Shown: positions 1-64,000 of the stretch, one piece after another
Numbering within the stretch: the stretch's first letter is position 1
Layout of the letters: each line of letters begins with the position of its first letter
NCBI GenBank assembly: GCA_054600435.1
Contig: BAAIJX010000041.1
Location: forward strand, 124,001 to 188,000
From: Neophaeotheca triangularis
Lineage: Eukaryota
Reading direction: 5' to 3'
DNA: 64,000 nucleotides
Position numbers and translations under genes: made by a program
Notes under the pieces: model-generated
What the model saw: the letters and a program-made list of their open reading frames with translations, nothing else
Told to the model about the DNA's origin: nothing
Databases searched by the model: none

Positions 1-303
1 ACCGAACGAACAAGTTCCGACTTTCGACACTCTCCGGACTACTGCTGAAACACCACCCCCACCATCATCACCACTACTACTCCGACAACACCTTTGCCAA
101 CACTCCAACAACAACATCCAACACCCACTCCCACCACTCTCTCCCAACTACCCACACCCCTCTCGACCGTCCAACCAACCTCGACACCCAACTAGACCAA
201 AGGTCCTCGACACAGAATCGAAACTCGCGCAGAGTCGATCGTGACTTGGGGTTCTTTTTCACGTTTTTCAAGAGCTTTGGACCGACGGTGCTAGAGTGAA
301 AAG

Positions 304-1557
304 ATGTCTTGGCAAGGTAAGCTAACCCTACTTATGTATCTGTATGGCTGGCTCGCTGGCGGTACGGTGCTGGAGATGGGTGGGGAAGGGTGGATGAGAG
401 GGAGGGGGAGGGGAGGTGAGAGGTGGGAAGGTGGGTCGTTTGGGTGTTGAGGGGGAAGGGGAGTTTTAGGGATGGGGAGAGGGTTGTTGAGGGTGATGAT
501 GGGTTGGGCTTGATTTGAGATTGTCGAGTGCGATTTGCTGACTTGGTTTGTGCTGCGCACCAGCGTATGTCGATACTAGGTACGGTTTCTCCCCTTTCGA
601 TTCCATTTTCCCGTGGGAAAGACGGACATGGAGAGAGATGGTGTGAGGAGGATGGGAGGAGTTGGGGAGATGGCGGGCTCTGGGATCTGCGGGTCTTTTG
701 ATTACACACTGCAGGGGTTTCGGGTGCGAGGGAAACGTTCTTTTGCTGATTTTTGGTTTGTTTGATAGCCTCGTTGGCACCGGCAACGTCGATAAGGCTG
801 CCATCTTCAACAATGAGGGCAACAGCGTTTGGGCTACTAGCGCTGGGTTTACGGTGAGTTTGCTCTTCATTTCCTCCGCGTGCTCGTCGTTGTGGTTGGG
901 GTTTGGAGGGGATTGGGCTACGGCATGGTCAGGGGAGAAGGTCGACTTGATGGTGGTCCCGGGGGTCATTTGGGTGTGGACGCCGGCGGAAAAGAGAGAG
1001 AAAGCAGTCCAGGCTGGCTTAATTGCAATCCTTCACACAGGAGACACCCACGCCACCTCCCGCGTCCTTCAAATCTCAAGCCACACATCACACGCACTCA
1101 TCACCTCCAACCTTCAAGCTAAACAACCCTCCTAGGTCTCTCCCCAAGAAATGCAAGAAGTCGTGACCGCGTACAAAGACAAGGGCGACGCACAAGGCGT
1201 CAAGCAGGTCCAGTCCACGGGCCTCCACGTCGGCGGCGAGAGGTTCGTCGTCCTGAAAGCGGATGATCGGAGCATATACGGGAAGAAGGTAAAGCAACCA
1301 CCCACCCCCTACAACAAATCCCTGCCAGCAAAACCACACAAGAACTATTCCCCCTCGCAAACTTACGACACATGCACGGCATGTTTGCAAACACACCGCT
1401 GACTTTATCGGGCGGTTTTTAGGGCCGCGAGGGCGTCGTCATCGTCAAGACCCAGCAGGCCATTCTCGTCACCCACTACCCCGAGACGGTCCAGCCCGGT
1501 AGCGCGGCCAACACGGTCGAGCAGCTGGCTGACTATTTGATCGGGGTTGGGTACTAG
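304..1557 (+). CDS. PFY1: Profilin (5 exons: 304-316, 564-579, 769-853, 1136-1288, 1423-1557)
   Basis: Manual splicing at GT-AG sites gives [23 protein letters not shown]...[67 protein letters not shown], a typical fungal profilin. Confidence 0.96.
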
Positions 1558-3059
1558 AATAGTCTGGATTGCCGAACCAAGGAGGGCGTGGGTTGCGGGA
1601 GACTGGAGTGAGACTCAGTGAGGAGGCGAGTATGCAGTCAGCGGATGCATTGTTCGTGCGCGCGTGGACCTGGGACCATGGCGAACTTGTGGCTGGCTGG
1701 CTGGCTGGCAACGGAGGGCATCGGCAACTAGCTATGCATTCGGGGCTGCTGAGAGGGAAGGAAAAATCTACCAGAGCATGGGTTAGAGAAAGAGGTGTAG
1801 AGAAGCGTCGCGTATAGAAATATGGATCTTGACGCCTAAAATTGAGAAACAAGATATGCCTTTCCGAGTAAACCGTACTGTACGCGGCGAGACAAAGTAG
1901 GGCCGTGTCCAATGCCGCCCATTCATACTCGTTCGCTAGCTCTTTGCTCATCGACTTTACTTTAAAAGGTATCAAAAGGTTTTGAAAAAAGTCAGTCATC
2001 CACTTGTACACCAGACCAGTAAGACTTTCAATTCGTTAAGAGACGCAACCGTATTCCCATCACCAAGGACAATCCATTACTTACAAGGGCGGTTAAAAAT
2101 CCACCGGCAAGAACACAACACACGCAGGGCACACACATCTCAGAACGACGATTTTGGGGGATATCGTAATTCTAATAATCGAGGATTTCCCTCCCCACCC
2201 AGTCCGCCCAAAAAACGGCACACGAGCTCTCTTGCGCTCAACAGACGGCGGATCTTGCAGACTGGACGAATCCGCGTCCCACCCTCGCCCAAGCACGGGG
2301 TTTGATTCGAAAGAAAAGAAGAAGAAGAAGAGATAGACAAAGGACGGAAAGAAAGACAAGACGAGCTCAGCCAACTTTTGCGCTTTCAACCCCGCGACCG
2401 CGACCGCGTCGCTGAATGCCTTCCCGAGCCCACATGACCGCGAAAAAGCGCCATCTCCACTCGTGGCTCGAAACTCGCTGTCGACCACGTTGATGGCCCC
2501 TAATCCCCTGCGACTTGCCCCGCTGGCGCTCGAAGATCACTTGTTCCCGAGATGTCGCTTGTTGCGCCCCTGATGCTGGCGCTTTTTGGTTTTTATCCAG
2601 AGTGGGTAGTCTGGTCTGGTCTGGCCTGCGACGGAAAAGGAAAGGGGGTGAGACCCGGTGCGGAAGTGGAAAGCTTGCGCTAGGCGTCGGCCTGACATGT
2701 GGGAAAGGAAGGAAGACGTTTAGGTGCTGTTGAGTTCTTGTTTCGGACTTCCGGGAGCGGCGAGAGCGGGTTTCCCATGGATGGATGGCCTGTTTTTGGT
2801 TTTGATATGTCGTGGTGCGGTACGGAGCGGACTTTTCGTTTTGTTGCTCGCGCACGGTTCCGTGGGTGCAGATGACAGAAGGGTTGTGGCGGTGTGGGGG
2901 CTATCTATGGCATGGCTGTTGAGGATGTGAAATAGCAGAAGGCTTTGGCCTCTTTGCTTCCTGTTAATTTAGCTGCGACGTCGTATCAGGGCGGGAATGA
3001 ACTTACTTGCTTCAGCCTCTTTCCAGCGTGAGGGCGTTCGGGATGCCGGCTTTCGCCCT

Positions 3060-4061
3060 TCACCTACGCCTCCCGCCTCTGTCGCGGCTAAGGCTCCGAT
3101 CCCTAGAAACGCTCCTGCTCCTTCTCGAGTCGTAGCTATCGTAGCTTGGGCTCCTACGGCCTCCACCTCCTCCGCCTCCGCCACCGCCACGTCGGGGAGG
3201 GGGACTAGCGAAACGGCGTCTGGGCGCTGGGCTGCGACTCAGACTCCTCCTCGGGCTCCTGCTGCGACTTCGCGAGTAGCCATAGCTGGGACTCCTCCTT
3301 CCTCCACGACGCGGCGGCGGGCTACGAGAGTACGAAGGGCGGTAGTGCGCGCGGTCGTCTCGGAAACTGCCTCCCCCACCACCCCTAGGCCCTCCTCTCC
3401 CTCCACCACCGAACCGCGGCAACGGGCTGCGATCGCGGTATCCACCCGGCCCACCAGCACCCGGACGATACGAGCGATCATCACCCATCCCGCCTGCACC
3501 ACCTCTGCCTCCTCCCCTTCCACCTCTCGCCCCATCCCTGCCATACCGATGCGGCTCCCCGAACCGATCCGGTGGCGGCCTCCTGCGTTCTGGACTCCTG
3601 CTCCACCGCCTGCGCGGCAACACGATACTGACATTGACCACGGCGCCATCGAGCTGCGCTTCATGCATGCTCGCAATCGCTTCCTCGGCTTCTGCAGTCG
3701 TTTCGTACAGAATGTACGCGATGCCCTTGTTGGTCATCAGGTGCGCGTTGACGGGCATTTCGAGTTCCGCGATGGCGCCGAAGCGGGAGAAGATTTCGCG
3801 GAGGTGCGGGACGCGGATGTTTTTGGTCAGTTTTTCAATGACGATTTTGGTACTGCGCGGGGCGGGTGCTGTTGTGGGGGATGTTGGGGTGCGGGAGAGA
3901 GTGCGGCCGCGGGTGGCGCTTGCGGAGCGCGAGGGCGAGCGCGAGATTGTGCCATTGTGAGCGGGGGCGGTTGGGGAGCGTGTTGTTGTTGGCGCGGCGG
4001 TGGTATCCATTTTGTCGATTGAGCGACTGCGCGAAGGGCTGCGGACGGGTGGGGTGGACAT
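3060..4061 (-). CDS. RNPS1/SR45-like RRM protein with RS/RGG-rich tails
   Basis: RRM KIVIEKLTKNIRVPHLREIFSRFG...NKGIAYILY...MHEAQLDGAVVNVSIV, flanked by RS-rich segments. Likely ATG at 4061 (MSTPPVRS). Confidence 0.88.
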   Translation of the reverse strand: MSTPPVRSPSRSRSIDKMDTTAAPTTTRSPTAPAHNGTISRSPSRSASATRGRTLSRTPTSPTTAPAPRSTKIVIEKLTKNIRVPHLREIFSRFGAIAELEMPVNAHLMTNKGIAYILYETTAEAEEAIASMHEAQLDGAVVNVSIVLPRRRWSRSPERRRPPPDRFGEPHRYGRDGARGGRGGGRGGAGGMGDDRSYRPGAGGPGGYRDRSPLPRFGGGGRGGPRGGGGGSFRDDRAHYRPSYSRSPPPRRGGRRSPSYGYSRSRSRSPRRSLSRSPAPRRRFASPPPRRGGGGGGGGGGRRSPSYDSYDSRRSRSVSRDRSLSRDRGGRRR

Positions 4062-4139
4062 TGCGGTGGCAGTGTAGTGGTGAAGTGAGCTGTTGTTCTG
4101 TCTATACAAGCATGTCGTGGAAGCTGCGCTGTAGGTAGT

Positions 4140-4181
4140 GTTGGTGGTGGTGGTGGTGGTGGTGGTGGTGGTGGTGGTGGT
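4140..4181. repeat. (GGT)n microsatellite in the divergent intergenic region
   Basis: About 13 consecutive GGT units. Confidence 0.9.
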
Positions 4182-4512
4182 GTGTTAAATGGCGCGTGGA
4201 AGTCGAGGTAAAGATGTTGCAAGTTTATTGTACGGATGGGAAAGTTTGGAGCTCGGAGTTCGAGCTTTTGCAGCAGCCAATGCTGATCGGCCAAGCTTCC
4301 CGACCCGATCCCTTCCTTCCTAAAGAAGCGCCAATGACGTACCGAGGTCGAGTCTCAGGTGCACCTGCAGTCGGGTCGGGTCTCACCTCAGGTCAGGTAC
4401 GAGCATCAACATCAAACAACAACATTGAATCCCCCGATACTCCCACCGATGTAAGATAGTAGTCCTTCTCCTTCCGATCCTCTTGCTGTATTGCCAGCCA
4501 ATCGAGCCAAAC

Positions 4513-6357
4513 ATGTTCTCCCGTATCCCCCTCTTTCTCTCCCTCCTCCATCTGACCTCAGCCTCCCAACCCGAAGCCCCTGCCCCAATCCCAGCACCCC
4601 TCCGCGACCTCCCCTGGGGCCAACTGAACTTCCTCCACACCACCGATACACATGGTTGGCACGGCGGCCACCTCTCCGAAGCTCAATACTCCGCCGATTG
4701 GGGCGACTACATAAGCTTCGCCTCGCATCTGCGCAACAGAACCAACGCCGAAAAGACCGATCTCCTAGTCGTAGACACGGGCGACCGGATCGAAGGAAAC
4801 GGTCTCTACGATGCCTCCGAGCCAAAGGGGAAATACACCTACCGGATCTTCACGCAACAGCACCTCGATGTCATAACCGTGGGGAACCACGAGCTGTACT
4901 TGCAGAACTCGAGCGAGAGGGAGTATGATACCACCGTGCCGGCTTACAGGGAGAGTTATATCGCTAGTAACCTCGATATCCACAACCCAAAGACTGGGGA
5001 GTTGGAGGCGTTGGCGCCGAGGTTCAGAAAGTTCACGACTCCTAATCAAGGTATAAGGGTGTTGGCTTTTGGGTTTCTGTTTAATTTCCAGGGCAACGCG
5101 GATAATACTGTAGTTCAGCCTGTGCAGGCTACGGTCAAGGAAGAGTGGTTCCAGGACGCTATCAGGGATAAAGAGGTGGATTTGTTCCTCGTTGCGGGAC
5201 ATGTTCCGGTCAGGGATAGCGAGGAGTTTGAGCTGATTTATCAGACGATTCGCAGCGCGCAGTGGGATGCACCGATTGCTTTTCTAGGAGGACACACGCA
5301 TATTAGAGATTTCCGAGAGTTTGACGATAAAGCGTACGGCTTGGAGAGCGGGCGGTACATGGAAACGATAGGCTTCATGTCCATCAAGGGTCTGAAGACC
5401 GGTGGCAAGAAGGCGCAAACCGAAGAAGCGATAGAACCCCAAAAATCAAGCCCGGTTTTCAAACGCCGTTACATCGACAACAACTTGCTATCTTTGCACC
5501 ACCACTCCCAAACCAACGTCTCGACTTTCCCTACCGAGTTGGGGACAAATGTGACCCGCGCTATTCATTCCGCCCGCAAAGCTCTAAACCTCGACCACAC
5601 GTTCGGCTGCGCGCCGCAAGACTACTGGCTCAGCCGCGCTCATTACCCCAGCGATACCAGTCTGCTGACATGGCTAGAAAAACGCGTCCTCCCGGATACT
5701 TTCACCGACGCCACGAGCCGGCCGAGCATCGTTCTCACCAACAGCGGCGCCATGCGCTTCGACATTTTCAAGGGGCCTTTCACCGTCGACTCGACCTTTC
5801 TCCTGAGTCCATTCGGCAGCGGGTTCCGACGCATCAAAGACGTGCCTTACGAGGCGGCGAGCCAGGTTCTGCAGGTATTGAACCATCAGGGCCAAATACT
5901 GCTAGAGCGGACTGAGGGAGACGAGCCGCCGAGTCTAGAAATGCTGCGACCGCCTTTCGCGCCACAGAGACTCGATCCCTACACCGCCGACACCGGCTTT
6001 GCATCCGACCAGTCCCCTCTCCTAGCCGACAGCAAATCTTCACTCCCCGGCTACACGACCCGCGACGATTTCGGGCACAACGGCGACGACACAGTGCACG
6101 CTCCTATCGACTTCTACGCCGTGCCCAACTGCATTGCCGCGAGTGTCAATTATGAACCTACCGAGGGCCCGGCGCCGGAGAAGGCTGATTTGGTTTATAA
6201 TGAGTTTGTGCAGAATTGGGTGTTGCTCGCGCTCAAGTATTTGGGGCAGGATTATGAGAGTGGGGATACCAGGCCGGTTTTGGAGGGGAGTAGCTTTACT
6301 GAGGTTATTGCGAGGTGGGTGGGGGAAAACTGGGAGTGTGAGGACGGGGAGGGGTAG
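4513..6357 (+). CDS. Secreted/vacuolar calcineurin-like metallophosphoesterase, 5'-nucleotidase-like (yeast YHR202W-like)
   Basis: Signal-peptide-like N-terminus MFSRIPLFLSLLHLTSA; metallophosphoesterase motifs HTTDTHGW, DTGDRIEGNG, GNHEL, GGHTH. Confidence 0.9.
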   Translation: MFSRIPLFLSLLHLTSASQPEAPAPIPAPLRDLPWGQLNFLHTTDTHGWHGGHLSEAQYSADWGDYISFASHLRNRTNAEKTDLLVVDTGDRIEGNGLYDASEPKGKYTYRIFTQQHLDVITVGNHELYLQNSSEREYDTTVPAYRESYIASNLDIHNPKTGELEALAPRFRKFTTPNQGIRVLAFGFLFNFQGNADNTVVQPVQATVKEEWFQDAIRDKEVDLFLVAGHVPVRDSEEFELIYQTIRSAQWDAPIAFLGGHTHIRDFREFDDKAYGLESGRYMETIGFMSIKGLKTGGKKAQTEEAIEPQKSSPVFKRRYIDNNLLSLHHHSQTNVSTFPTELGTNVTRAIHSARKALNLDHTFGCAPQDYWLSRAHYPSDTSLLTWLEKRVLPDTFTDATSRPSIVLTNSGAMRFDIFKGPFTVDSTFLLSPFGSGFRRIKDVPYEAASQVLQVLNHQGQILLERTEGDEPPSLEMLRPPFAPQRLDPYTADTGFASDQSPLLADSKSSLPGYTTRDDFGHNGDDTVHAPIDFYAVPNCIAASVNYEPTEGPAPEKADLVYNEFVQNWVLLALKYLGQDYESGDTRPVLEGSSFTEVIARWVGENWECEDGEG

Positions 6358-6780
6358 ATTAGGATGGGGCTGTTGAGTTGTAGGGTAGATAGATTAATAC
6401 TACTTATTCCATGGCTTGTCTATAGGAGGTACTGTCATGTTTCCCGGCGAAGGTGTTATCTGCCAGACGCGTAGATAAAGTGTTCGCGTGTTGGAAGCTT
6501 CAGGGTCCAGTCCAGTTGCCCTCCGCAACGCCTTGGGCCAAACTTTCACCCACCTCGCTACACACTGCATCCTAGTAGTCACGCTCCATACTTACTTATT
6601 ACAGTACAGTTTCTGCAGATTGAATGCGAATCTACTCAGAACCTCGCCAAGCTCTTCATAATCCACCGCACCACTCGCGACCTCACCGAACTCAGCGACG
6701 AAACCTCAAGACCTCACCATCCATCAGCGCTTCCCTAGCAGCGCAGTTCTGCCGCCAGTCGGCAAGCTAGCAAGCAAACC

Positions 6781-8539
6781 ATGTCGAGAAGAGGCATTCA
6801 TGAGAGTCCCATGGACTTTGAGTATCAGAATGGTACTGGCCCTATGGATGGAAGGAGTCCTTTCGCTCAGTTGAGCCAGAATGCGCAGAGACACCCGCAA
6901 CAGCAACAGCAGATGAGCAAATGTGGGTAGCCTATCCAAAACCAACGACCTGAAGTAGACGCGCCTTCGGACAGGACACAGGACAAGAACGACAAGCACG
7001 GCCAGCACTAACACTTTTTTCTCCCCAGCCTCGACGAATTGGCCCTCCACCCCCCGCAGACCCAACTCTGGGTCAAACTCCGCCTCTTCTCCTATGAACA
7101 AACCCCTTCCACCCCGCCCAGCCTTCAACGCCCTCTACTCCACCCCTCGGAAACTGGATCAAGACCTCGACGACTCTTCCGCTGGCGAGACGCCACGGAG
7201 TCCCGACCGCGGAGCCGACAGCGATGCGCCCACGCCCGAAAACACAGGCGGCGCTTTGAGCAAATTCGACTTCACCACATTACCCGCTCTCAAGCCCCTC
7301 AAACGTGGTGAGAACCAGCAGACTGGGGGTGCGGAAGTGGAGATGAAGGATGCGGATGCGGATGCGGTGAAAGTGAAGAGCAGCCCGAGGAGGGGTGAGA
7401 GGAAGGAGCGTCCGGATGGCGGTGATAGGAGGGATTCATGGCTCGTGAGCCAATTGTCGCGGGTCAAGCATAAGCTGTATTCGCCTGGTAGGGGCGAGGT
7501 GCCGCGTGGGGATGAAGGGCATAGGGTTATGGAGAAGAGAATTCACAAGAAGAGGAGCAGACACTTCGGTGGGCGGGAAACGCGAGAAGGACATCACCAC
7601 GGAGCCGTGAGCCGTAGGACTCGAAGGAGGGGGAGTAGTGTTTCCTCGACCGGCACGGGCGACTACGATGACGCCTCCGACTCCGATAGCCACCGCAGCA
7701 ACAACCGCAGCAAACCGCGCAAAACCTCCCGCCCCCAAACCGACCCCCACCCGGGCAGCAACATCTTTCCCCCCGCCTCTCCCCCTAACGAAGGCAACTG
7801 GCTCTCGCGAACCTTCACTTTCATCGCCTCCCACCCCACCGTCCCGCACATCCTCTCCTTCTACGCCCAACTCGCTTTCAACCTCTTCCTCCTCTCCTCC
7901 CTCGCCTACCTCCTCTACACCTTCTACACCGCCCTACGCGCCGATATCGACAGCAACTCACACGCCGCCACCGCCGAAATCCTCGCCGAAATGTCCCTGT
8001 GCACGGAGAATTTCCGCCTCAACCGCTGCGACCGCGCCTCTGGCGGCCGCGTGCCTGCCATGGAGCGCGTCTGCGAAGAGTGGGAGCGCTGCATGTCCCG
8101 CGACGCTCGGGCTGTCGGCCGCGCGCGCGTCGGCGCCAAGACCGTCGCAGAAGTGGTCAACGGTTTCGTCGAGGGCATTAGCTGGAAAGCCATGTTCTTC
8201 ACCTGCCTGTTGGTTTTCGGCTCTTTTGCCGTTAGCAATCTGGCTTTTGGCTTTTTTCGGGAGAAGGCTGCGCAGCATCAACCACAGCAACAACAGCAGT
8301 TTTGGCAGCAGCCGCCGCCGCCTACCCCACAGCATCCGCAGCAGCAGTTTTTGTTTGGGGCGCCTACGCCGCAGAGGCAATTTAGTGGGGAGCAGCAGAT
8401 GTACTATGGCTGGAATGGTGGCGGGCAGCAGCAGCACGGGCTGGAGCCTGCGCCGAGTGCAGGACCCGGTGGGGAGGGTGGGGGCTGGGGTATTACCGAG
8501 GGCAGGGGGAGTCCAGTTAAGAAGCTTGGTTGGAATTGA
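6781..8539 (+). CDS. Brl1/Brr6 family nuclear envelope protein (intron 6923-7028)
   Basis: Exon 1 MSRRGIHESPMDFEY splices in frame to ORF 7094-8539. Two TM segments flank a four-Cys luminal domain (CTENFRLNRC...PAMERVCEEWERCM). Confidence 0.9.
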
Positions 8540-9731
8540 GCGAGAGAATTGTAGGGGGAATTGAAAGAGGTTGTGCGGGTGAAGGTGAGGATATGACGGG
8601 ATGGTCTTGAGGGAGTTTGCGGTATGGCTGGAGATCTATTGCAGTCGGGCCAGGGGTTTTGGGGAAGCGAAAGGGTGGTTTCTTGGCTGGGTACCAGACA
8701 GTCTGTCTGAACGGGAAGGCGTTGGAAATGAAGCGATTCTTTGTGTGATTCGGAGGATGATACCAGATTTTCTTCTCTCTCTTTCCTTCTCTTTTGCTTA
8801 CGTCTCTTCTGCCCGCTTGGCGGTATGCTCTGGAGTGTACGCAGCGGCAAACGGTGTTTCCGTTGTCTCTACGGCTATAGCTAGGAGGTAGCTAGCAAGC
8901 GATCACTTCTATCAAGTCATCACTTCACTCGCCTACTCTTTCTTTCTGTCCTGTCGGCACTGAAAAGTAATTGGCTGGCTACCTGGCGTGGATCTTGCTC
9001 CCGATGAAAGGCAGCCAATCCGTCACCCTCCACGATAACCAGACCGCTACCCAAGCGGGACTTCACGGTACACTGCGGACTCAAAAGGGGTCTGCTGAAT
9101 CTCTCGCGAGCTGAGGAAGCAAACCAGCAAGCTAGCAAAACCAGTGGGAAATCACGTAAGTTAGGCAAGTGAGACAAGTCTCAAGAATTATCGACCGGTA
9201 GTAGTCCTTACAAGCTTACTACAGTTTGTTTCGTGATCTACCGCTTCCCCCTTCCCTTCTCTCGACCGCTTTCTACCTCGCCGTAGCCGTCCGGTCGATA
9301 GCAGTCCTCGTGACCTTCGTCTCAGGGGCTTAGAGCACGGCTGGCTGGCGCGCTAGCGGTGGGTGCTTGGACGGGGCAGAGGCATCCCTTACTGTACCGC
9401 CACCGCCACCGCCGTTGTCTGTCTTGCATCGCGAGCGAGTGAGCTTGTCAGATGGCCATGTCGCGGCCGGCTGACATGCTTGACAAACGATGCTAGACCG
9501 GCGAGGCTGAGGGTCTTAGCAATGCATGGACTCGAGAGCTTTCTGGACTGGCTGGCAATCCCGGCTGGGTACGAGGGTTCAAAGTGCTGTAGACTCTCGA
9601 GAATTGCTATCGTGGGTATTTCCGCATCGCTTTTCTTCCTGTGTTTCCATCTTTGCTTGTTTTCCGCAATGCCAGCTACTCCATTCCAGCCTCTCTGCAT
9701 CGCTCGCAACCAGACCCAAAAAGCTCCTTCC

Positions 9732-12700
9732 TCAAGAAGGCCAAGCCACACTCAACCGCTCAACCATCGTCTTCATCAAAACCGGCGGCACGGCCTCATC
9801 AGTCGCGCGGATCGTGAGGCGGTACATCTAAACACACACGCGCGCACAAAAGTCAGCAAAACACCGATAGACCAACAAAAAAAAGTAGTGTTGGTTTCAA
9901 AGCACTCACCCCATTGCCCTCATTCGGCTCCAATCTAACCAAACAGCCGAACTTGCCCGCAGCAGTATGCAAAACAGTCGCGCCGACAAAATTGCGCGCA
10001 TTCGGGTCCACGCCGTCCAGAACGCCCCATTTGAAAGCTTGGAGAACGCGGCGCGTGTGCTCGGCGCCGACGTCGTAGCCTTTGAAGATTTGTTGGGATT
10101 CTCGTGGTGCGGCGCCGATTTGTTTCCAGCGTTTGAAGAAGTCTTCGCTGTTGAGCGTTGCGGGGTCCATGTATTTGTGTAGGAGGACTGGAAGGGGGAG
10201 TTGGAGGGTTGAGGGCGTGGGGCTTGTAGGGCTTGTGTAGGTTATTTGGAGGGAAGGTGGTTGGGCGAAGACGTGGTGGGCGTGGAGGAGGAGCATGGCT
10301 TGGGTTTGGGATGAGGGGGAAAGGGTGGCATCGGGGTTTGTGCGGGTTTCGATACTGAGGTTGGCGGGTTGTGGGGAGCTGGGGGTGAGGATTAGGTTCT
10401 GAATTGGGGAAGGGGAGGTGTTGGTGAGTTGGATTATTAGGCAGCCGGTTTCGGCGCGGTACTCGCTGCGGAGGGTGATTTGGAGGTGCGTGTCTGTGTG
10501 GAGGAGGCCTTCGGAGGTTAGGAGGAGGCGGTTGTAGCCTGCCTCGGTATCGGTGTCTGGTATAAGTTGGGCAGAGGGAGCGGGAATGGATGAGGTTTGG
10601 CTGGTCGTGTTGGTGGATGAATTGAGGTCGAGGCCTGCGAGCTCGTCAATTGGACTGCGCGCTGTGGTGGTGCCGTTCGTGCCGTTCGTGCCGTTCGTGG
10701 TAGCAGTAGTCATGGCAGTGCCATTCGATGCTTCAGCAGATGGCACAACCGCTTGACTTGAGAAATTGCGTTTGAGAGTGCCGCTACGATCTGCGCCTGA
10801 GCTAGATGCGTTGTCTTTGGCAGACACGGACCAAGTTCGTTTGTCGCCAGTCGACCCGGTGTTTTTGTCTAGGCGGGTGATGAGAGCTGACGCTCGTTCG
10901 GGGAAGGGCGGCATTTCATCCATGACTGTCCGGAGCAGGTCGTCTGTAGGCATGGTGGCCAAAGCCAAGTATTCGCAAGCTCTTTGCTGCAACTCAGAGT
11001 CGAGGGTATGGCTGTACAGTCGGAACGCTTGCAGCAGTTGCGGCTTGATCTCCGGAAATAGGTTGACAAACTTGACGAATGCTGAAAGAATCATTGCTCG
11101 GGTATTGGGCGAGCTCGAGTTGAATTTATTCTGCAGAGCCATGAATTGCTCGATGGGACTGCCGCCTTGCGCGTCTGCGATTAGGTGACCGAACTCCCCG
11201 AGAATGTAGCTGCCGATCTTGACAAGCGTCTCGTGGCAGTTGTCGGCCTTGCAATACTGCAATATCGTCTGAGAGGCATATACTTGCAGCTCTTCGTTAT
11301 TGGTGACGATTTGAACGACTCGCTGCCAGACTTCGTCGCTCACATGGTCGCCAGCCATGGCTATGAGTCGCATCGAGATGTCGACATACCACTTGACGTC
11401 TGTCGCATATTTCTCGGTGAGAATGGCAATCTTCAAAACCATCTCCTCTCGAATAGCGTAATCCGCAGTTTGCAGGTACTTTAAGAGCTCGTGGACGATC
11501 TTCTGTGAATTGCTCGAGTCACACATGCTGTATAGCAAATCCAGGCCTTGCCGTCTCACGGTGATATCGCGATCTCTTAGCGATCCGATAATGATGTCCT
11601 GGTGCTTCTTGATAGGGTCGAGTGTCTCTGCACGGACAGCAAGATGCGTCATTGCCTCCAAGCCGAGATATCGTACATTCGTCTCTCTGGAACCAATGAA
11701 CTTTCCCAGCTTCGAAGAAATTTGGACCATGAGATCGCGTTCGGTATCGAGGTGGATGATAAGATTGATGGCTTCGAAGAGGACGGCGTTTTGGGCGTTG
11801 TTTTGCTGAACGTTCTTCGGCATCTCCATTGCATTGTCAAGTACCCGCTGCAACGATTGACGCATGAAGTCCCGCACGTAATTGTCCTCTGAAGGGGGGA
11901 AATACTGCATCAGCCGGAGCAATTTCACCTGCAGCCATGGACAAGGCACTTTGTAGTAGAGATAGTCGTGAGGAAACTCTTGATCCACCACCACCGCTTT
12001 CAATCGCGACGCCGCCTTCACGTAGCTCTCCTTGTAATGATCCGGATCATCTCGTGCTAGCGTCATGACCAACGAAGTCACTGATAGCGCAACACCCATA
12101 TCCGGATCGTCCATGATGGCAATAATTCTCCCGGCCCACTCCGGCTGCACAACCGTCGGAACTTTCCTGTACAGCCGCAACAGCGTCAAAGCCGCCTTCT
12201 TCTTCACAAAAGGCTTCGAAGTTGGCGCAATCAGCAGCCTGTGCACATCCCCCGCCAGCGCTTCTCCCATCTCTTTCCCACCAACATTCGCAATCGCATG
12301 CAACGCCAGACAGTTATTCAGCTCATTGTAATCTGCCAAATCCTTGCGTATGCTGTTGACGACTAGATGCAACAACTCGTGACTCTCATGCAAGAGCAAC
12401 GTGACAGCCAAATACCCAATCTGCTTCTCGGAGTATTTGGTCGCCGAGACCAGATTGACAGCCTCCAAATGCCCGAAATCGACGTTCCAGCCGAGTATGT
12501 AAATGTACAGCAGTTTGCAGACGTACTTTTTCTTGTCGTAGCCGGACAAGTTGCCGGATCTGAATTTGCCGCGAATGTTGGCTAGCTCTTTGTTGATGCG
12601 TTTTTCTTCCAGTTCGCGGGCACGCGCGTTACGCAAGTCGGCGATGAAGGAGACGAGGCCGCGCATGGAGTTGCTGTCTTTGCTCGAGTTTCCCATGCCC

Positions 12701-12732
12701 CGCTGGAACATGGCGGCGGCCGCGGTCGCCAT
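9732..12732 (-). CDS. APL3: AP-2 adaptor complex alpha subunit (intron 9828-9909)
   Basis: MRGLVSFIADLRNARARELEEKRINKELANIR, YDKKKYVCKLLYIYILG. Terminal exon MYRLTIRATDEAVPPVL...S* is found after a GTGAGT...TAG intron. Confidence 0.96.
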
Positions 12733-13516
12733 AGTTGAGGTGCCTCCAGGGCAGATGCCTTTGCTGGCTACCCAGCTAGCTTTCTGTCGTCGTCAGGCGG
12801 CGTGAGCGGCGTGATGGCGTCTCCGTAGAGCTTCTTTGCGGATGAGGATGGGGTCGAGGTGCCGAGGTGGTTGTGGTGGTTCCAAGCAGGGGTTGTCGTA
12901 GACGGATTCGAGCTACTCCTGTTCGATTTTGACGGGAGTACGATCGCCTCTGAAGTGGCGACTCAACATTGACCAGCGAGCGGGCATTCGACTCTGCGTT
13001 TGTGTGTGGCGCGTAAGAGTTGAATCATGATCGAAATACACATGTACCTGTAGTCTACAGGAGTGCCGCTCGGGGTGGGTGGTCGTCGGCGGGACAGAGC
13101 TGAAGCGCCGATCGCTGTTGGCTCGTGCTGAGTACCCATCTCTCTCCCGATCTCTCAACAATGATCTATGGATACCTAAGGTACAGTGATGGGCAGCGAC
13201 GACTACATCCAAATAAATCGATTGTTCGCTACATGTGTTTCATCATCTTTTGCTACAACCAATGCCTCATCTACATATTGATTCATGCTCTACCCGCTAC
13301 TTGTACAGGCTCTTCTCACTCTGCTACAGACACCTCAAGGACTATTAGAGGGCAACTACAAACAAAAGTTGAAATGATGTGAGGATGGTACGGTAACTAT
13401 ATCAACCACCCGTGGGCCAATGTCACCCAACGCAGAGAACACATCCCGTCAACGCCGTCTCGTAATTCATTACTCGCCACCCTACAACGCCCTCAATGCA
13501 TCAACTCGATTAGCAC

Positions 13517-13991
13517 TTAGGCACCACTAGCTTTAGTGGTGAAGTCCGTCTCCAAGTTGCTGGCGCCGCCGACCTCAGTGCCACCGCACGAGCACGAGTC
13601 TACAGTACCTAGCGTCAGCACATCTTATCGATCCACTGAAAGTGAAGCAAATGAAACTCACCCTTAGCCCTCTTGCCACAAGCACAAGCATCGCCCTTGA
13701 TACCGCTGTTCTCCTGCGGAGCACGGGAGCAAGTGCACTCACCCGCCTTCCGCTGGTCTAAACGACAAGGCAGTGTCAGTCATGGCGTTCCTGTCGATGT
13801 TCCGGCGTAGCGTTGGTAGACTTACTGCACGAGCACCTAGCTCCGGCGACGACGTTCTCGGTCTGGGCACGCTCGCAATCGCAGTGGAGAGCGGCTTGCT
13901 TGCCGCAAGAGCACTTTGCCTCCTGGGCGCAGACGCAGCCGCCTTCGCGACCGCAGCAAGTGGCGGGGACGGCAGCGGTGGCAGAAGACAT
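13517..13991 (-). CDS. Small Cys-rich metallothionein-like / Crd2-type copper-resistance protein (exons 13991-13826, 13757-13662, 13599-13517; 114 aa)
   Basis: Spliced product has 16 Cys (one CC and seven CxC) and ends ETDFTTKASGA*; both introns are canonical GT-AG. Confidence 0.85.
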
Positions 13992-15774
13992 TGTTGATGG
14001 AGTTGGTGTGGATTGGTAGAGGTAGGCAGGTAAAGTAGTCGGCTTGGCTTTGTTGGTTGGTTGGAAGGTAAGGCAGGTGTTGAGTTGATGGATTCGCGGT
14101 CTTGTCGATGGTTGATGATGATGATGAAGAGAAGGAAAGAGACGATGAGAGCAAAACAGCTTCTCCGCTCTTCTTTATGTCTCTCTCAATCTGATATCCG
14201 CAGGGCTTTTTTCTATCTGATTGAGCGTCACGTTCACTTGGGAGAGCAAAGCTGACAATGCGGCTGTTGTAATTGGTCGATTCAGCACAAAGCGCCCCAC
14301 TTTCAGCTACCAACCTCTCGTGACGGCTCGCGAGAACGGGACGCTGCCCTCTCCACCCAACACCACCGACATATGGCCATTGTTCAATAAGTTTGTCACG
14401 GAATGAATCGCAGAGCTGCCAAGGGCTGGTTCTGCCCTAAGGGGACAATCAAAGTCGACACCTTGACGCTGCCCAAAGACATAGTGAGAAAGTTCACTGT
14501 GGATACAACTTTGCTTAACTGCATGCCCCTTGTGCTCACTAGGGACGAATTCAAATGCTTCTTCGAGTTGTCCAATCCATATATTCTCCCGGCGGCATCA
14601 TCGAATCCTCACACTCCTGCTGTTGCGCCCGTAGTGGAAGGATTCCTCTCGCCCTGGGATTGACGCGATAACGTCAAAGGATCAAACCGACCGAGAGGCT
14701 ACAACTCCCACCACACACTTCCAACGATCCACACGCCCCCGGCAACACGGCCTCAAAATCCTTCTTCAGACAGCCACGCTAGTATATGGACGTTTAATGT
14801 CCTCGGAATTGCCGTAGAGATCCCGCTCATGGTAATGTTCTAGAATCGCACGAATCTGCCAGGGAGAGTTCTAGCGCTTCACTAGGTGCTGTGAGTCGAT
14901 TCCTGCGATTCTCTAGGTAATGCTGCTTCAGCCCATCTTCAACAATGCCACGAGTGCTACTCCATGGAATTTTCCTGACTTGCTTGATCAGTGCCTACCT
15001 TTTGCCAAAGACCGGTGAGTGAGATGAGTGATTCTCCCCTAGGATACGCGGAAACGCTTTTATGCTGCCGGTTATGAGTGAAAGTCAGGTGTGCTCTCCA
15101 GCAGTGCATTCCAGTTGCCTTCTCATGTGACAAACCCGAAATTGATGTCGCCGCTTCCAGTGTTCGTGGCGTGCTGAAGGCATACCTAGTTTGGGGGATT
15201 TGCGGCGCATGAGCTGGTGGTGGCAGGCTAGCATTTCGTGTTTTGATCTGTTGATGATTTAGCCAGGGCTTTGTAAGGCTGCCGAGCTTGAGGACTTGGT
15301 CTCTTAGTTGACTTGCTCGTCGCATGTCGAGCGCTTCTCCTTCACGCAACTTAAGATGACAGATGAGTTTCAAGTCATTTGTTCTGTACTCATAAACGAC
15401 CTCTCGGCCACTTTGATTTTTACGGATGAGCCAGAATGATGTTAAACATGATAAAATGTAAGCAGTGTCACAGTTGCAAGTATGAAAGCAAGAACACTCA
15501 ATCATTCAGCCGCGATGCACACGGTAGGTAGGAGCACTGCGGCATGCTAATGGCAACAGTGTCTCGATGCAATTGCTTCTTTCTTCAATTTGCTAAGTTG
15601 GTACCAAGCAGGTGTCTTTACGATAACACTTGCGCCCAGTCTGCGAAGCACCATGACACCCATTCATAAGATATTGCCATCGAACCCAACATTGCTAGCC
15701 GCAGTCTTTGATTCACCCGTTGCACCTCTCAGCTTCCAAGCTAAGTGACCGGTCGAAAACGAAGCATCCTCAGC

Positions 15775-16840
15775 ATGGATTTGGCGGCAATTCTTCGCGT
15801 GGCTAGCTTGTCCAACGGTGCCGGGTCTTCGAACGCGACCGAGTCTGCCAGCATGGCCGGGTCTTCCAGCGCGGCCGGGCCTTCTAACCTGGCTGGTTCA
15901 TCGAACATGGCCGCGTCTTCCAAGAGAGCTGGCTCATGCAAATGCAAAAAAGCTGCCTCGTCCAATAACTTGGTCGGCCCCCATCTGCTACCCTGCTCTA
16001 CCCTATACACACTAACAGCACATCACTTAGCCTAAACGCAAGAGAAAAGCGAACCATGAGCAGGAAAAAGACGGCGCAACTCGATCAGACCGAAGCAAAC
16101 GCGCACGCACCGAGCCCGAAGAGTCCGAAGAGTCCACCCCACCCTCAAGCCCAGAGAGCATTCGCCTCCCGCCATTCGCCGAGTCTGGTGCCGCAAGAGC
16201 CAGGGTATTGAACATCGCGGAGCTCCTCGAGCAGATACTTGTGCACCTGCCGATGCAGCAGCTTTTCAAGGCTCGTGGGGTCTGTCAGACCTTCCGAAGT
16301 TGCATCGACCATTCCCCTATCGTCCGGCAAGCTATGTGGCTGAGCCAAGGCCCTCCTTCGAAAATTGGGGAAGCACCTGTAGGTTTCGGGGCTGCGCTTA
16401 TGGACTTCGCGGACAATTACGATCCTTCTTTTGGAAACCTCAACCCTCTACTACTGGACCATTTCCGTCTCTGGCCCTTCGTCGAGAAGGCGCGGACGAC
16501 ACGCATGGGACCGGTGCTCCAATACGGAATCGATTTCGTGTGTCGAAAAGCCGAAGCCGGGAAGGGCATTCCACCGAAGCGACCGAAGCGGCCGTGGACC
16601 TCGGAAGCTCATGCCGCGTTCAAGAGGCTCTTTCTAGTGAACGTGCCGGTCAACAGCGTGCAGATCAGTATTGTGCTTGATTTTCCTCAGAGCCGCGATC
16701 TTCGCACTCTCGATCCCACTCGTCGTTGGAACATTCGAGGAGTTTGCCTTAAGATTCCGGCTGATGCGAAAGTTTGGGACCTTTTCATGATCATGGTTAA
16801 TTGGTACCAATGGGCGAGAGGACAGCCTGATTATATTTGA
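15775..16840 (+). CDS. F-box-like domain protein (intron 15973-16030)
   Basis: VLNIAELLEQILVHLPMQQLFKARGVCQTFRSCIDHS fits the fungal F-box pattern. Exon 1 (AGSS-rich) splices in phase 0 to PKRKRK; branch ACTAAC and TAG acceptor are present. Confidence 0.72.
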
Positions 16841-17807
16841 AACGAGGTCGTAAGGCAGAGCGTCGAGGGATAGCACATGCTGCGGAATAGGATACCTCAC
16901 TGCGCCTACAGAATTTCTCAGTCGTCTTCCACCCTCGTTTATGGGGTCGCGAGCCGCAGACAATGGAACGGCATTTCACACAACGGTGCGGCGATCGGCT
17001 GCTTGTATACCGGCCTGGCGTTGAAGGCGCGAAAGAGCACGAACAGGTTTTCTACCGTGGGAGACACTCGGGCGCTAGTGCGCAATGCCATGAAGGGGAA
17101 AACGCCTTCGTTCCAGCTTTCGGGGGGGCAGCATTGGGACTCTCGTTGGACAACGCTTCCCGTCCCTTGCGAAGAGGCGGAAAAGAATGTGCACTCATTC
17201 CATAGCTTTAGAAAACCTCACCTTGAGTTTTACTGCGTACATGCTCGTTCGAGAGCATATCGTGAAGCCGCATCGCTAACCGGGGGCTGCTCTGCTTCTA
17301 CTTTGTCCACCACAAGCGATCTGTATGGGCTAAACGCCGTGGGTCATGATGCCCACTGATCGCGTGGCTCGTTCTCCGATCGAACGCAAGCGGACCGTTG
17401 ACCGAGTATGAGATATGGGTATGATCGGAGTGCCCGGTATGTTCTTGTGAGGCTGGTGAAAACCTGCTAACCTTCGAGTGTTTGTAGTCGACGTGGTATG
17501 TCCCGGCTTGCCAAGACAAGCTTGCCGAATGCAACCTTGCTGCGACCTCGGAACAACTTCATCCATTGAACTGTACTGTGGGCCAGAAACAACACCTATC
17601 TAATAATACTCTACCCGTGCCGGCGACTTTGCATCCGCCAGTGGATGCAATTGTGGCTGCAGAGCCTTGTTACGCATAACGGACGATGATGCAGCGCCCT
17701 GACAGCGTAGCGTTGCATCCCGGAGCGCCCTGCGTTGGCATACCACTGCAACCCTGAGGTGATCATCACTGTGTCAGCCCGCGAGTCATTCGACTAGCAT
17801 TGCGACA

Positions 17808-20800
17808 ATGGCAGACGACGACAGTGGTGGCCTTGATTCCGTGTGGGAGGATATGGATCGGTGCGTGATTGACATTTCATTGTGCAGCACCTGCATGCAT
17901 ACCCTGCTTCTGCTTACACACACACTAGGAGTCTGGGTCAGCTCTTCATGGCAAGTCTAGTGGCCGCCAGCATTGCTTTGCATTTACTTATGGGGTTTGT
18001 TTAGATGGGGTTTGAAGGTACCCAAGTTACACCTCAAATACGGAAACTTATTCAAGAGCACCATATCGGATCTATCTTACTCACGGCAAAGAATCTCAAA
18101 TGCAAGTGAGATATTGGGCTCGCTCTGTTACCTGAAGGCTTACACTGACCCCTACTGTTATCAGCTGCTGAAGAGACCACCAAGCTTGTCCATGAGTTGC
18201 AAAAGACAGCGTTCGATGCTGGCCACCCAGTTCCTCTCGCCATTGGCCTCGATCAAGAGAATGGCGGCGTCAACAGCTTGTTTGACGAAATCTACATTCG
18301 CCAATACCCTTCCGCAATGGGGCTAGCCGCGACTGGCTCCACTGATTTAGCGTACGAGGTCTCTAAAGCGACCGCGGAAGAGATCGCAGCCTGCGGGATC
18401 AACTTGATGATGGGCCCTTGCCTCGATGTCTTGACCAATGCTCGCAATCAGCCCTTAGGTGTACGCACGACTGGCGACGACCCTCGCGAGGTTTCTTCAT
18501 ACGGCGTCGCTTTCATGAAAGGCTACAAGGAAGCTGGACTGGTCACCATGGGGAAACACTTCCCTTCGTACGGAAGCCTGGAATTCCTTGGCTCGGCGCT
18601 CGATGTTCCAACAATCACTGAGAGTCTAGAGCAGTTGAGCTTAAACGCCCTAGTACCCTTTCGCAACGCCATCAAAGAGGGACTCGACGCTATGATGGTG
18701 GGTGGGTGCGCCATGTCCTCTGCCGGCCTCAACATTATGCACGCTTGCTTGTCCGAGCAAGTGGTTAACGACCTTCTCCGCAATGACCTCAAATTTAACG
18801 GCGTTGTAATATCAGATTGCCTTGAGATGGAAGCCTTAAGCCACAACATAGGAGTAGGGGGCGGCACCGTCATGGCAGTCAACGCAGGTTGTGACCTTGT
18901 ACTACTGTGCAGATCATTCGTCCACCAGCAGGAAGCCATCGAGGGTCTGAAGCTCGGACTCGAGAACTCTATGATTACCAAATCACGGGTGAGACAATCA
19001 CTGCGACGAGTACTCGATATGAAGGCAAAGTCCACTACATGGGAGAAGGCGTTGAACCCTCCGGGCATCAGCTTGTTGTCTCAGCTACAACCGTCTCATA
19101 CGACCCTCTCGACTAAAGCGTACAACTCGTCAATCACCGTTGTTCGGGACAAGAATAGATATCTGCCTTTGACCAACGTAATGGAACCAGAGGACGAACT
19201 GCTGCTCTTGACTCCGCTCGTCAAGCCCCTCGTAGCGTCGGCCGCTTCCCGACAGCTATCTGAGCAAGCCTGTAGGGACTCGCCCGAACCAGCTATATGG
19301 GAGCGTAGCGCTTCGGTGATGAGTGGGAAGCGTGTGTTCCGTGAACTAGGACGGTCTCTCGCACGACAGCGCAGTGGTCGTGTGCTTCACACCTCCTACA
19401 CTGCAAACGGTGTGCGTCCGCAACACGAGAGCTTGATCAATCGAGCGAGAGCTGTAATCGTTGTCACAGCGGACGCCAATCGGAACCTATACCAGAACGG
19501 ATTCACGAAGCACGTATCAATGATCTGTAACATGACTTACACAGCGGGAGGCGAGAAGCGAGAGAAGCCTCTGATTGTGATTGCGGTCAGCTCTCCTTAC
19601 GATTTCGCGCTCGATCAAACCGCGATAGGAACCTACATCTGCACATACGACTTTACCGAGACCGCACTAACGTCTCTGGTGAAAGTGCTGTATGGCGAAT
19701 TCGCGCCTATCGGCGCTTTACCCGGTACGATAAGCCAGAGTCAGAAACTCTCCCAGTCACGCCAGCATTGGCTGGTCGAAGCTTTCAACGAAGAACGCGA
19801 TGCCCGGGCCTTGGACGTCCTAATTGACTCCGTGGTCGAAGGCACACCGCCAGGCCTGCATTCCGAACTATCCGGCGCAACCTCCAACTCCTTCATTCTC
19901 CACAACCACGACATACTTGAAGCTCACTTCGTCGTCCGTAACAGCAGCACCCAGGCTTTATACGGCTTCTGCAGCACCTACTTTTTCCACACAACAGGTA
20001 CCGGCGTTATCGGCGCCATCTTTGTTGACCCAGGCCGTCGCAAACTTAGCATTGGCCACTCTCTACACGCGCGCGCCATCCGCACCCTCTTACAGCGCGA
20101 AAACGTAAAACGCTTCCAACTCGGCTCCCGCCTGCCCTCCATCTTCCTCGGCAGCCCGACCTCCCATACCGACCAACGCAAACGCCTGAGAACCTGGTTT
20201 GCAAACCTCGGCTGGAACACTGCCATGAGCCGCGCCGTGTGTCGAATGGTCGCCCGCAATCTCAACACTTGGTCGCCACCGCCAGGCATGGCACGCTCGT
20301 TGCAGAGCGCTGGGGCGGCTTTTGATCTCGTCTATGGCGAATCCTATTCTTCCACTATTCTCGACCACATCAAGACGTCCAACCGGCAAGGTCTGGCCGA
20401 GGTCTATAAGATGGCGCTCGCCGACCCGAGTGCTTGCGGTATCATTCGAGCCAAGAGACCGGACGATGGTGTCCTGGTGGGCACAGTGGTTTTGTATAAT
20501 GCATCCTCGGCTTTGGCAGAGTTTGTGCCTTGTATGAAAGCTTTAGGACCGCTGACAGGGGGCATTTCGTCACCGGTGATTAGTCCGTCAGTTGGGGAGT
20601 ATTCGACGCTATTGCAGGGACTGATTCTGCTTGGCATGAGGCAGATTAAGCGTCTAGGCTGTCATGCTTGTGTCTTGGATCATGTGAGTTTGCTCTGCGC
20701 TCCCCTTGAATAAAGGATCGGAGAGGCGGGACGGCATGCTAATGACTACCGCGTAGATGGATGGAGATGGTAATGATGGCTTGAGCGCCATGGGGTTTTC

Positions 20801-20870
20801 GGTCATGCACGGTTTCGAAGAGGTCAGTTGTGATGCGGCGACTTGGACAATGGTACCGCCGTCTGCTTGA
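17808..20870 (+). CDS. ngs1: GH3 beta-N-acetylglucosaminidase-like domain fused to GNAT acetyltransferase (Ngs1/Nag3 GlcNAc sensor); exons 17808-17860, 17929-17950, 18005-18101, 18165-20683, 20757-20870
   Basis: GH3 motifs GQLFMMGFEG, DQENGGV, KHFP, SDCLEM; C-terminal GNAT-like IFVDPGRRKLSIGHSL; adjacent to an NDT80-family gene. Confidence 0.9.
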
Positions 20871-21747
20871 GCGAGACGACGAACGAAGATGCATCAGCTA
20901 CCTATGTACTGTGGCTAGTACTTATGACTTGGTTCCCTCACGAGGCGAAGAAGCCAACGCTCGACGGCCTTCTTCATCCGACACGGGTAAAGATGTCAAA
21001 GTATCAAATGGCGGCGATGGGCATTTTTGGCGGTTCCGTCTTATTTCATACTCTGCTGCTATCGTTATTTCCATGTGTGCTTTCTGATCACCAACCTAGC
21101 GTCTTTATCTCGACCTTGACTCGTAGACAACGTTGATCTAGAAGGCGGACCGGGCCTTGGGAAGCTTACCATCTTACACTGTACAGACTACAGTCGGGTA
21201 CTATCAGTACCTTACATCACATGTCGATCGGAAGCCGATGGGTCGCTAAGGTAAATACAACACTGTACAATACAATACAATACCTTAGCATTAATGATAT
21301 AGACTTCCAACTAAATGTCCGGCTGATGCTGGAATTAACTTATCAATGACACCCGACCTCTAGACCGGAGAGAGGAGGTCATGTTACTCATCATGTACTG
21401 CCCGTACATCCACTCTATCTATCGAATACTAGTACCGAGGCTTTATTAGCGCTCGCTCGTGTCGCACCACGACCCCACCGCTCGACTGCCTCAGCTCCAG
21501 CGAACCAGCCAAGGTCCACGGGTACTTACTTGTACATTACATTAATCGCCTAAAGTACCACCTCTACATTTATTAGTTGTTACTTGCAACATCACGGCCA
21601 GAAACCCTGCCTCATGTCTGCTCATCTGAGCTCTACCCGTCGTCCTACCTCCCTCTCAGCAACGGCCCAGGCCCACTACCTGATGCGCCGAAAGGTGCAT
21701 CGGTACGAGAATATACCACTATTTGAGATCAAGAAAGAACCTCCGCC

Positions 21748-23601
21748 ATGGACATGACCGGCTTCGATCCCTCTACCATGACCTATCTGGCCACGCAGAT
21801 GGCGCAGCCCACCGTCGGCGACAATGCCGATCCATTCCAGGACATGATGATGCCAATGGGCGTGCCGGATCAGCACTCAACTTACGGTTACGCTGGGTAG
21901 GTTTGCTTCAATCGCATAATGTTCGGTGGGGGGCCTTTTACAGGCCAGCAACGTAGAGACTGGATGCGCTTGCTAACATTCGCTGGTAGAAGCGAAGAGC
22001 CGGCGCATCACAGCCTCCAACAGCCGCCACCGCAACAATCCACCCCCTCTCTCAAACGCTTCTCCATGGCCTACGAGGATCCTTTCTCCGACGTCGTTAG
22101 CGCTTTTGAGGCGCCCGTCAACAATGACACCCAAGACCCAGAGACGCCGTCGATTGAACGAGACAACAAATTGCTGGGCTTCTCGCTGCCCTCATTCAAT
22201 TACGCTTTGCTTGATTATACGTATCGGAGGACAACAATATCGCTGGCAGCACAATTACATGGGATGTTCTTTTTGGCAGAATCGCCTTGGTCCTCTGGGA
22301 AAGAAGTCCAGCCCGCACCGACGGAATTGACATGCTATCGACGGAACTTGTTCCAGATTACGGGGGAAATCACTTTGCCAAGAACGTTGCGGTACATAAT
22401 GACAGAACATGGGGAGCAAATAGCAATCTTGGGGCAAGAGCTTGTGGTTAGCGCGACAGAGTCGACGGAGGGCAATGCTGTCAAAATCATATCCGTGCCT
22501 TGGAAGACACCAGGAAATCCAACGCAATCAACTTATGAGGACAGGGCCGAGCGAGAACCGCCTGCGATTCCATTGGATCTGATGAATGTTCCTGATATTG
22601 AATCTGACTTTGCAAGCTTTCCTTTCCAGTGGAAGCGATTGCAGTTTCGAAGCGCTACCGCCAACAATGGCCGTCGCAGGGAGCTGCAGCAGCATTTTGT
22701 TGTTCGGTTGAAGGTGCTCGCTTCTCTGGCGACGGGCGGCAAGATCCCTATCTGCGAAGTCCAAACAGGCGCTATCATTGTGCGTGGGAGAAGCCCGCGA
22801 AACTTTCAAGCTCGTAAGGACCGTCTACTCAACGAGCAGGGCAGAAAAGCCTCGCAAATTCCCAGGCGGGGATCGACAGGGGAGTCGACGAGGAAACAGG
22901 ACAATAATGTTGCTGCCCCTGCGCCCCCTTTCAAGACTGAAACTCCCGCTCATAACTTCCAACAAGAACCACCGGCTTTCTTTGATCCAAACGACGCTCA
23001 CCTCGACAACAGCCTTTTTGACTGGGGCGATCTTAGTGCGGTACACCAAGGCCCGCTAACCGCTCTACCACACACCGGCAGGCCCTTTGAGGACGCAAAT
23101 GCCGATACGGCCATAAACCAAAACTACGCCTACTCTTCCCCAGACCTCCATCGCAACGCGCCCCAACGCCCATCGACCTCGCAATCCAAAGCGCCAATAG
23201 ACCTCTCACTAGTCGAAGAAGACTCACCCGCGACAGCCGCGGCCCTGAATACCCACCAATCTCGCAACCAGTATCCAACCACAACAACAACCCAAACCCC
23301 AACCTCAGACCCATCCTACCAAAACAAAACCTCCCGGCTTTCGCTGCCATCCCAGACTCAACTCCCCCACAATTTCAGCCTGCCAACTAGTCTCAACAGC
23401 CCGGATGAATCGGCAGACCTGCTGTACGAGTACTTTCCCCTCGGTCTCGACGACTGGATGCCGCCGGTCGATGCCGTGTATCGGCCTCATGTCGTGCATC
23501 ATACCAAATTACCGACGGATCCGAGGGATCCGAGGAGTTCGAAGGTCGGGGGTAAGGGTGGGGGTAGGAATAAGAGGTATTTCAGTGAGGATGTTAGTTG
23601 A
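21748..23601 (+). CDS. ron1: NDT80/PhoG-family transcription factor, Ron1-type (intron 21897-21989)
   Basis: LTCYRRNLFQI, WKRLQFRSATANNGRRRELQQHF, IIVRGRSPRNF; C-terminal LYEYFPLGLDDWMPPVDAVYRPHVVHH; position beside ngs1. Confidence 0.88.
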
Positions 23602-25487
23602 AGAGTACTTGCGCCAATGAGGGTTCATCTCCAAAACGTGCAGCGTCTGCAACCAATGCAAGGGTCTGATTGGATGTCTGTCGGAGGCGAGACTTTGCTC
23701 GGGGTGGTCACGATGGCCTGAACTCGGATGGGAATGGTGCTCTGTGGCCCTGGACACTGAACACTGAATGCTCGCCTCGAACAATAGGCCCATGCTGCTT
23801 CCGATCGGAGGAACTTGTCATGGGTTTCCCAAAAGCATCAGGCACGATGAAAGGAAGCCCAAGCCTCATCAACGGGTGGAAATGCACAATCAGCCCATTC
23901 GGGCCCCTGTAGCGGGGCCCCTGTAGCGCGGCCCCTGGATATTGGACTCCCCCTTAGTCCAAACTAGCCAGCAATTTCTCTGGAATGTCGGGCTTAGCAG
24001 GGTAAAAGTGGCAGCACGGAGTTTCGCTGACTTTGCTGCCGATACGTCGCTTCAACGACGCCGCTGTCGTCTGCGGTCGTTCCGAGGTTTTCGGGGAGTC
24101 GGTGTTGCATTCGCGCAACCCAGCCAGCCGATCGATGTTAATGTGGCGCAAGCTTCGGTGCTCATTGTCGTCTGCCTCGTCAGGAAGCTCTGGGAAAAGA
24201 AACGTCCCTGGAGGCTTCTGTCGGGGTCCCATTGAGGGAGCACTGGGGAGAGTTAGGTCTTGGTGAGCGCAGAGCAGGGTTTGTTTGGGATGCGCAGCTT
24301 TCCCCGATCGAGATACGTAGGGACCAACCACGGAAGGCGGCCAACGAAGAAGGTTGGGATATGGGTGAGGTCTAGCAATGAGTAGCAACTTTACGGAGCC
24401 TCCACCAAGACAACAAGGGGTCAGCTTCCACAATGATACTACCATGTATTGTGTATTGACCGCGATCTGTGATGCACGCTGCATCCGACCTCAGGTTCAC
24501 TGGTAAGGATGGTCAGATGATGGAGCTACGGAGACTCGAGGACTGTCTCGACACCCACCCATGTCTAGCTCTAGACACTACAACGAAGCTCACAGCGCTG
24601 AACCCGAGTGACTTTCGAGTGCCCAGTCGCTTCGTCTGCTCGCCAATGCCTTGATCCCGGGGGCAAAGCCGGAAATAGTAAATCAGAGGTAGCATGCAAT
24701 GGACATCTCCCGCGCAGCTTCGAGCTTGGGGAGGACAGCTACTTGTCAACAAGCCGGCGAGATGAGGGCCTCTTCTGTTCAACTTATATCAGGTGTGGAC
24801 AACTGCTCTGGGGCCATGGCGATCGGCAGGGCTGGCTCACCCATCAATGGGGCCGTGTACTTGGCTTCAAAGACGCTGCGACGGAATCAAGTCCAGAAAG
24901 AGGTCTCGGATTGGAAACTGCTCTGGGTAGGTACATTTTGTTGATCTCAAGATACTGAACGCGTTGGTAGCGCTGCAGGTGGGAGTCGAGAGCTCTCTCG
25001 GCCACGCCAGCCAAGGTGCGGGGAGCGCTTTCATGGCGTCCAATGGCTTGACCCCCAACCTGATCTATTCGTTAACTTACTACTTTCCCCAGAGGTGCCG
25101 CACCATAATACGCACCGGTACGATTGGCGATGCTGACAGAACGGGACCCTTTGGCGCTGGTGTACTCCCTCCCCCAGAGGAACTGAACCCCGCGGATGCG
25201 GAGCTTTCGCGGAGCTCCCACGGGGTACTACTTTTGTGATCCAGCCTACAGGTTCCTAGTAGGTATCAGGCTTGAGCAGTATAGAGAGCTCATAGCAATG
25301 CCTGTAAGTCACCCGCACGCTGACCTCGGGCAGCGTCGGGTGTTATGAGCGGAGAAGTCTCCTCACTTGTATCAATCGAGATATATGACAACGTGCAGAG
25401 GTCGGGCATAATGCTGCCCTCTAGCTACATTACAATATCATCCTCTACTGATTATACACATATCTCCGAGCCCCAAGCTAGCCCACC

Positions 25488-27659
25488 ATGGCCGAAAAGC
25501 GCGCCTCCGATGGACAGGAGCACATCGATGTAGTCCCCAATCACACCGCCAAAGACGATGTCGAGGAGACGATTGCGGATGCCAAGAACAACATCGACAC
25601 CAAACATCAAGACGAAGCCATGAAAGTCCTGGCCAATTACAATGGAGACTTGCATTGGGGGCCCGAAGAAGAGAAGGTTCTCGTTCGCAAGATCGACAAG
25701 CGCTTGCTGCCAATCCTCATCCTCACGTACGGTTTGCAGTACTACGACAAGGCCATGATCTCTCAAGCGGTAGGTCGTGTTTGCCGCACGAGCAGGACAG
25801 TTGGAGTTGACTCCGGTACAGGCCATCTTCGGTCTGCGAGAAGACCTCGACCTCAATACCGGTAATCGATATTCTTTCGCTTCGTCAATCTTCTACCTGG
25901 GCTTCATTTGCGGTGCCACGCCGGCTGTCGTTCTGGCCCAAAGGTTTCCCGTCGAGAGAACGGCTTTTGGAATCGTCTTCGTCTGGGGTATTGTAAGTGA
26001 AACCCGGCGATTGCAGACAGACGTGAAGGAGAATAGCACTGCCTGGCTCTCGTACGATCTCCTCTCAGAGGCCTAACATCGGCCTCAGGTAATGATGACG
26101 ACGGTCGCTTGTACCAATTATCAAGGCATTTATGCGCAGAGATTCTTTCTCGGCATGGTGGAGGCTGGCGTCTCGCCCATGTTTATGCTCATCGTCAGCT
26201 CTTTTTACAAAAAGTCTGTATATCCTAATTATGCTACTCCCCATATGGGTACTTGCTGACGAAAGTCTGCTTAATAGGAACGAACAGGCACTGCGAATGG
26301 GAGCTTGGTACTCGGCTAGTAAGATGCAATGCCGATCGAAACATTGATCCAAGCTGAGGTTCGAGCACAGCCGGATACGTTTCCATCTTTGCGCCTCTTG
26401 TCAACTACGGTCTCGGTCACATACAGGGCGGAGCATTGGTCTCGTGGCAATACAGTAGGCCTCCGCCTTGGGTTGATACCGTGATCGAAGGCCCTTGCTA
26501 ACGACCTACATAGTGTACCTAGTCGCCGGAAGTCTGACGGTTCTCTGGGCATTTGTCATCTTCTTCAAGTTGCCGCCGGACCCAATCCGTGTCAAGGGCT
26601 TTACCGAGAGAGAGCGCTACATTGCCATTGCCCGTTTGCGGTCTAACAATGCTGGAGTGCGAAATACTCACTTCAAGATGGCACAGGCAATCGAGGTCTT
26701 TACGGATCCAAGAGCGTGGATGGTCTTTGTAAGTGCCCGCCAAGACAGCTCTGGTGTTTTAGCCAGCAGTCGGAAAAATCGCTGATCGGACTTTCCACTG
26801 TAGAGCATGGCTTTCCTCATGTAAGTAAAACTCGACGAGATGAGTTGTACATGGCAAAAAAACATGCCCAGGCACTAGGCATGCCATGCGGAGCTCCCTT
26901 CGCTGACCGGTCTCACCACAGGATGATCGCCAACGGCCCCGTATCAACCTTCGTCCCCATCATCATACAAAGCTTCGGGTTCAGCCCGCTCGAGTCTCTC
27001 CTCCTCGTAATGCCCGCCGGACTCATAATCGGAACGATCGAATGGGTAGCTCCGTATGTCTGCTACAAATACCCCGGCTGGCGAACCTGGATGATCGTGA
27101 TTTGCCAAAGCGTGTCCGCGCTCGCCTCCCTCCTTCTCTGGCTCCTCCCCATCGAGAACACAGGTGCTCTCCTCTTCGCCTGCTACATCCTAGCCTTCTT
27201 TGGAGGATCCTACGCCGTGCTGATGGGCTTGCAGACGGCGAACACCGCCGGATATACGAAAAAGAGCGTGGCGGCTTCCTGGATCTTTTTAGGGGTATGT
27301 TCAGCCCGTCAACCTCTATACTTGATAATGCGCTGAAAGTTATATCCAGTATTGCTTGGGCAATGTTCTGGGACCTATGCTCTTCAAGGAGGAGGATGCG
27401 CCACGTTACGTGCCGGGCTTTATCGCTGTTTTTGCCACCACGGTCGCCACGGGGGTCATTTCCATCTTTTATCGCTACTACACTCTATTGGACAACAGAA
27501 AGCGCGATAGACTTGGAGAGGAGAACTACGAGAACGCTTACGACGACGATCTTACTGATACCAATGTGAGCCCGACATCTTTACCCCTGTGGACGGGTTT
27601 CATTGGCGTGGGAACTGACAGTTTGGCTGCAGAACAAGGGGTTCCGGTATCAGCTTTGA
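25488..27659 (+). CDS. MFS transporter, allantoate permease (Dal5/ACS) family, about 9-10 introns
   Basis: VRKIDKRLLPILILTYGLQYYDK, ANTAGYTKKS, GPMLFKEEDAPRY, C-terminal DDDLTDTNNKGFRYQL*. Confidence 0.88.
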
Positions 27660-28331
27660 GCTCGCACATTGAAGACAGACCATGGAACTTACTCTGATGG
27701 GAATATGGAGGGTCATGCTAGAGTACGCCCCTAGCAATACGGAGAACAATGGCACTTTGGGGTGCTGGCTGTGACTTCAGGGGTTCGGGGGTCAGAGTGT
27801 AGCTTTTAGAACGTTGGGTTCGCAGATCGAACGCAAGTTCTGGACCCACGCCATTTAAGAAGAATGCGTGCCTGTTATGTTCGTTCGATAGGTTCAATGA
27901 TTACCCAGTCTTATTTCGGTTCATTTGATTGGACCTTTTGTTAAAAATGCATCGCACGACCAAAGCCGGAATATCTTCCTCTTTCTTGGTCCCCTCGACA
28001 TATTGCCAGGATCTCTTGGAACAGGCCCGGGATATCGGCTCACTATAAGAGGGACGGTCATATCTGACCTGCTCGCCATGGCAAGACATCAACTTCAGCA
28101 GCTGCGGCGTAAGTAACGCGTGCACCAATCTGCCGTCTCAGGCGAATTTAGTGGCGCACTTCCCGATCTCGATGTCACGTCTCATGAGCGGCCAGGGGAA
28201 CTAAGACGACAAGATTGGGATTTCGAAACAGATCAGTCGACTCATGGTTCGACCAAGGCAGCTGTTACAAAACCACAGAAACACGCTCCATCACCACCAA
28301 GCGGTCGGACACACTCCCAAAGCCCCCGATC

Positions 28332-30231
28332 CTACTCCCCAGACATAGCCTTCTCCTTCTTATGCATCCGATTCAACCAATGATCCTTTGCATAAAACGT
28401 CCGCATGCGCTTTCCCCAGATCATAAAAGGAAAGACGGCCAGGTTGTTGATCAAAGTCACGGCGACGAAGATGCCGGAGATGATGACGACGTAGCCGGAT
28501 TCTTGCACCCATTGGAGGACCGATTGGCCGAAGCCGAAGCTGATGCTGGATTTGCCCACGCCTGAAAAGGGGCATTTAGTTTGGGTACAAGTGGGGAGGG
28601 TGAAACCGGGTGTTTTTTTGGGAGGGGGGGAACAAGGGAACGTACACATGGCGATGAGCATTTCGGACGTGTTGGATTGATAGCTGTCGACGGCGTAGGC
28701 GAGGGTGAAAGTGAAGTCTGCGAAGTTGGTGGGTCAGTTGTACTCCTTTTGCTGGATCTCGCCGACTTACAAAAGTAAGCTCCCCAAGACACCATGGCAA
28801 TACCAGCAAAGTATCCGACCCAGTGAAGCTGGTTCTGAGCCGTGACACCATACACGACGAGCCCGGCCGGGGCAATAACCATCGCTGGGAAAAGAACTCC
28901 CAACCTCATCTCCGCCTCACGAATGTGCCCGTTTTTCTTGGTCAAGCGAGCGGCCAAGCGGTCAGAGCTGGAAGTAAAAGGCACGGCGAGGGCGTAACCT
29001 ATCAGACTAGCGAGAGAGCCGAGACCGGAACTAGTTTGCGGCCATTCGTACGGAGGCGCGACGATGAGGATGGGGAAGGTGTAGTTGAAAACGAGCGCGC
29101 CGAGGCCAATGTAGATGCCGTAGCTGGCCATGACCCAAAAGATGGGCGCGACGAAGAAGTAGGACCAAAAGGTCCAAATGGGCTTCCAAAAGGACTCATG
29201 GTGATTGATGCCGCTCCAAGGTTTGAGCTGCTGCAGGTATGTGCGTCGCGGTGGGACGAGCGTTTCGACTTCGATGTGGTCCGAGGAGATGCCCTTCTCC
29301 TCGACTTCGTCTTGGCTGTAGACTTTGCCGTCACCGACGGGGGAGTCCCAGTCGGAGCTGCGTCCAGCGGTATTCTGGTCGTCGTGAGCAGGGGCTCGGT
29401 GGAGCTTGCGTCTGTACTGCGTCTCCTCGACGAAAAAGAATGTTAAGATAAGGATCAAGCCGGCGAAAGCCGCCTCCACCCAAAAGAAAAGCCTCCAACC
29501 GATGCCGCTTTCCACACTCGTCAGCATTTAATAAAAGTGGCTACATATTTGACATCAAACTCACCCTGCCAACATGTATCCAGCGTACAGCGGCCCTGTG
29601 GCGCCGAAACACAGCGCTACAGTGTAGAAACCAAGCATAGTCCCGCGTTCATGCAGGAAGAAAATATCATTGACCAAAGCAACTGGCAACGCCTCGCACA
29701 CACCAGACGTGAAGGTATGAATAACTCTACACAGCATCAAAGTGCCATAGGAGTTACTCACGGCGCAGCCAATCAAGCCAATGAAGTACAGCGCAACCGT
29801 TCCCAGCATGATGGGCCTCCGTCCAAACTTGATGTACAGCGGGATCAAGAGGATGGTGCCGCCGCCATAGCACAAGGTCGGGTATGAGACTAGGCCGGAA
29901 GCGGTGTTTGGGTCGATGCCAAATTCTTCCGCAAAGAGAGAGATGTAAACCGAGGGGCCCAAGCAAGCGGTATTGCTGAAGAAACAGTAGAGGATGATTA
30001 CGATGAGGATCATTATCTTCCTCCACCGAGGCCATTGTAGTGGATCGTTTGGATCGTTGGCAGGAGGAGGGTAGAGAGCTTGTCCTAATTTGGAGGTGTC
30101 GCCCTCGGCGACAGCGAGGTTGACAGTTCCTGGGATGCCCTCCTCACGCGCATGACTAGGCCGTCAATTAGTAGGCGAATAGAACGCAATTAGTCCTTTC
30201 TGGCTCACCTGTGTGCCAATTGGGGTGCCAT
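28332..30231 (-). CDS. MFS transporter, Hol1-like, multi-exon
   Basis: N-terminal PANDPNDPLQWPRWRK, KFGRRP, DIFFLHERG, REAEMRL. ATG at 30231 followed by a GTGAGC intron. Confidence 0.85.
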
Positions 30232-31678
30232 GTTTGATCAAGGCCGAAGAAAGGTGTTAAGAAAAAGAAGAAGACGAGAGGGACTCCCTCGAGGTTTAGT
30301 ACTCGCAGCACAAGAGTCGAACTGCCGAATCTGGGCACACATTGCTATCAAGAAAACCTGCCGCTCTCATTGAACACAACCCCGTACCCCGCGAGCCCAG
30401 CACCCTGGCAGCCACGACCGCCTAATAAAAGGTAAGACGTCCAGATCGCTAAATAACCGACGGAGATCAGCCTCTGCATGGGTTCGTCGATTGAATGACT
30501 TCCTGTGACCAGGATGTGTTTGTTCTGCGCTTTCGCAGTGTGACAGACATAATACTGAACAGCGAAGGGCGTCTACCTAACCTTATCTAACAAACGTGTG
30601 CTCGGTATCGAAGTACCTGGAAAAGGTAAAGGCGACGGTCGGGCACGGTCGGGGTCTCTTACCCCGGTCCTTTACCCCACAAAACACAAAAGCACGCACG
30701 CACGCTGGACCCACGTGCGCCCCGTGGAGTTTCGACGCCACGCCAATCTACTTACCGAGCCGTCAATCACCTTCCAGGTTCCCTTTAAAAACAATCAAAC
30801 CTAAGACGACAATCTCTCTGGGCCAGCGAACGCGTTTGTGTCGAACCGTCGCTAACGAATGTGCGTCGAGACACACGTATCAAGAATGGACTGGACTATA
30901 GCTGCAGATAACAATTCTTCCAGCTCTTTTCTTCTCCTTTCATAGGTAACCTTTAGATGTGATTTGAGCTCCAGACTCGGCGTAACCTGAAACTTCCAAA
31001 CTAACATGTACGCGCAGAGCCATTGGTATCAAGGGGAAATGCGGCAGATAGTCTTTGATGATTGCCGGGGGGTGTAGCGGCCAGTCTCCCTGCCTCGGAG
31101 ACGCGAATCAGCAGTGGTGCAGTCGCAGAGGCGATGTCACAAATGGTCCGGAGCAGCTTCTCGAGAGCTTTGGCCGGCACTTGATCAGCTGTGCACAGCC
31201 GAGATCCCAAGATCTTAGGCCTCGTCAATTTTTCCCTTGCCATCTGCGCACAAGATTGTACCTCCTACACGACAGCTCCAAACTCGCAAGCCAACGCATA
31301 GGCCATGCTCTTTGGTCTGCGAATTCTATATCCGAGCGCGTTGCCTTCTTTGTCAAGGCGAAGCGATTCTCGGCCGGACGATTCCAACTCAAGACCGCGC
31401 AGAACATGTTGCCCGTCCCTGAGCAGTCTAATCCCAGCTGCGAACACGATGTAGCGCGGAGCAGACGTTTCGATCCGTCGTAACCACCGTACCACGCTAT
31501 GCTAGTTATTTCCAAACGGGTTTCAATTCCAGCCCAGTGACCCTCGCTCATGATCTCGCAAGCCACCCTTCTCGTCCCTCAGTGGAGTCTAGTACCGGCC
31601 CTGGTACGCAAGTACGGCGCGACAGCAACCGTTGTCACCCATCACTAAGACCAATCGTACCACGCCACACCACACGCC

Positions 31679-33283
31679 TCACATCTCGCCCTCTCTCTCC
31701 GCCCCAGCATCCGCATCAGCAACAGCACAACTAACCCCCGCCCCTAACACACCACTTTCCCCCCTCACGACCCTAACCCACACGGCCCCCCTATCAGCCC
31801 CACTCCCCTCAGCCAAAAGATCCAACCATCCCTGCACCCTGCCCCTAAAAAGAGGGAACTTCTCCACAATACTGCCATTAGCAGCTACAACGACTCTAGC
31901 AGCCTTGTCAGAAGGTTCGAGGTTCTGGCTCTGGACGTGCAGCAGCCAGAGGGCGTGAAGGGCGGTTGCTACGAGAGCTGCCGCGCGGTTCGTGACGGAG
32001 AGGGAGGTCTCGCGGATGAAGTTTAGGTCGCTGGGGGTTAGGGGCTGGGTGGTTGGGTGGGTGGTTTGGAAAATTGTGGCGGCGTGGGGGAGGTTGGAGC
32101 AGGGGTCTGTTTCGAAGGCTGCGAGGATCGGGGCGGTGAGGGTATAGGGGTCGCGGAGGGAGGGGATGGGGAAGGGACGAGGTTCGCGGGTAGGGTGTGG
32201 TTGGGTTTGCGTTTTTTGATTTGAGAGGAAGGGGGTAGTTTCGTAGGCTTCTAGGAGGATTAGCCGGACGATTTCGCCGAGGTAGCGGCCGGCGGTTAGG
32301 TATTCGAGCGGTTGGAAGTCGGGGAGTGGGTGGGTTGCGTTGAGGTGTCTGTCCCAGCGGGTTCGGGGGAGGGTGTTTTTGCCGAACATTGACATTTCAG
32401 TATTGATGAGAGTATGTGGAGGGGGTTTTGAGCGCCAGGACGCTGGGCGCGAGGAGTGTTTGCTCGGGCCGAGGATGGAGGTTGGGAGGTAGATGGCGGC
32501 GTTGGTGCCAGTGCCGAGGATGAGGGAGATGCGGGTGGTTGGGTCGCGGTAGGCTTGTGAGAGGAGCGTGGCGGAGCTATCGTTGACAATGGCTTTCATT
32601 TCGACATTGAGGTCTTTGTGTGCACAGGAGCGCATAATGAGGGATGAAAGATCTTGGCCTTCGATGCCTTGCGTGGCATGGAAATCTTTGCCCATTGGTA
32701 GTATACGACCACTTCGTTGCGAGGTCTGTTCGATTGGGAAAGACCATGCGACTCCCATGTCTAGCTTGGCGTTATTCGTGCCTTCCATGCGGTTGTATTC
32801 GGACAACATGTCCTCTATCCGTTCAGCCATCCAGTCGAAAAACTTCTGTCCCTCTAGATCGCGGACCGCCTTATCAATCGGAAAAGACCGTATGCGTGTC
32901 GTTTGCAACGTATCCCCTTCCGTTCCCGGCCTCCTGCCAGTCAACCTAACCAAAGCGATCCGAAGCGTCGAGCCCCCCACATCCAGCGTGAGAAAGTCTC
33001 CCTCCTCTGTTCCCGTTGGAAGTGTATGGTGATACGATGGCAGCATTGATATCTCCGACGACTGCAGCCTTTCTCTATACTCTTCTCCCAGCGCGCCTGA
33101 CATGAGAAGTAGTTGCTTGACCTCAAGCGGCGCCTCGAGGAGGCTTCGCACCTCGCTCGTGAAGGCTTCCATGCTCTTTTCGCGAACGGGCTCGACTACA
33201 TGGCGAGGGCGTTTAGGCTTCGACGGGCATTTGTGGTCGTCGGAGTGGATAGTCTGGGTTATGGAGTACAGCATCGCTACCAT
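31679..33283 (-). CDS. hxk3: Hexokinase-family protein, GlcNAc kinase type (Hxk3/HxkC/C. albicans Hxk1-like)
   Basis: LDVGGSTLRI, AWSFPIEQT, MGKDF, IVND, LILGTGTNA, INTEMSMFG, FQPLEY. GlcNAc-kinase assignment rests on context near ngs1/ron1. Start codon uncertain. Confidence 0.82.
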   Translation of the reverse strand: MVAMLYSITQTIHSDDHKCPSKPKRPRHVVEPVREKSMEAFTSEVRSLLEAPLEVKQLLLMSGALGEEYRERLQSSEISMLPSYHHTLPTGTEEGDFLTLDVGGSTLRIALVRLTGRRPGTEGDTLQTTRIRSFPIDKAVRDLEGQKFFDWMAERIEDMLSEYNRMEGTNNAKLDMGVAWSFPIEQTSQRSGRILPMGKDFHATQGIEGQDLSSLIMRSCAHKDLNVEMKAIVNDSSATLLSQAYRDPTTRISLILGTGTNAAIYLPTSILGPSKHSSRPASWRSKPPPHTLINTEMSMFGKNTLPRTRWDRHLNATHPLPDFQPLEYLTAGRYLGEIVRLILLEAYETTPFLSNQKTQTQPHPTREPRPFPIPSLRDPYTLTAPILAAFETDPCSNLPHAATIFQTTHPTTQPLTPSDLNFIRETSLSVTNRAAALVATALHALWLLHVQSQNLEPSDKAARVVVAANGSIVEKFPLFRGRVQGWLDLLAEGSGADRGAVWVRVVRGESGVLGAGVSCAVADADAGAEREGEM

Positions 33284-35311
33284 GACCTGGCGGATTAATA
33301 GTCCCGTATGCGCTTCCAGACACTAACGAGGGACAAAAAGAGAAAGCAAGCGGCTGATGTCAAGTAGAGTGGTTGGCTTTGACAGCTGAGGTGGAGCTAG
33401 CGTGGGCGGGAGGCACAGTCAATGGCTTGGTGTTGGTGCGTGATATCGTTGAATCATGGGCCAAACCGGTGAAGTCGTGGATGTGCGGCCTGTAGCTCGC
33501 CGGAGATGCTGGCAGTTGAAGCGGAAAACAACGGCATGGATTCTCTGCTACTGCGCGGCGCGGCAGCGAGGGCGGGACTGAACCCGTTGTTTGGGATTGG
33601 TGATGGTGATGGTGTTGGAACCCGGAGGTGGTGGTGGTGGTAATGGTGGTGGTGGTGGTACTACGGCACGAGATGACGGTAATGTGCGAGGCTCCAAAAG
33701 ACGCGCTCTCTGCTATCGTGCTCCATGAGCGCTGGAGTGGGAGGTACAGGCGATAGTAGGCAAGTAACAGTAGCGGTAGCAGTATGCAACGGAGTATTTA
33801 GTGTGACGGTGACAGTGGGCCCCTCTACTGCGGTTGGAGTTGGGATGTACTCGTTGGACGGTCGGACTAACATCAATACGGGTACATGCGGAATATGCCG
33901 TGTACTTTGAAAATAGAGTTACGTGTCAGCTGAGTATATATCTTCTACTTTGCCTTCTTTGTAGATACCCAAGGTTTCGTCGCTAATAACGTTTTTCCTG
34001 CCCTACGCCTATACCTTCCGTCCTGGTAACATAAATCACAAAATAGCCCACTCACGTGCCCACGATCACTGAGATGCGGCGAAGGGCTTAGTTGATGCCT
34101 TAGGCACTCAATTTCGCCATATATACTCTCCACACCCGAGTAGGTACCTCCTACACGACAACACCCTGAACATGTCAAAACGGGTACGACGCCACATACA
34201 GCGGGACGCAATCAACGCTCTCGTCTTTCTGCGGGACCCGAGAGCAGCCTTCAGCTAATCCAGGCGAATGTGACGTTGCATCCTCCCTCGACGCCTCATC
34301 TGGAAGCTGAGGTGAGCATCCTCAACCACAACCTCATAAGACCATTACTGTGGCCGGCCGAGGATGCTTCAATCGCCGTCAGTCGGGCAACATGTGAGCT
34401 CCATGCCACCAACCTCAACACCCCGGCAACTCCGGGATCAAACATGTGGTGAGCGTTGCTTGCGCTTCTCCTCCAGAGCAATTTGCACCAGCCAGCATTC
34501 CGTCTAGTCTTTGTCGTTGCATGGTGTATCACCTCGTAGCATCACGCTTTTTCACGAGCAGTGCGCAGGATCCATCTCTCTCCAAAAGGAGTCTCTCTCT
34601 GAGAAGAGCAAGCAGAAACCATGTAGCAATCGACGGAAAACGTCTTAGAAGACTGGAATGTCGCGGTGTCCAGCAAATTACACCCCCACTCCGCCTTGCG
34701 CCAATTGTCGCGATTCTAGGTGTTCGCATGGTATGGGGAAGCAGTTTTGCCCAAACTTTCTTCAGCAGCAGACAACCCTGACTTCTCAAGTTCCTAAGGC
34801 GAAGTCCGAACGCATACGCAATTCATCCAGCTGAGTGGGAATTCCCCAACCTTTCAGTGTCGAATCAGCAGCCTAACTTGGGCGTTTAAAAGTCTCTAGG
34901 CGCTTGATATCACACGTCATGCACCTACAAGCCACCTGCATCTTTGCGGGGGACTTTACATCTCGCTCGCTGACTTTGCCAATCTATCCGGCTGGCAGCG
35001 TGGCACGAGAAGGCCCCTCGAGGTCTGCGAGAATTAATTAGTTCATCAGGTCAACAAGTCGGAGCGGCTCCCTTCATGTGGTTGCCTACTATATATCAGC
35101 GACCTCCTTGACGAATAATCAGCAAGTACAGATGACAAGTACTTATCAACCGGTGAGGCTGCGCCTTGGCCATGCAGCTATCAGCACAGCCTTGCACACC
35201 TACAAAGAGAGGTGCGAGCCACCATCTTCCCCGTTTTCACACCATCTCTTTGTGGCGAGCCACCTTCACAACATTGTGTCGGGCTTTTGAAGAGTTCATG
35301 ACACGGCGACC

Positions 35312-38300
35312 ATGGCTTTCGAGCTGGCGGTTGGAGTCATTGGCATCTCATCCCTTGCTATCCAGTTGGCGGGCTCAGCTCAGAAGCTTCAAACCTACTG
35401 CCACGACTACAGCACAGCTCCGAAACAAGTCAAAGAGCTCGTTGAGGAGCTCCAGTTGGTGAAAGGGATTCTCGAAGGATTCAGCCCGGCGCAAGATGCG
35501 TCGAGCACTTCTGGAACAGTTTCCCTCGACGACCGCTGCAAGAGGTGGTGTATGTCGATTCGGGATGATATTGCGAGTGTCCTAGACGAGCTGGAGCAGA
35601 GCTTCGCCCAGCGAACGCACAAGACGAAGTTCATTTTCATTTTCAAGAAGGAGAAGATTGGTGAAATGATGGGAAAGCTTGAGCGGGCGAAGTCGATGCT
35701 GCTCCTGGGGAGGCAGCTAGGTCAAGGGTGCGTGTGCTCAAGGGTACAATGTCAGCGATTTACTGACTTTATATATTTGAAGCGAATCGGTTCGGCGGCA
35801 ACTCGACGATCTCTCGCAGCAATCAACCTCTTTAGTTACGGGTATAACTGGCCTACAACAAAGTGCCGACGCCGCAGCAGCAGGCATTCAGGACGTGGGC
35901 CACGATGTGGCAAATATCAGGGCTTCCACCAGTGCTCTTCAACAGGAAACCGTTCTCTTGCTGCCTCGGCATAAAGAAATCGTGCAAGAGATCAGAGCCT
36001 CAGCTTCCAGTCACGATAACACTGCGGCGCAGCACTCCCGGATTCTCAACAACGTCCAAAGCGACCTCTTGCTGGCTAACCAAGCCATCGCCGCCCTTCG
36101 TGCGAATGCGGATTCGACCGAACAAGTAGTTGCTCACATTCCGCGCCAATTCCAAGAACACCAGTTGACAGTATCAGAGCACCTCCAAGAACAAAGAAAA
36201 GCTAACGCGCAGATATTCGATGACTTCCAAGCATGGAAGCAGCGCTCGGATCACACATCTCAGTCTGTGGAACGTATCGAAGACATGACCGCGTCGATCG
36301 TCCGAGATACCAAACGAACCGAGGAACACATGGCTCGTGTAGCCACTCACTTCTATGGCACACCTGAATACGTTGCAACAGGGGCTACTACCGAGCAGAC
36401 CAAAACACGCCTTGCTATCCAGCTCTTTCCACCGAGGATCGAGTACGAGTACACGGTCACCAGGGGCTCGGCTGTGCAAGCACAATCCCGCGACGCTTCT
36501 GGACAAGGGCAAAGCAAGTCACGTAAGAAGAAGGACATTCTCTTCCGCATCAAATTGCCCACCGTGTTCGTACAGTATCAATGGGGACTCTGCGTCAAAC
36601 GAGAGACTTCGATCTGGAGGCCTCGCATTACGCCGTACTATGTTCGCGACTTTCATTGCGGCCCTGGGCGTAGCCCTGACGGTGGGTTTGGCAGTCTTGA
36701 AGATATCTTTCTTCGTGGTGCGGCATCGGACCTTCAGTCAATGCTCAGCACTGGAAAGTTGTCAATTTACGATGTTGACGAAGAAGGCCGAAATTTGTTA
36801 CAGGTATGCCATCCGCGAAAAGCCTGCGGGCGCTCATCACATACTCAATGGATACTGAGCACTGAAGAAGATTGCTTTGTTCTATTTGAATGAAGATATG
36901 GCTGGCTTCTTGAAGAAGCAGGGCCTTCGACTTAACGCCACTGAAGTGTTGGTAAGTCTCTCTAGTCACTAGCTTTTCAACGCTGTGCTATCGTCTACGG
37001 AATGTCCTTGCTGATAGAAGCAGCAACTATGGAGATTTACACTTGAACAGAGTCTGAGACGCGAATTGTTCACTGAAGTTCTTACGTTGGAGAAAATTAC
37101 GGAAAAGTGGCGTGCGACCCTAGATGATCGAGAAGATGGCATTGAAGTTGCTATGGATCAAGCAGAGGCATATGGCCTTTCTCGTACTTCCGCTAGCCTA
37201 CTTTTCGCAGGAAAACCGCTAGCGGAACTGACAAATCGCGAGAAAGTCATGTATGTCCTTGACTGTGTGGGCGAGCTTGATGAGTGCGACCATTGCTCTC
37301 CTTACTGGCAGGTTTTGGCATTCTTGACAATAGCAGTCGACGATCCCGAGATCTATTGCCTGAGGGGGCTTCGAGGGGCCAGCTTCCTCATACACACCAC
37401 GAGATATGAGGCGATGAAGAATTGGCGTCGTATGAATCGTTTTTATTTCGACGGTAACGACGTGTACGACCGTATGTTGGTCCTTGCAATCCGACACGAC
37501 GATTTATTTTCGTATGTCAGCTACAACGGCGTTTGGACATCTCTTCTAGGCCTGTATTTGAAGCTGGCGATCGCTGGGAGCGCTCCCAGGTTCGACACTG
37601 TAGCAACGACCGGAGTGTTGCGACACTGGGTAGACCTGGTGCATAGGTTTGGCGGTATTGATCTGGAAGCCTACGGGGCGCACGAACTCAAGCAGCTGAA
37701 GATCGCCCAAAGACAGCAGCCGACGGCATCCTCTGGTTTTGGTTGTCGTTGCAGCACTCATGCAACGCAGACGAGTGATCCCGACTCTTGCTGCGAGAAC
37801 AGATACTTTTGGAGCTTCAGCTATGGATCAAACCCCGAAGACTGGCATTTTTGGTTCGAGGAAATCACGGATTGTTATGCTGGTGAATTCTGGATCCAAC
37901 TGGAACGTCGCCAGCGTGCGCTGCCTCTTGCCTCGAAAATTGTCCAAGCTCATTCCAGACTTTGCGCGGATTATAGTTGTACCAAGCATGACTGCTACGA
38001 CCAGATGCCGGGTAGTTGGAACCGCGCCGTCTCTACCTCATGGAACGACGGGCTTGGGCTCAAGACTGAAGGCCCTCGCTTTAAGGCTTTGCCGCTCAAG
38101 GAGGAGGTCGATGAACTCTGGCCGCTTCGGGACACCGACATCGTCACGCGGATCATGAACATCACCTTGGGAGGCCAAAGTGGTACCAAAGCAGGACATA
38201 TTGCCCATCGGACACGAGATGGATGCGATTTTCCGCCGCACTACTCTGATAGCCCGTTATCTCCCGGTTACCTAATCTACCACACCTTCTTTGACCTCTT

Positions 38301-38964
38301 TGTCAAGTGGCACGGCGAAGACCACGAGTTCCAAAGCATGGCAAAAGCTCTAGAGAGCGCCACATGCGATTGGGAAATCGCATTTGCAGCAAACCAACAC
38401 CTGCGGATCAAACTAGGCGGCTGTTGTTGTGCTGAGCCTCCACAATATTTCCCCAAACCTTCTGCTGTAATCAAGCGACCCGACCAAAAAGCCCGGCCCC
38501 TACGGTACCATCCATTGCCAGGTGAGGCTTCGCTGAGAAAAAATTGGCGGAGGGCGGAACAGTACCGCTGCCAGAAGGAACGGGAAAAGCGTCGTTCTTA
38601 TGCTGTTGATTTCTACCTCTCGCTCTCTGAGCCTCTTTGGTCCTTCCGATATGACTTCGACAGCGACTTCAAGCTCAGTGACTTCTTCGATATCAGTGAA
38701 AGACCAAGTGAGCCACGCCCTTTGATCGCTACCCGGTCCGCAAATGGAACGCTTCCCCATTCAACCTCCCCATCCCAAGCGCGCGAGGACGATTCCGATC
38801 TCGACATCCTCTCGCCAGCCGAGCAGAGCGAGGTCTTTCGCTTCGGCGAAGAGCAGTGCGGAGCCGGCCTCTCAGACAGCCTAGCCCGGAACCCAATTCT
38901 CGACCTCACCTTCGACGTTGAGAGAACGCGAACATCGACCGAGTCGCAGAATGAGGAGGCGTAG
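35312..38964 (+). CDS. Fungal protein with N-terminal HeLo-like (STAND N-terminal) domain, coiled coil and a conserved GxDLxxYG...YGxxPEDW...EFW...MPGSW region; multi-exon
   Basis: MAFELAVGVIGISSLAIQLAGSAQKL...APKQVKELVEELQLV. Intron 35728-35782 joins ORF 35312 in frame to ORF 35895; further introns near 36804 and 36952 lead to ORF 37066-38964. Confidence 0.7.
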
Positions 38965-39711
38965 TAGCAGCATCCATGCCCACTTTCTCCCGACTCGAGT
39001 CCTGTGCGACCTTCGAGAGACGAAAGCGAAGCCGCAGCCCCCTTGGGTCCCAAACGCCCAAGATCACACGCCCGCAATCGCAAGCTTCCAGATATGGAGA
39101 GTGGTCGACCAGTAGATGCAATACCTCATCGGCCTCTCACCCGCCTCCTTCCAGGCCCTGGCTAAGAAGAGAGAGAGATTTTCTCATGACCCCCCGGCTA
39201 CAGCCAGTCGGCCACGGCGCCACAACACCAACGTCCCGACCGATACGACGCCCTATACCGTTTCTTCAAACGCAGGTACATGCGGTTTGGTAGCTTTGGG
39301 GATCGGTCAAACCGGCCAGCCTGATCCTACTTCTTCCTGGCCTATTTGACGGCAACGCGAGGGGATCGCCGTGGGGCATTGGAATCCTGAAGTTTGTGAA
39401 ACTGCGTCATTGGCTCAAAACAATCTGATTGCCGTGTTGGGCTCGCTGCACCCGACTGCCCGCGATCAAGGACGAGATTAGGGGTCGGAGTGGGCCGCGG
39501 CTTGGTCGGTGTCTGGTGTTTGATTTGCGGCGACACGGCTCGTCACCGCGATAGTATGCGCACTCGACATGAATGAGATGCTTGAGAACGATAAGGGCAC
39601 AATTCAGATAGTGAGGACCGAGACAAGACACAGGACGAGAAGGAAGTTATCACAAAACCATTCGCTACGCTAGAAGAAAAACATTTGCCAAAAAGACTCA
39701 CCCTCCGGTCC

Positions 39712-41548
39712 TCATAACCCCACCCCCTTATCCTCGCCATCTACCCCCTTATCCCTTCCCTCCCCCACCCTCCCCTCCTCCACCACCCCCACCTCCCCCC
39801 CTTCTTTCCCCTCTCCCCCCCTCTCCCCCCCAAACTCCAAATCCCGCCCCTCATCAGCACGATCCTCAATCTTGACCCAAATCACAGGCAACGCTACCAG
39901 CAAACTCCCCGCCAGAATCCCCCAACAACTCGCAAACATGGTCATGTACTCTGGCGCATTCTCCAGCCCGTCGAGGCGCCAGGTCACCGCCGCGCCGGCC
40001 GATTGGATGCCCTTGTAGAACCCGGCGAAATTGGCGAGTTTGCGGCTGTTGTTTGTTGTGGCGCCCATGAACCTGCGGAGAGGAGAGAAAAGGGCAGCGG
40101 GGTTAGTGAAGCTGTGCTGGGCTGGGCTGGGCTGGGCTGGGCTTGCTGCGGAAGTGTTTGGGGGGTTAGGTACTCACCAGTATACCATGGTCTGCCACAC
40201 GGCGTCGTACATGCCGTAGAAAATGTACAGGAACATTGGGCCGGCGTAGCCGGCGTGGGTCCAGTCCATTTTGACGTATGCGGCATCTGGCGGGACGTCT
40301 GGGGCGGTGCCGGCGGAGATTTCGGCCCGGGTGTAGCCTTTTTGGAACTCGTAGCCGCCGCCCCAGACGACCATTGTCAGGGCGAGGAGGCTGGCCCAGG
40401 CGGCGCGGGCGCGGATGGTGCGGCGTACGCCGTGCAGGTCGAGGAGGTAGCCGGCGATGGTGGCGCCGAGCATTTGGGATAACCAGTAGAGGACGTTGTT
40501 GAGGGCGCGGGTACGGGTGTTGAAGTAGGCGAGGTTGACGTCGTTGAAGTGGTAGACGTAAAAGTAGTTTGAGGCGAAGAACATGGGGAAGAGGAGGACG
40601 ACGTAGGGGTCGCTGAAGAGGGTTTGCCAGATGCCGAGGAGTTCGGTTTTCCAGCTGGGGTGTTTGGCGACGATGACGCGGGTGTTGTCGTAGCGGAGGA
40701 CGTTTTTGGCATCGGTGAGGGTGAAGGCGAGGGCGGCTCCCAGGGCTGTGAGGATGATGAAGCCCACGTAGGTGCCGTCGGAGACGGAGGAGTTGGTCGT
40801 GGTGTTGATGTTTTGCCCGAGAGGGACGAGTGAGCCGATGACGCCGCCCAGGTTGAAGATGATCCAGAACCAGGCAATGTAGCGACCCTTTGAGTTTTCC
40901 GGGGGGTAGGCCATCATGATGGCGCCTTGGGCGCTCCAAAGGATACCGGCGCAGCAGCCGAGGAAGAAGCCTGCAAAGACCATGAAGCCGAAGTTGGCCG
41001 TGTGATTGTAGCAGAGGTAGGAGGCGACATAGATACAGTAGCCCAGGCCGCCGAGGGAGAGGGAGCGTTTGATTCCCAGCACGTTGGTTACGGTGCCGGC
41101 GAAGAAGCCTACGACGGCAAAGGTCGAATAGAGGGCTGTATTGGAGGCATTGCTGGCTTCGGAGGAGAGTTGACCACCGCCTCCCAGACCTTTTGATACA
41201 TATGTGGGTTAGATTGATGAGACTCTGAGGGACGTGAGGGATCGGCTGTATAGTTACCATTCACGGCGTTGAACATGCTTTGGCACAACGTTGCAAAGTT
41301 AGCAAAGGCAAATCCTATATACAATAACTTTGCGCATGGAAACCTCCTCACCCGGGACATAGGAAGCAGACCATGGCGACCAAAAGCAACTGCATTTGCG
41401 GGCTGGCGTAGTATGGTATCGTGAGTGGTCCCAGTTTGATATCTCTGTACCGCCACCCAGCCGGCCGAGCATTCCCACTCTCAGCCTGCTCACCGAGCGA
41501 CTCGGACGGCGAGTGCATCTCGTAGGCCTCGGCCGTCTTTCCCTCCAT
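39712..41548 (-). CDS. ngt1: UNC-93-like MFS transporter, Ngt1-type GlcNAc transporter (4 exons, including a 20-nt micro-exon 41258-41277)
   Basis: CFLCPGMFNAVNGLGGGGQ, LWSAQGAIMMAYP, FWIIFNLGGVIGS, LFPMFFASN, RTRALNNVLYW, AGFYKGIQSAGAAV resemble the Ngt1/UNC-93 family as recalled; paralogues exist, so orthology is unproven. Confidence 0.78.
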
Positions 41549-43107
41549 GATGCTGGTGTACACAGTATAACCAAAGAGAAAGTTCGAGGAAGAAGTAGGT
41601 GATCCCCGGGGGGAGGGGAGGTGGTGGAATCAGCCGCTAGTTCAATTCTCTCATCAGCATATTGCGACTGGAAATTGTAGAACAATAATTATAATAAATA
41701 ATTCCTCAAAAGTAAAAGCAAAGAGAACTGAGAGCAGGCGATAGGGATAGCGTGGGTACTATGGCTATCAAGTGAGAAAGTACCATCGCCTACCTTACCC
41801 TTACCTCCCCGGTCAGTAATCATGCGGTCTCACTGATAAGTACTACTACCTCCTACTACTACTACTAGCCATCTTCTTGGTATCCATCACCTGCACGATT
41901 CCATTCGCGCTCCCGATCCCTTGCGTCGTCTTAGAAACATGCACGCATTTGCTTCGCCACAACAGTACAGTAGATACTAACAAGTACCTCATGCAGCGCG
42001 AGCAGATGCATGGATGGCGATTCCTTCGAAACCCGCCTTATCGGAAAGAATTGAACTCAAGGTACTTGTACTTGTAGACTCGACTAACTTATTAGTTAGC
42101 TCGGAATCCAAGACTTCCCGTCCATGTTCCTCCACGCTTTCTCCTCCACGTGTCCCCGCGTGCACACCTAAACCTACGGTACCTACCTAGTGGACGTTAT
42201 CAACTGCCCTGCATCCTTGGACGCTAGGCCTTTCCAGACTTCCTCCCCATCCATCCATCCATCCATCTCCACGTCTCTGATAGTACAGTAACCGTGCGAA
42301 CGTGACACCGACTCCTCCCACCCCATGCAAGCACACAGCTGCTACAGCATGGTGCGGCTGAGACGCATACCGCCTTGATAGGACAGACACCTGACAGTGC
42401 CTATGCAGCTGCCGGCTCATTGGAATTCCACATTGCTACCGGACCTTTGCGGGTTCAGTAGTGTGACCCGTCCACGCATACCACTCTTGACCCTACCGAG
42501 ACGAGCCTGCATTTCCATGCTACCCTCCAAAGCCCAGTGCGTGCCATCTCGGCCATCAGTCCATTGCTCTCCAGCTCTCCAACTCTCACCTGGCTTCTTC
42601 GACTCCCTTTGCCGCGGATGGGTGGGGGTTTGTGATTGTTGAAGTTGGAGCTGGATGGATCGGGTGTACAATGTTCTTGTTTTTGCCCGGCTTGTATACC
42701 TTACTGCCTTTTTTGGTCTGTCAAGAGTAGTAGTGTCGACATTGATAGAGTAGACGGGCGGAACGTTTGGCTACTCAAGGTACTAAGTGCAATGCTTTAG
42801 TATGTGGGTAGAGTAGCTGTCGCAAATCGGGATAATGCGAATTTAGTTTGTATGCAGCAACGGGCCTTCGAAATCTCGCTCGCTCGTCGGCAGGGTATGA
42901 AGCGACTTCATCCCCTACCAGTCGATCGATGCCACGCCGTATTATACCACTTCCAGCCATCTTCGCAATCGCAGTCGCAATTTAAAAGATCAGGGGTATC
43001 ATCCTCAACGGCTAACCCATCGCCGCCGCCGCTACGCCGTGAACAACGCCTCGCTCCCAAGGAAAACCCTTATCAAACAGCCAGAAAAAGAAGGAGAAGG
43101 GAAAACG

Positions 43108-43939
43108 CTATGCAGCACCCTCGCCCTCGCCCTCGCCCCCTGCCCCTCCCTGATACTTCTCCCCAGCACTCCTGAACAATTCCTCTTGCGCGCGGATCAG
43201 TTCCTCATTGGTCATACCCGACTGCTCGATCTTGGTCTGCTTGCGCTCGCGATGCTGCGGTAAAAGGTCCCACGTCAGATAAAAGTCAACCCCCAACCCG
43301 CACGCCCAAACCAGCCAGTGCCCACAGACACAACGTCATGGGGGAACAAACTCACCACTTGCGTACTCTTAAACCCATCCGCCACCCTCAGCACCTCCCC
43401 GACATACTCGCCGAACCCCAAATCCTCCAAAGCTTTTGTGATGTGCTCACACGCTATCGTCTTTTTCGCATCCTTCTCCGCAATCTCATTCGCTTCGGCG
43501 GAAATCATCGTGATGAATTCGACACAGCACTCGATCAGCAAGTCGCGCGTTTCTTTGGCGAAATTCATGCTCGGGGTGGTGTTGTTTTCCGTGTTGGTGG
43601 GAGCGGAGAGGATCTCGGAGACGATTTTGCTGACCGTGGCTGGCAACGTGTTAGTGCGGGCTGCGAGGTGGTCGGCGAGATAGGTTTTTCTGTTTCCAGC
43701 AGGGTTGCGGTTGTATATTGTGGTCACCATGGGGTGGGGGAGGGGATGGGATGGTGGTGGTGACGTGGATGTTGGTGATGGCTTACCTTTGGGGAGGGAG
43801 AGGTCTTCGTTGCCTGTGTTACGGTATTGTTAGCGAGATGGTATAGGTGGTGCTTCCTTGGAGCGATCGCTGCGCTTTCCGTAGGTGTATGGTTGCGACA
43901 GAGGTGGTGCTTCTTACCTCCGAATTCCTTGTCGGACAT
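43108..43939 (-). CDS. NCB2: Negative cofactor 2 beta subunit (DR1/Ncb2), 4 exons
   Basis: Splices to MSDKEFG-NEDLSLPK-ATVSKIVSEIL...KETRDLLIECCVEFITMISAEANEIAEKDAKKTIACEHI...EELIRAQEELFRSA. Confidence 0.93.
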
Positions 43940-44437
43940 GGCTGTGGCAGTGTTGGCGAGAGTATTTTGTTAGCTAGGTATGAGTGTAAGTTTGAGTGTT
44001 AGGAGCTTGTGGTCGCTGTTGGGCGAATACACAAAAGATGGTGGGTTATGTAGTAGATTGAACAGTGACGCAGCTGGACATTGACATTCACATGTCCAGA
44101 TCTTTCCAATCTCACTCACATCAGACGGACGACGAAAGAGACGCGACGGGGCTGCGGGTGGCAGGCTTGGCAGGTTATCAGGTAGTAGCTCGCTCGCTGA
44201 CACGACACACGGGAAAGCCAAGACTTCTGCCCGCCGGCTTGGTCTGTGCCAGCCAATGCGAGCTGCCTTTTTGTCGCTCTTTAAATCTTCCAAATTCCTT
44301 CTTCCTTGCGCAAACAACAACACCATTCATCAATCCCAACAACCTCACCTCCCTTCATAGGTTGTAATTGCCGTGAGGAGGTGTCACAGTAGATGGTGAG
44401 TACAGTCTGCTTCCTTCCCTCTCCCCCTGCAACTCGA

Positions 44438-44548
44438 ATGATGACAAGTTGTCGCCCCTATCATTACCTTCGGGCTTATGCCTTCATGGTGATTGACTTG
44501 TCTAGCCAAAGGACCGACTGATTTCCTGCCATTTTCTTCTTGATCTGA
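44438..44548 (+). ncRNA. Candidate box C/D snoRNA inside an intron (44396-44594) of an apparently non-coding host transcript
   Basis: Box C ATGATGA 44438-44444; CTGA at 44518 and 44545; enclosing GTGAGT donor, GCTAAT branch and TAG acceptor; no credible ORF around it. Confidence 0.55.
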
Positions 44549-45218
44549 TGAATATACCCACTGCGTGCTCTGGCTAATACTGTTACGCGCATAGATTTTC
44601 CCAAGCGCTCCCTTCGGATCGCAACGTCAAATTCTGGGCTCTCGCGAGTTGGTGTAACACAGTAGACACTCCTTCACATGGCCTACACATCGAACCCGCG
44701 CGTCGACCTCGCTAGCTACAATACGGGCAGTATTCAGTACGGGAGCGACCAAAAGAGGACGGGTCTAAAAATACTAGGTACGGTAGCCGCCTCCTCCAGC
44801 AACAACACCCCTTGCAATGATGAACAAAACAAATGTACTATCAAATACCGATCTACAATGACGATCAAATTGGTTCGATTACCTGAAAAACATTCTTCTC
44901 CACACTACACTGCGGCAATTACATTCCGGAGCATCACTGACGTTGCTCGATAGGTAGGTTTGCGCAAAACTAAATCCCAAGTCTATTCAAACTCTTCCAC
45001 GTAAGTATATTCTCCACGATCTTTCCCACCGCCACCAAAATGATGCCAAAAAACATTCCATGCTAAACCTGAAGACCCGCTGGGTCTCATGTTGATCAAA
45101 ATGTATAAGCTTTTCATCTTTCGACTGATTCCAAACCCATCCTTGTTCATTGAGCTTCCATGCACTTTCAAGGGCCTCCAACTGACGCTGTATCCCGTCT
45201 AGTTAATCCCGGTCATTC

Positions 45219-45977
45219 TCAATCTTGAAAAGCTGCCAACTCGTCGGCGTTCCACGATAGAAACTTTCCGCTCAAAACTTTGGGCGCATGCAATACCAAC
45301 TTCGCCATGACATGCCCTGGCTGCTCTGGTTTCAACAATCCTCCCGTCTGTTTCAATTCCGCGAACTTAGCAGCATCTTTCTCGTCCATAGCAGTACTGT
45401 GCTTTTCTCGTATATCCATTTGCATCTCCGTGTCAACGACACCAGGTCGCACGCTGACAGTCGTCACGTCCTTCTCTTCATTACCAAGTGACATGGCAAG
45501 ATGGTTCATAGCTGCCTTGGAAGCGCCATAGGCACCCCAACCAGCGTAGGCATTGCTCGCAGCTCCAGATGAAGTGAAGATGATGGCGCCCTTGGTCTTT
45601 CGCAGCGCCGGTAGAGCAGCTTCCGTCATAGCGACTGCAGAGAAAAAGTTGACATCGAACGCTTTGCGCCATGCTTCTGCAGACGATTCGGCAACGCGCT
45701 GTACAGGATCAAGCACGCCATGGTTGACTATCAAGCCATCGACGCGGTCAAACTTTTCCCGCGCAAGCTCTACTGCTTTCTTCCCTAAGGAAAAGTCCGC
45801 GAGATCTCCAGAGAGTACGCCAACTTGTCCCGGGTATTTGGTCTCGAGCTCTTTCAAAGGACCTTCGCTGCGTGCGAGTACGACTACTTTGTGGTTTGCT
45901 TTGAGGAGGTAATGGGCAATGGCCAGGCCGATGCCTCGAGAGGCGCCTGTGAGGATTATGACTTTTTGGCCAGCCAT
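45219..45977 (-). CDS. Short-chain dehydrogenase/reductase (Irc24/benzil-reductase-like)
   Basis: TGASRGIG cofactor motif, YGASK catalytic motif, RPGVVDTEMQ; ATG at 45977. Confidence 0.9.
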   Translation of the reverse strand: MAGQKVIILTGASRGIGLAIAHYLLKANHKVVVLARSEGPLKELETKYPGQVGVLSGDLADFSLGKKAVELAREKFDRVDGLIVNHGVLDPVQRVAESSAEAWRKAFDVNFFSAVAMTEAALPALRKTKGAIIFTSSGAASNAYAGWGAYGASKAAMNHLAMSLGNEEKDVTTVSVRPGVVDTEMQMDIREKHSTAMDEKDAAKFAELKQTGGLLKPEQPGHVMAKLVLHAPKVLSGKFLSWNADELAAFQD

Positions 45978-46350
45978 GTTTCGACAGATTCGCTGCTGAG
46001 AGGGTGGTGTGATGCGGTGTACAGTATCGTGGGAGCTCACGCGGGCGGGATGAAATTCCCAAGACTGCCCCTCCATCGGGCGCGATCCGTGTCTTGCGAC
46101 CCCGCAGCTTGCAGCATCACAAGGACGTGGCTTTGGCGTCAAATGGGGGTTTCTTGGATTCGTCTACGACCACCACTCGCTGCTTTACCGGCTGAGCTGT
46201 CCTAGAACATCACGAGTACCTGAGTACTGGGCAGTAGAAGCGATCAAGTTAAGTTCGTTCCATTGCCTTCCCCACTCTACAAATGGAGTGCTTCCCTTCC
46301 CGTCAAGCCCTCTATCTTCCTTCCTCAGAGTAAAAGAAAACCATTCCACC

Positions 46351-47844
46351 ATGGACGGCACCAACGAAGACCCCAACGACCTCGCCCGCAACACTTCTAT
46401 CTTCCAACCCGCCGTCGATGAGAACAGCACCGTCATCATCGGTGCCGGCATCATTGGTTGCGCAACCGCTTATTATCTCTCCCAAAACCCCGACGTTAGA
46501 CCCGATACCATCCACCTTGTAGAAGCCGCCCCTGAACTCTTTGCCTCAGCTTCAGGCAAGGCTGCAGGTTTTTGCGCACCTGATTGTACGCTCGCACCCA
46601 CCTAATTTTCTTGCTTTTGCGTTCCTCTTTCGCTCTTTGCTTTGCTCACGCGGCTCGCAGGGTTCGCACCGCCCACGGCCTCCCTAGGCGAGCTCTCGTT
46701 TCGTTTGCACCAGGAACTCGCGGCTGAGCATGGCGGCCGCGAGAAATGGGGTTACAGCAGGAGTACGGGGACGAGTTTCACCGAGGGCCGCGGGAGTGCT
46801 AGTTCTAGCAATGACTGGATGAAAGACGGTGCCAGTCGTGCGGAAATCGCGAGCAAGCATGAATTCGTTGGAGAGGAGGCTGGGCCGACTTGGTTGATGC
46901 GGAGGGAGGGGGATCGAATGGAAGTTCTCAGCGAGGAAGGGGGTGTAGCACAAGTGTGAGTCGGAACCACGCCACAAAACGGCCTCGAAGCCGACATATC
47001 TGACCCCCACTTCCACCCCAGCGACCCTCTCCGCCTCTCCCAGTTCCTCCTCCGCACTTCCCTCCGTCGAGGCGTCCGCTTCCACAACCCAGCAACCCCC
47101 ATCCGCCTCCAACGCGACTCGGAAAACAAGCTAAGCGGCCTCCGCCTCCGGCACACAGGCAGCGGCGCCGATTTCAAAATCCCTTGCACGCGCCTCGTAA
47201 TCGCAGCCGGAGCCTGGTCGACCCGCGTCTTCGAAACCCTCTTCCCAACCTCCGGTCTCGAGCTCGGCGTAAGCGGTTTCGCGGGCTACAGCATCGTCGT
47301 CCGCTCGCCGCGGTGGGAAGGGGAAGACACCACGCCCGCACCTCCATCATCCTCTTCACCAGAAACCGCCGCCGGCGACCGAGCCTGCCACGCAGTCTTC
47401 ACAACCAGCCCCTCCGGTTTCAGCCCTGAGCTCTTCTCCCGTCTCAACGGCGAAATCTACCTCGCGGGCTTAAACGACGCCTCGCTCCCCCTGCCCTCGC
47501 TCCCCACTACCTCCCCCCCGGATCCCGCGAAACTCCAGCAGTTGAAAACGACAGCTTCCCGCCTCCTCGGCCGCGACAACGAACCGGAACTAGACGTTTT
47601 GAAGGAGGGGCTGTGTTTCCGTCCCGTGACTGACAGCGGGCAGCCCGTCATTGCGAGGTTGGATGAAGAGGAATTGGGGGGTTTGGGCACGAGGGGTGGA
47701 AGGGAAGGGGGCGTTTTCGTCGCTGCGGGGCATGGGCCTTGGGGGATTAGTCTGGGGTTGGGAACGGGATTGGTCGTTGCGGAGATGGTTGAGGGAATGG
47801 AGATGGCGGGGTTGAGTGCTGATTTGGGGGGTTTGGGGGTTTGA
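46351..47844 (+). CDS. FAD-dependent oxidoreductase, DAO family (Tda3/Btn3-like), 2 introns
   Basis: VIIGAGIIG FAD motif, ASASGKAAGF, GLCFRPVT, AAGHGPWGISLGLGTG. Confidence 0.88.
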
Positions 47845-49127
47845 GAGATGCTTTCTCGAACAGCGAAGGGTTATAAATGGGATGGGGGGGGGGGAGGTGA
47901 CTCGTGGAGTTTCCGCACTTGCGATTTGAGCTTTTCGTATCAGTGCGAGGTACTCCCCAGCGTCTTCTCTACTCTTGGTCCTATAGCATGGTTCATGGGA
48001 TCTCGAACGGTGGAATAGCAGGTTCTGGATTCCAGGGATTAGGGATTCATGATCCTTTTAGTATGGTTCTAACATTGCACACCTACGACCATCATTCACG
48101 ACCAACCAGCTCCTAAACAGCGAGCGCAGACTGTGCTAAAACGGCTTCTGTGATCGAGGGATAATCGGTGCAAAAACGACTCGTTTTGCTGCCTCGATCC
48201 CGAGAGCCAATGTGTCGGTATCGCTGTCGTACCGCCGCGCATTCCCACGGCGACAACGAGACCGCCTCCACTGTGCGCGATGAAGACGAGGCCGTGGCTT
48301 CCGGTGCTCCGCTTCGTTTTATCCAGTCGGCACGTCTTGAGGTTGCAAGAACTGCACTCCTGATGCCGTATCGTCGGCTGTACACTAGTTTTGAGCAGCG
48401 GCCTTGTCGGGACGAGTCTCGGTGTCGTTGGTGGGTTTTGTTTTGGCAGTCACTCGCGGCTAGGAGGGAGGCGAGAATAGTTGCGCTCAGCTTGAAGTCA
48501 ACGGGTATTGTGTGCTGTCTGGTCAAGCGCAAGTGGAAGTAGGCGAAAGGGTGGTTGACGGAGACTTGAACACCAAGCGCCTACATCACCGGTCGAGGAT
48601 GACCAGTTCGTAATCGATGGTCATTGCCAAAGAACGGGATGCACCTGGACGTGAGAACGTATTCCTTAGGCTCGCCCATCACCGTAGATTCGATCGCATT
48701 CAGTTGATCTTTCTAAAGCAACGACATTTTGGCCGCTTGTGCTGGTATTCTAGCCCTACTGTCAGCTCATCAGGGCGTTCGAGGGGCTACCTTTTGCTGC
48801 CGTTGGGGAATGAATCGATGTGATTTCTACCTACTAACTCGGGCGATCCCCAAGCAAAGCCCGCGGCATAGGGCCTACGTCGAGACTCATCCTCGGGAAA
48901 GAATCGATGAGTTCATGGATTGAACTCTCAAGCAACCATGATAGCTAACGGCGACAGATTGCACGCTGTTTCCACCTCGACGGCTCAGCGAGAAGCAAGA
49001 GCTTATAACTCGGAATCTACCTGACAAGTCTCTCTGAGAACGATGCCTATAGCCTCGCCAAGCAAAATGCCAAGCACGCCCAAGCCTTCGTTAGACTGGC
49101 GGATAGTGAACGACTAAGGTACCTTAT

Positions 49128-49279
49128 TGTTGTAATGAGCCGTACTGCGCAGCACGTGACGGATGCCTAAGGCAGAAGCTGCAGAAGCCGCAACCTGTCT
49201 TTACAGGCTTTGCTATAAAGTACCTAGTTTAGTCCTTAGTAATCAATTAATCGAGTTCGTACCGCTATATATCATAATA
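49128..49279 (+). repeat. 5' LTR (about 152 bp) of the copia element
   Basis: Starts TGTTG, ends ..ATA (RIP of ..ACA), immediately followed by PBS GGTTATAAGCCC (49280-49291; RIP of GGTTATGAGCCC). Confidence 0.75.
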
Positions 49280-51819
49280 GGTTATAAGCCCGGCATATTA
49301 ATCCGTATAAGCGAGTACGAAACTAGCTAATTACGATTCCTAGGATAACTATCTCTAGTTAAACAAAATAGATACGAATAATAAGGGAGCTAAGGATAAT
49401 AAGATCCTTAAGAAGAACATAACCTTTAGTATCTAGGAGGCTATCCTAAAGAGTAAGCTACTTAATAAGGACTATCTTAACTATATGTTTTATAACCTTA
49501 AATAGCTACTAAGGGTAGTCTAATTACTAATATCTATAATAGATACTATAGTTAAGTTCTATAAGAAAGATATACTTATATATAGTATTATTATAGAAAG
49601 GCTATTAGACGAATATAGGCCTAACTATAGTATATTATATAAGATAGCTTATAAGCTATTTAAGTATATTAAATCTATCTACTAGCCTAATATTATAATT
49701 ACCCTCTATAAGGCTATCTCTAACCTCTATAGTATTAAGCTATAGGGAATAAACATCCTAAAGTATTACTAGGAGTTTATAGTAACTTATTAGACCTTTA
49801 AGAGAGCTATAGACTAGTAGGTTACTCTAAGGAACTAGACTAATATAGGAAGCATTAGTCTCCTAGATAACTACATTAAGATTCTCTTTAAAGGGGGAAC
49901 TCTAAATATAGAGTAGCTTAGGACTTAGAGATATAATAACCTCCCTTAGAGCGGGAAATACTTAGAGGATATAATTACTAGCCTTAGGTCTAAGGCCCTA
50001 CCTCCTCTATCTTAGTAATAGAGAAGGATATAGGGGTTTATAGATATAGCAAAAGACAATATCTATACCTAATATAATTACTACTAATATACTAATACTA
50101 AATGCTTTAAGTAGTACCTAGAGTAAGTACCTAAATAGTATAAGAAAGGTAAGGATAGTAAGAAGGATAGGTAGGAGGGGAAGAAGAAGGATATAGGGAA
50201 GAATAAGAATACTAAGTCTACTAAGAAGAAGGGGAGAAAAGCTACTATAGCTATTAATAATAGTAATAATAGTAATACTAAGTTAATCTTATCCCTATCT
50301 TTAAGAGGTATAGTAAGTATTACTCTATCTCTCTCTATAGTATTATAAGCTATAGTACTAGAAATCACTATTATTTTAGACTCTAGATTATCCTTCTCTT
50401 TCTTTAATAAGCTTAAGTATTTTTAAGATATTAAGCCCCTTAAGAAGCTAATTACCTTTAGCTAAGCTATTAGATAGGTCTCTATTACCTACTTAGGGAT
50501 AGTTAAGCTTTCCCTTAAGTACTATAATAAGATCTTTAGTATTACCCTAAAGAATATCTTATACTCCCTAGGATCCTCTACTAACCTAATTTATATAGAT
50601 ATACTATACTAGAAGTATAGGATTGCTCTAGATAGATATACTAATAAGCTAAGGTCTAATAAAAGCACTATTAGGATAGTAAAGCAAGTTTATAAGGTAG
50701 ATATTATATAGGATATTAAAATCCTTCTACTACCTTAGTAATAAAGCTTATTATTAATAGTAGTAGCTATACTAAGATTACTAGTAGTACTAGTAGTATT
50801 AGGGCTAAGGGTAGATATAACTAGATAGTACTAAAGACTAGGCTATATTAATAGTAATATTCTTAATACTACTAAATAACATATAACTAGGCTTAAAGTA
50901 GTAGATACTATAGCCCTAAGCTACTATAAGGTCTATAAACTCTTAAAGTCTTAAAGGGTTATCTTAAGAACCCTAAGAGTAAGGGCTAGTTAAGCCCTAG
51001 ATAAGATATATGTTAATATAGTTAGCCCTATTACACTAACCTCTAACATTAGTCTAAGGTACATTATCTTCCTAATAGATTCTAAAACTAGGTTTAGGTA
51101 GCCTCTCTTTATAAGAAACAAAAGTAAGGCACTATTACTTATTAGGAATTTTATAGTAAGAACTATAAATGCCTATAACAAGGTACTAAAGATATAGTTC
51201 TCTAATAATAGTAGGGAGTTTATTAACTATAATTTAATTACTATAGTATAGTAGATAGGGATAAGATAGGACATCTTAAGCCTAAAGACTCCTAAATAGA
51301 ATAGTATTATAGATTTATCTAATAAAACTTTCTTAGCTAAAGCTAGGGTAATAATAATTAACTCTAGTATTCCTAGAGATCTCTAGCCCTTAGCTATAAA
51401 CTATATAACCTATATTACTAATATAGTCTATAACCTTAGGACTAAGAAGATCCCCCTATAATACCTTAAAGAGGATTTAGGGGTTTCTAAGGACTAGACT
51501 ATTAACCTCTCTAACCTTAGAAAATTTAGCTATAAAGTATTCCTATATAACTAAAATAGGATTACCTTAAAAAAGTTTACCCTAAGAGCTACTATCTACT
51601 AGTTTATAGGATTCTAAGATAACTCTACTACTAACTACCTCTTAATAATACTAACTAGATAGGGCCTATTTAGTATTATTTAGAGCCTATATATAACCTT
51701 TAATAAGGATACTTACTTTAAGCCTATTTAGGCTCCTATAGTTTAAGGAGAATAGTTAGCCCTTTATATCCTAAGGCTTTAGGAGAACTTTAATAGCCTA
51801 TAATAAGAGTAGTAATAAT

Positions 51820-52105
51820 AATAAGCCTCTCCTAAGGGAGAGTACTAATATTAATAAGCCTCTCTTAAGGGAGAGTACTAATACTAGTAAGTCTCCCCTA
51901 AAGAGTAGGGAGAGTACTAGTAAGTCTCCTCTAAAGAGTAGGGAGAGTATTAACCTTCTCCTAAGGGAGATTATTAATAAGCCTCTCCTAAGGGAGAGTA
52001 GTAATACTAAGCCTCTCCTATAGAATAGGGAGCGTAATAATAAGAAGCCTCTCTTATAGAATAGGGAGAGTACTAAGAAGTCTCCTCTATAGATTAGGGA
52101 GAGTA
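51820..52105 (+). repeat. Degenerate tandem repeat (core AAGCCTCTCCTAAGGGAGAGTACT) in the integrase-RT linker
   Basis: About 9 imperfect units of roughly 24-36 bp. Confidence 0.75.
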
Positions 52106-53711
52106 ATAGTAGCCCTTAGTTAACCTAATAGAGGAAGATTAAGAAGATACCTTAATAACATTATTCTTCCCTTAGCTAACTACTAGTAAGAGGAAGAGAT
52201 TACTATCCCCCTAGCCCTCAATATATAAGGGTAGGTAGACCTATAAAACCGTAGAATTATAAGTAGTTATATATAGGAGCTATAACCTAAGCTACTAATA
52301 ATCCTAAGGACTATTACGATATATTTAGTAGAAAGGATATAAGCTAGTAGAAGGCTATAATAATTAAGGAGATTAAAAGCCTTAAATCTACTAGTATAAT
52401 TACTTAGATTAAGTAATTAGAGCTACTACCTAGTAGAAGAGCACTTATAAGGAAGTAGGTATTTAAGCTAAAGCTTCTCTTAAATAGCTCTATTAATAAG
52501 TATAAGGCTAGATAGATAGTAAGGGGATTTTTATAAAAGTAAGGTACTAACTATATTAATACCTTTATACTAATACTAAGACTAGGAATAGGAAGAATCT
52601 TCCTAGCTATTATATTCTAGCTTAAATAGAGTAGAACCTAGATTAATATAGAGATAGTATTCTTAAATCCTAATCTAGATAGATAGATCTTTATCTAGAT
52701 ACTAGGAGGACTTAAACTTATTCTTAAGGATAAGAAAGGAAAGCTTATAAAGATTAATAAGGGCTTATATAGTCTTAAGTAGGTAGCTTACCTCTAGTTC
52801 TAAGATACTATATCTTATCTTAAGTTAATAGGACTAAAGTAGATAAAGTCTAATATATATCTTTTTACTAGTAATAATATACTAGTTTTAATATATATAG
52901 ATAACTTCTAGATCTTTAGCCCTAAACCTAAGAAGATTAAGTAGCTTATTATAGGGATAAAGAAGAAGTATAGTATTAAGGAGGTAGATACTAACCTTTT
53001 CTTAGGCCTATATATTAAGGAGAGTAGGAATACTATTAAGCTATCTTAGAAGTATTATACCCTTAATAAACTTAAAGGGTATAATCTAGACTAAATAAGG
53101 ATAATTAAGTACCTACTTAACCGCTTATATAAACCTTCTAAGAAGTAATATATTTAGTAGGTTTATTATATCTTTAATAAGATAATTAGGGAACTATAAT
53201 TCCTAGTAAACTAGATAAGGCTAGACATTTCTTATATAGTTAACTACTTAGTAAAGTTCCTTTAAAACCTATCTAAGGAGTATATTATAGCTATAACATA
53301 TATCTAGAGATATATTATAAGCACTATAGATAGAGGACTTATCTATAGGAGATAGGAAAGGATTTCTATTAAGGCCTATGTCTGCGAAACTATGGCGTCG
53401 TATATAGCGCTTAAAGCGACTATAAGCGCTATCTACGCGAATGCGCGTCTATAGCCATAAGCTACTACAATCACTAGTCGGGCGTTAAAGCGAGAAAGCG
53501 TCCTACAAGCGACAGCACATAATATAAGCGACAACATAGCGATAACATATAATATAAGCGACAACATCTACTTAAAGTGATAGGTAGAGCTATAAGCAAT
53601 CATAATACCTTCAAGTATGTAGTTATAGACATTCTATAACGCCTATACCACATGACCGTCATTCGACTACATAGCATCGGCTTTAACACATAGTCGTATA
53701 GTAGTAGGTAT

Positions 53712-53814
53712 CGAGTTAACTTCCTACTCGTGACCCGACTCGTAGTCCGACTCGTAACCCGACTTAACACCTAACTTAACGCCTGATTTAACACTCGATT
53801 CACGACTCGACTAA
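53712..53814 (+). repeat. 12-bp-period YGASTCR heptamer array 1 (9 units)
   Basis: Units at 53712, 53724, 53736, 53748, 53760, 53772, 53784, 53796, 53808 (e.g. CGACTCG, CGACTTA, TAACTTA). Confidence 0.85.
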
Positions 53815-53899
53815 CGTTCTCACTTATAGCTTAACTAGAAGTAGCTACATGCCTCTAGTCGAACTAGGTTTATAAGACGAGTTAGCTTAACGAAACTAA

Positions 53900-55968
53900 G
53901 TCGTATTATGAGTCATAATCATGTCGTACTTCATAACCTTAGACGATTTCGTAGTAATAAGCAAAAAAGCGTGTTAGGGACCTAGGATAGGCACGAGTAA
54001 TCGAAGAGTAGGGTAGTAATATAGCAGACTAATAATCGTCTAGCCTTCTAATAGATCCTCTTACTATACTATTACCCCTAACGGCCCGCCCTTCGTAGTA
54101 TGTACTGTACGGATTTTCTCCTAAGTATCGTCGTCAAATGCCTTACATTACCCTAGGTCCTTCCCCTTACTTTCTACGAACTAGTAATGCTATACCTAGG
54201 GAGACACCGCTAGCCTAATCCTAGCTACCATGTCACGTTCTACCTATAGCTAATCATAGGACTGCTTAAGACAATCCTTCTTCGATATCCGATACTGCTT
54301 TGTTACTACCGGAGTAGTAGCCCCTTAGGACAGTTCGGGATCTAGCATAATGTCTCGTTCCTCGTCTATATCACTAAGCCTAGAGCTTACGCGACTATCC
54401 GAGTCGCTATCTAATAGACACCGTTAGTATGCGTTTAAGTAGCGATCGACACATCTCTAATGTACCTCGCACATCCCTATTATTCGAAGCGTTATCGCTA
54501 ACTAGTATGATCTACTATTAGTATCTACTATAATGCGCGATATAGCTTGAAACGTACCTTGTCTATCTCCGTAATCGTAGCGACGATGTCTGTCTACAAA
54601 TAGGTCTCTTGTACTCGCGCTCGCCGACGCTATAGGCTCGATAGGCTTACTAGCCTAAGAACTGTAGCTAAAGCTCTAACTGTCTCCCCCTAGTAGTAGG
54701 GCCTCGATCGGATCGCTTATAACCGACATGTTAGTTAACCTTAGTAATAGCTACCCGCTAACATATGCCCCTACGGCATTATTCGCTCGAGAAACCCCTT
54801 CTAAGTCGACTTCCGAGTCGTCCTCTAATTCGAGGCTCTCTATTATATACGTATATAGGTAGAGATCGGTTCCTATAAGTAGGCCGCCATTAGTAGGGTC
54901 CTTTATGGTGAACACGCGCTATATAAGTATGTCTAATATCTTCTTCTTCCTTATCTCGTCTTACTCGTTCCACTATTGCCATTTTTGTTCGAAAGTAGCT
55001 ATAGCTCTATAGGTATTAATCTTCGAATACGTCGCTATCCCGTTAATAGCGTTCACGTAGTTAGTCCCTTTAGATATGCTCTCGATTACTATGTATAGCG
55101 TCGTGTAGGTACTTATTAACAGGTATGTAGTTACCTATTCGAACATACCCCTCGTATATAAGTACGAGCCTACTATGCCTTTGTTATAGAAACTCTCGTT
55201 AAGTGCGGTGATTATAAAGGGGGACAAATATCTTTTACGCTGTTACTAACGTTAGACATAGACAGGTATAGTTTTGGTAACACTTACCCTATCGCTGTCC
55301 TTATACTCGAACTTGTTGTTCTCTAGTAATGATAGCGCCTATTCCCGCTATACTACTATGTCTAACCCCTATGTACTTATCGCCGCGGTGATCTGTTTCT
55401 TAACCACTATGGTCACATTGTTCTTAAAAGAGCGTACACCTTCCCGGATCTGACCTTAACATTAGTCGTGTCTTTAGTAGTACTATATTCGTAAGGCGCT
55501 TACTAAATCGAATGCTTCGTCGTGTACTGTCTCCCTAACGCGCTTTCGCTTATTTGCTAGCAACGCATTACGGCATTTATCCTACTATAGGCTCGGAGCG
55601 CGCTCTATCTATTTATATGCCTCGATAACTAGGTTAAACACTATAAGGCTATCTAGCCCTAGGGCCGAGCTAGCCTATACTACTTACTTTAACAGCTTGT
55701 ATACCTTAATGTGGTTATCGTTAGGCTTCTACGCTCTACTCGTTTTCGTTACTCCTCTACTAGGAACTGACCGCGATAGTGTTATATATAACTATGAGCT
55801 ACGCGAGTCGCGTCGATCTAGACGGTGTAGTTATTGTCTGTCCTTAGGCTCGCTAGAACTCCCGCGCTGCCTCGGCGCGTCCTTCGGGGTAGCCTTTCGT
55901 AGGTATACCTAGCTAATATGCGGTTAGATATATACTATAATAGAGTTAGGCGACTTACGCGGTAGCAT
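53900..55968 (-). pseudogene. RIP-mutated intron-containing gene of unknown function (ORF-A); 3' boundary approximate
   Basis: ATG at 55968; frames broken mainly by TAA/TAG; GTAAGT...CTAAC...CAG intron near 55240-55287; reads LLENNKFEYKDSDR/RKRYLSPFIITALNESFY. Confidence 0.45.
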
Positions 55969-56391
55969 CTTTTGCCTAGTTCCCGTTACTCGGTTTCCTA
56001 TAGTATAGCGTAGTTATATGTCTTATTAGGGATAGATAGGGCATAGTTACTTATATTAATTAAGGCTTTTAATTTAGCGCTTAGTAACGAGTAGTGTAGT
56101 ACGACTAGAGGGGGATGTGTAAACGCTATCTTCAAGTTCCTCGAGAATATACGCATATAAGGGAAAAAGAAGATAAAGGGTATAGGGGAAAGGTATTACT
56201 CCGGGCTTCGTCGCGACGTGTTACTTATTGTCGGGATTTCGCGTTATGTCCTAGGTGCTACGGGGATTTGTCGTCTTAATTAGTTAAGACCTAAACCTTA
56301 AAGAATGACCTCTATAACTCTCCCCTAACCACCTTATATGTAGTGGTGTGCTTAGGCTCCTTTAAGCCCCTATTAATACCTATATACGGAT

Positions 56392-56489
56392 TAAGCTATA
56401 GATTAAGTTAGAGTTTAAGTCGTAGATTAAGTCGTAGATTGAGTCGTAGATTAAGTCGCAGCTTGCGAATTAAGTCGTAAACCGAGCTG
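56392..56489 (+). repeat. 12-bp-period heptamer array 2
   Basis: Units at 56392, 56404, 56416, 56428, 56440, 56452 (TAAGTCG/TGAGTCG), plus two offset units at 56471 and 56483. Confidence 0.85.
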
Positions 56490-56500
56490 TAAAACATATC

Positions 56501-57290
56501 ATGTTCGGTCTCTTAGAACGAAACCTCTACTATACGAGCCCCTCTACTAGGAAAGATACCTATTCCTATGCCGTTAGGATAGGTAGGCCTACCTACTACG
56601 CTAGTAGCTAGTAAACGTATAGGCTCTAACCTCTTAGGCCTTTATCTATTATTCGACCGCTAGACTAGCGCCTCGCTAGCTCCTCCTAATAGTAATAGGG
56701 CTATTAGCCTCGCTCGTAAGCGTCGCCTATCGTCTATATCCCTACTACCTAGTCCGACCCCCGTTAGGCCCCCTCGTAAAGGGCTATGTGCCTATCGCTA
56801 GAGCTAGGCACACCGCTACTAAGCGTAACCCCCCTAGCGTCTATTCTCGACCATAACTCTAAGTCCGCCTTTAAGTAGGCCTCGTTTAAGTGACACCCTT
56901 CGTCCTAACGACCTCGAAGACGCCCTAGTGGGTATAGTAATACTACTACCCGATAGTAGTTAAATGAGCAAATCTTAGTCTAAAGAGCTAGGGGTACTAA
57001 ACAGGAGAGACTTTAAACACGCATCCTCTTTTAACATAGACAAGGCGGTTAGAGCTAGCGACTATCTACACACTAAACTAGAGACAAGGATAGATGCCCG
57101 TCTACTTCGCTATAATCTAGACCTAGAGGTAGTGACCAAGAAAACACGTTGTCCTATTAATACGGTAGCTACTATTAGGTAGTTATATACATGTCACCTC
57201 TACTAAAGAACGATGAAGTGTATAGGCTGCCTATAGCCTAGTAGATAGGATATGATAGCTTTCTACTAGCGTTCGTTGTCAATTGTCGAG
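56501..57290 (+). pseudogene. Possible RIP-mutated gene relic (ORF-B), unknown product
   Basis: ATG right after heptamer array 2; coding-like stretches such as RPNDLEDALVG and FNIDKAVRASDYLHTKLETR with RIP-type stops. Confidence 0.3.
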
Positions 57291-57329
57291 GGTTATATAC
57301 CGCTTTTTGTATTAAGTTCTAGCTAACTT

Positions 57330-58102
57330 AATCTATCGGTAGTTACATTAAAACTATGTTCTGTCTCTAATATATTTAAGAATCGCTTAAAGTCTAGATC
57401 GTTAATGCTAAAGTGCGGCATTTGTCTTATAGACTAGCTCCTCGACAGCTCGTAAGGACAGCACACTAGTTTATACACCCCCCCCCTTAATGTTATAGCT
57501 ATTATACCCTACCTTAGACGCTCGCTATCACTTAGGTTACGGTAAGGTCTATAGGGATACTCTATCGTTACTACCTCTTTAGTCTTTCCCGCTTCTTTAC
57601 ATAGCACATTTGACTTAGTTGTCGACTCGGTTTTCGACTCGTGTATTGACTTAGGTACTAACTTAAGTCCCGATTTAGGTGTTATACGCTACCCGCCGTA
57701 CTGTCCTAGTGACTACCCTCTCTTCGCGGGCTTCTAGCGCTATCGAAAATTCGCATATATATAGTAAACTAGTGTCTTAAAGGCCCTTGATCCTATTAGT
57801 GTCCCTATACCTATAAGTACACTAGGATATTTGTTCGTGATACTAGGACTCTAAGATATTGCGGCGACTAGCTCGCTTTACATAGTGTCCTTCTCGGTTA
57901 TAGAGCGAAAGGTGTTACTAATCTATCCTACCTATGTCATTATCTACTCCACTATAGCATATAGCTTAGTATACGCGTCTTCGTCGATGTTAAGGTTACT
58001 CGTGATCATCTTAATAGACGTGTTCCTGCCTATTCTTAACGAACTCGTCCTCCTCTTCGCTAACGGCCTATTCGCCTAGTGCTTGCTACTAAGCCATAGC
58101 AT
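57330..58102 (-). pseudogene. RIP-mutated gene relic (ORF-C), unknown product
   Basis: One frame from ATG 58102 with only TAG/TAA stops for about 220 codons (NLNIDEDAYTKLYAIVE...); includes heptamer array 3 in frame. Confidence 0.4.
57611..57677 (+). repeat. 12-bp-period heptamer array 3 (inside ORF-C)
   Basis: Units at 57611, 57623, 57635, 57647, 57659, 57671. Confidence 0.85.
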
Positions 58103-58728
58103 GTTTTCGTGTCCTATTAATTATTCGACGCATTTTGTTATCGAGCCGGAAGTACGTAGAGGGGGCATAAAGGCTTACGCGTTTAACGTTCATAGTTGTT
58201 TACAAGTTATATGTTACTAGTAGGTATAGTATCTAGGTATGTAGGTGCTAAACGCTTATTTAGCCGGCTTCTAAATATAGGGGCACCTTACCTAGCTCTA
58301 CGGTCTTTATCTCCTACTACCTTAGACAATACCTAGTGTACTATTAGATGCGTAAACCCTACTGGTATACTTTACTCTACTGTAATCACTTTGTCTAGTC
58401 TATATAGAGTACTGATTACAGTATAAAGGGAACTTGATATAAAAGCTAGCCGTAAACGGTAGGGAGGAGAACATTATACATAAAGAGCTTTCACACTCCT
58501 AATTACTCGTGATAGCTGCATACAGACTCGTGAAAGAGACTAGTATTATCAAAAGGCTTTAGGGTCTGTCCCTTTAACGTACTACGGTAAAGAGTTAAGT
58601 ATTATTCCCTCGACCCGACTACGTCCCTTTTCACTCGAGTATTTACTACCCTATATGTATTGCTTATTAGCTATTACCTACGCTACGGCAACCTTCGAGG
58701 GAGAAAGCACTAAAGTTCTAGTAAAACA

Positions 58729-58795
58729 TCACTTAACATTCGACTCGACATTCGACTCGACATTCGACTCGACACCTAACTCGACTACTAACCTA
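58729..58795 (+). repeat. 12-bp-period heptamer array 4 (upstream of the SNF2 relic)
   Basis: CGACTCGACATT x2, CGACTCGACACC, TAACTCG...; units at 58729, 58741, 58753, 58765, 58777, 58789. Confidence 0.88.
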
Positions 58796-58899
58796 ACATT
58801 AGTCTACATTCTTTAACCGCACATCTATACCGTAATTGTCGACTACTCGCATTAGCGACCTATACCTACTCTTATCTATTACTACCCGACCCTATATTA

Positions 58900-61800
58900 G
58901 TCCCTATAGCTCGGCGGCTACATGTACCTTCGCTAGCGGAAAGCTTCTAGTCCCGCGACGACGCGATTTAGTGGCTTAAGGTACACGGCGACTCTAACGG
59001 ACCTAGTCTAAAGCATTTATTTAGCCTTTCGCTAACTAAGTTTACTACCTTATGCGATAAGGCCGTAGATACTCTTAAGAATGCGTTCTCCCCTTACTCT
59101 ATTACTAGTCGGCTTCCTTATCTTTACTAAAAGAATTACTATAAGCATATCGCGGCTAAGATTGCGCTTTTCAACTAGGATTAGTACTAGTAGCTTCGCC
59201 TAGTATAGGAGAAGAACAATTAACCTACCCCTACCTAGTTTAATGAAACCATGATGTGTAGGGGCTAGCTACAAACCGGTAGGGAGAACGATAAAGACTA
59301 TAACTTCTCTACTATCGGATAGGTACTCCTCTACTATACCGCCGCGAAGTATAAGAAGACTATTAAGGAAGAAGAGAGAGAAGACCGTTTAATTAGGATG
59401 TCATTATAGAGCTGTCGCTTAACTTCGAATAGCTCTCGTCGATTATCCGGTTCTTCTACGCATAAAGTTACGTTAACTCTTAGTACTACGTCGTTACTCG
59501 CACCTCTATATCTCATAACATCCCCCGGTGCCTACCCTACGACTCTCGATATTCCTTCGATTAGACCTAAGCCTAAGCTTTCTATAGTGTCGGTCTTTGT
59601 TACTCGAGTGTCCCTATATCCTCTCTCTAATAGCATCCGCCTTTAAACAGTAATTTTCGGTTATGCCTAGTACCTTAGTCCCGCTATGTCGTAGGGATTT
59701 ACGATAGACAGTTTCAAGGACTTTTGTAGTAGAAACTTTAAGGGTAAAGAGTTATATTAGCTTAAACTACCGGCATGTAAGCTATAGGTCCTCTAGGATA
59801 GGATAAGCATTAAGGCTACTATATAGGCCCTTTATAATTGCATTAACATAAGGCGGAATAGAGAAGGGCTAGATCTGTTCCTTATAGAGTATCCTAATTT
59901 GTTCGAACGACTACCTAGCTAGTATTAGGAACCTTCCCTCGCGATAGCCGAACAAGAGATAATCATACCTTAATCGGATTTGCTTAACTCTAAAATGTTA
60001 GACGCCCTAGATTATTCTAGAGTTATAGGCGACAATGAAGATGTCGGACAAGAACCTCCTCGTATACTACCGAGTATAAGACGCAAATCGCCTCCTAAGC
60101 CGCGTCGTAATAGTCCCGAGTTACCTAGCAAGTCGAAACGCGAGTGACCTACCGAGTCAATTCCTAAGTCAAGTCCTAAATCAAGTCCTAAGTTAAGTCC
60201 TAAGTTAACTCCTAGTAAGGCCCCTTTATCTAAGTATATACTAAAGGATGCTATAGCACTATCTTCGTAAGCCCCTACCGCTATACCCGCTTCTACTCCT
60301 ACGGTTATCGTAAACACCTTTCCGTTCATGATCGTCCATGATCTAACTACCGTGGCGCTCTAGCGAGGCGTTACTACTAATAAGCCTATAATTAACATTC
60401 TTACTTTTAGTAGAGGATCTACTATAGTGAAGAAGAGGGACAATAACGGCAATAAAATAGAGGAGCTCGTTCGCTATAGTAAGACGTATAACTAGGATTT
60501 GGTTAACTAGATAATGTTAAAGGCTAACGTAGGTAGTACCCCTATACCGGTTTCTAGCGATAGACCTCCTTCTATAGGCGATAATAAGGAGATTGATGCG
60601 ACTTTAGGAGACGAGAAAAACGCGGTCGAGAAGATACTAGGTTTAATAGCCTAAGACCCTATATTGTAGAACATAGTATATAAGTTCTTCGGTTTCGATC
60701 CTTAAGAGGCCGACTCGAGGAGTATAGTCTAGTACCCTAGGTAGAATAGGCAGAAGGCATTAAAGGCTTACTAATTCTACACTATTGCCTTTATCCTTAA
60801 GAGGCTCGCCCTAGGACATGACGTCGCCATCATTGCGTTAGGAATAGGTCTTAGAAAGACACCGATCGGCCTAGTAGTCCTAGACCTACTACGCTATATA
60901 CAATGTGTACCTAGGGCGAATAATCCCCCTAATTCGGGTATCATCCGCCCTTCTACTCTCTTAGCTAGATCGGTAACCGAGTCGGTTTTATCGCCTAGTA
61001 CCTCTTACCGTAAGAAGCTATAACAACTCGCTAGTATAGATTATGAACTAGACGTCCGCACTAGTGCTATGCTTATTATCTTCTATAAGGACCTTATCCT
61101 CGAGTGGGTTATAGGAAGACGTCTCTTCCTTACCGAGGATAAACCCTAGTTAATTATCGTATAGGGCCTACCTTTTATAGCTACGGAGAAGAAACCCGGC
61201 AGTCGCTTCTATAGCTATGTGCATTATAAAGGCGACATACGCATAACCTAAGCGTCTATTTAGCGAGAGCTAGTAAAGGTCTATAGCGTAGTAGACATTT
61301 AATAATGGTAAGATAACGACAGGCATGTTCTAGTAAAAATACTTCTCTAGCGCCTAGACATAACTAGAGGTCAGATATGTCTATAGTAATAACACTTCTT
61401 TATCATTACTATAAAGGAGTCGATTAACAAATGTATCTCTAGCTTCGATCACTCTACTAGACAAGATGTACTAGGTCATCTTAACGCGGAATAGGCATAT
61501 ATGATAATCGACGAGTTTCACGAGGTTAAGAAACATAAGTCTACACCCTAGCCTACTGTCGGTCGTCTCTATAGAAACCTAGCCATTATTGCTATAAGCT
61601 TAACGCCGTATTCGAAGACTAGGCATATCGGACCCCTAACTATAGTACTATATATAAGGTACTTCGATGTTACTAAGACTATCCTAGGGAAGAAGGGTAT
61701 ACTAAGTCGGACTATAAAGGCTAGGTTCTCTAACCTAAAGCACTATGAATTTACCTCTAAAAACCCAAATCTTAAGTTTAAGCCTACCGTTAGTAGGGTA

Positions 61801-62898
61801 AGGCAGAAGATAATTAAAGAAGACTATTACCTTGACATAGACAGCCTTTACGGGTTAGTTAATAGTTATATAGAGAAGCCTCTTAAAGAAGGTAGAGTAG
61901 GAAACGACAGTGAAATGCTACCGGATATTACCGATTACATTAAGGATTTTAGTAGATTCATTAACCTATAGTCTATCTAGTTTGATTCTAACTTCGAATA
62001 GAAGCAAGTAGCTAATAAGCCTAGTATGCCTATCGTCGATATGCCGGCCTATATAGCCTTCGACATTTAGTATTCTTTTAACAAGAATACTATCTCCGAG
62101 ATAGCGTTATACTAGAAGACAGCTATAGCTAAAGTAGGCGAGTTCTTACCGTCGGTACACGAGTTCCGGACCCTTATAGCCTTTCCGATACTCCTTAACC
62201 TATATAACGAGGACTCCGACCTTTCTAAAGAGCTCGGGTCCTTTACTATTAAAGCTATGAAAACGATATTTCGATAGCGAGAGGAGATGTATCTTTAGGC
62301 CTATATAGATAAGCTGTATAATACTAAAACGATGCTGTTAATCCGTTCGATTATATAAGCATTCCGTAAGTTACCTAATACATTAGGAAAGAAACGTAAA
62401 GTCGTCTTCGCGGCTCACAAACTATTTAACCTTGTAATCCTCTAGCTATATCTCGTCTACCTTAGTAGACTAGATAGTTATGATGCGCTTCAAGACGAGG
62501 ATAATATCGCCATAGTCGCATCGTGGGCATAGAGTCCGACCGCTAACTAAGAGAGGATAAAGGCGTTTACGACTATAATAAATAAGTCCGAGGGTTACGA
62601 AGACAAACCCTTTATCATAGTAGCATCTGTTACTTAGATCAAGTCTAGTATATCTCTTCTACCTACTAATGTCGTGGTGTAGCTCGATAGTAACTAGGAT
62701 CTAGTAACGGATTACTAGCTTACTAGCTATATATAGCGTAACGTATCGGTATAGGCAGCGAAGCATACGGAGAGCTTTAGGCTAGTGCCGTTCACTAAGG
62801 ATGTTAAGCTCGTATACTAGTAGTCTTTGTCCTATACGAGTCTCTAGACTATAAAAAGTCAGATTGACGAGGTAGAGGCTATAATAGGCATAGTTTAA
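58900..62898 (+). pseudogene. RIP-inactivated intronless SNF2-family (SF2) helicase/ATPase, about 1300 codons
   Basis: One frame contains Q-motif LKA(HQ) ~60760, Walker A G(M)GL(G)KT 60841, Ia MLII..DLILEW ~61070, II MIIDEFHEVK 61501, III IAISLTP ~61590, IV RKVVFA ~62395 and V/VI S(G)ISLLP(A)NVVV(Q)LD(G)N(W)D(P)..D.(Q) 62644-62740. Confidence 0.85.
60117..60207 (+). repeat. 12-bp-period heptamer array 5 (inside the SNF2 ORF; encodes ESxP repeats once de-RIPed)
   Basis: Units at 60117, 60129, 60141, 60153, 60165, 60177, 60189, 60201. Confidence 0.85.
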
Positions 62899-63041
62899 CA
62901 CGACGTTACTATAGGGACGGGATAGATGCGACTAGGGCATATAGCCTATACGTACATTTTAGGTATTTAGTAGTAGCATATATAAGGCGAACATTTTAGT
63001 TAGAGACACGTTGATTTGCTAGCCGTCTTATAAGTCGTGTT

Positions 63042-63172
63042 CGAGTCGACACCCGAGTTAACACCTAAGTTAATACCTAAGTCGAGACCCGAGTCGAGAC
63101 CTAAGTCATATTCATATTTCATCTTGAACCTATTACCTAACCGAGTCGACAACCGATTCGGAAATCGTTTCG
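63042..63172 (+). repeat. 12-bp-period heptamer array 6 (downstream of the SNF2 relic)
   Basis: Units at 63042, 63054, 63066, 63078, 63090, 63102, plus a short run at 63142, 63154, 63166. Confidence 0.85.
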
Positions 63173-63499
63173 AATACCTAGTGATAATAGAGTAAAGTAA
63201 ATACGTAGTATCCTTATACTAAAGGGTTAGTACCTATAGTGCTAGTGTAGTATGTAGAACAATCGTTTGATAATTAGAAATATGACCATGTACTAATAGT
63301 AGTTTAAATGCACGAGGGCTACAAACCTATAACGTACGCTGTTTTGCCGTTTTCGCCCTTATTTCTATGATATAGTATGTCGTAATAAAGACTATAGTCA
63401 ATCTTTACCTATTAGACTACTCTTACTACATACTACTCGATCAATACGACCTTGCTGTTAATTGATCCGTTTTACCTAAATCTTAAACTCTAACCCTAG

Positions 63500-64000
63500 C
63501 CGCGACTCGCTACCAAATCGCGAACTAAGCCGATTAGATTAAGCGTCTTTTTCGAGTTAAGACGAAAGTAATAACACCTCTCCTATAAGTTACACAAACT
63601 ATAAGTAATGTCTCGCTCCTAATATAGATAGATTAGTCTCGAGCCGAAGAAAATTAGACCCTTATCGTTAATACCCGGATAACGTCCTATCGACACCCCT
63701 ACACGCCCTTATACTCGCTAACCTTCGTTAGATAAGAGAAGGAGATAAGCAAGTACTAGACAGGAACAACGCCGTCTTTAACTAAATTCAAGAAGCGTAA
63801 AGATAGGGAGACTTCGCGGCTAGGGTAAGGCCTAGTAGTAGTCGAAGGGGTAGTAGTACTAGTAGTAGCGACTACTACCTTAAGGCGTTTAAGCTTAGTA
63901 GACTTAGCCTCTAACCCCTTTACGAGATTATCGCGTTCCTTAGCGGTAGCGCGGTAGGGGTCGGGCCTAGTAGTAGTTAAAGGGGTAATAGTGCTAGTAG
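63500..64000 (-). pseudogene. 3' part of another RIP-mutated ORF entering from beyond the window (ORF-E)
   Basis: The minus frame reads ..PDPYRATAKERDNLVKGLEAKSTKLKRLK..REVSLSLRFLNLVKDGVVPV, about 80 codons without a stop. Confidence 0.35.

Follow-up and report, generated by a model that had tools for sequence, protein, structure and literature searches.

The 64,000-nt stretch of Neophaeotheca triangularis DNA that we analysed (the window) holds, at positions 53379-63706, what we regard with evenly balanced confidence as the fossil of a discrete multi-gene block, killed by RIP and now single-copy, which would probably have been a large, low-copy duplicating element. The block carries genes A and B on the minus strand and one long plus-strand gene of ~1300 codons, made up of an N-terminal part and a divergent SNF2-type ATPase. 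All genes of this copy are dead, and nothing in it works today. The features are as follows.

49128..53378, plus strand: RIP-mutated Ty1/copia retrotransposon relic of a multi-copy family, cut inside RNase H
53378..53379, no strand: point where the copia relic meets the helicase block, seen from a sister copia copy and a bridging contig of run X1
53379..63706, no strand: helicase block, 10.3 kb, single in this genome and evenly RIP-mutated (X1 depth, RIP indices)
53401..53567, plus strand: short direct repeats inside the left boundary (a 10-nt unit; a 30-nt unit, twice; AAGCGA, five times)
54063..55209, minus strand: gene A relic, two pieces in one frame, 19 TAA/TAG stops in 382 codons
57206..58033, minus strand: gene B relic, 15 TAA/TAG stops in 276 codons
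58951..59389, plus strand: relic of the helicase N-terminal part, which shares its reading frame with the SNF2 core (profile E 1.8e-5, computed against the window's six frames only)
60682..62883, plus strand: SNF2-like helicase core relic, 38 TAA/TAG stops in 734 codons
63707..64000, no strand: start of a different multi-copy repeat (family D3), with 135-nt tandem units from 63815

The left neighbour of the block is a Ty1/copia element, in which an RVT_2-type RT (Pfam E 1.9e-19, ~52432-53089, stop-as-X reading) is followed by RNase H. Its 5' end lies at 49128, where the LTR starts TGTTG... and before which five X1 contigs have loose ends. Over the copia stretch, X1 broke up into short contigs whose word depths add up to 690-1384, compared to 125 in the flank, and the differences among these contigs were of the RIP type; the relic has a GC of 0.30, a TpA/ApT of 1.86 and a CpG o/e of 0.21. 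The first-pass annotation had read copia pol in frame up to a break inside RNase H at 53379, which both a sister copy and a bridging contig confirmed. The copia frame stops at 53378 with the residues ...ISIKAY. An X1 contig of another copia copy matches the window to 53378 and then continues CTTAGACTTAGATTTTATAGGT, which codes ..L/S-D-L/S-D-F.., so that the sister copy shows the S-D-S-D-F motif of RNase H at the break; beyond 53378 the window reads TGTCTGCG in place of the copia RNase H continuation. X1 contig 8 (10,575 nt; 53284-63858, 0 differences) spans the junction, 95 nt of it lying in copia, and CpG o/e rises from 0.21 to 1.31 on crossing it. The junction 53378/53379 is a true breakpoint. 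The block would either have been inserted into copia or have been joined to it by deletion. Of the nesting in copia RNase H that had been proposed, the broken copia on the left stands, but the right-hand continuation past the block is absent from the window, and nesting is visible on one side only.

Copy number was judged from the contigs of X1, the probable source run, at >=80% identity. The block lies in one 10,575-nt contig, whose depth of 136.9 is close to the 125.3 of the contig in the gene-rich flank. No other X1 contig of >=80% identity was found over bins 54006-63343, except for +3.6 in one bin. Runs X2 and X3, which bear the same organism label, covered almost nothing of 44001-64000, gene-rich flank included. 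TpA/ApT was 1.65-2.22 in 11 of 11 1-kb bins of the block (flank: 0.72), and (CpA+TpG)/(ApC+GpT) was 0.30-0.47 in 11 of 11 (flank: 1.18), so that RIP is strong and even along 10.3 kb. Because RIP acts on duplicated DNA only and the edges show no decay, we infer that the whole block was once duplicated, with two or more copies sharing a nucleus. The sister copy may later have been lost, for example by segregation, or have diverged beyond 80% identity. The segment had been annotated as multicopy: it was once repeated, as the uniform RIP over 10.3 kb indicates, but it is single-copy now in X1 at >=80% identity. A boundary at 53379 shared among copies was likewise absent from X1 at that identity, an outcome that the annotation itself had named as speaking against its proposal.

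On the right, 63706 is merely the onset of another repeat. Before 63707, two X1 contigs end loosely, a depth of 511 was measured in the last bin, go-back joints occur, and the repeat is several-fold deeper than the unique block. Pfam found no domain in 63707-64000, and blastn of 63600-64000 against copia 49000-53400 gave no match. Multi-copy repeats therefore lie on both sides of the block, and its earlier size of "at least 10.6 kb" shrinks to the visible unique stretch, 53379-63706. Inside the left boundary, AAGCGA stands at 53414, 53488, 53507, 53526 and 53556 on one strand; AAGCGR has 77 sites per 64 kb, both strands counted. A 15-nt degenerate pattern for 12-nt arrays gave 2 matches against 0.9 expected, which is uninformative.

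The SNF2 helicase called in the first pass, and its distinction from RecQ and Pif1, held up. The single frame 58951-62883 comprises 1311 codons with 67 stops, 66 of which are TAA or TAG, and requires no frameshift. Phmmer of this frame, X-read, against 1.84 billion representatives gave 29 matches at E<=1e-3 (best 1.7e-65), and tblastn of the matches returned to 60682-62883. In the relic, Walker A has the form GIGLRKT and the DEFH box survives; in alignment A1, G200, G202, K203, T204, D397, E398 and H400 are conserved. The Pfam SNF2-rel_dom cut-off was passed by 7 of the 11 homologues scanned, with 2 more just under it, and the relic itself reached only E 0.12-0.22. Judged by Walker A, DExH and the Pfam scores of its homologues, the helicase belongs to the SNF2 family. 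Four of the 27 matches looked up (of 29) carry a source name: three are hypothetical proteins from two Dothideomycetes, whose contigs measure 1.3-3.4 kb, and one bears the generic label 'superfamily II DNA or RNA helicase'. No P. nodorum protein was among these 27. A PDB sequence search gave 0 matches for P0001 and 0 for the N-terminal ORF. The nearest language-model neighbours of the helicase include giant virus and phage helicase clusters, which we note as a lead only.

An intact counterpart of the block, free of RIP mutation, is found on the metagenomic contig L001, which comes from another, fungus-like genome. Gene A was matched in both pieces, with L001 3325-3876(-) hitting 54792-55209 and L001 2391-2954(-) hitting 54063-54291, and was also matched by tblastn (E 1.4e-4); a PDB sequence search with a gene A exon gave 0 matches. 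Gene B matched L001 6379-7365(-) by tblastn (E 2.6e-33, 31% identity over 283 aa) and by phmmer. It has three relatives, and its alignment of five sequences contains 35 invariant columns. Its predicted structure, from this 5-row alignment, reached a pLDDT of 49, Foldseek returned nothing at E<=0.001 (best E 0.41), and its language-model neighbours (best score 0.83) were Ascomycota clusters without a name only. The N-terminal profile was built from two L001 paralogues (8487-9590 and 14544-15650, 36% identical).

Altogether, the window and L001 share five collinear, same-strand matches, namely gene A twice, gene B, the helicase N-terminal part and the SNF2 core, with phmmer or profile E-values along the block of 3.5e-3, 4.1e-7, 1.9e-34, 1.8e-5 (the six-frame value) and 4.7e-66. 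Genes A and B lie 2.8 kb apart in the window and 3.1 kb apart in L001, and gene B and the SNF2 core 2.7 kb and 3.1 kb apart, respectively; order, strand and spacing are thus conserved at an amino-acid identity of 26-48%. L002 is the same locus as L001 (99.5% identity), and the synteny thus comes from one independent contig. Helicase pairs recur, in L001 as tandem units and on a 41,004-nt contig as P0015 and P0021 together, and in a quick tree the paralogues are sisters inside each lineage. These results agree with the relics on both strands noted earlier (genes A and B on the minus strand, helicase N-terminal part and SNF2 core on the plus strand) and with the proposal of a multi-gene unit foreign to copia; the gene set recurs as a block elsewhere.

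Genes for mobility were sought in the same DNA. In six frames of the window block, Pfam gave no RT, DDE, Rep/Pif1, tyrosine recombinase, KDZ or Plavaka domain, and KDZ, Helitron (Rep + Pif1), Academ (RecQ + XPG) and MULE DDE had no match at E<=1 in any frame; sensitivity is low on RIP-mutated DNA, where the true SNF2 relic scores as weakly as given above. This agrees with the annotation, in which no gag/RT, DDE, Rep-Pif1 or tyrosine recombinase had been recognised. The intact L001 block (2391-12512) yielded no transposase, RT or recombinase either, and PADLOC and NCBIfam on L001 proteins gave generic SF2 helicase and IS5-like signals only. No terminal inverted repeat was found between the DNA from 53379 onward and that before 63706, and no target-site duplication. 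A DUF6532 (PF20149) candidate was rejected: at 16.9 bits (E 0.006, 102 pieces scanned) it fell short of the cut-off of 24, and its intact L001 counterpart had no match at E<0.1. F-box, GST_N_3, PT and DUF7535 matches were judged to be noise.

We infer mobility for this unclassified helicase block. Its duplication would most likely have come from a large, low-copy element that carried the A-B-SNF2 genes and resembled X3X3R8, a repeat of Parastagonospora nodorum. Were the element live, its SNF2 ATPase might translocate along DNA or remodel chromatin, aiding access or escape from silencing. A bolder form of this reading, which we consider doubtful, would make A-B-SNF2 and the recurrent paired helicases the conserved core of large, low-copy mobile elements of a class not yet described in fungi. 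X3X3R8 would then be a relative, movement would need no known transposase, and gene A or B would encode a new recombinase or nuclease.

The strongest competitor, which we rate as somewhat unlikely, holds that these are ordinary host genes: a lineage-restricted three-gene neighbourhood would have undergone segmental duplication and RIP, one copy would have been left in a transposon-rich AT block, and the copia junction would be due to deletion or repair. The single copy, the lack of any transposase, terminal inverted repeat or target-site duplication among our results, and the one-sided view of the supposed nesting are consistent with it, as is the description of the analogous X3X3R8, in the part of its report that bears on the matter, as an 'endogenous gene cluster' (PMC3017866). 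However, the families are very rare in public proteins, and those members that carry a name come from very small contigs, as is typical of repeats that fail to assemble. The conservation of order, strand and spacing at mere 26-48% identity also speaks against host genes, as does the L001 block, which too directly adjoins a transposon gene. Against an element, three adjacent host genes could stay linked in related fungi.

Starships are large, low-copy elements with unrelated genes as cargo and without long terminal inverted repeats. That the window holds the captain-distal end or the cargo of a Starship, with the DUF3435 captain beyond it, is improbable. A single copy is no objection, since Starships are low-copy, and the far end of the block does lie outside the window; nevertheless, DUF3435 had no match in six frames of 53379-64000 or in 17 kb of L001, our literature search gave no report of an SNF2 helicase as Starship cargo, and a block conserved at such identity with paired helicases resembles a core and not accidental cargo.

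Equally improbable is a truncated giant cut-and-paste DNA transposon, PIF/Harbinger or Plavaka-like, whose transposase would have been removed at the copia junction or would be located past 64000. In its favour, gene A of L001 ends 0.8 kb away from a DDE_Tnp_4 gene (Pfam E 3.2e-25) outside the block, the left end of the block begins TGT as PlavakaA ends do in the part of the account that describes them (PMC12730594), and short direct repeats lie inside that end. Against it, the window contains no relic of the L001 transposase at E<=1, neither Plavaka (PF18759) nor KDZ had a match in the window or L001, and three shared letters are a chance of 1 in 64. Plavaka ends read TGT..ACA or CATCA..TGATG and go with a 2-3 bp target-site duplication, but no ACA end, terminal inverted repeat or target-site duplication is definable here; nor did the window show a DDE_Tnp_4 gene inside terminal inverted repeats with the 3-bp (or TA) target-site duplication of PIF/Harbinger. 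Weak inverted matches at L001 125-136 and 1687-1698 suggest that the Harbinger gene is a separate small element. The Starship and Plavaka/KDZ memberships floated in the first pass thus found no DUF3435, Plavaka, KDZ or other transposase behind them in the window or the L001 block.

Helicase-bearing multi-gene repeats without a recognisable transposase have been on record in Dothideomycetes since the X3X3R8 report of 2010, as far as its relevant sections go (PMC3017866), and have been unexplained since. The block adds what appears, from the descriptions, to be a second, sequence-distinct gene set of the X3X3R8 kind. It also brings evidence that the A-B-SNF2 genes are inherited together in distant genomes and, in L001, an intact template that opens their proteins to study. 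If the block is mobile, it would represent a further route, besides Starships, for moving 10-30 kb of DNA in fungi.

Likened by description, X3X3R8 would be the closest published analogue of the block, and our literature search for a RIP-affected SNF2 helicase repeat family matched only its report. In the sections of that report describing the repeat, X3X3R8 of P. nodorum SN15 measures 26 kb and has nine gene-bearing copies, its helicases are termed Rad5-like, a Rad6-like ubiquitin-conjugating enzyme is included, and Hane and Oliver (2010) read it as an 'endogenous gene cluster' (PMC3017866). So far as those sections describe it, both X3X3R8 and the block are large, RIP-affected, multi-gene Dothideomycete units without a recognised transposase, in which an SNF2-type helicase accompanies uncharacterised opposite-strand ORFs. 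X3X3R8 has tandem helicase units, like L001, whereas the window shows one helicase gene, and the block differs from the repeat so described in having one copy and no UBC domain found in the window or L001.

Starships resemble the block in being large and low-copy, in bearing cargo, in having no need of long terminal inverted repeats and in their repeat-rich surroundings; DUF3435, the captain that defines them, had no match in the window or L001. Fungal DNA transposons have also captured chromatin or epigenetic genes, with TET/JBP in Harbinger (PHISTA), Plavaka, KDZ and others, in the portion of Kojima 2025 that deals with them (PMC12730594). These transposons, as depicted there, carry an extra DNA or chromatin gene beside further unknown proteins, and the block does likewise, but their cargo is a dioxygenase and that of the block an SNF2 ATPase. 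Canonical SNF2 ATPases (PF00176 + PF00271) share with the block helicase the Walker A GxGKT, the DExH box and the C-terminal helicase lobe. The block helicase had no phmmer match among PDB sequences; its branch is very divergent from canonical SNF2, scoring 21-48 bits only, and it is further set apart by a private N-terminal part of ~370 residues.

The sequence is gene-rich up to 49.1 kb (GC ~0.54) and AT-rich from there to the end of the window, beginning with a Ty1/copia relic (49128-53378), in which a stop-as-X reading of 49129-53378 (+) gave a Pfam RVT_2 match (E 1.9e-19, ~52432-53089). The window was compared with contigs assembled from its probable source sample (sequencing run X1), using word depth, which is no formal copy number. 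A single X1 contig covered 44001-49155 at a depth of 125, while copia was represented by many short contigs with a summed depth of 690-1384 that differed from the window mostly by T>C and A>G, indicating a multi-copy, RIP-diverged family; five contigs with loose ends before 49128 mark its 5' end. The relic also contains an internal array at 51806-52112 (33-36-nt units, ~7-8 copies, with a repeated ..KPLLRESTN.. peptide).

The first-pass annotation had described copia as broken inside its RNase H region at 53379, and the X1 data confirmed this. The copia frame stops at ...ISIKAY (53378), after which the window reads TGTCTGCG..., and the copia continuation was found nowhere in the 64-kb window. 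An X1 contig of another copia copy matched the window to 53378 and then ran into CTTAGACTTAGATTTTATAGGT, which translates as L/S-D-L/S-D-F, the RNase H motif that the annotation had anticipated at this point, and the junction was spanned by a 10,575-nt X1 contig (53284-63858) with 0 differences. These results demonstrate that 53378|53379 is an exact, true breakpoint.

To the right of this breakpoint lies a block with two minus-strand genes (A and B) and a plus-strand SNF2-type helicase gene. RIP indices were calculated for three segments:

1-49127, flank: TpA/ApT 0.72; (CpA+TpG)/(ApC+GpT) 1.18; CpG o/e 0.95
49128-53378, copia relic: TpA/ApT 1.86; (CpA+TpG)/(ApC+GpT) 0.13; CpG o/e 0.21
53379-63706, block: TpA/ApT 1.82; (CpA+TpG)/(ApC+GpT) 0.41; CpG o/e 1.31

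All eleven 1-kb bins of the block carried the signature (TpA/ApT 1.65-2.22; (CpA+TpG)/(ApC+GpT) 0.30-0.47), which did not weaken inward from either edge; leakage out of adjoining repeats therefore does not explain it, and the indices indicate that the block was repeated in the past. CpG was nearly absent from copia whereas it was kept in the block, at similar TpA/ApT values; two separate mutational histories thus meet at 53379, and the two segments differ in RIP history or intensity. Across the 1311 codons of the long plus-strand frame at 58951-62883 there were 67 stops (66 TAA or TAG), and no frameshift was required; stops in genes A and B were exclusively TAA and TAG. The block genes were therefore formerly intact and were then killed by C-to-T and G-to-A changes.

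The annotation had also called the block multicopy, which proved wrong for this genome. The contig bridging the junction had a word depth of 136.9, and across 54006-63343 the summed depth at >=80% identity was that of this contig alone, except for +3.6 in one bin. Such an unbroken 10.5-kb contig, close in depth to the gene-rich neighbour and lying beside shattered copia, means that within the X1 data the block has no second copy at >=80% identity. A different, multi-copy repeat with 135-nt tandem units begins at 63707, where two X1 contigs have loose ends and the depth reaches 511; its portion to 64000 showed no likeness to the copia part in the window and no Pfam match. Read on the minus strand, 63707-64000 gives a peptide rich in T, S and P, part of which is charged and resembles a coiled coil.

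Pfam searches of the six frames read stop-as-X, whole or as 102 overlapping 400-residue pieces, returned almost nothing, and SNF2-rel_dom reached only E 0.12-0.22 on the relic. A DUF6532 match (E 0.006) stayed below its cut-off (16.9 versus 24 bits) and was regarded as chance. At a threshold of E<=1e-3, a HMMER search with the X-read frame 59800-63099 retrieved 29 representative proteins, with P0001 as the top match (E 1.7e-65, 32% identity). Among 11 homologues scanned, seven passed the SNF2-rel_dom cut-off and two others fell just under it, with ResIII or Helicase_C additionally present in some, so the helicase assignment made earlier held. By tblastn with the homologues, the relic spans 60682-62883, with no second helicase copy in the window. 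P0001 had no phmmer match among PDB sequences, indicating a divergent family; its nearest language-model clusters, a lead only, were SNF2 helicases (a basidiomycete cluster first, several from giant viruses or phages). Source names were available for 4 of 27 matches looked up: two from Polychaeton citri and one from Meristemomyces frigidus, all three hypothetical proteins on 1.3-3.4 kb contigs, and one generically labelled 'superfamily II DNA or RNA helicase'. The paralogues P0015 and P0021 share one 41,004-nt contig, and P0025 lies on a contig of 50.5 kb. In a quick tree, paralogues from each contig were sisters, a pairing that would reflect either repeated duplication or concerted evolution, and the window relic grouped with P0005, P0013 and P0010 (aLRT 90) on a long branch.

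Scanning metagenome contigs with the homologue P0031 recovered an intact counterpart of the block (L001; 17,240 nt, GC 0.53, normal RIP indices); a second contig, L002, is the same locus at 99.5% identity. By tblastx, tblastn and phmmer/hmmsearch on six X-read frames, five matches were alike in order and strand, with similar gene spacing (E-values refer to a target of six sequences only):

L001 2391-2954 (-), window 54063-54291 (-): gene A exon, E 3.5e-3
L001 3325-3876 (-), window 54792-55209 (-): gene A exon, E 4.1e-7
L001 6379-7365 (-), window 57206-58033 (-): gene B, E 1.9e-34
L001 8487-9590 + 14544-15650 (N-terminal ORF profile), window 58951-59389 (+): E 1.8e-5
L001 9687-12509 (+), window 60682-62787 (+): SNF2, E 4.7e-66

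On L001 the 'N-terminal ORF + SNF2' unit occurs twice in tandem (8487-12512, 14544-17240; N-terminal parts 36% identical). Gene B belongs to a small conserved family (35 invariant columns in 5 aligned sequences); a word-indexed search found three relatives, one a hypothetical protein of M. frigidus. Its structure prediction was of low confidence (pLDDT 49), and Foldseek with this model gave no match. The sequence observations of the first-pass annotation were correct in their particulars; that the block was a mobile element is inferred from RIP, the conserved block and the rarity of the gene families. We give roughly even credence to a reading of the block as the fossil of a low-copy element that carried a helicase and is unclassified. 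A duplicated host gene cluster is an unlikely reading that still deserves weight.

Readings as part of a Starship or as a cut-and-paste transposon both appear improbable. No transposase, RT or recombinase domain was found in the L001 block genes, nor anything further by PADLOC and NCBIfam on L001 proteins, and no terminal inverted repeat was found between 53379 onward and the DNA before 63706. L001 does carry an intact DDE_Tnp_4 (PIF/Harbinger) gene at 238-1581 (E 3.2e-25), with gene A lying 0.8 kb away, but no relic of this transposase gene was found in the window; weak inverted matches around it (L001 125-136 vs 1687-1698) suggest that it is a separate small element. Just inside the left end of the block, AAGCGA occurs five times on the plus strand within 148 nt (53414-53561), in a cluster of short direct repeats, against ~1 AAGCGR site per 830 nt across the window; these may be subterminal repeats, which would fit a transposon end without proving one. 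Any further reading is very improbable.

Other repeats were noted on both sequences. Six arrays of 12-nt period (53726-53794, 56389-56465, 57618-57651, 58736-58792, 60155-60214 and 63049-63107) share a GACTCG/CGAGTC-like core on both strands, some intergenic and some within low-complexity linkers of relic genes; in comparable intergenic places (7866-8078, 13921-14303), L001 carries arrays of the 23-nt and 100-nt kind that are unrelated to these. After the DDE_Tnp_4 gene, L001 1665-1790 contains a pair of 39-nt direct repeats that are 97% alike, and both include a GC-rich palindrome. The first seven letters of the block, TGTCTGC (53379-53385), recur at L001 1952-1958, ~440 nt past the gene A end within a TGTGTG...CACACA hairpin, a match that may be chance (~1 in 20 for that stretch).

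A literature search, excluding supplements of the cited papers, found no paper linking Starship, cargo, helicase and SNF2. Fungal DNA transposons of many superfamilies have captured a DNA-modifying gene, and PlavakaA ends are TGT..ACA (Kojima 2025, PMC12730594); the block likewise begins with TGT, a likeness too short to count. The closest published analogue to the proposed helicase-bearing element is X3X3R8 of Parastagonospora nodorum, a RIP-affected family with nine copies with gene annotations, described as spanning 26 kb, made up of a tandem pair of X3 units plus R8 in reverse, and encoding three helicases called Rad5/SNF2-like, one Rad6-like protein and two of unknown type (Hane and Oliver 2010, PMC3017866). 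The 27 of 29 helicase matches looked up included no P. nodorum protein, and no UBC domain was seen; compared by description only, the layout of X3X3R8 resembles that of L001.

Follow-up and report, generated by a model that had tools for sequence, protein, structure and literature searches.

Phased arrays of a family-specific palindrome in a RIP-mutated, multi-gene mobile element of a fungus

Introduction

In the VANDAL elements of Arabidopsis, a short family-specific motif has been tandemly amplified in several parts of an element with multiple genes, and the motif turns over between families while the genes are conserved (YAGTATTAY for VANC21, AGTTGTCC/AC for VANC6; PMC5735166). Giant Plavaka elements are large and carry accessory chromatin-related genes (bioRxiv 10.1101/2025.02.11.637652; PMC12730594); in the algal ones, tandem inverted-repeat arrays adjoin an accessory, ParB-like gene, which was proposed as their binder (bioRxiv 10.1101/2025.02.11.637652). 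PlavakaA, a member of the CACTA-related CMCT clade, has the termini 5'-TGT..ACA-3' and a 2-bp target duplication, and the Plavaka DDE transposase carries C(2)C and H(3-4)H motifs (PMC12730594). The X3X3R8 repeat of Parastagonospora nodorum is RIP-degraded and multi-copy and contains tandem Rad5/SNF2-like helicases together with uncharacterised ORFs; in the report on it the unit is treated as an endogenous gene cluster, no transposase is named, and the string 'palindrom' does not occur (PMC3017866). Starships are large gene-carrying fungal mobile DNA, and neither SNF2 nor helicase is mentioned in the main text of the corresponding paper (PMC11162782).

Here we describe an element of Neophaeotheca triangularis that resembles each of these systems in some traits and contains six arrays of a palindromic heptamer, YGASTCR. 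Neither the element nor its arrays are described in the literature searched (subscription journals and Repbase were outside its scope).

Structure of the element and its insertion site

The window (the whole stretch of 64,000 nucleotides that was analysed, from contig BAAIJX010000041.1) contains the left part of a RIP-mutated, multi-gene element, which starts at 53379 and continues beyond the window end (64000). Its left end is the TGT at 53379..53381 (plus strand), the junction being fixed by the loose end at 53378. At 53378/53379 the element interrupts a multi-copy, heavily RIP-mutated Copia-type retrotransposon remnant (49150..53378, start approximate, plus strand; gag/pol-like frames recognised by eye; CpA o/e 0.08), which is cut where its RNase H region starts; another Copia copy runs on past 53378 with different letters. 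The depth of the remnant is 6-13 times that of the element (run X1), and the element itself is single-copy at 80% identity (run X1, its own run). In runs X2 and X3 both the element and its flank are uncovered, which carries no information about either. The Copia remnant is the insertion target and lies outside the element proper. Next to the left end, at 53415..53563 (plus strand), there are subterminal direct repeats of AGCGA(C/T/G), some of which form a 30-bp tandem (TRF 53508-53567); six copies fall in 53379-53600 versus nine same-strand copies in the remaining 10.4 kb.

The copy in the window is dead. Its four ORFs contain 107 TAA/TAG stops, no TGA stop and 13 surviving CGA codons. A six-frame Pfam scan of the RIP-mutated region returned no families, and the 10.6 kb of the element inside the window showed no gene for a transposase, recombinase or capsid.

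A metagenome scan revealed at least three related loci (L091, L092 and L093). Among the matches listed, L091 is the sole intact syntenic relative, and L092 is 99.5% identical to it; L093 matches weakly (E 2e-5), lacks the other genes and both kinds of motif array, and was excluded from the comparison. Related loci were found in viral contigs neither for SNF2 nor for gene C, and in prokaryote genomes none was found for gene C. The genes A, C, D and SNF2 have the same order and orientation in L091 as in the window element.

Gene A (54040..55970, ends approximate, minus strand) is RIP-broken and weakly DUF6532-like (Pfam E 0.012, below its cut-off). It matches its L091 homologue in tblastn (E 2e-6), which itself has DUF6532 at E 0.013; a word-based search of longer proteins for homologues of the gene A piece from L091 gave no match. 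Gene B (56500..57150, plus strand) is a possible, uncertain gene, i.e., an open proline-rich frame with RIP-type stops; an ORF occupies this position in L091 too, with no significant BLASTP match between the two (E 4.2). Gene C (57206..58130, minus strand), also RIP-broken, is homologous to the L091 protein P0038 (31% over 283 aa, E 8e-34) and has four more homologues, two of them named from Meristemomyces frigidus. It consists of an N-terminal helical domain, a linker and a C-terminal alpha/beta domain. A RING-like gene considered for 56493-57521 was rejected for its second half, where the minus-strand gene C is the conserved one.

The RIP-broken gene D-SNF2 (58906..62900, ends approximate, plus strand) joins an orphan N-terminal part, D, to a divergent SNF2-type ATPase. 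A phmmer search found 30 relatives (best E 1e-65), and SNF2-rel_dom was present in 11 of 14 scanned relatives, in 7 above the cut-off (Pfam; 12 of the 14 checked). Motifs I, II and III are visible in the window copy, and motif VI, present in 6 of 7 relatives, is absent from this RIP-damaged copy; by these sequence features the C-terminal part is classified as an SNF2-type SF2 ATPase. The D part is alignable with the N-termini of P0019 and P0031. In a quick SNF2 tree the branches were long and the window protein had no supported place, and a word-based homologue search with the window SNF2 gave no match. Structure searches with D returned no hit of Z >=5, no Foldseek match at E 0.001 and a blank in the Atlas, and no profile similarity was found between genes C and D. 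The 3' part of a further gene may be present at 63400..63998 (minus strand; no Pfam match, no L091 match); from ~63707 the depth rises and the sequence is multi-copy in the genome.

Six arrays with a 12-bp period

With units counted as YRASTYR and one mismatch allowed, six arrays are found in 53379-64000, none in 1-49200 and none in the Copia remnant (49200-53378). Array 1 (53712..53838, 11 units) follows the left end and precedes the 3' end of gene A; array 2 (56392..56458, 6 units) is located in the A-C interval upstream of gene A, and array 3 (57611..57677, 6 units) in the linker of gene C. Array 4 (58729..58795, 6 units) lies between the divergent genes C and D-SNF2, ~110 bp before D, array 5 (60117..60207, 8 units) in the low-complexity linker from D to the ATPase core, and array 6 (63042..63160; 6 units ending at 63108 and another phased pair at 63142) immediately beyond the SNF2 gene. 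Arrays 3 and 5 are in frame; the other four are non-coding. The numbers of exact heptamers are 5, 5, 5, 4, 6 and 6 in arrays 1 to 6, respectively. Shorter phased pairs occur at 53897, 54802-54832, 56471 and 63142; the run at 54802..54832 has 2-3 phased units and lies in a low-complexity part of gene A.

Pairs of exact heptamers at distances of 12, 24, 36 and 48 bp number 24, 17, 14 and 7, while any other distance up to 60 bp is represented by at most 3 pairs, and in a motif-blind autocorrelation at period 12 the strongest places are the same six arrays (0.69-0.90). The initial annotation had reported six arrays of 6-9 units with a strict 12-bp period, all of which are present at the starts given there; both measures uphold the period, and the unit range is right for arrays 2-6 and too low for array 1. 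It also holds that, within the window, such arrays occur in the element alone. They were absent from the RIP-mutated Copia remnant as from the rest of the window, and from 450 Markov simulations (orders 1, 3 and 5). Simulated RIP of unrelated DNA produced no array in 600 runs, which adds little because the array pattern is nearly insensitive to RIP.

The heptamer is conserved between arrays (likeness 0.96 with transitions forgiven, a value inflated because the units were chosen by the heptamer), whereas the spacers are at chance between arrays (0.55; chance 0.5) and more alike within arrays (0.71), in agreement with the earlier observation that spacers differ and heptamers do not. The dyad extends loosely to 9 bp, with a pyrimidine before the heptamer in 34/43 units and a purine after it in 34/43. 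The contrast between heptamers and spacers had been taken as an argument against slippage. Slippage does not explain the shared heptamer; each array may still have grown in this way, because spacers are homogenised within arrays. The same homogenisation would be expected if the arrays were a neutral minisatellite, in which a 12-bp unit was spread by local duplication and ectopic copying and was tolerated without any binding function. In line with this possibility, arrays 3 and 6 are 80% complementary across 56 nt, and the arrays avoid folded cores, which tolerance alone would bring about. Under neutral copying, however, the spacer should travel with the heptamer, and between arrays it does not. 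Furthermore, palindromes with a 12-bp period are present independently in two families (see below), and of 90 viral stretches having four such units, 87 contain just one array, the number of clusters never exceeding two. We regard a neutral origin as improbable.

Four arrays lie outside the homology-mapped ORFs and two inside, both reading Glu-Ser after allowing for RIP, as had been noted before. The repeats could thus be selected as a Glu-Ser-x-x peptide or as single-strand hairpins, and one in-frame cluster of L091 indeed folds better than its shuffles (z -2.45). Against this, four of the six arrays are non-coding, which largely refutes this explanation, the repeat is missing from the homologous proteins, and there is no Rfam match; the six window arrays fold no better than shuffles (z 0.06 to -1.72), although RIP may have eroded pairing. 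Selection on peptide or hairpin is, in our opinion, very unlikely.

A relative with a different palindrome

L091 contains no YGASTCR arrays and only one TGASTCA in 17 kb. It has instead another palindrome, GTYG-N3-CRAC, with 20 exact sites versus 2.5 expected, the pattern having been defined post hoc from inspection of the L091 sites. After removal of two tandem repeats and the Harbinger part of L091, 10 sites remain versus 1.9 expected; in this reduced set, 10 pairs are spaced by 12, 24 or 36 bp versus 0.03 expected, and 12 of 13 short distances between sites are multiples of 12. Both palindromes fit the scheme of a 9-bp dyad and three free bases, with a common CGAC core, and neither element family has arrays of the other's motif (two families compared). 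Several L091 clusters consist of one or two units only. D-SNF2 is duplicated in L091, and a motif cluster is located upstream of each copy (7895-8043 and 13912-14153). Five of the six arrays lie within 400 bp of the corresponding L091 position, array 3 having no counterpart; this match does not reach significance (p 0.06 under a uniform null, 0.16-0.22 with folded cores excluded), which also counts in favour of a neutral minisatellite.

TGASTCA is the binding site of Gcn4/AP-1 (CpcA), and the T-form of the array heptamer equals it. The arrays could accordingly recruit a host transcription factor, e.g., the bZIP protein Gcn4/CpcA, and make the element responsive to a stress such as amino-acid starvation; coupling to starvation was one option of the initial annotation. 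Two arrays are upstream of genes, as many as 12 of the 43 units are compatible with a TGASTCA prior to RIP, and 9 half-sites are still TGA. Nevertheless, none of the 43 units is TGASTCA today, and most carry CGA half-sites: 35 of 86 half-sites are CGA, and 26 of 43 units have at least one, which must be ancestral because the four ORFs kept 13 CGA codons and acquired 107 TAA/TAG stops without a single TGA. Moreover, arrays are also found downstream of genes and inside ORFs, and L091 uses another palindrome, although a host site would have no need to change between families. The lack of TGASTCA, the ancestral CGA half-sites and the missing site in the relative make Gcn4/CpcA quite unlikely. In a variant of this explanation, a different factor may act in each host.

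Gene C as a candidate reader

In the predicted structure of gene C, residues 41-130 have a pLDDT of 71-93. SLIDE/SANT/Myb-type DNA-binding domains are among the top structural matches of this confident domain, all of them weak (ISWI, Z 5.9, rmsd 3.1, 81 aligned; ISW1a, Z 5.5). All matches are below Z 8, the level that parts true from common helical matches, and the best one is an unrelated APC/C subunit (Z 6.2). Foldseek gave no match at E 0.001, no Pfam or PDB sequence match was found, and the Atlas leads include Tri-helical/Clr5 clusters (0.75-0.77, below 0.9). Based on this model, the gene C protein is a candidate reader of the motif. Its linker at array 3 is ~20 residues longer in the window protein than in five homologues.

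Discussion

The element shares with VANDALs the possession of several tandem arrays of a short motif that differs between related families, YGASTCR in the window and GTYG-N3-CRAC in L091 (two families). A different palindrome in a distant intact relative suggests that a family tags its own DNA for its own protein rather than for a host stress regulator. The arrays would then be docking sites, specific to each family, of a DNA-binding protein that the element encodes and that possibly recruits the SNF2 ATPase against silencing. This is the reading that we favour, at even odds. The earlier proposal of platforms for an element-encoded protein is thereby supported indirectly, through the phased arrays of another palindrome in syntenic L091. 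The specific roles suggested along with it (synapsis, replication, packaging) gain no direct support from the gene content, in which neither a transposase or recombinase nor a capsid gene was recognised. Alternatively, an element-encoded protein could bind the arrays in the course of transposition or other handling of the DNA, to bring about synapsis of the ends in the manner of CACTA subterminal repeats, replication, or the segregation of an excised form. This would also fit family-specific phasing; the TGT left end has a parallel in PlavakaA (PMC12730594), and giant algal Plavaka elements have tandem inverted-repeat arrays beside a ParB-like gene (bioRxiv 10.1101/2025.02.11.637652). The arrays, however, are scattered through the interior near genes and not clustered at the end, where the subterminal position is taken by the separate AGCGA repeats, and, apart from a Harbinger-type gene in L091 (38 ORFs; incomplete), neither L091 nor the 10.6 kb available yielded a transposase or recombinase. 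This role appears unlikely to us.

If the arrays are docking sites for self-recognition, each family would possess a private short palindrome, amplified locally via tandem duplication into rows of 12-bp period that flank the element genes and sit in tolerant linkers. The reader would be an element-encoded sequence-specific protein, the most probable candidate being a dimer formed by the helical domain at the N-terminus of the gene C protein, and would bind the rows cooperatively with one dimer per 12 bp, its specificity changing together with the motif. The likely purpose would be to keep the chromatin of the element open or transcribed despite host silencing, and the element's own SNF2 ATPase could plausibly be brought in by the reader.

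In contrast to VANDALs, the present element is fungal, its motif is palindromic with a fixed 12-bp period, it encodes an SNF2 ATPase, and some arrays lie in coding linkers; in the VANDAL/VANC system the element protein binds the motif and causes loss of methylation, whereas for our element binding is a prediction from sequence. The VANC domains DUF1985/DUF287, and likewise DUF3716, had no Pfam match in the window read-through ORFs or the 38 L091 ORFs, and no Mutator-type transposase (VANA) was found in L091 or in the visible 10.6 kb, neither of which is complete. The TGT at the left end is shared with PlavakaA, the right end and any target duplication lying beyond the view of the window. Note that TG(T) starts occur in several element types. 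Unlike in Plavaka, no transposase, methylase, SET, 2OG-oxygenase or TET genes were seen, and the Plavaka transposase had no Pfam match in the window part or L091 (RIP lowers the sensitivity, and both are incomplete). A tandem SNF2 pair is found in L091 as in X3X3R8, compared here by its description; a ubiquitin-conjugating enzyme gene like that of X3X3R8 was not seen in the present element. Of the Starship features, neither the DUF3435 captain, expected near the 5' end, nor a listed auxiliary domain was found in the visible part of our element, including near its visible end; a captain could lie at the opposite end.

More tentatively, and with less than even probability, these elements may represent a group of large mobile elements of fungi that has yet to be described and that possesses its own chromatin counter-silencing kit, in which a reader polymerises on family-specific palindrome arrays of 12-bp period and recruits an SNF2 remodeller. 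Reader and motif would co-evolve by family, in convergence with VANC of plants, except that here the motor would be encoded by the element. This hypothesis is directly testable because L091 offers both a candidate protein and a predicted site, with the window motif as a specificity control. If true, it would extend the arms race to hosts with RIP and heterochromatin and would provide a functional explanation for a class of enigmatic fungal repeats with SNF2 genes and for orphan domains such as DUF6532.

The 12-bp arrays

Six arrays of a YGASTCR heptamer followed by a 5-bp spacer, starting at 53712, 56392, 57611, 58729, 60117 and 63042, were confirmed at the positions reported in the initial annotation, and their period is strictly 12 bp throughout. 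With at most one mismatch to YRASTYR, arrays 1 to 6 comprise 11, 6, 6, 6, 8 and 6 units, and a period-12 scan blind to the motif recovers the identical six places. Within the window, the arrays are absent outside the element, as had been noted (0 in 49.2 kb of host genes, 0 in 4.2 kb of a Copia remnant), and 450 Markov simulations of the element yielded none. Ninety viral stretches containing four exact units served as a control; 87 contain one array and 3 contain two clusters, and none of the 90 has a match to the element proteins. The arrays are genuine and non-random, and belong to an unclassified multi-gene fungal element.

Between arrays, heptamer likeness is 0.96 (transitions forgiven) and spacer likeness 0.55, which is the chance level, whereas within arrays spacer likeness is 0.71, i.e., the spacers are homogenised. 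This pattern points to growth of each array by local duplication together with some force keeping the heptamer common. The earlier argument against slippage thus holds for the heptamer common to all arrays but not for the single array, where local duplication is indicated. Neutral spread of a minisatellite, which would fit the homogenised spacers but not a common heptamer beside chance-level spacers between arrays, is unlikely.

Arrays 1, 2, 4 and 6 are located outside ORFs and arrays 3 and 5 inside, in agreement with the initial annotation. Array 3, in frame within the linker of gene C, is missing from five homologues, and array 5 lies in the linker between D and the ATPase. Selection on a peptide or a hairpin, conceivable for a palindrome found in two ORFs, is very unlikely to have shaped arrays of which four are outside ORFs.

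The element and its genes

By its gene content and dinucleotide pattern, the host appears to be a filamentous ascomycete with RIP. The multi-copy Copia remnant is broken at 53378; another copy, in a sequencing run of the same genome (run X1), runs on there with different letters. The element's visible end starts with TGT at 53379, with a small subterminal repeat cluster nearby. The element is RIP-mutated, with CpA depleted (observed/expected 0.43) and CpG intact (1.30), and single-copy at 80% identity in run X1 as far as ~63700. Since it is inserted in another element and carries RIP over 10 kb, we infer that this DNA was mobile and formerly repeated.

The adjoining mutation regimes differ: the Copia stretch (49200-53378) has CpA 0.08 and CpG 0.16, and the element (53379-63700) shows CpA loss only, which could result from age, copy number, or shielding of an active element from CpG methylation. 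The Copia pol region contains a 33/36-bp tandem array (51806-52112) whose length varies among copies. Positions 63707-64000 are multi-copy with internal joints in other copies, which suggests a nested repeat or a part common to other elements. Host genes in 18149-33322 (GH3 hydrolase with GNAT domain, NDT80/PhoG-like factor, hexokinase) resemble the fungal N-acetylglucosamine utilisation cluster.

The element ORFs were read through stops, with X at each stop. They comprise genes A and C on the minus strand (A with a weak DUF6532 match), a doubtful gene B and, on the plus strand, the long gene D-SNF2, in which an orphan N-terminal part D is joined to an SNF2-type ATPase. For the ATPase, 30 relatives were found at E ≤0.001 (the best 32% identical), and 11 of the 14 scanned match SNF2-rel_dom; the named relatives belong to Polychaeton citri and Meristemomyces frigidus. 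The read-through ORFs of the element part inside the window yielded no transposase or recombinase. A role of the arrays in transposition or segregation is unlikely. In proteins P0015 and P0037, the ATPase insert contains a four-residue repeat (DDKL/DDNQ) that may go back to an in-frame 12-bp array of a third family.

The N-terminal domain of gene C has a confident structure prediction, and the end of the domain is basic. Among its structural neighbours are the SLIDE domains of ISWI and Chd1 as well as Myb/GARP and Sap1 domains, at Z of only 4-6, and the SLIDE/Myb-type matches rank below an unrelated top match. The C-terminal domains of P0038 (180-285; gene C protein of the related locus L091) and P0039 (238-360; gene D) resemble by eye a PB1/ubiquitin-type interaction fold in low-confidence models.

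A proposed host bZIP site

In the four ORF cores, each of the 107 stops is TAA or TAG, TGA stops are absent, and 13 CGA codons are still present; CpG was therefore spared by mutation, and the CG forms of the heptamer are ancestral. The 86 half-sites include 35 CGA, 33 TAA, 9 TGA and 1 CAA. A CGA half is present in 26 of 43 units, and at most 12 of 43 could have been TGASTCA. These counts, together with the other palindrome of L091, make a fixed host bZIP site unlikely as the reason for the arrays and speak against the Gcn4/CpcA coupling suggested initially. Some units could have bound such a factor, and recruitment of a host factor is, as a general explanation, quite unlikely.

An intact relative

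A metagenome scan revealed at least three related loci (L091, L092, L093); L092, 99.5% identical to L091, was counted as non-independent, and L093 was dropped. L091 is free of RIP, and its genes A, C, D and SNF2 follow the order and orientation of the window, with a second D-SNF2 behind them. It contains no YGASTCR array but a private palindrome, GTYG-N3-CRAC, with 0 sites in the window. L091 has 20 exact sites vs 2.5 expected and, after removal of the tandem repeats (23-bp and 100-bp units) and the Harbinger part, 10 sites vs 1.9 expected and 10 pairs at 12, 24 or 36 bp vs 0.03 expected, figures that are not fully blind, as the pattern was defined after some L091 sites had been seen. Both palindromes fit a scheme of a 9-bp dyad and three unconstrained bases, with CGAC at the core. 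Around gene A of L091, clusters occur past the gene, within its low-complexity part and upstream. Other clusters lie upstream of each D, directly behind a putative splice donor where D meets SNF2, and past SNF2. Of the six window arrays, five map ≤400 bp from an L091 cluster, a match short of significance (p 0.06, or 0.16-0.22 once folded cores are excluded).

The tandem D-SNF2 pair (L091 8487-12512 and 14544-17240) has D parts 38% identical, and a tandem repeat carrying the motif stands ahead of each copy (unit 23 bp or 100 bp). By eye, a single motif copy (9586-9640), between D and the ATPase exon, directly follows the putative 5' splice donor. The motif at 7964-8020 includes GTTGTCC, shared, probably by coincidence, with the VANC6 target AGTTGTCC. 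An intact PIF/Harbinger-type DDE_Tnp_4 transposase (238-1581, E 3e-25) adjoins the element genes; it is probably a separate insertion but could serve to mobilise that copy.

Discussion

According to the available text of PMC5735166, VANC proteins of Arabidopsis VANDAL elements bind family-specific motifs and remove silencing, and these motifs accumulated in non-coding regions through tandem-repeat formation. The window element resembles VANDAL in this anatomy of family-specific motif arrays; however, no VANC domain was found in its read-through ORFs inside the window, and it is not a member. In giant algal Plavaka elements, inverted-repeat arrays adjoin a gene whose product is proposed to bind them (bioRxiv 10.1101/2025.02.11.637652, available part). 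PlavakaA termini are TGT..ACA (PMC12730594, available part); the visible left end here is TGT, the right end lying outside the window, and the comparison with Starships (PMC11162782, available part) likewise covers the element part inside the window. The nearest fungal description is X3X3R8, a RIP-degraded repeat with tandem SNF2-like helicases, for which the available part of PMC3017866 mentions no arrays. The available part of PMC10799480, a catalogue of helicase-bearing fungal transposons, describes none resembling our element. The searches, made in freely accessible literature, yielded no account of the element or its arrays.

Of the protein-binding platforms proposed initially, the form favoured by the family-specific palindromes and the VANDAL/VANC analogy is a reader-site pair. 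The most economical reading, to which we give about an even chance, is a co-evolving element-encoded reader and its site: the DNA-binding reader and the family-specific palindrome would change together. A dyad at a 12-bp period, no multiple of the helical turn, would suit dimers packed side by side, one per 12 bp. Gene C is the best candidate reader on the structural models, and might, as a guess, recruit the element's SNF2 ATPase, whose presence makes a chromatin role against silencing plausible. The arrays would then function as self-recognition sites, as the sequences of two families suggest. Family-specific self-recognition arrays are already known, and the window element would add a fungal form of them.
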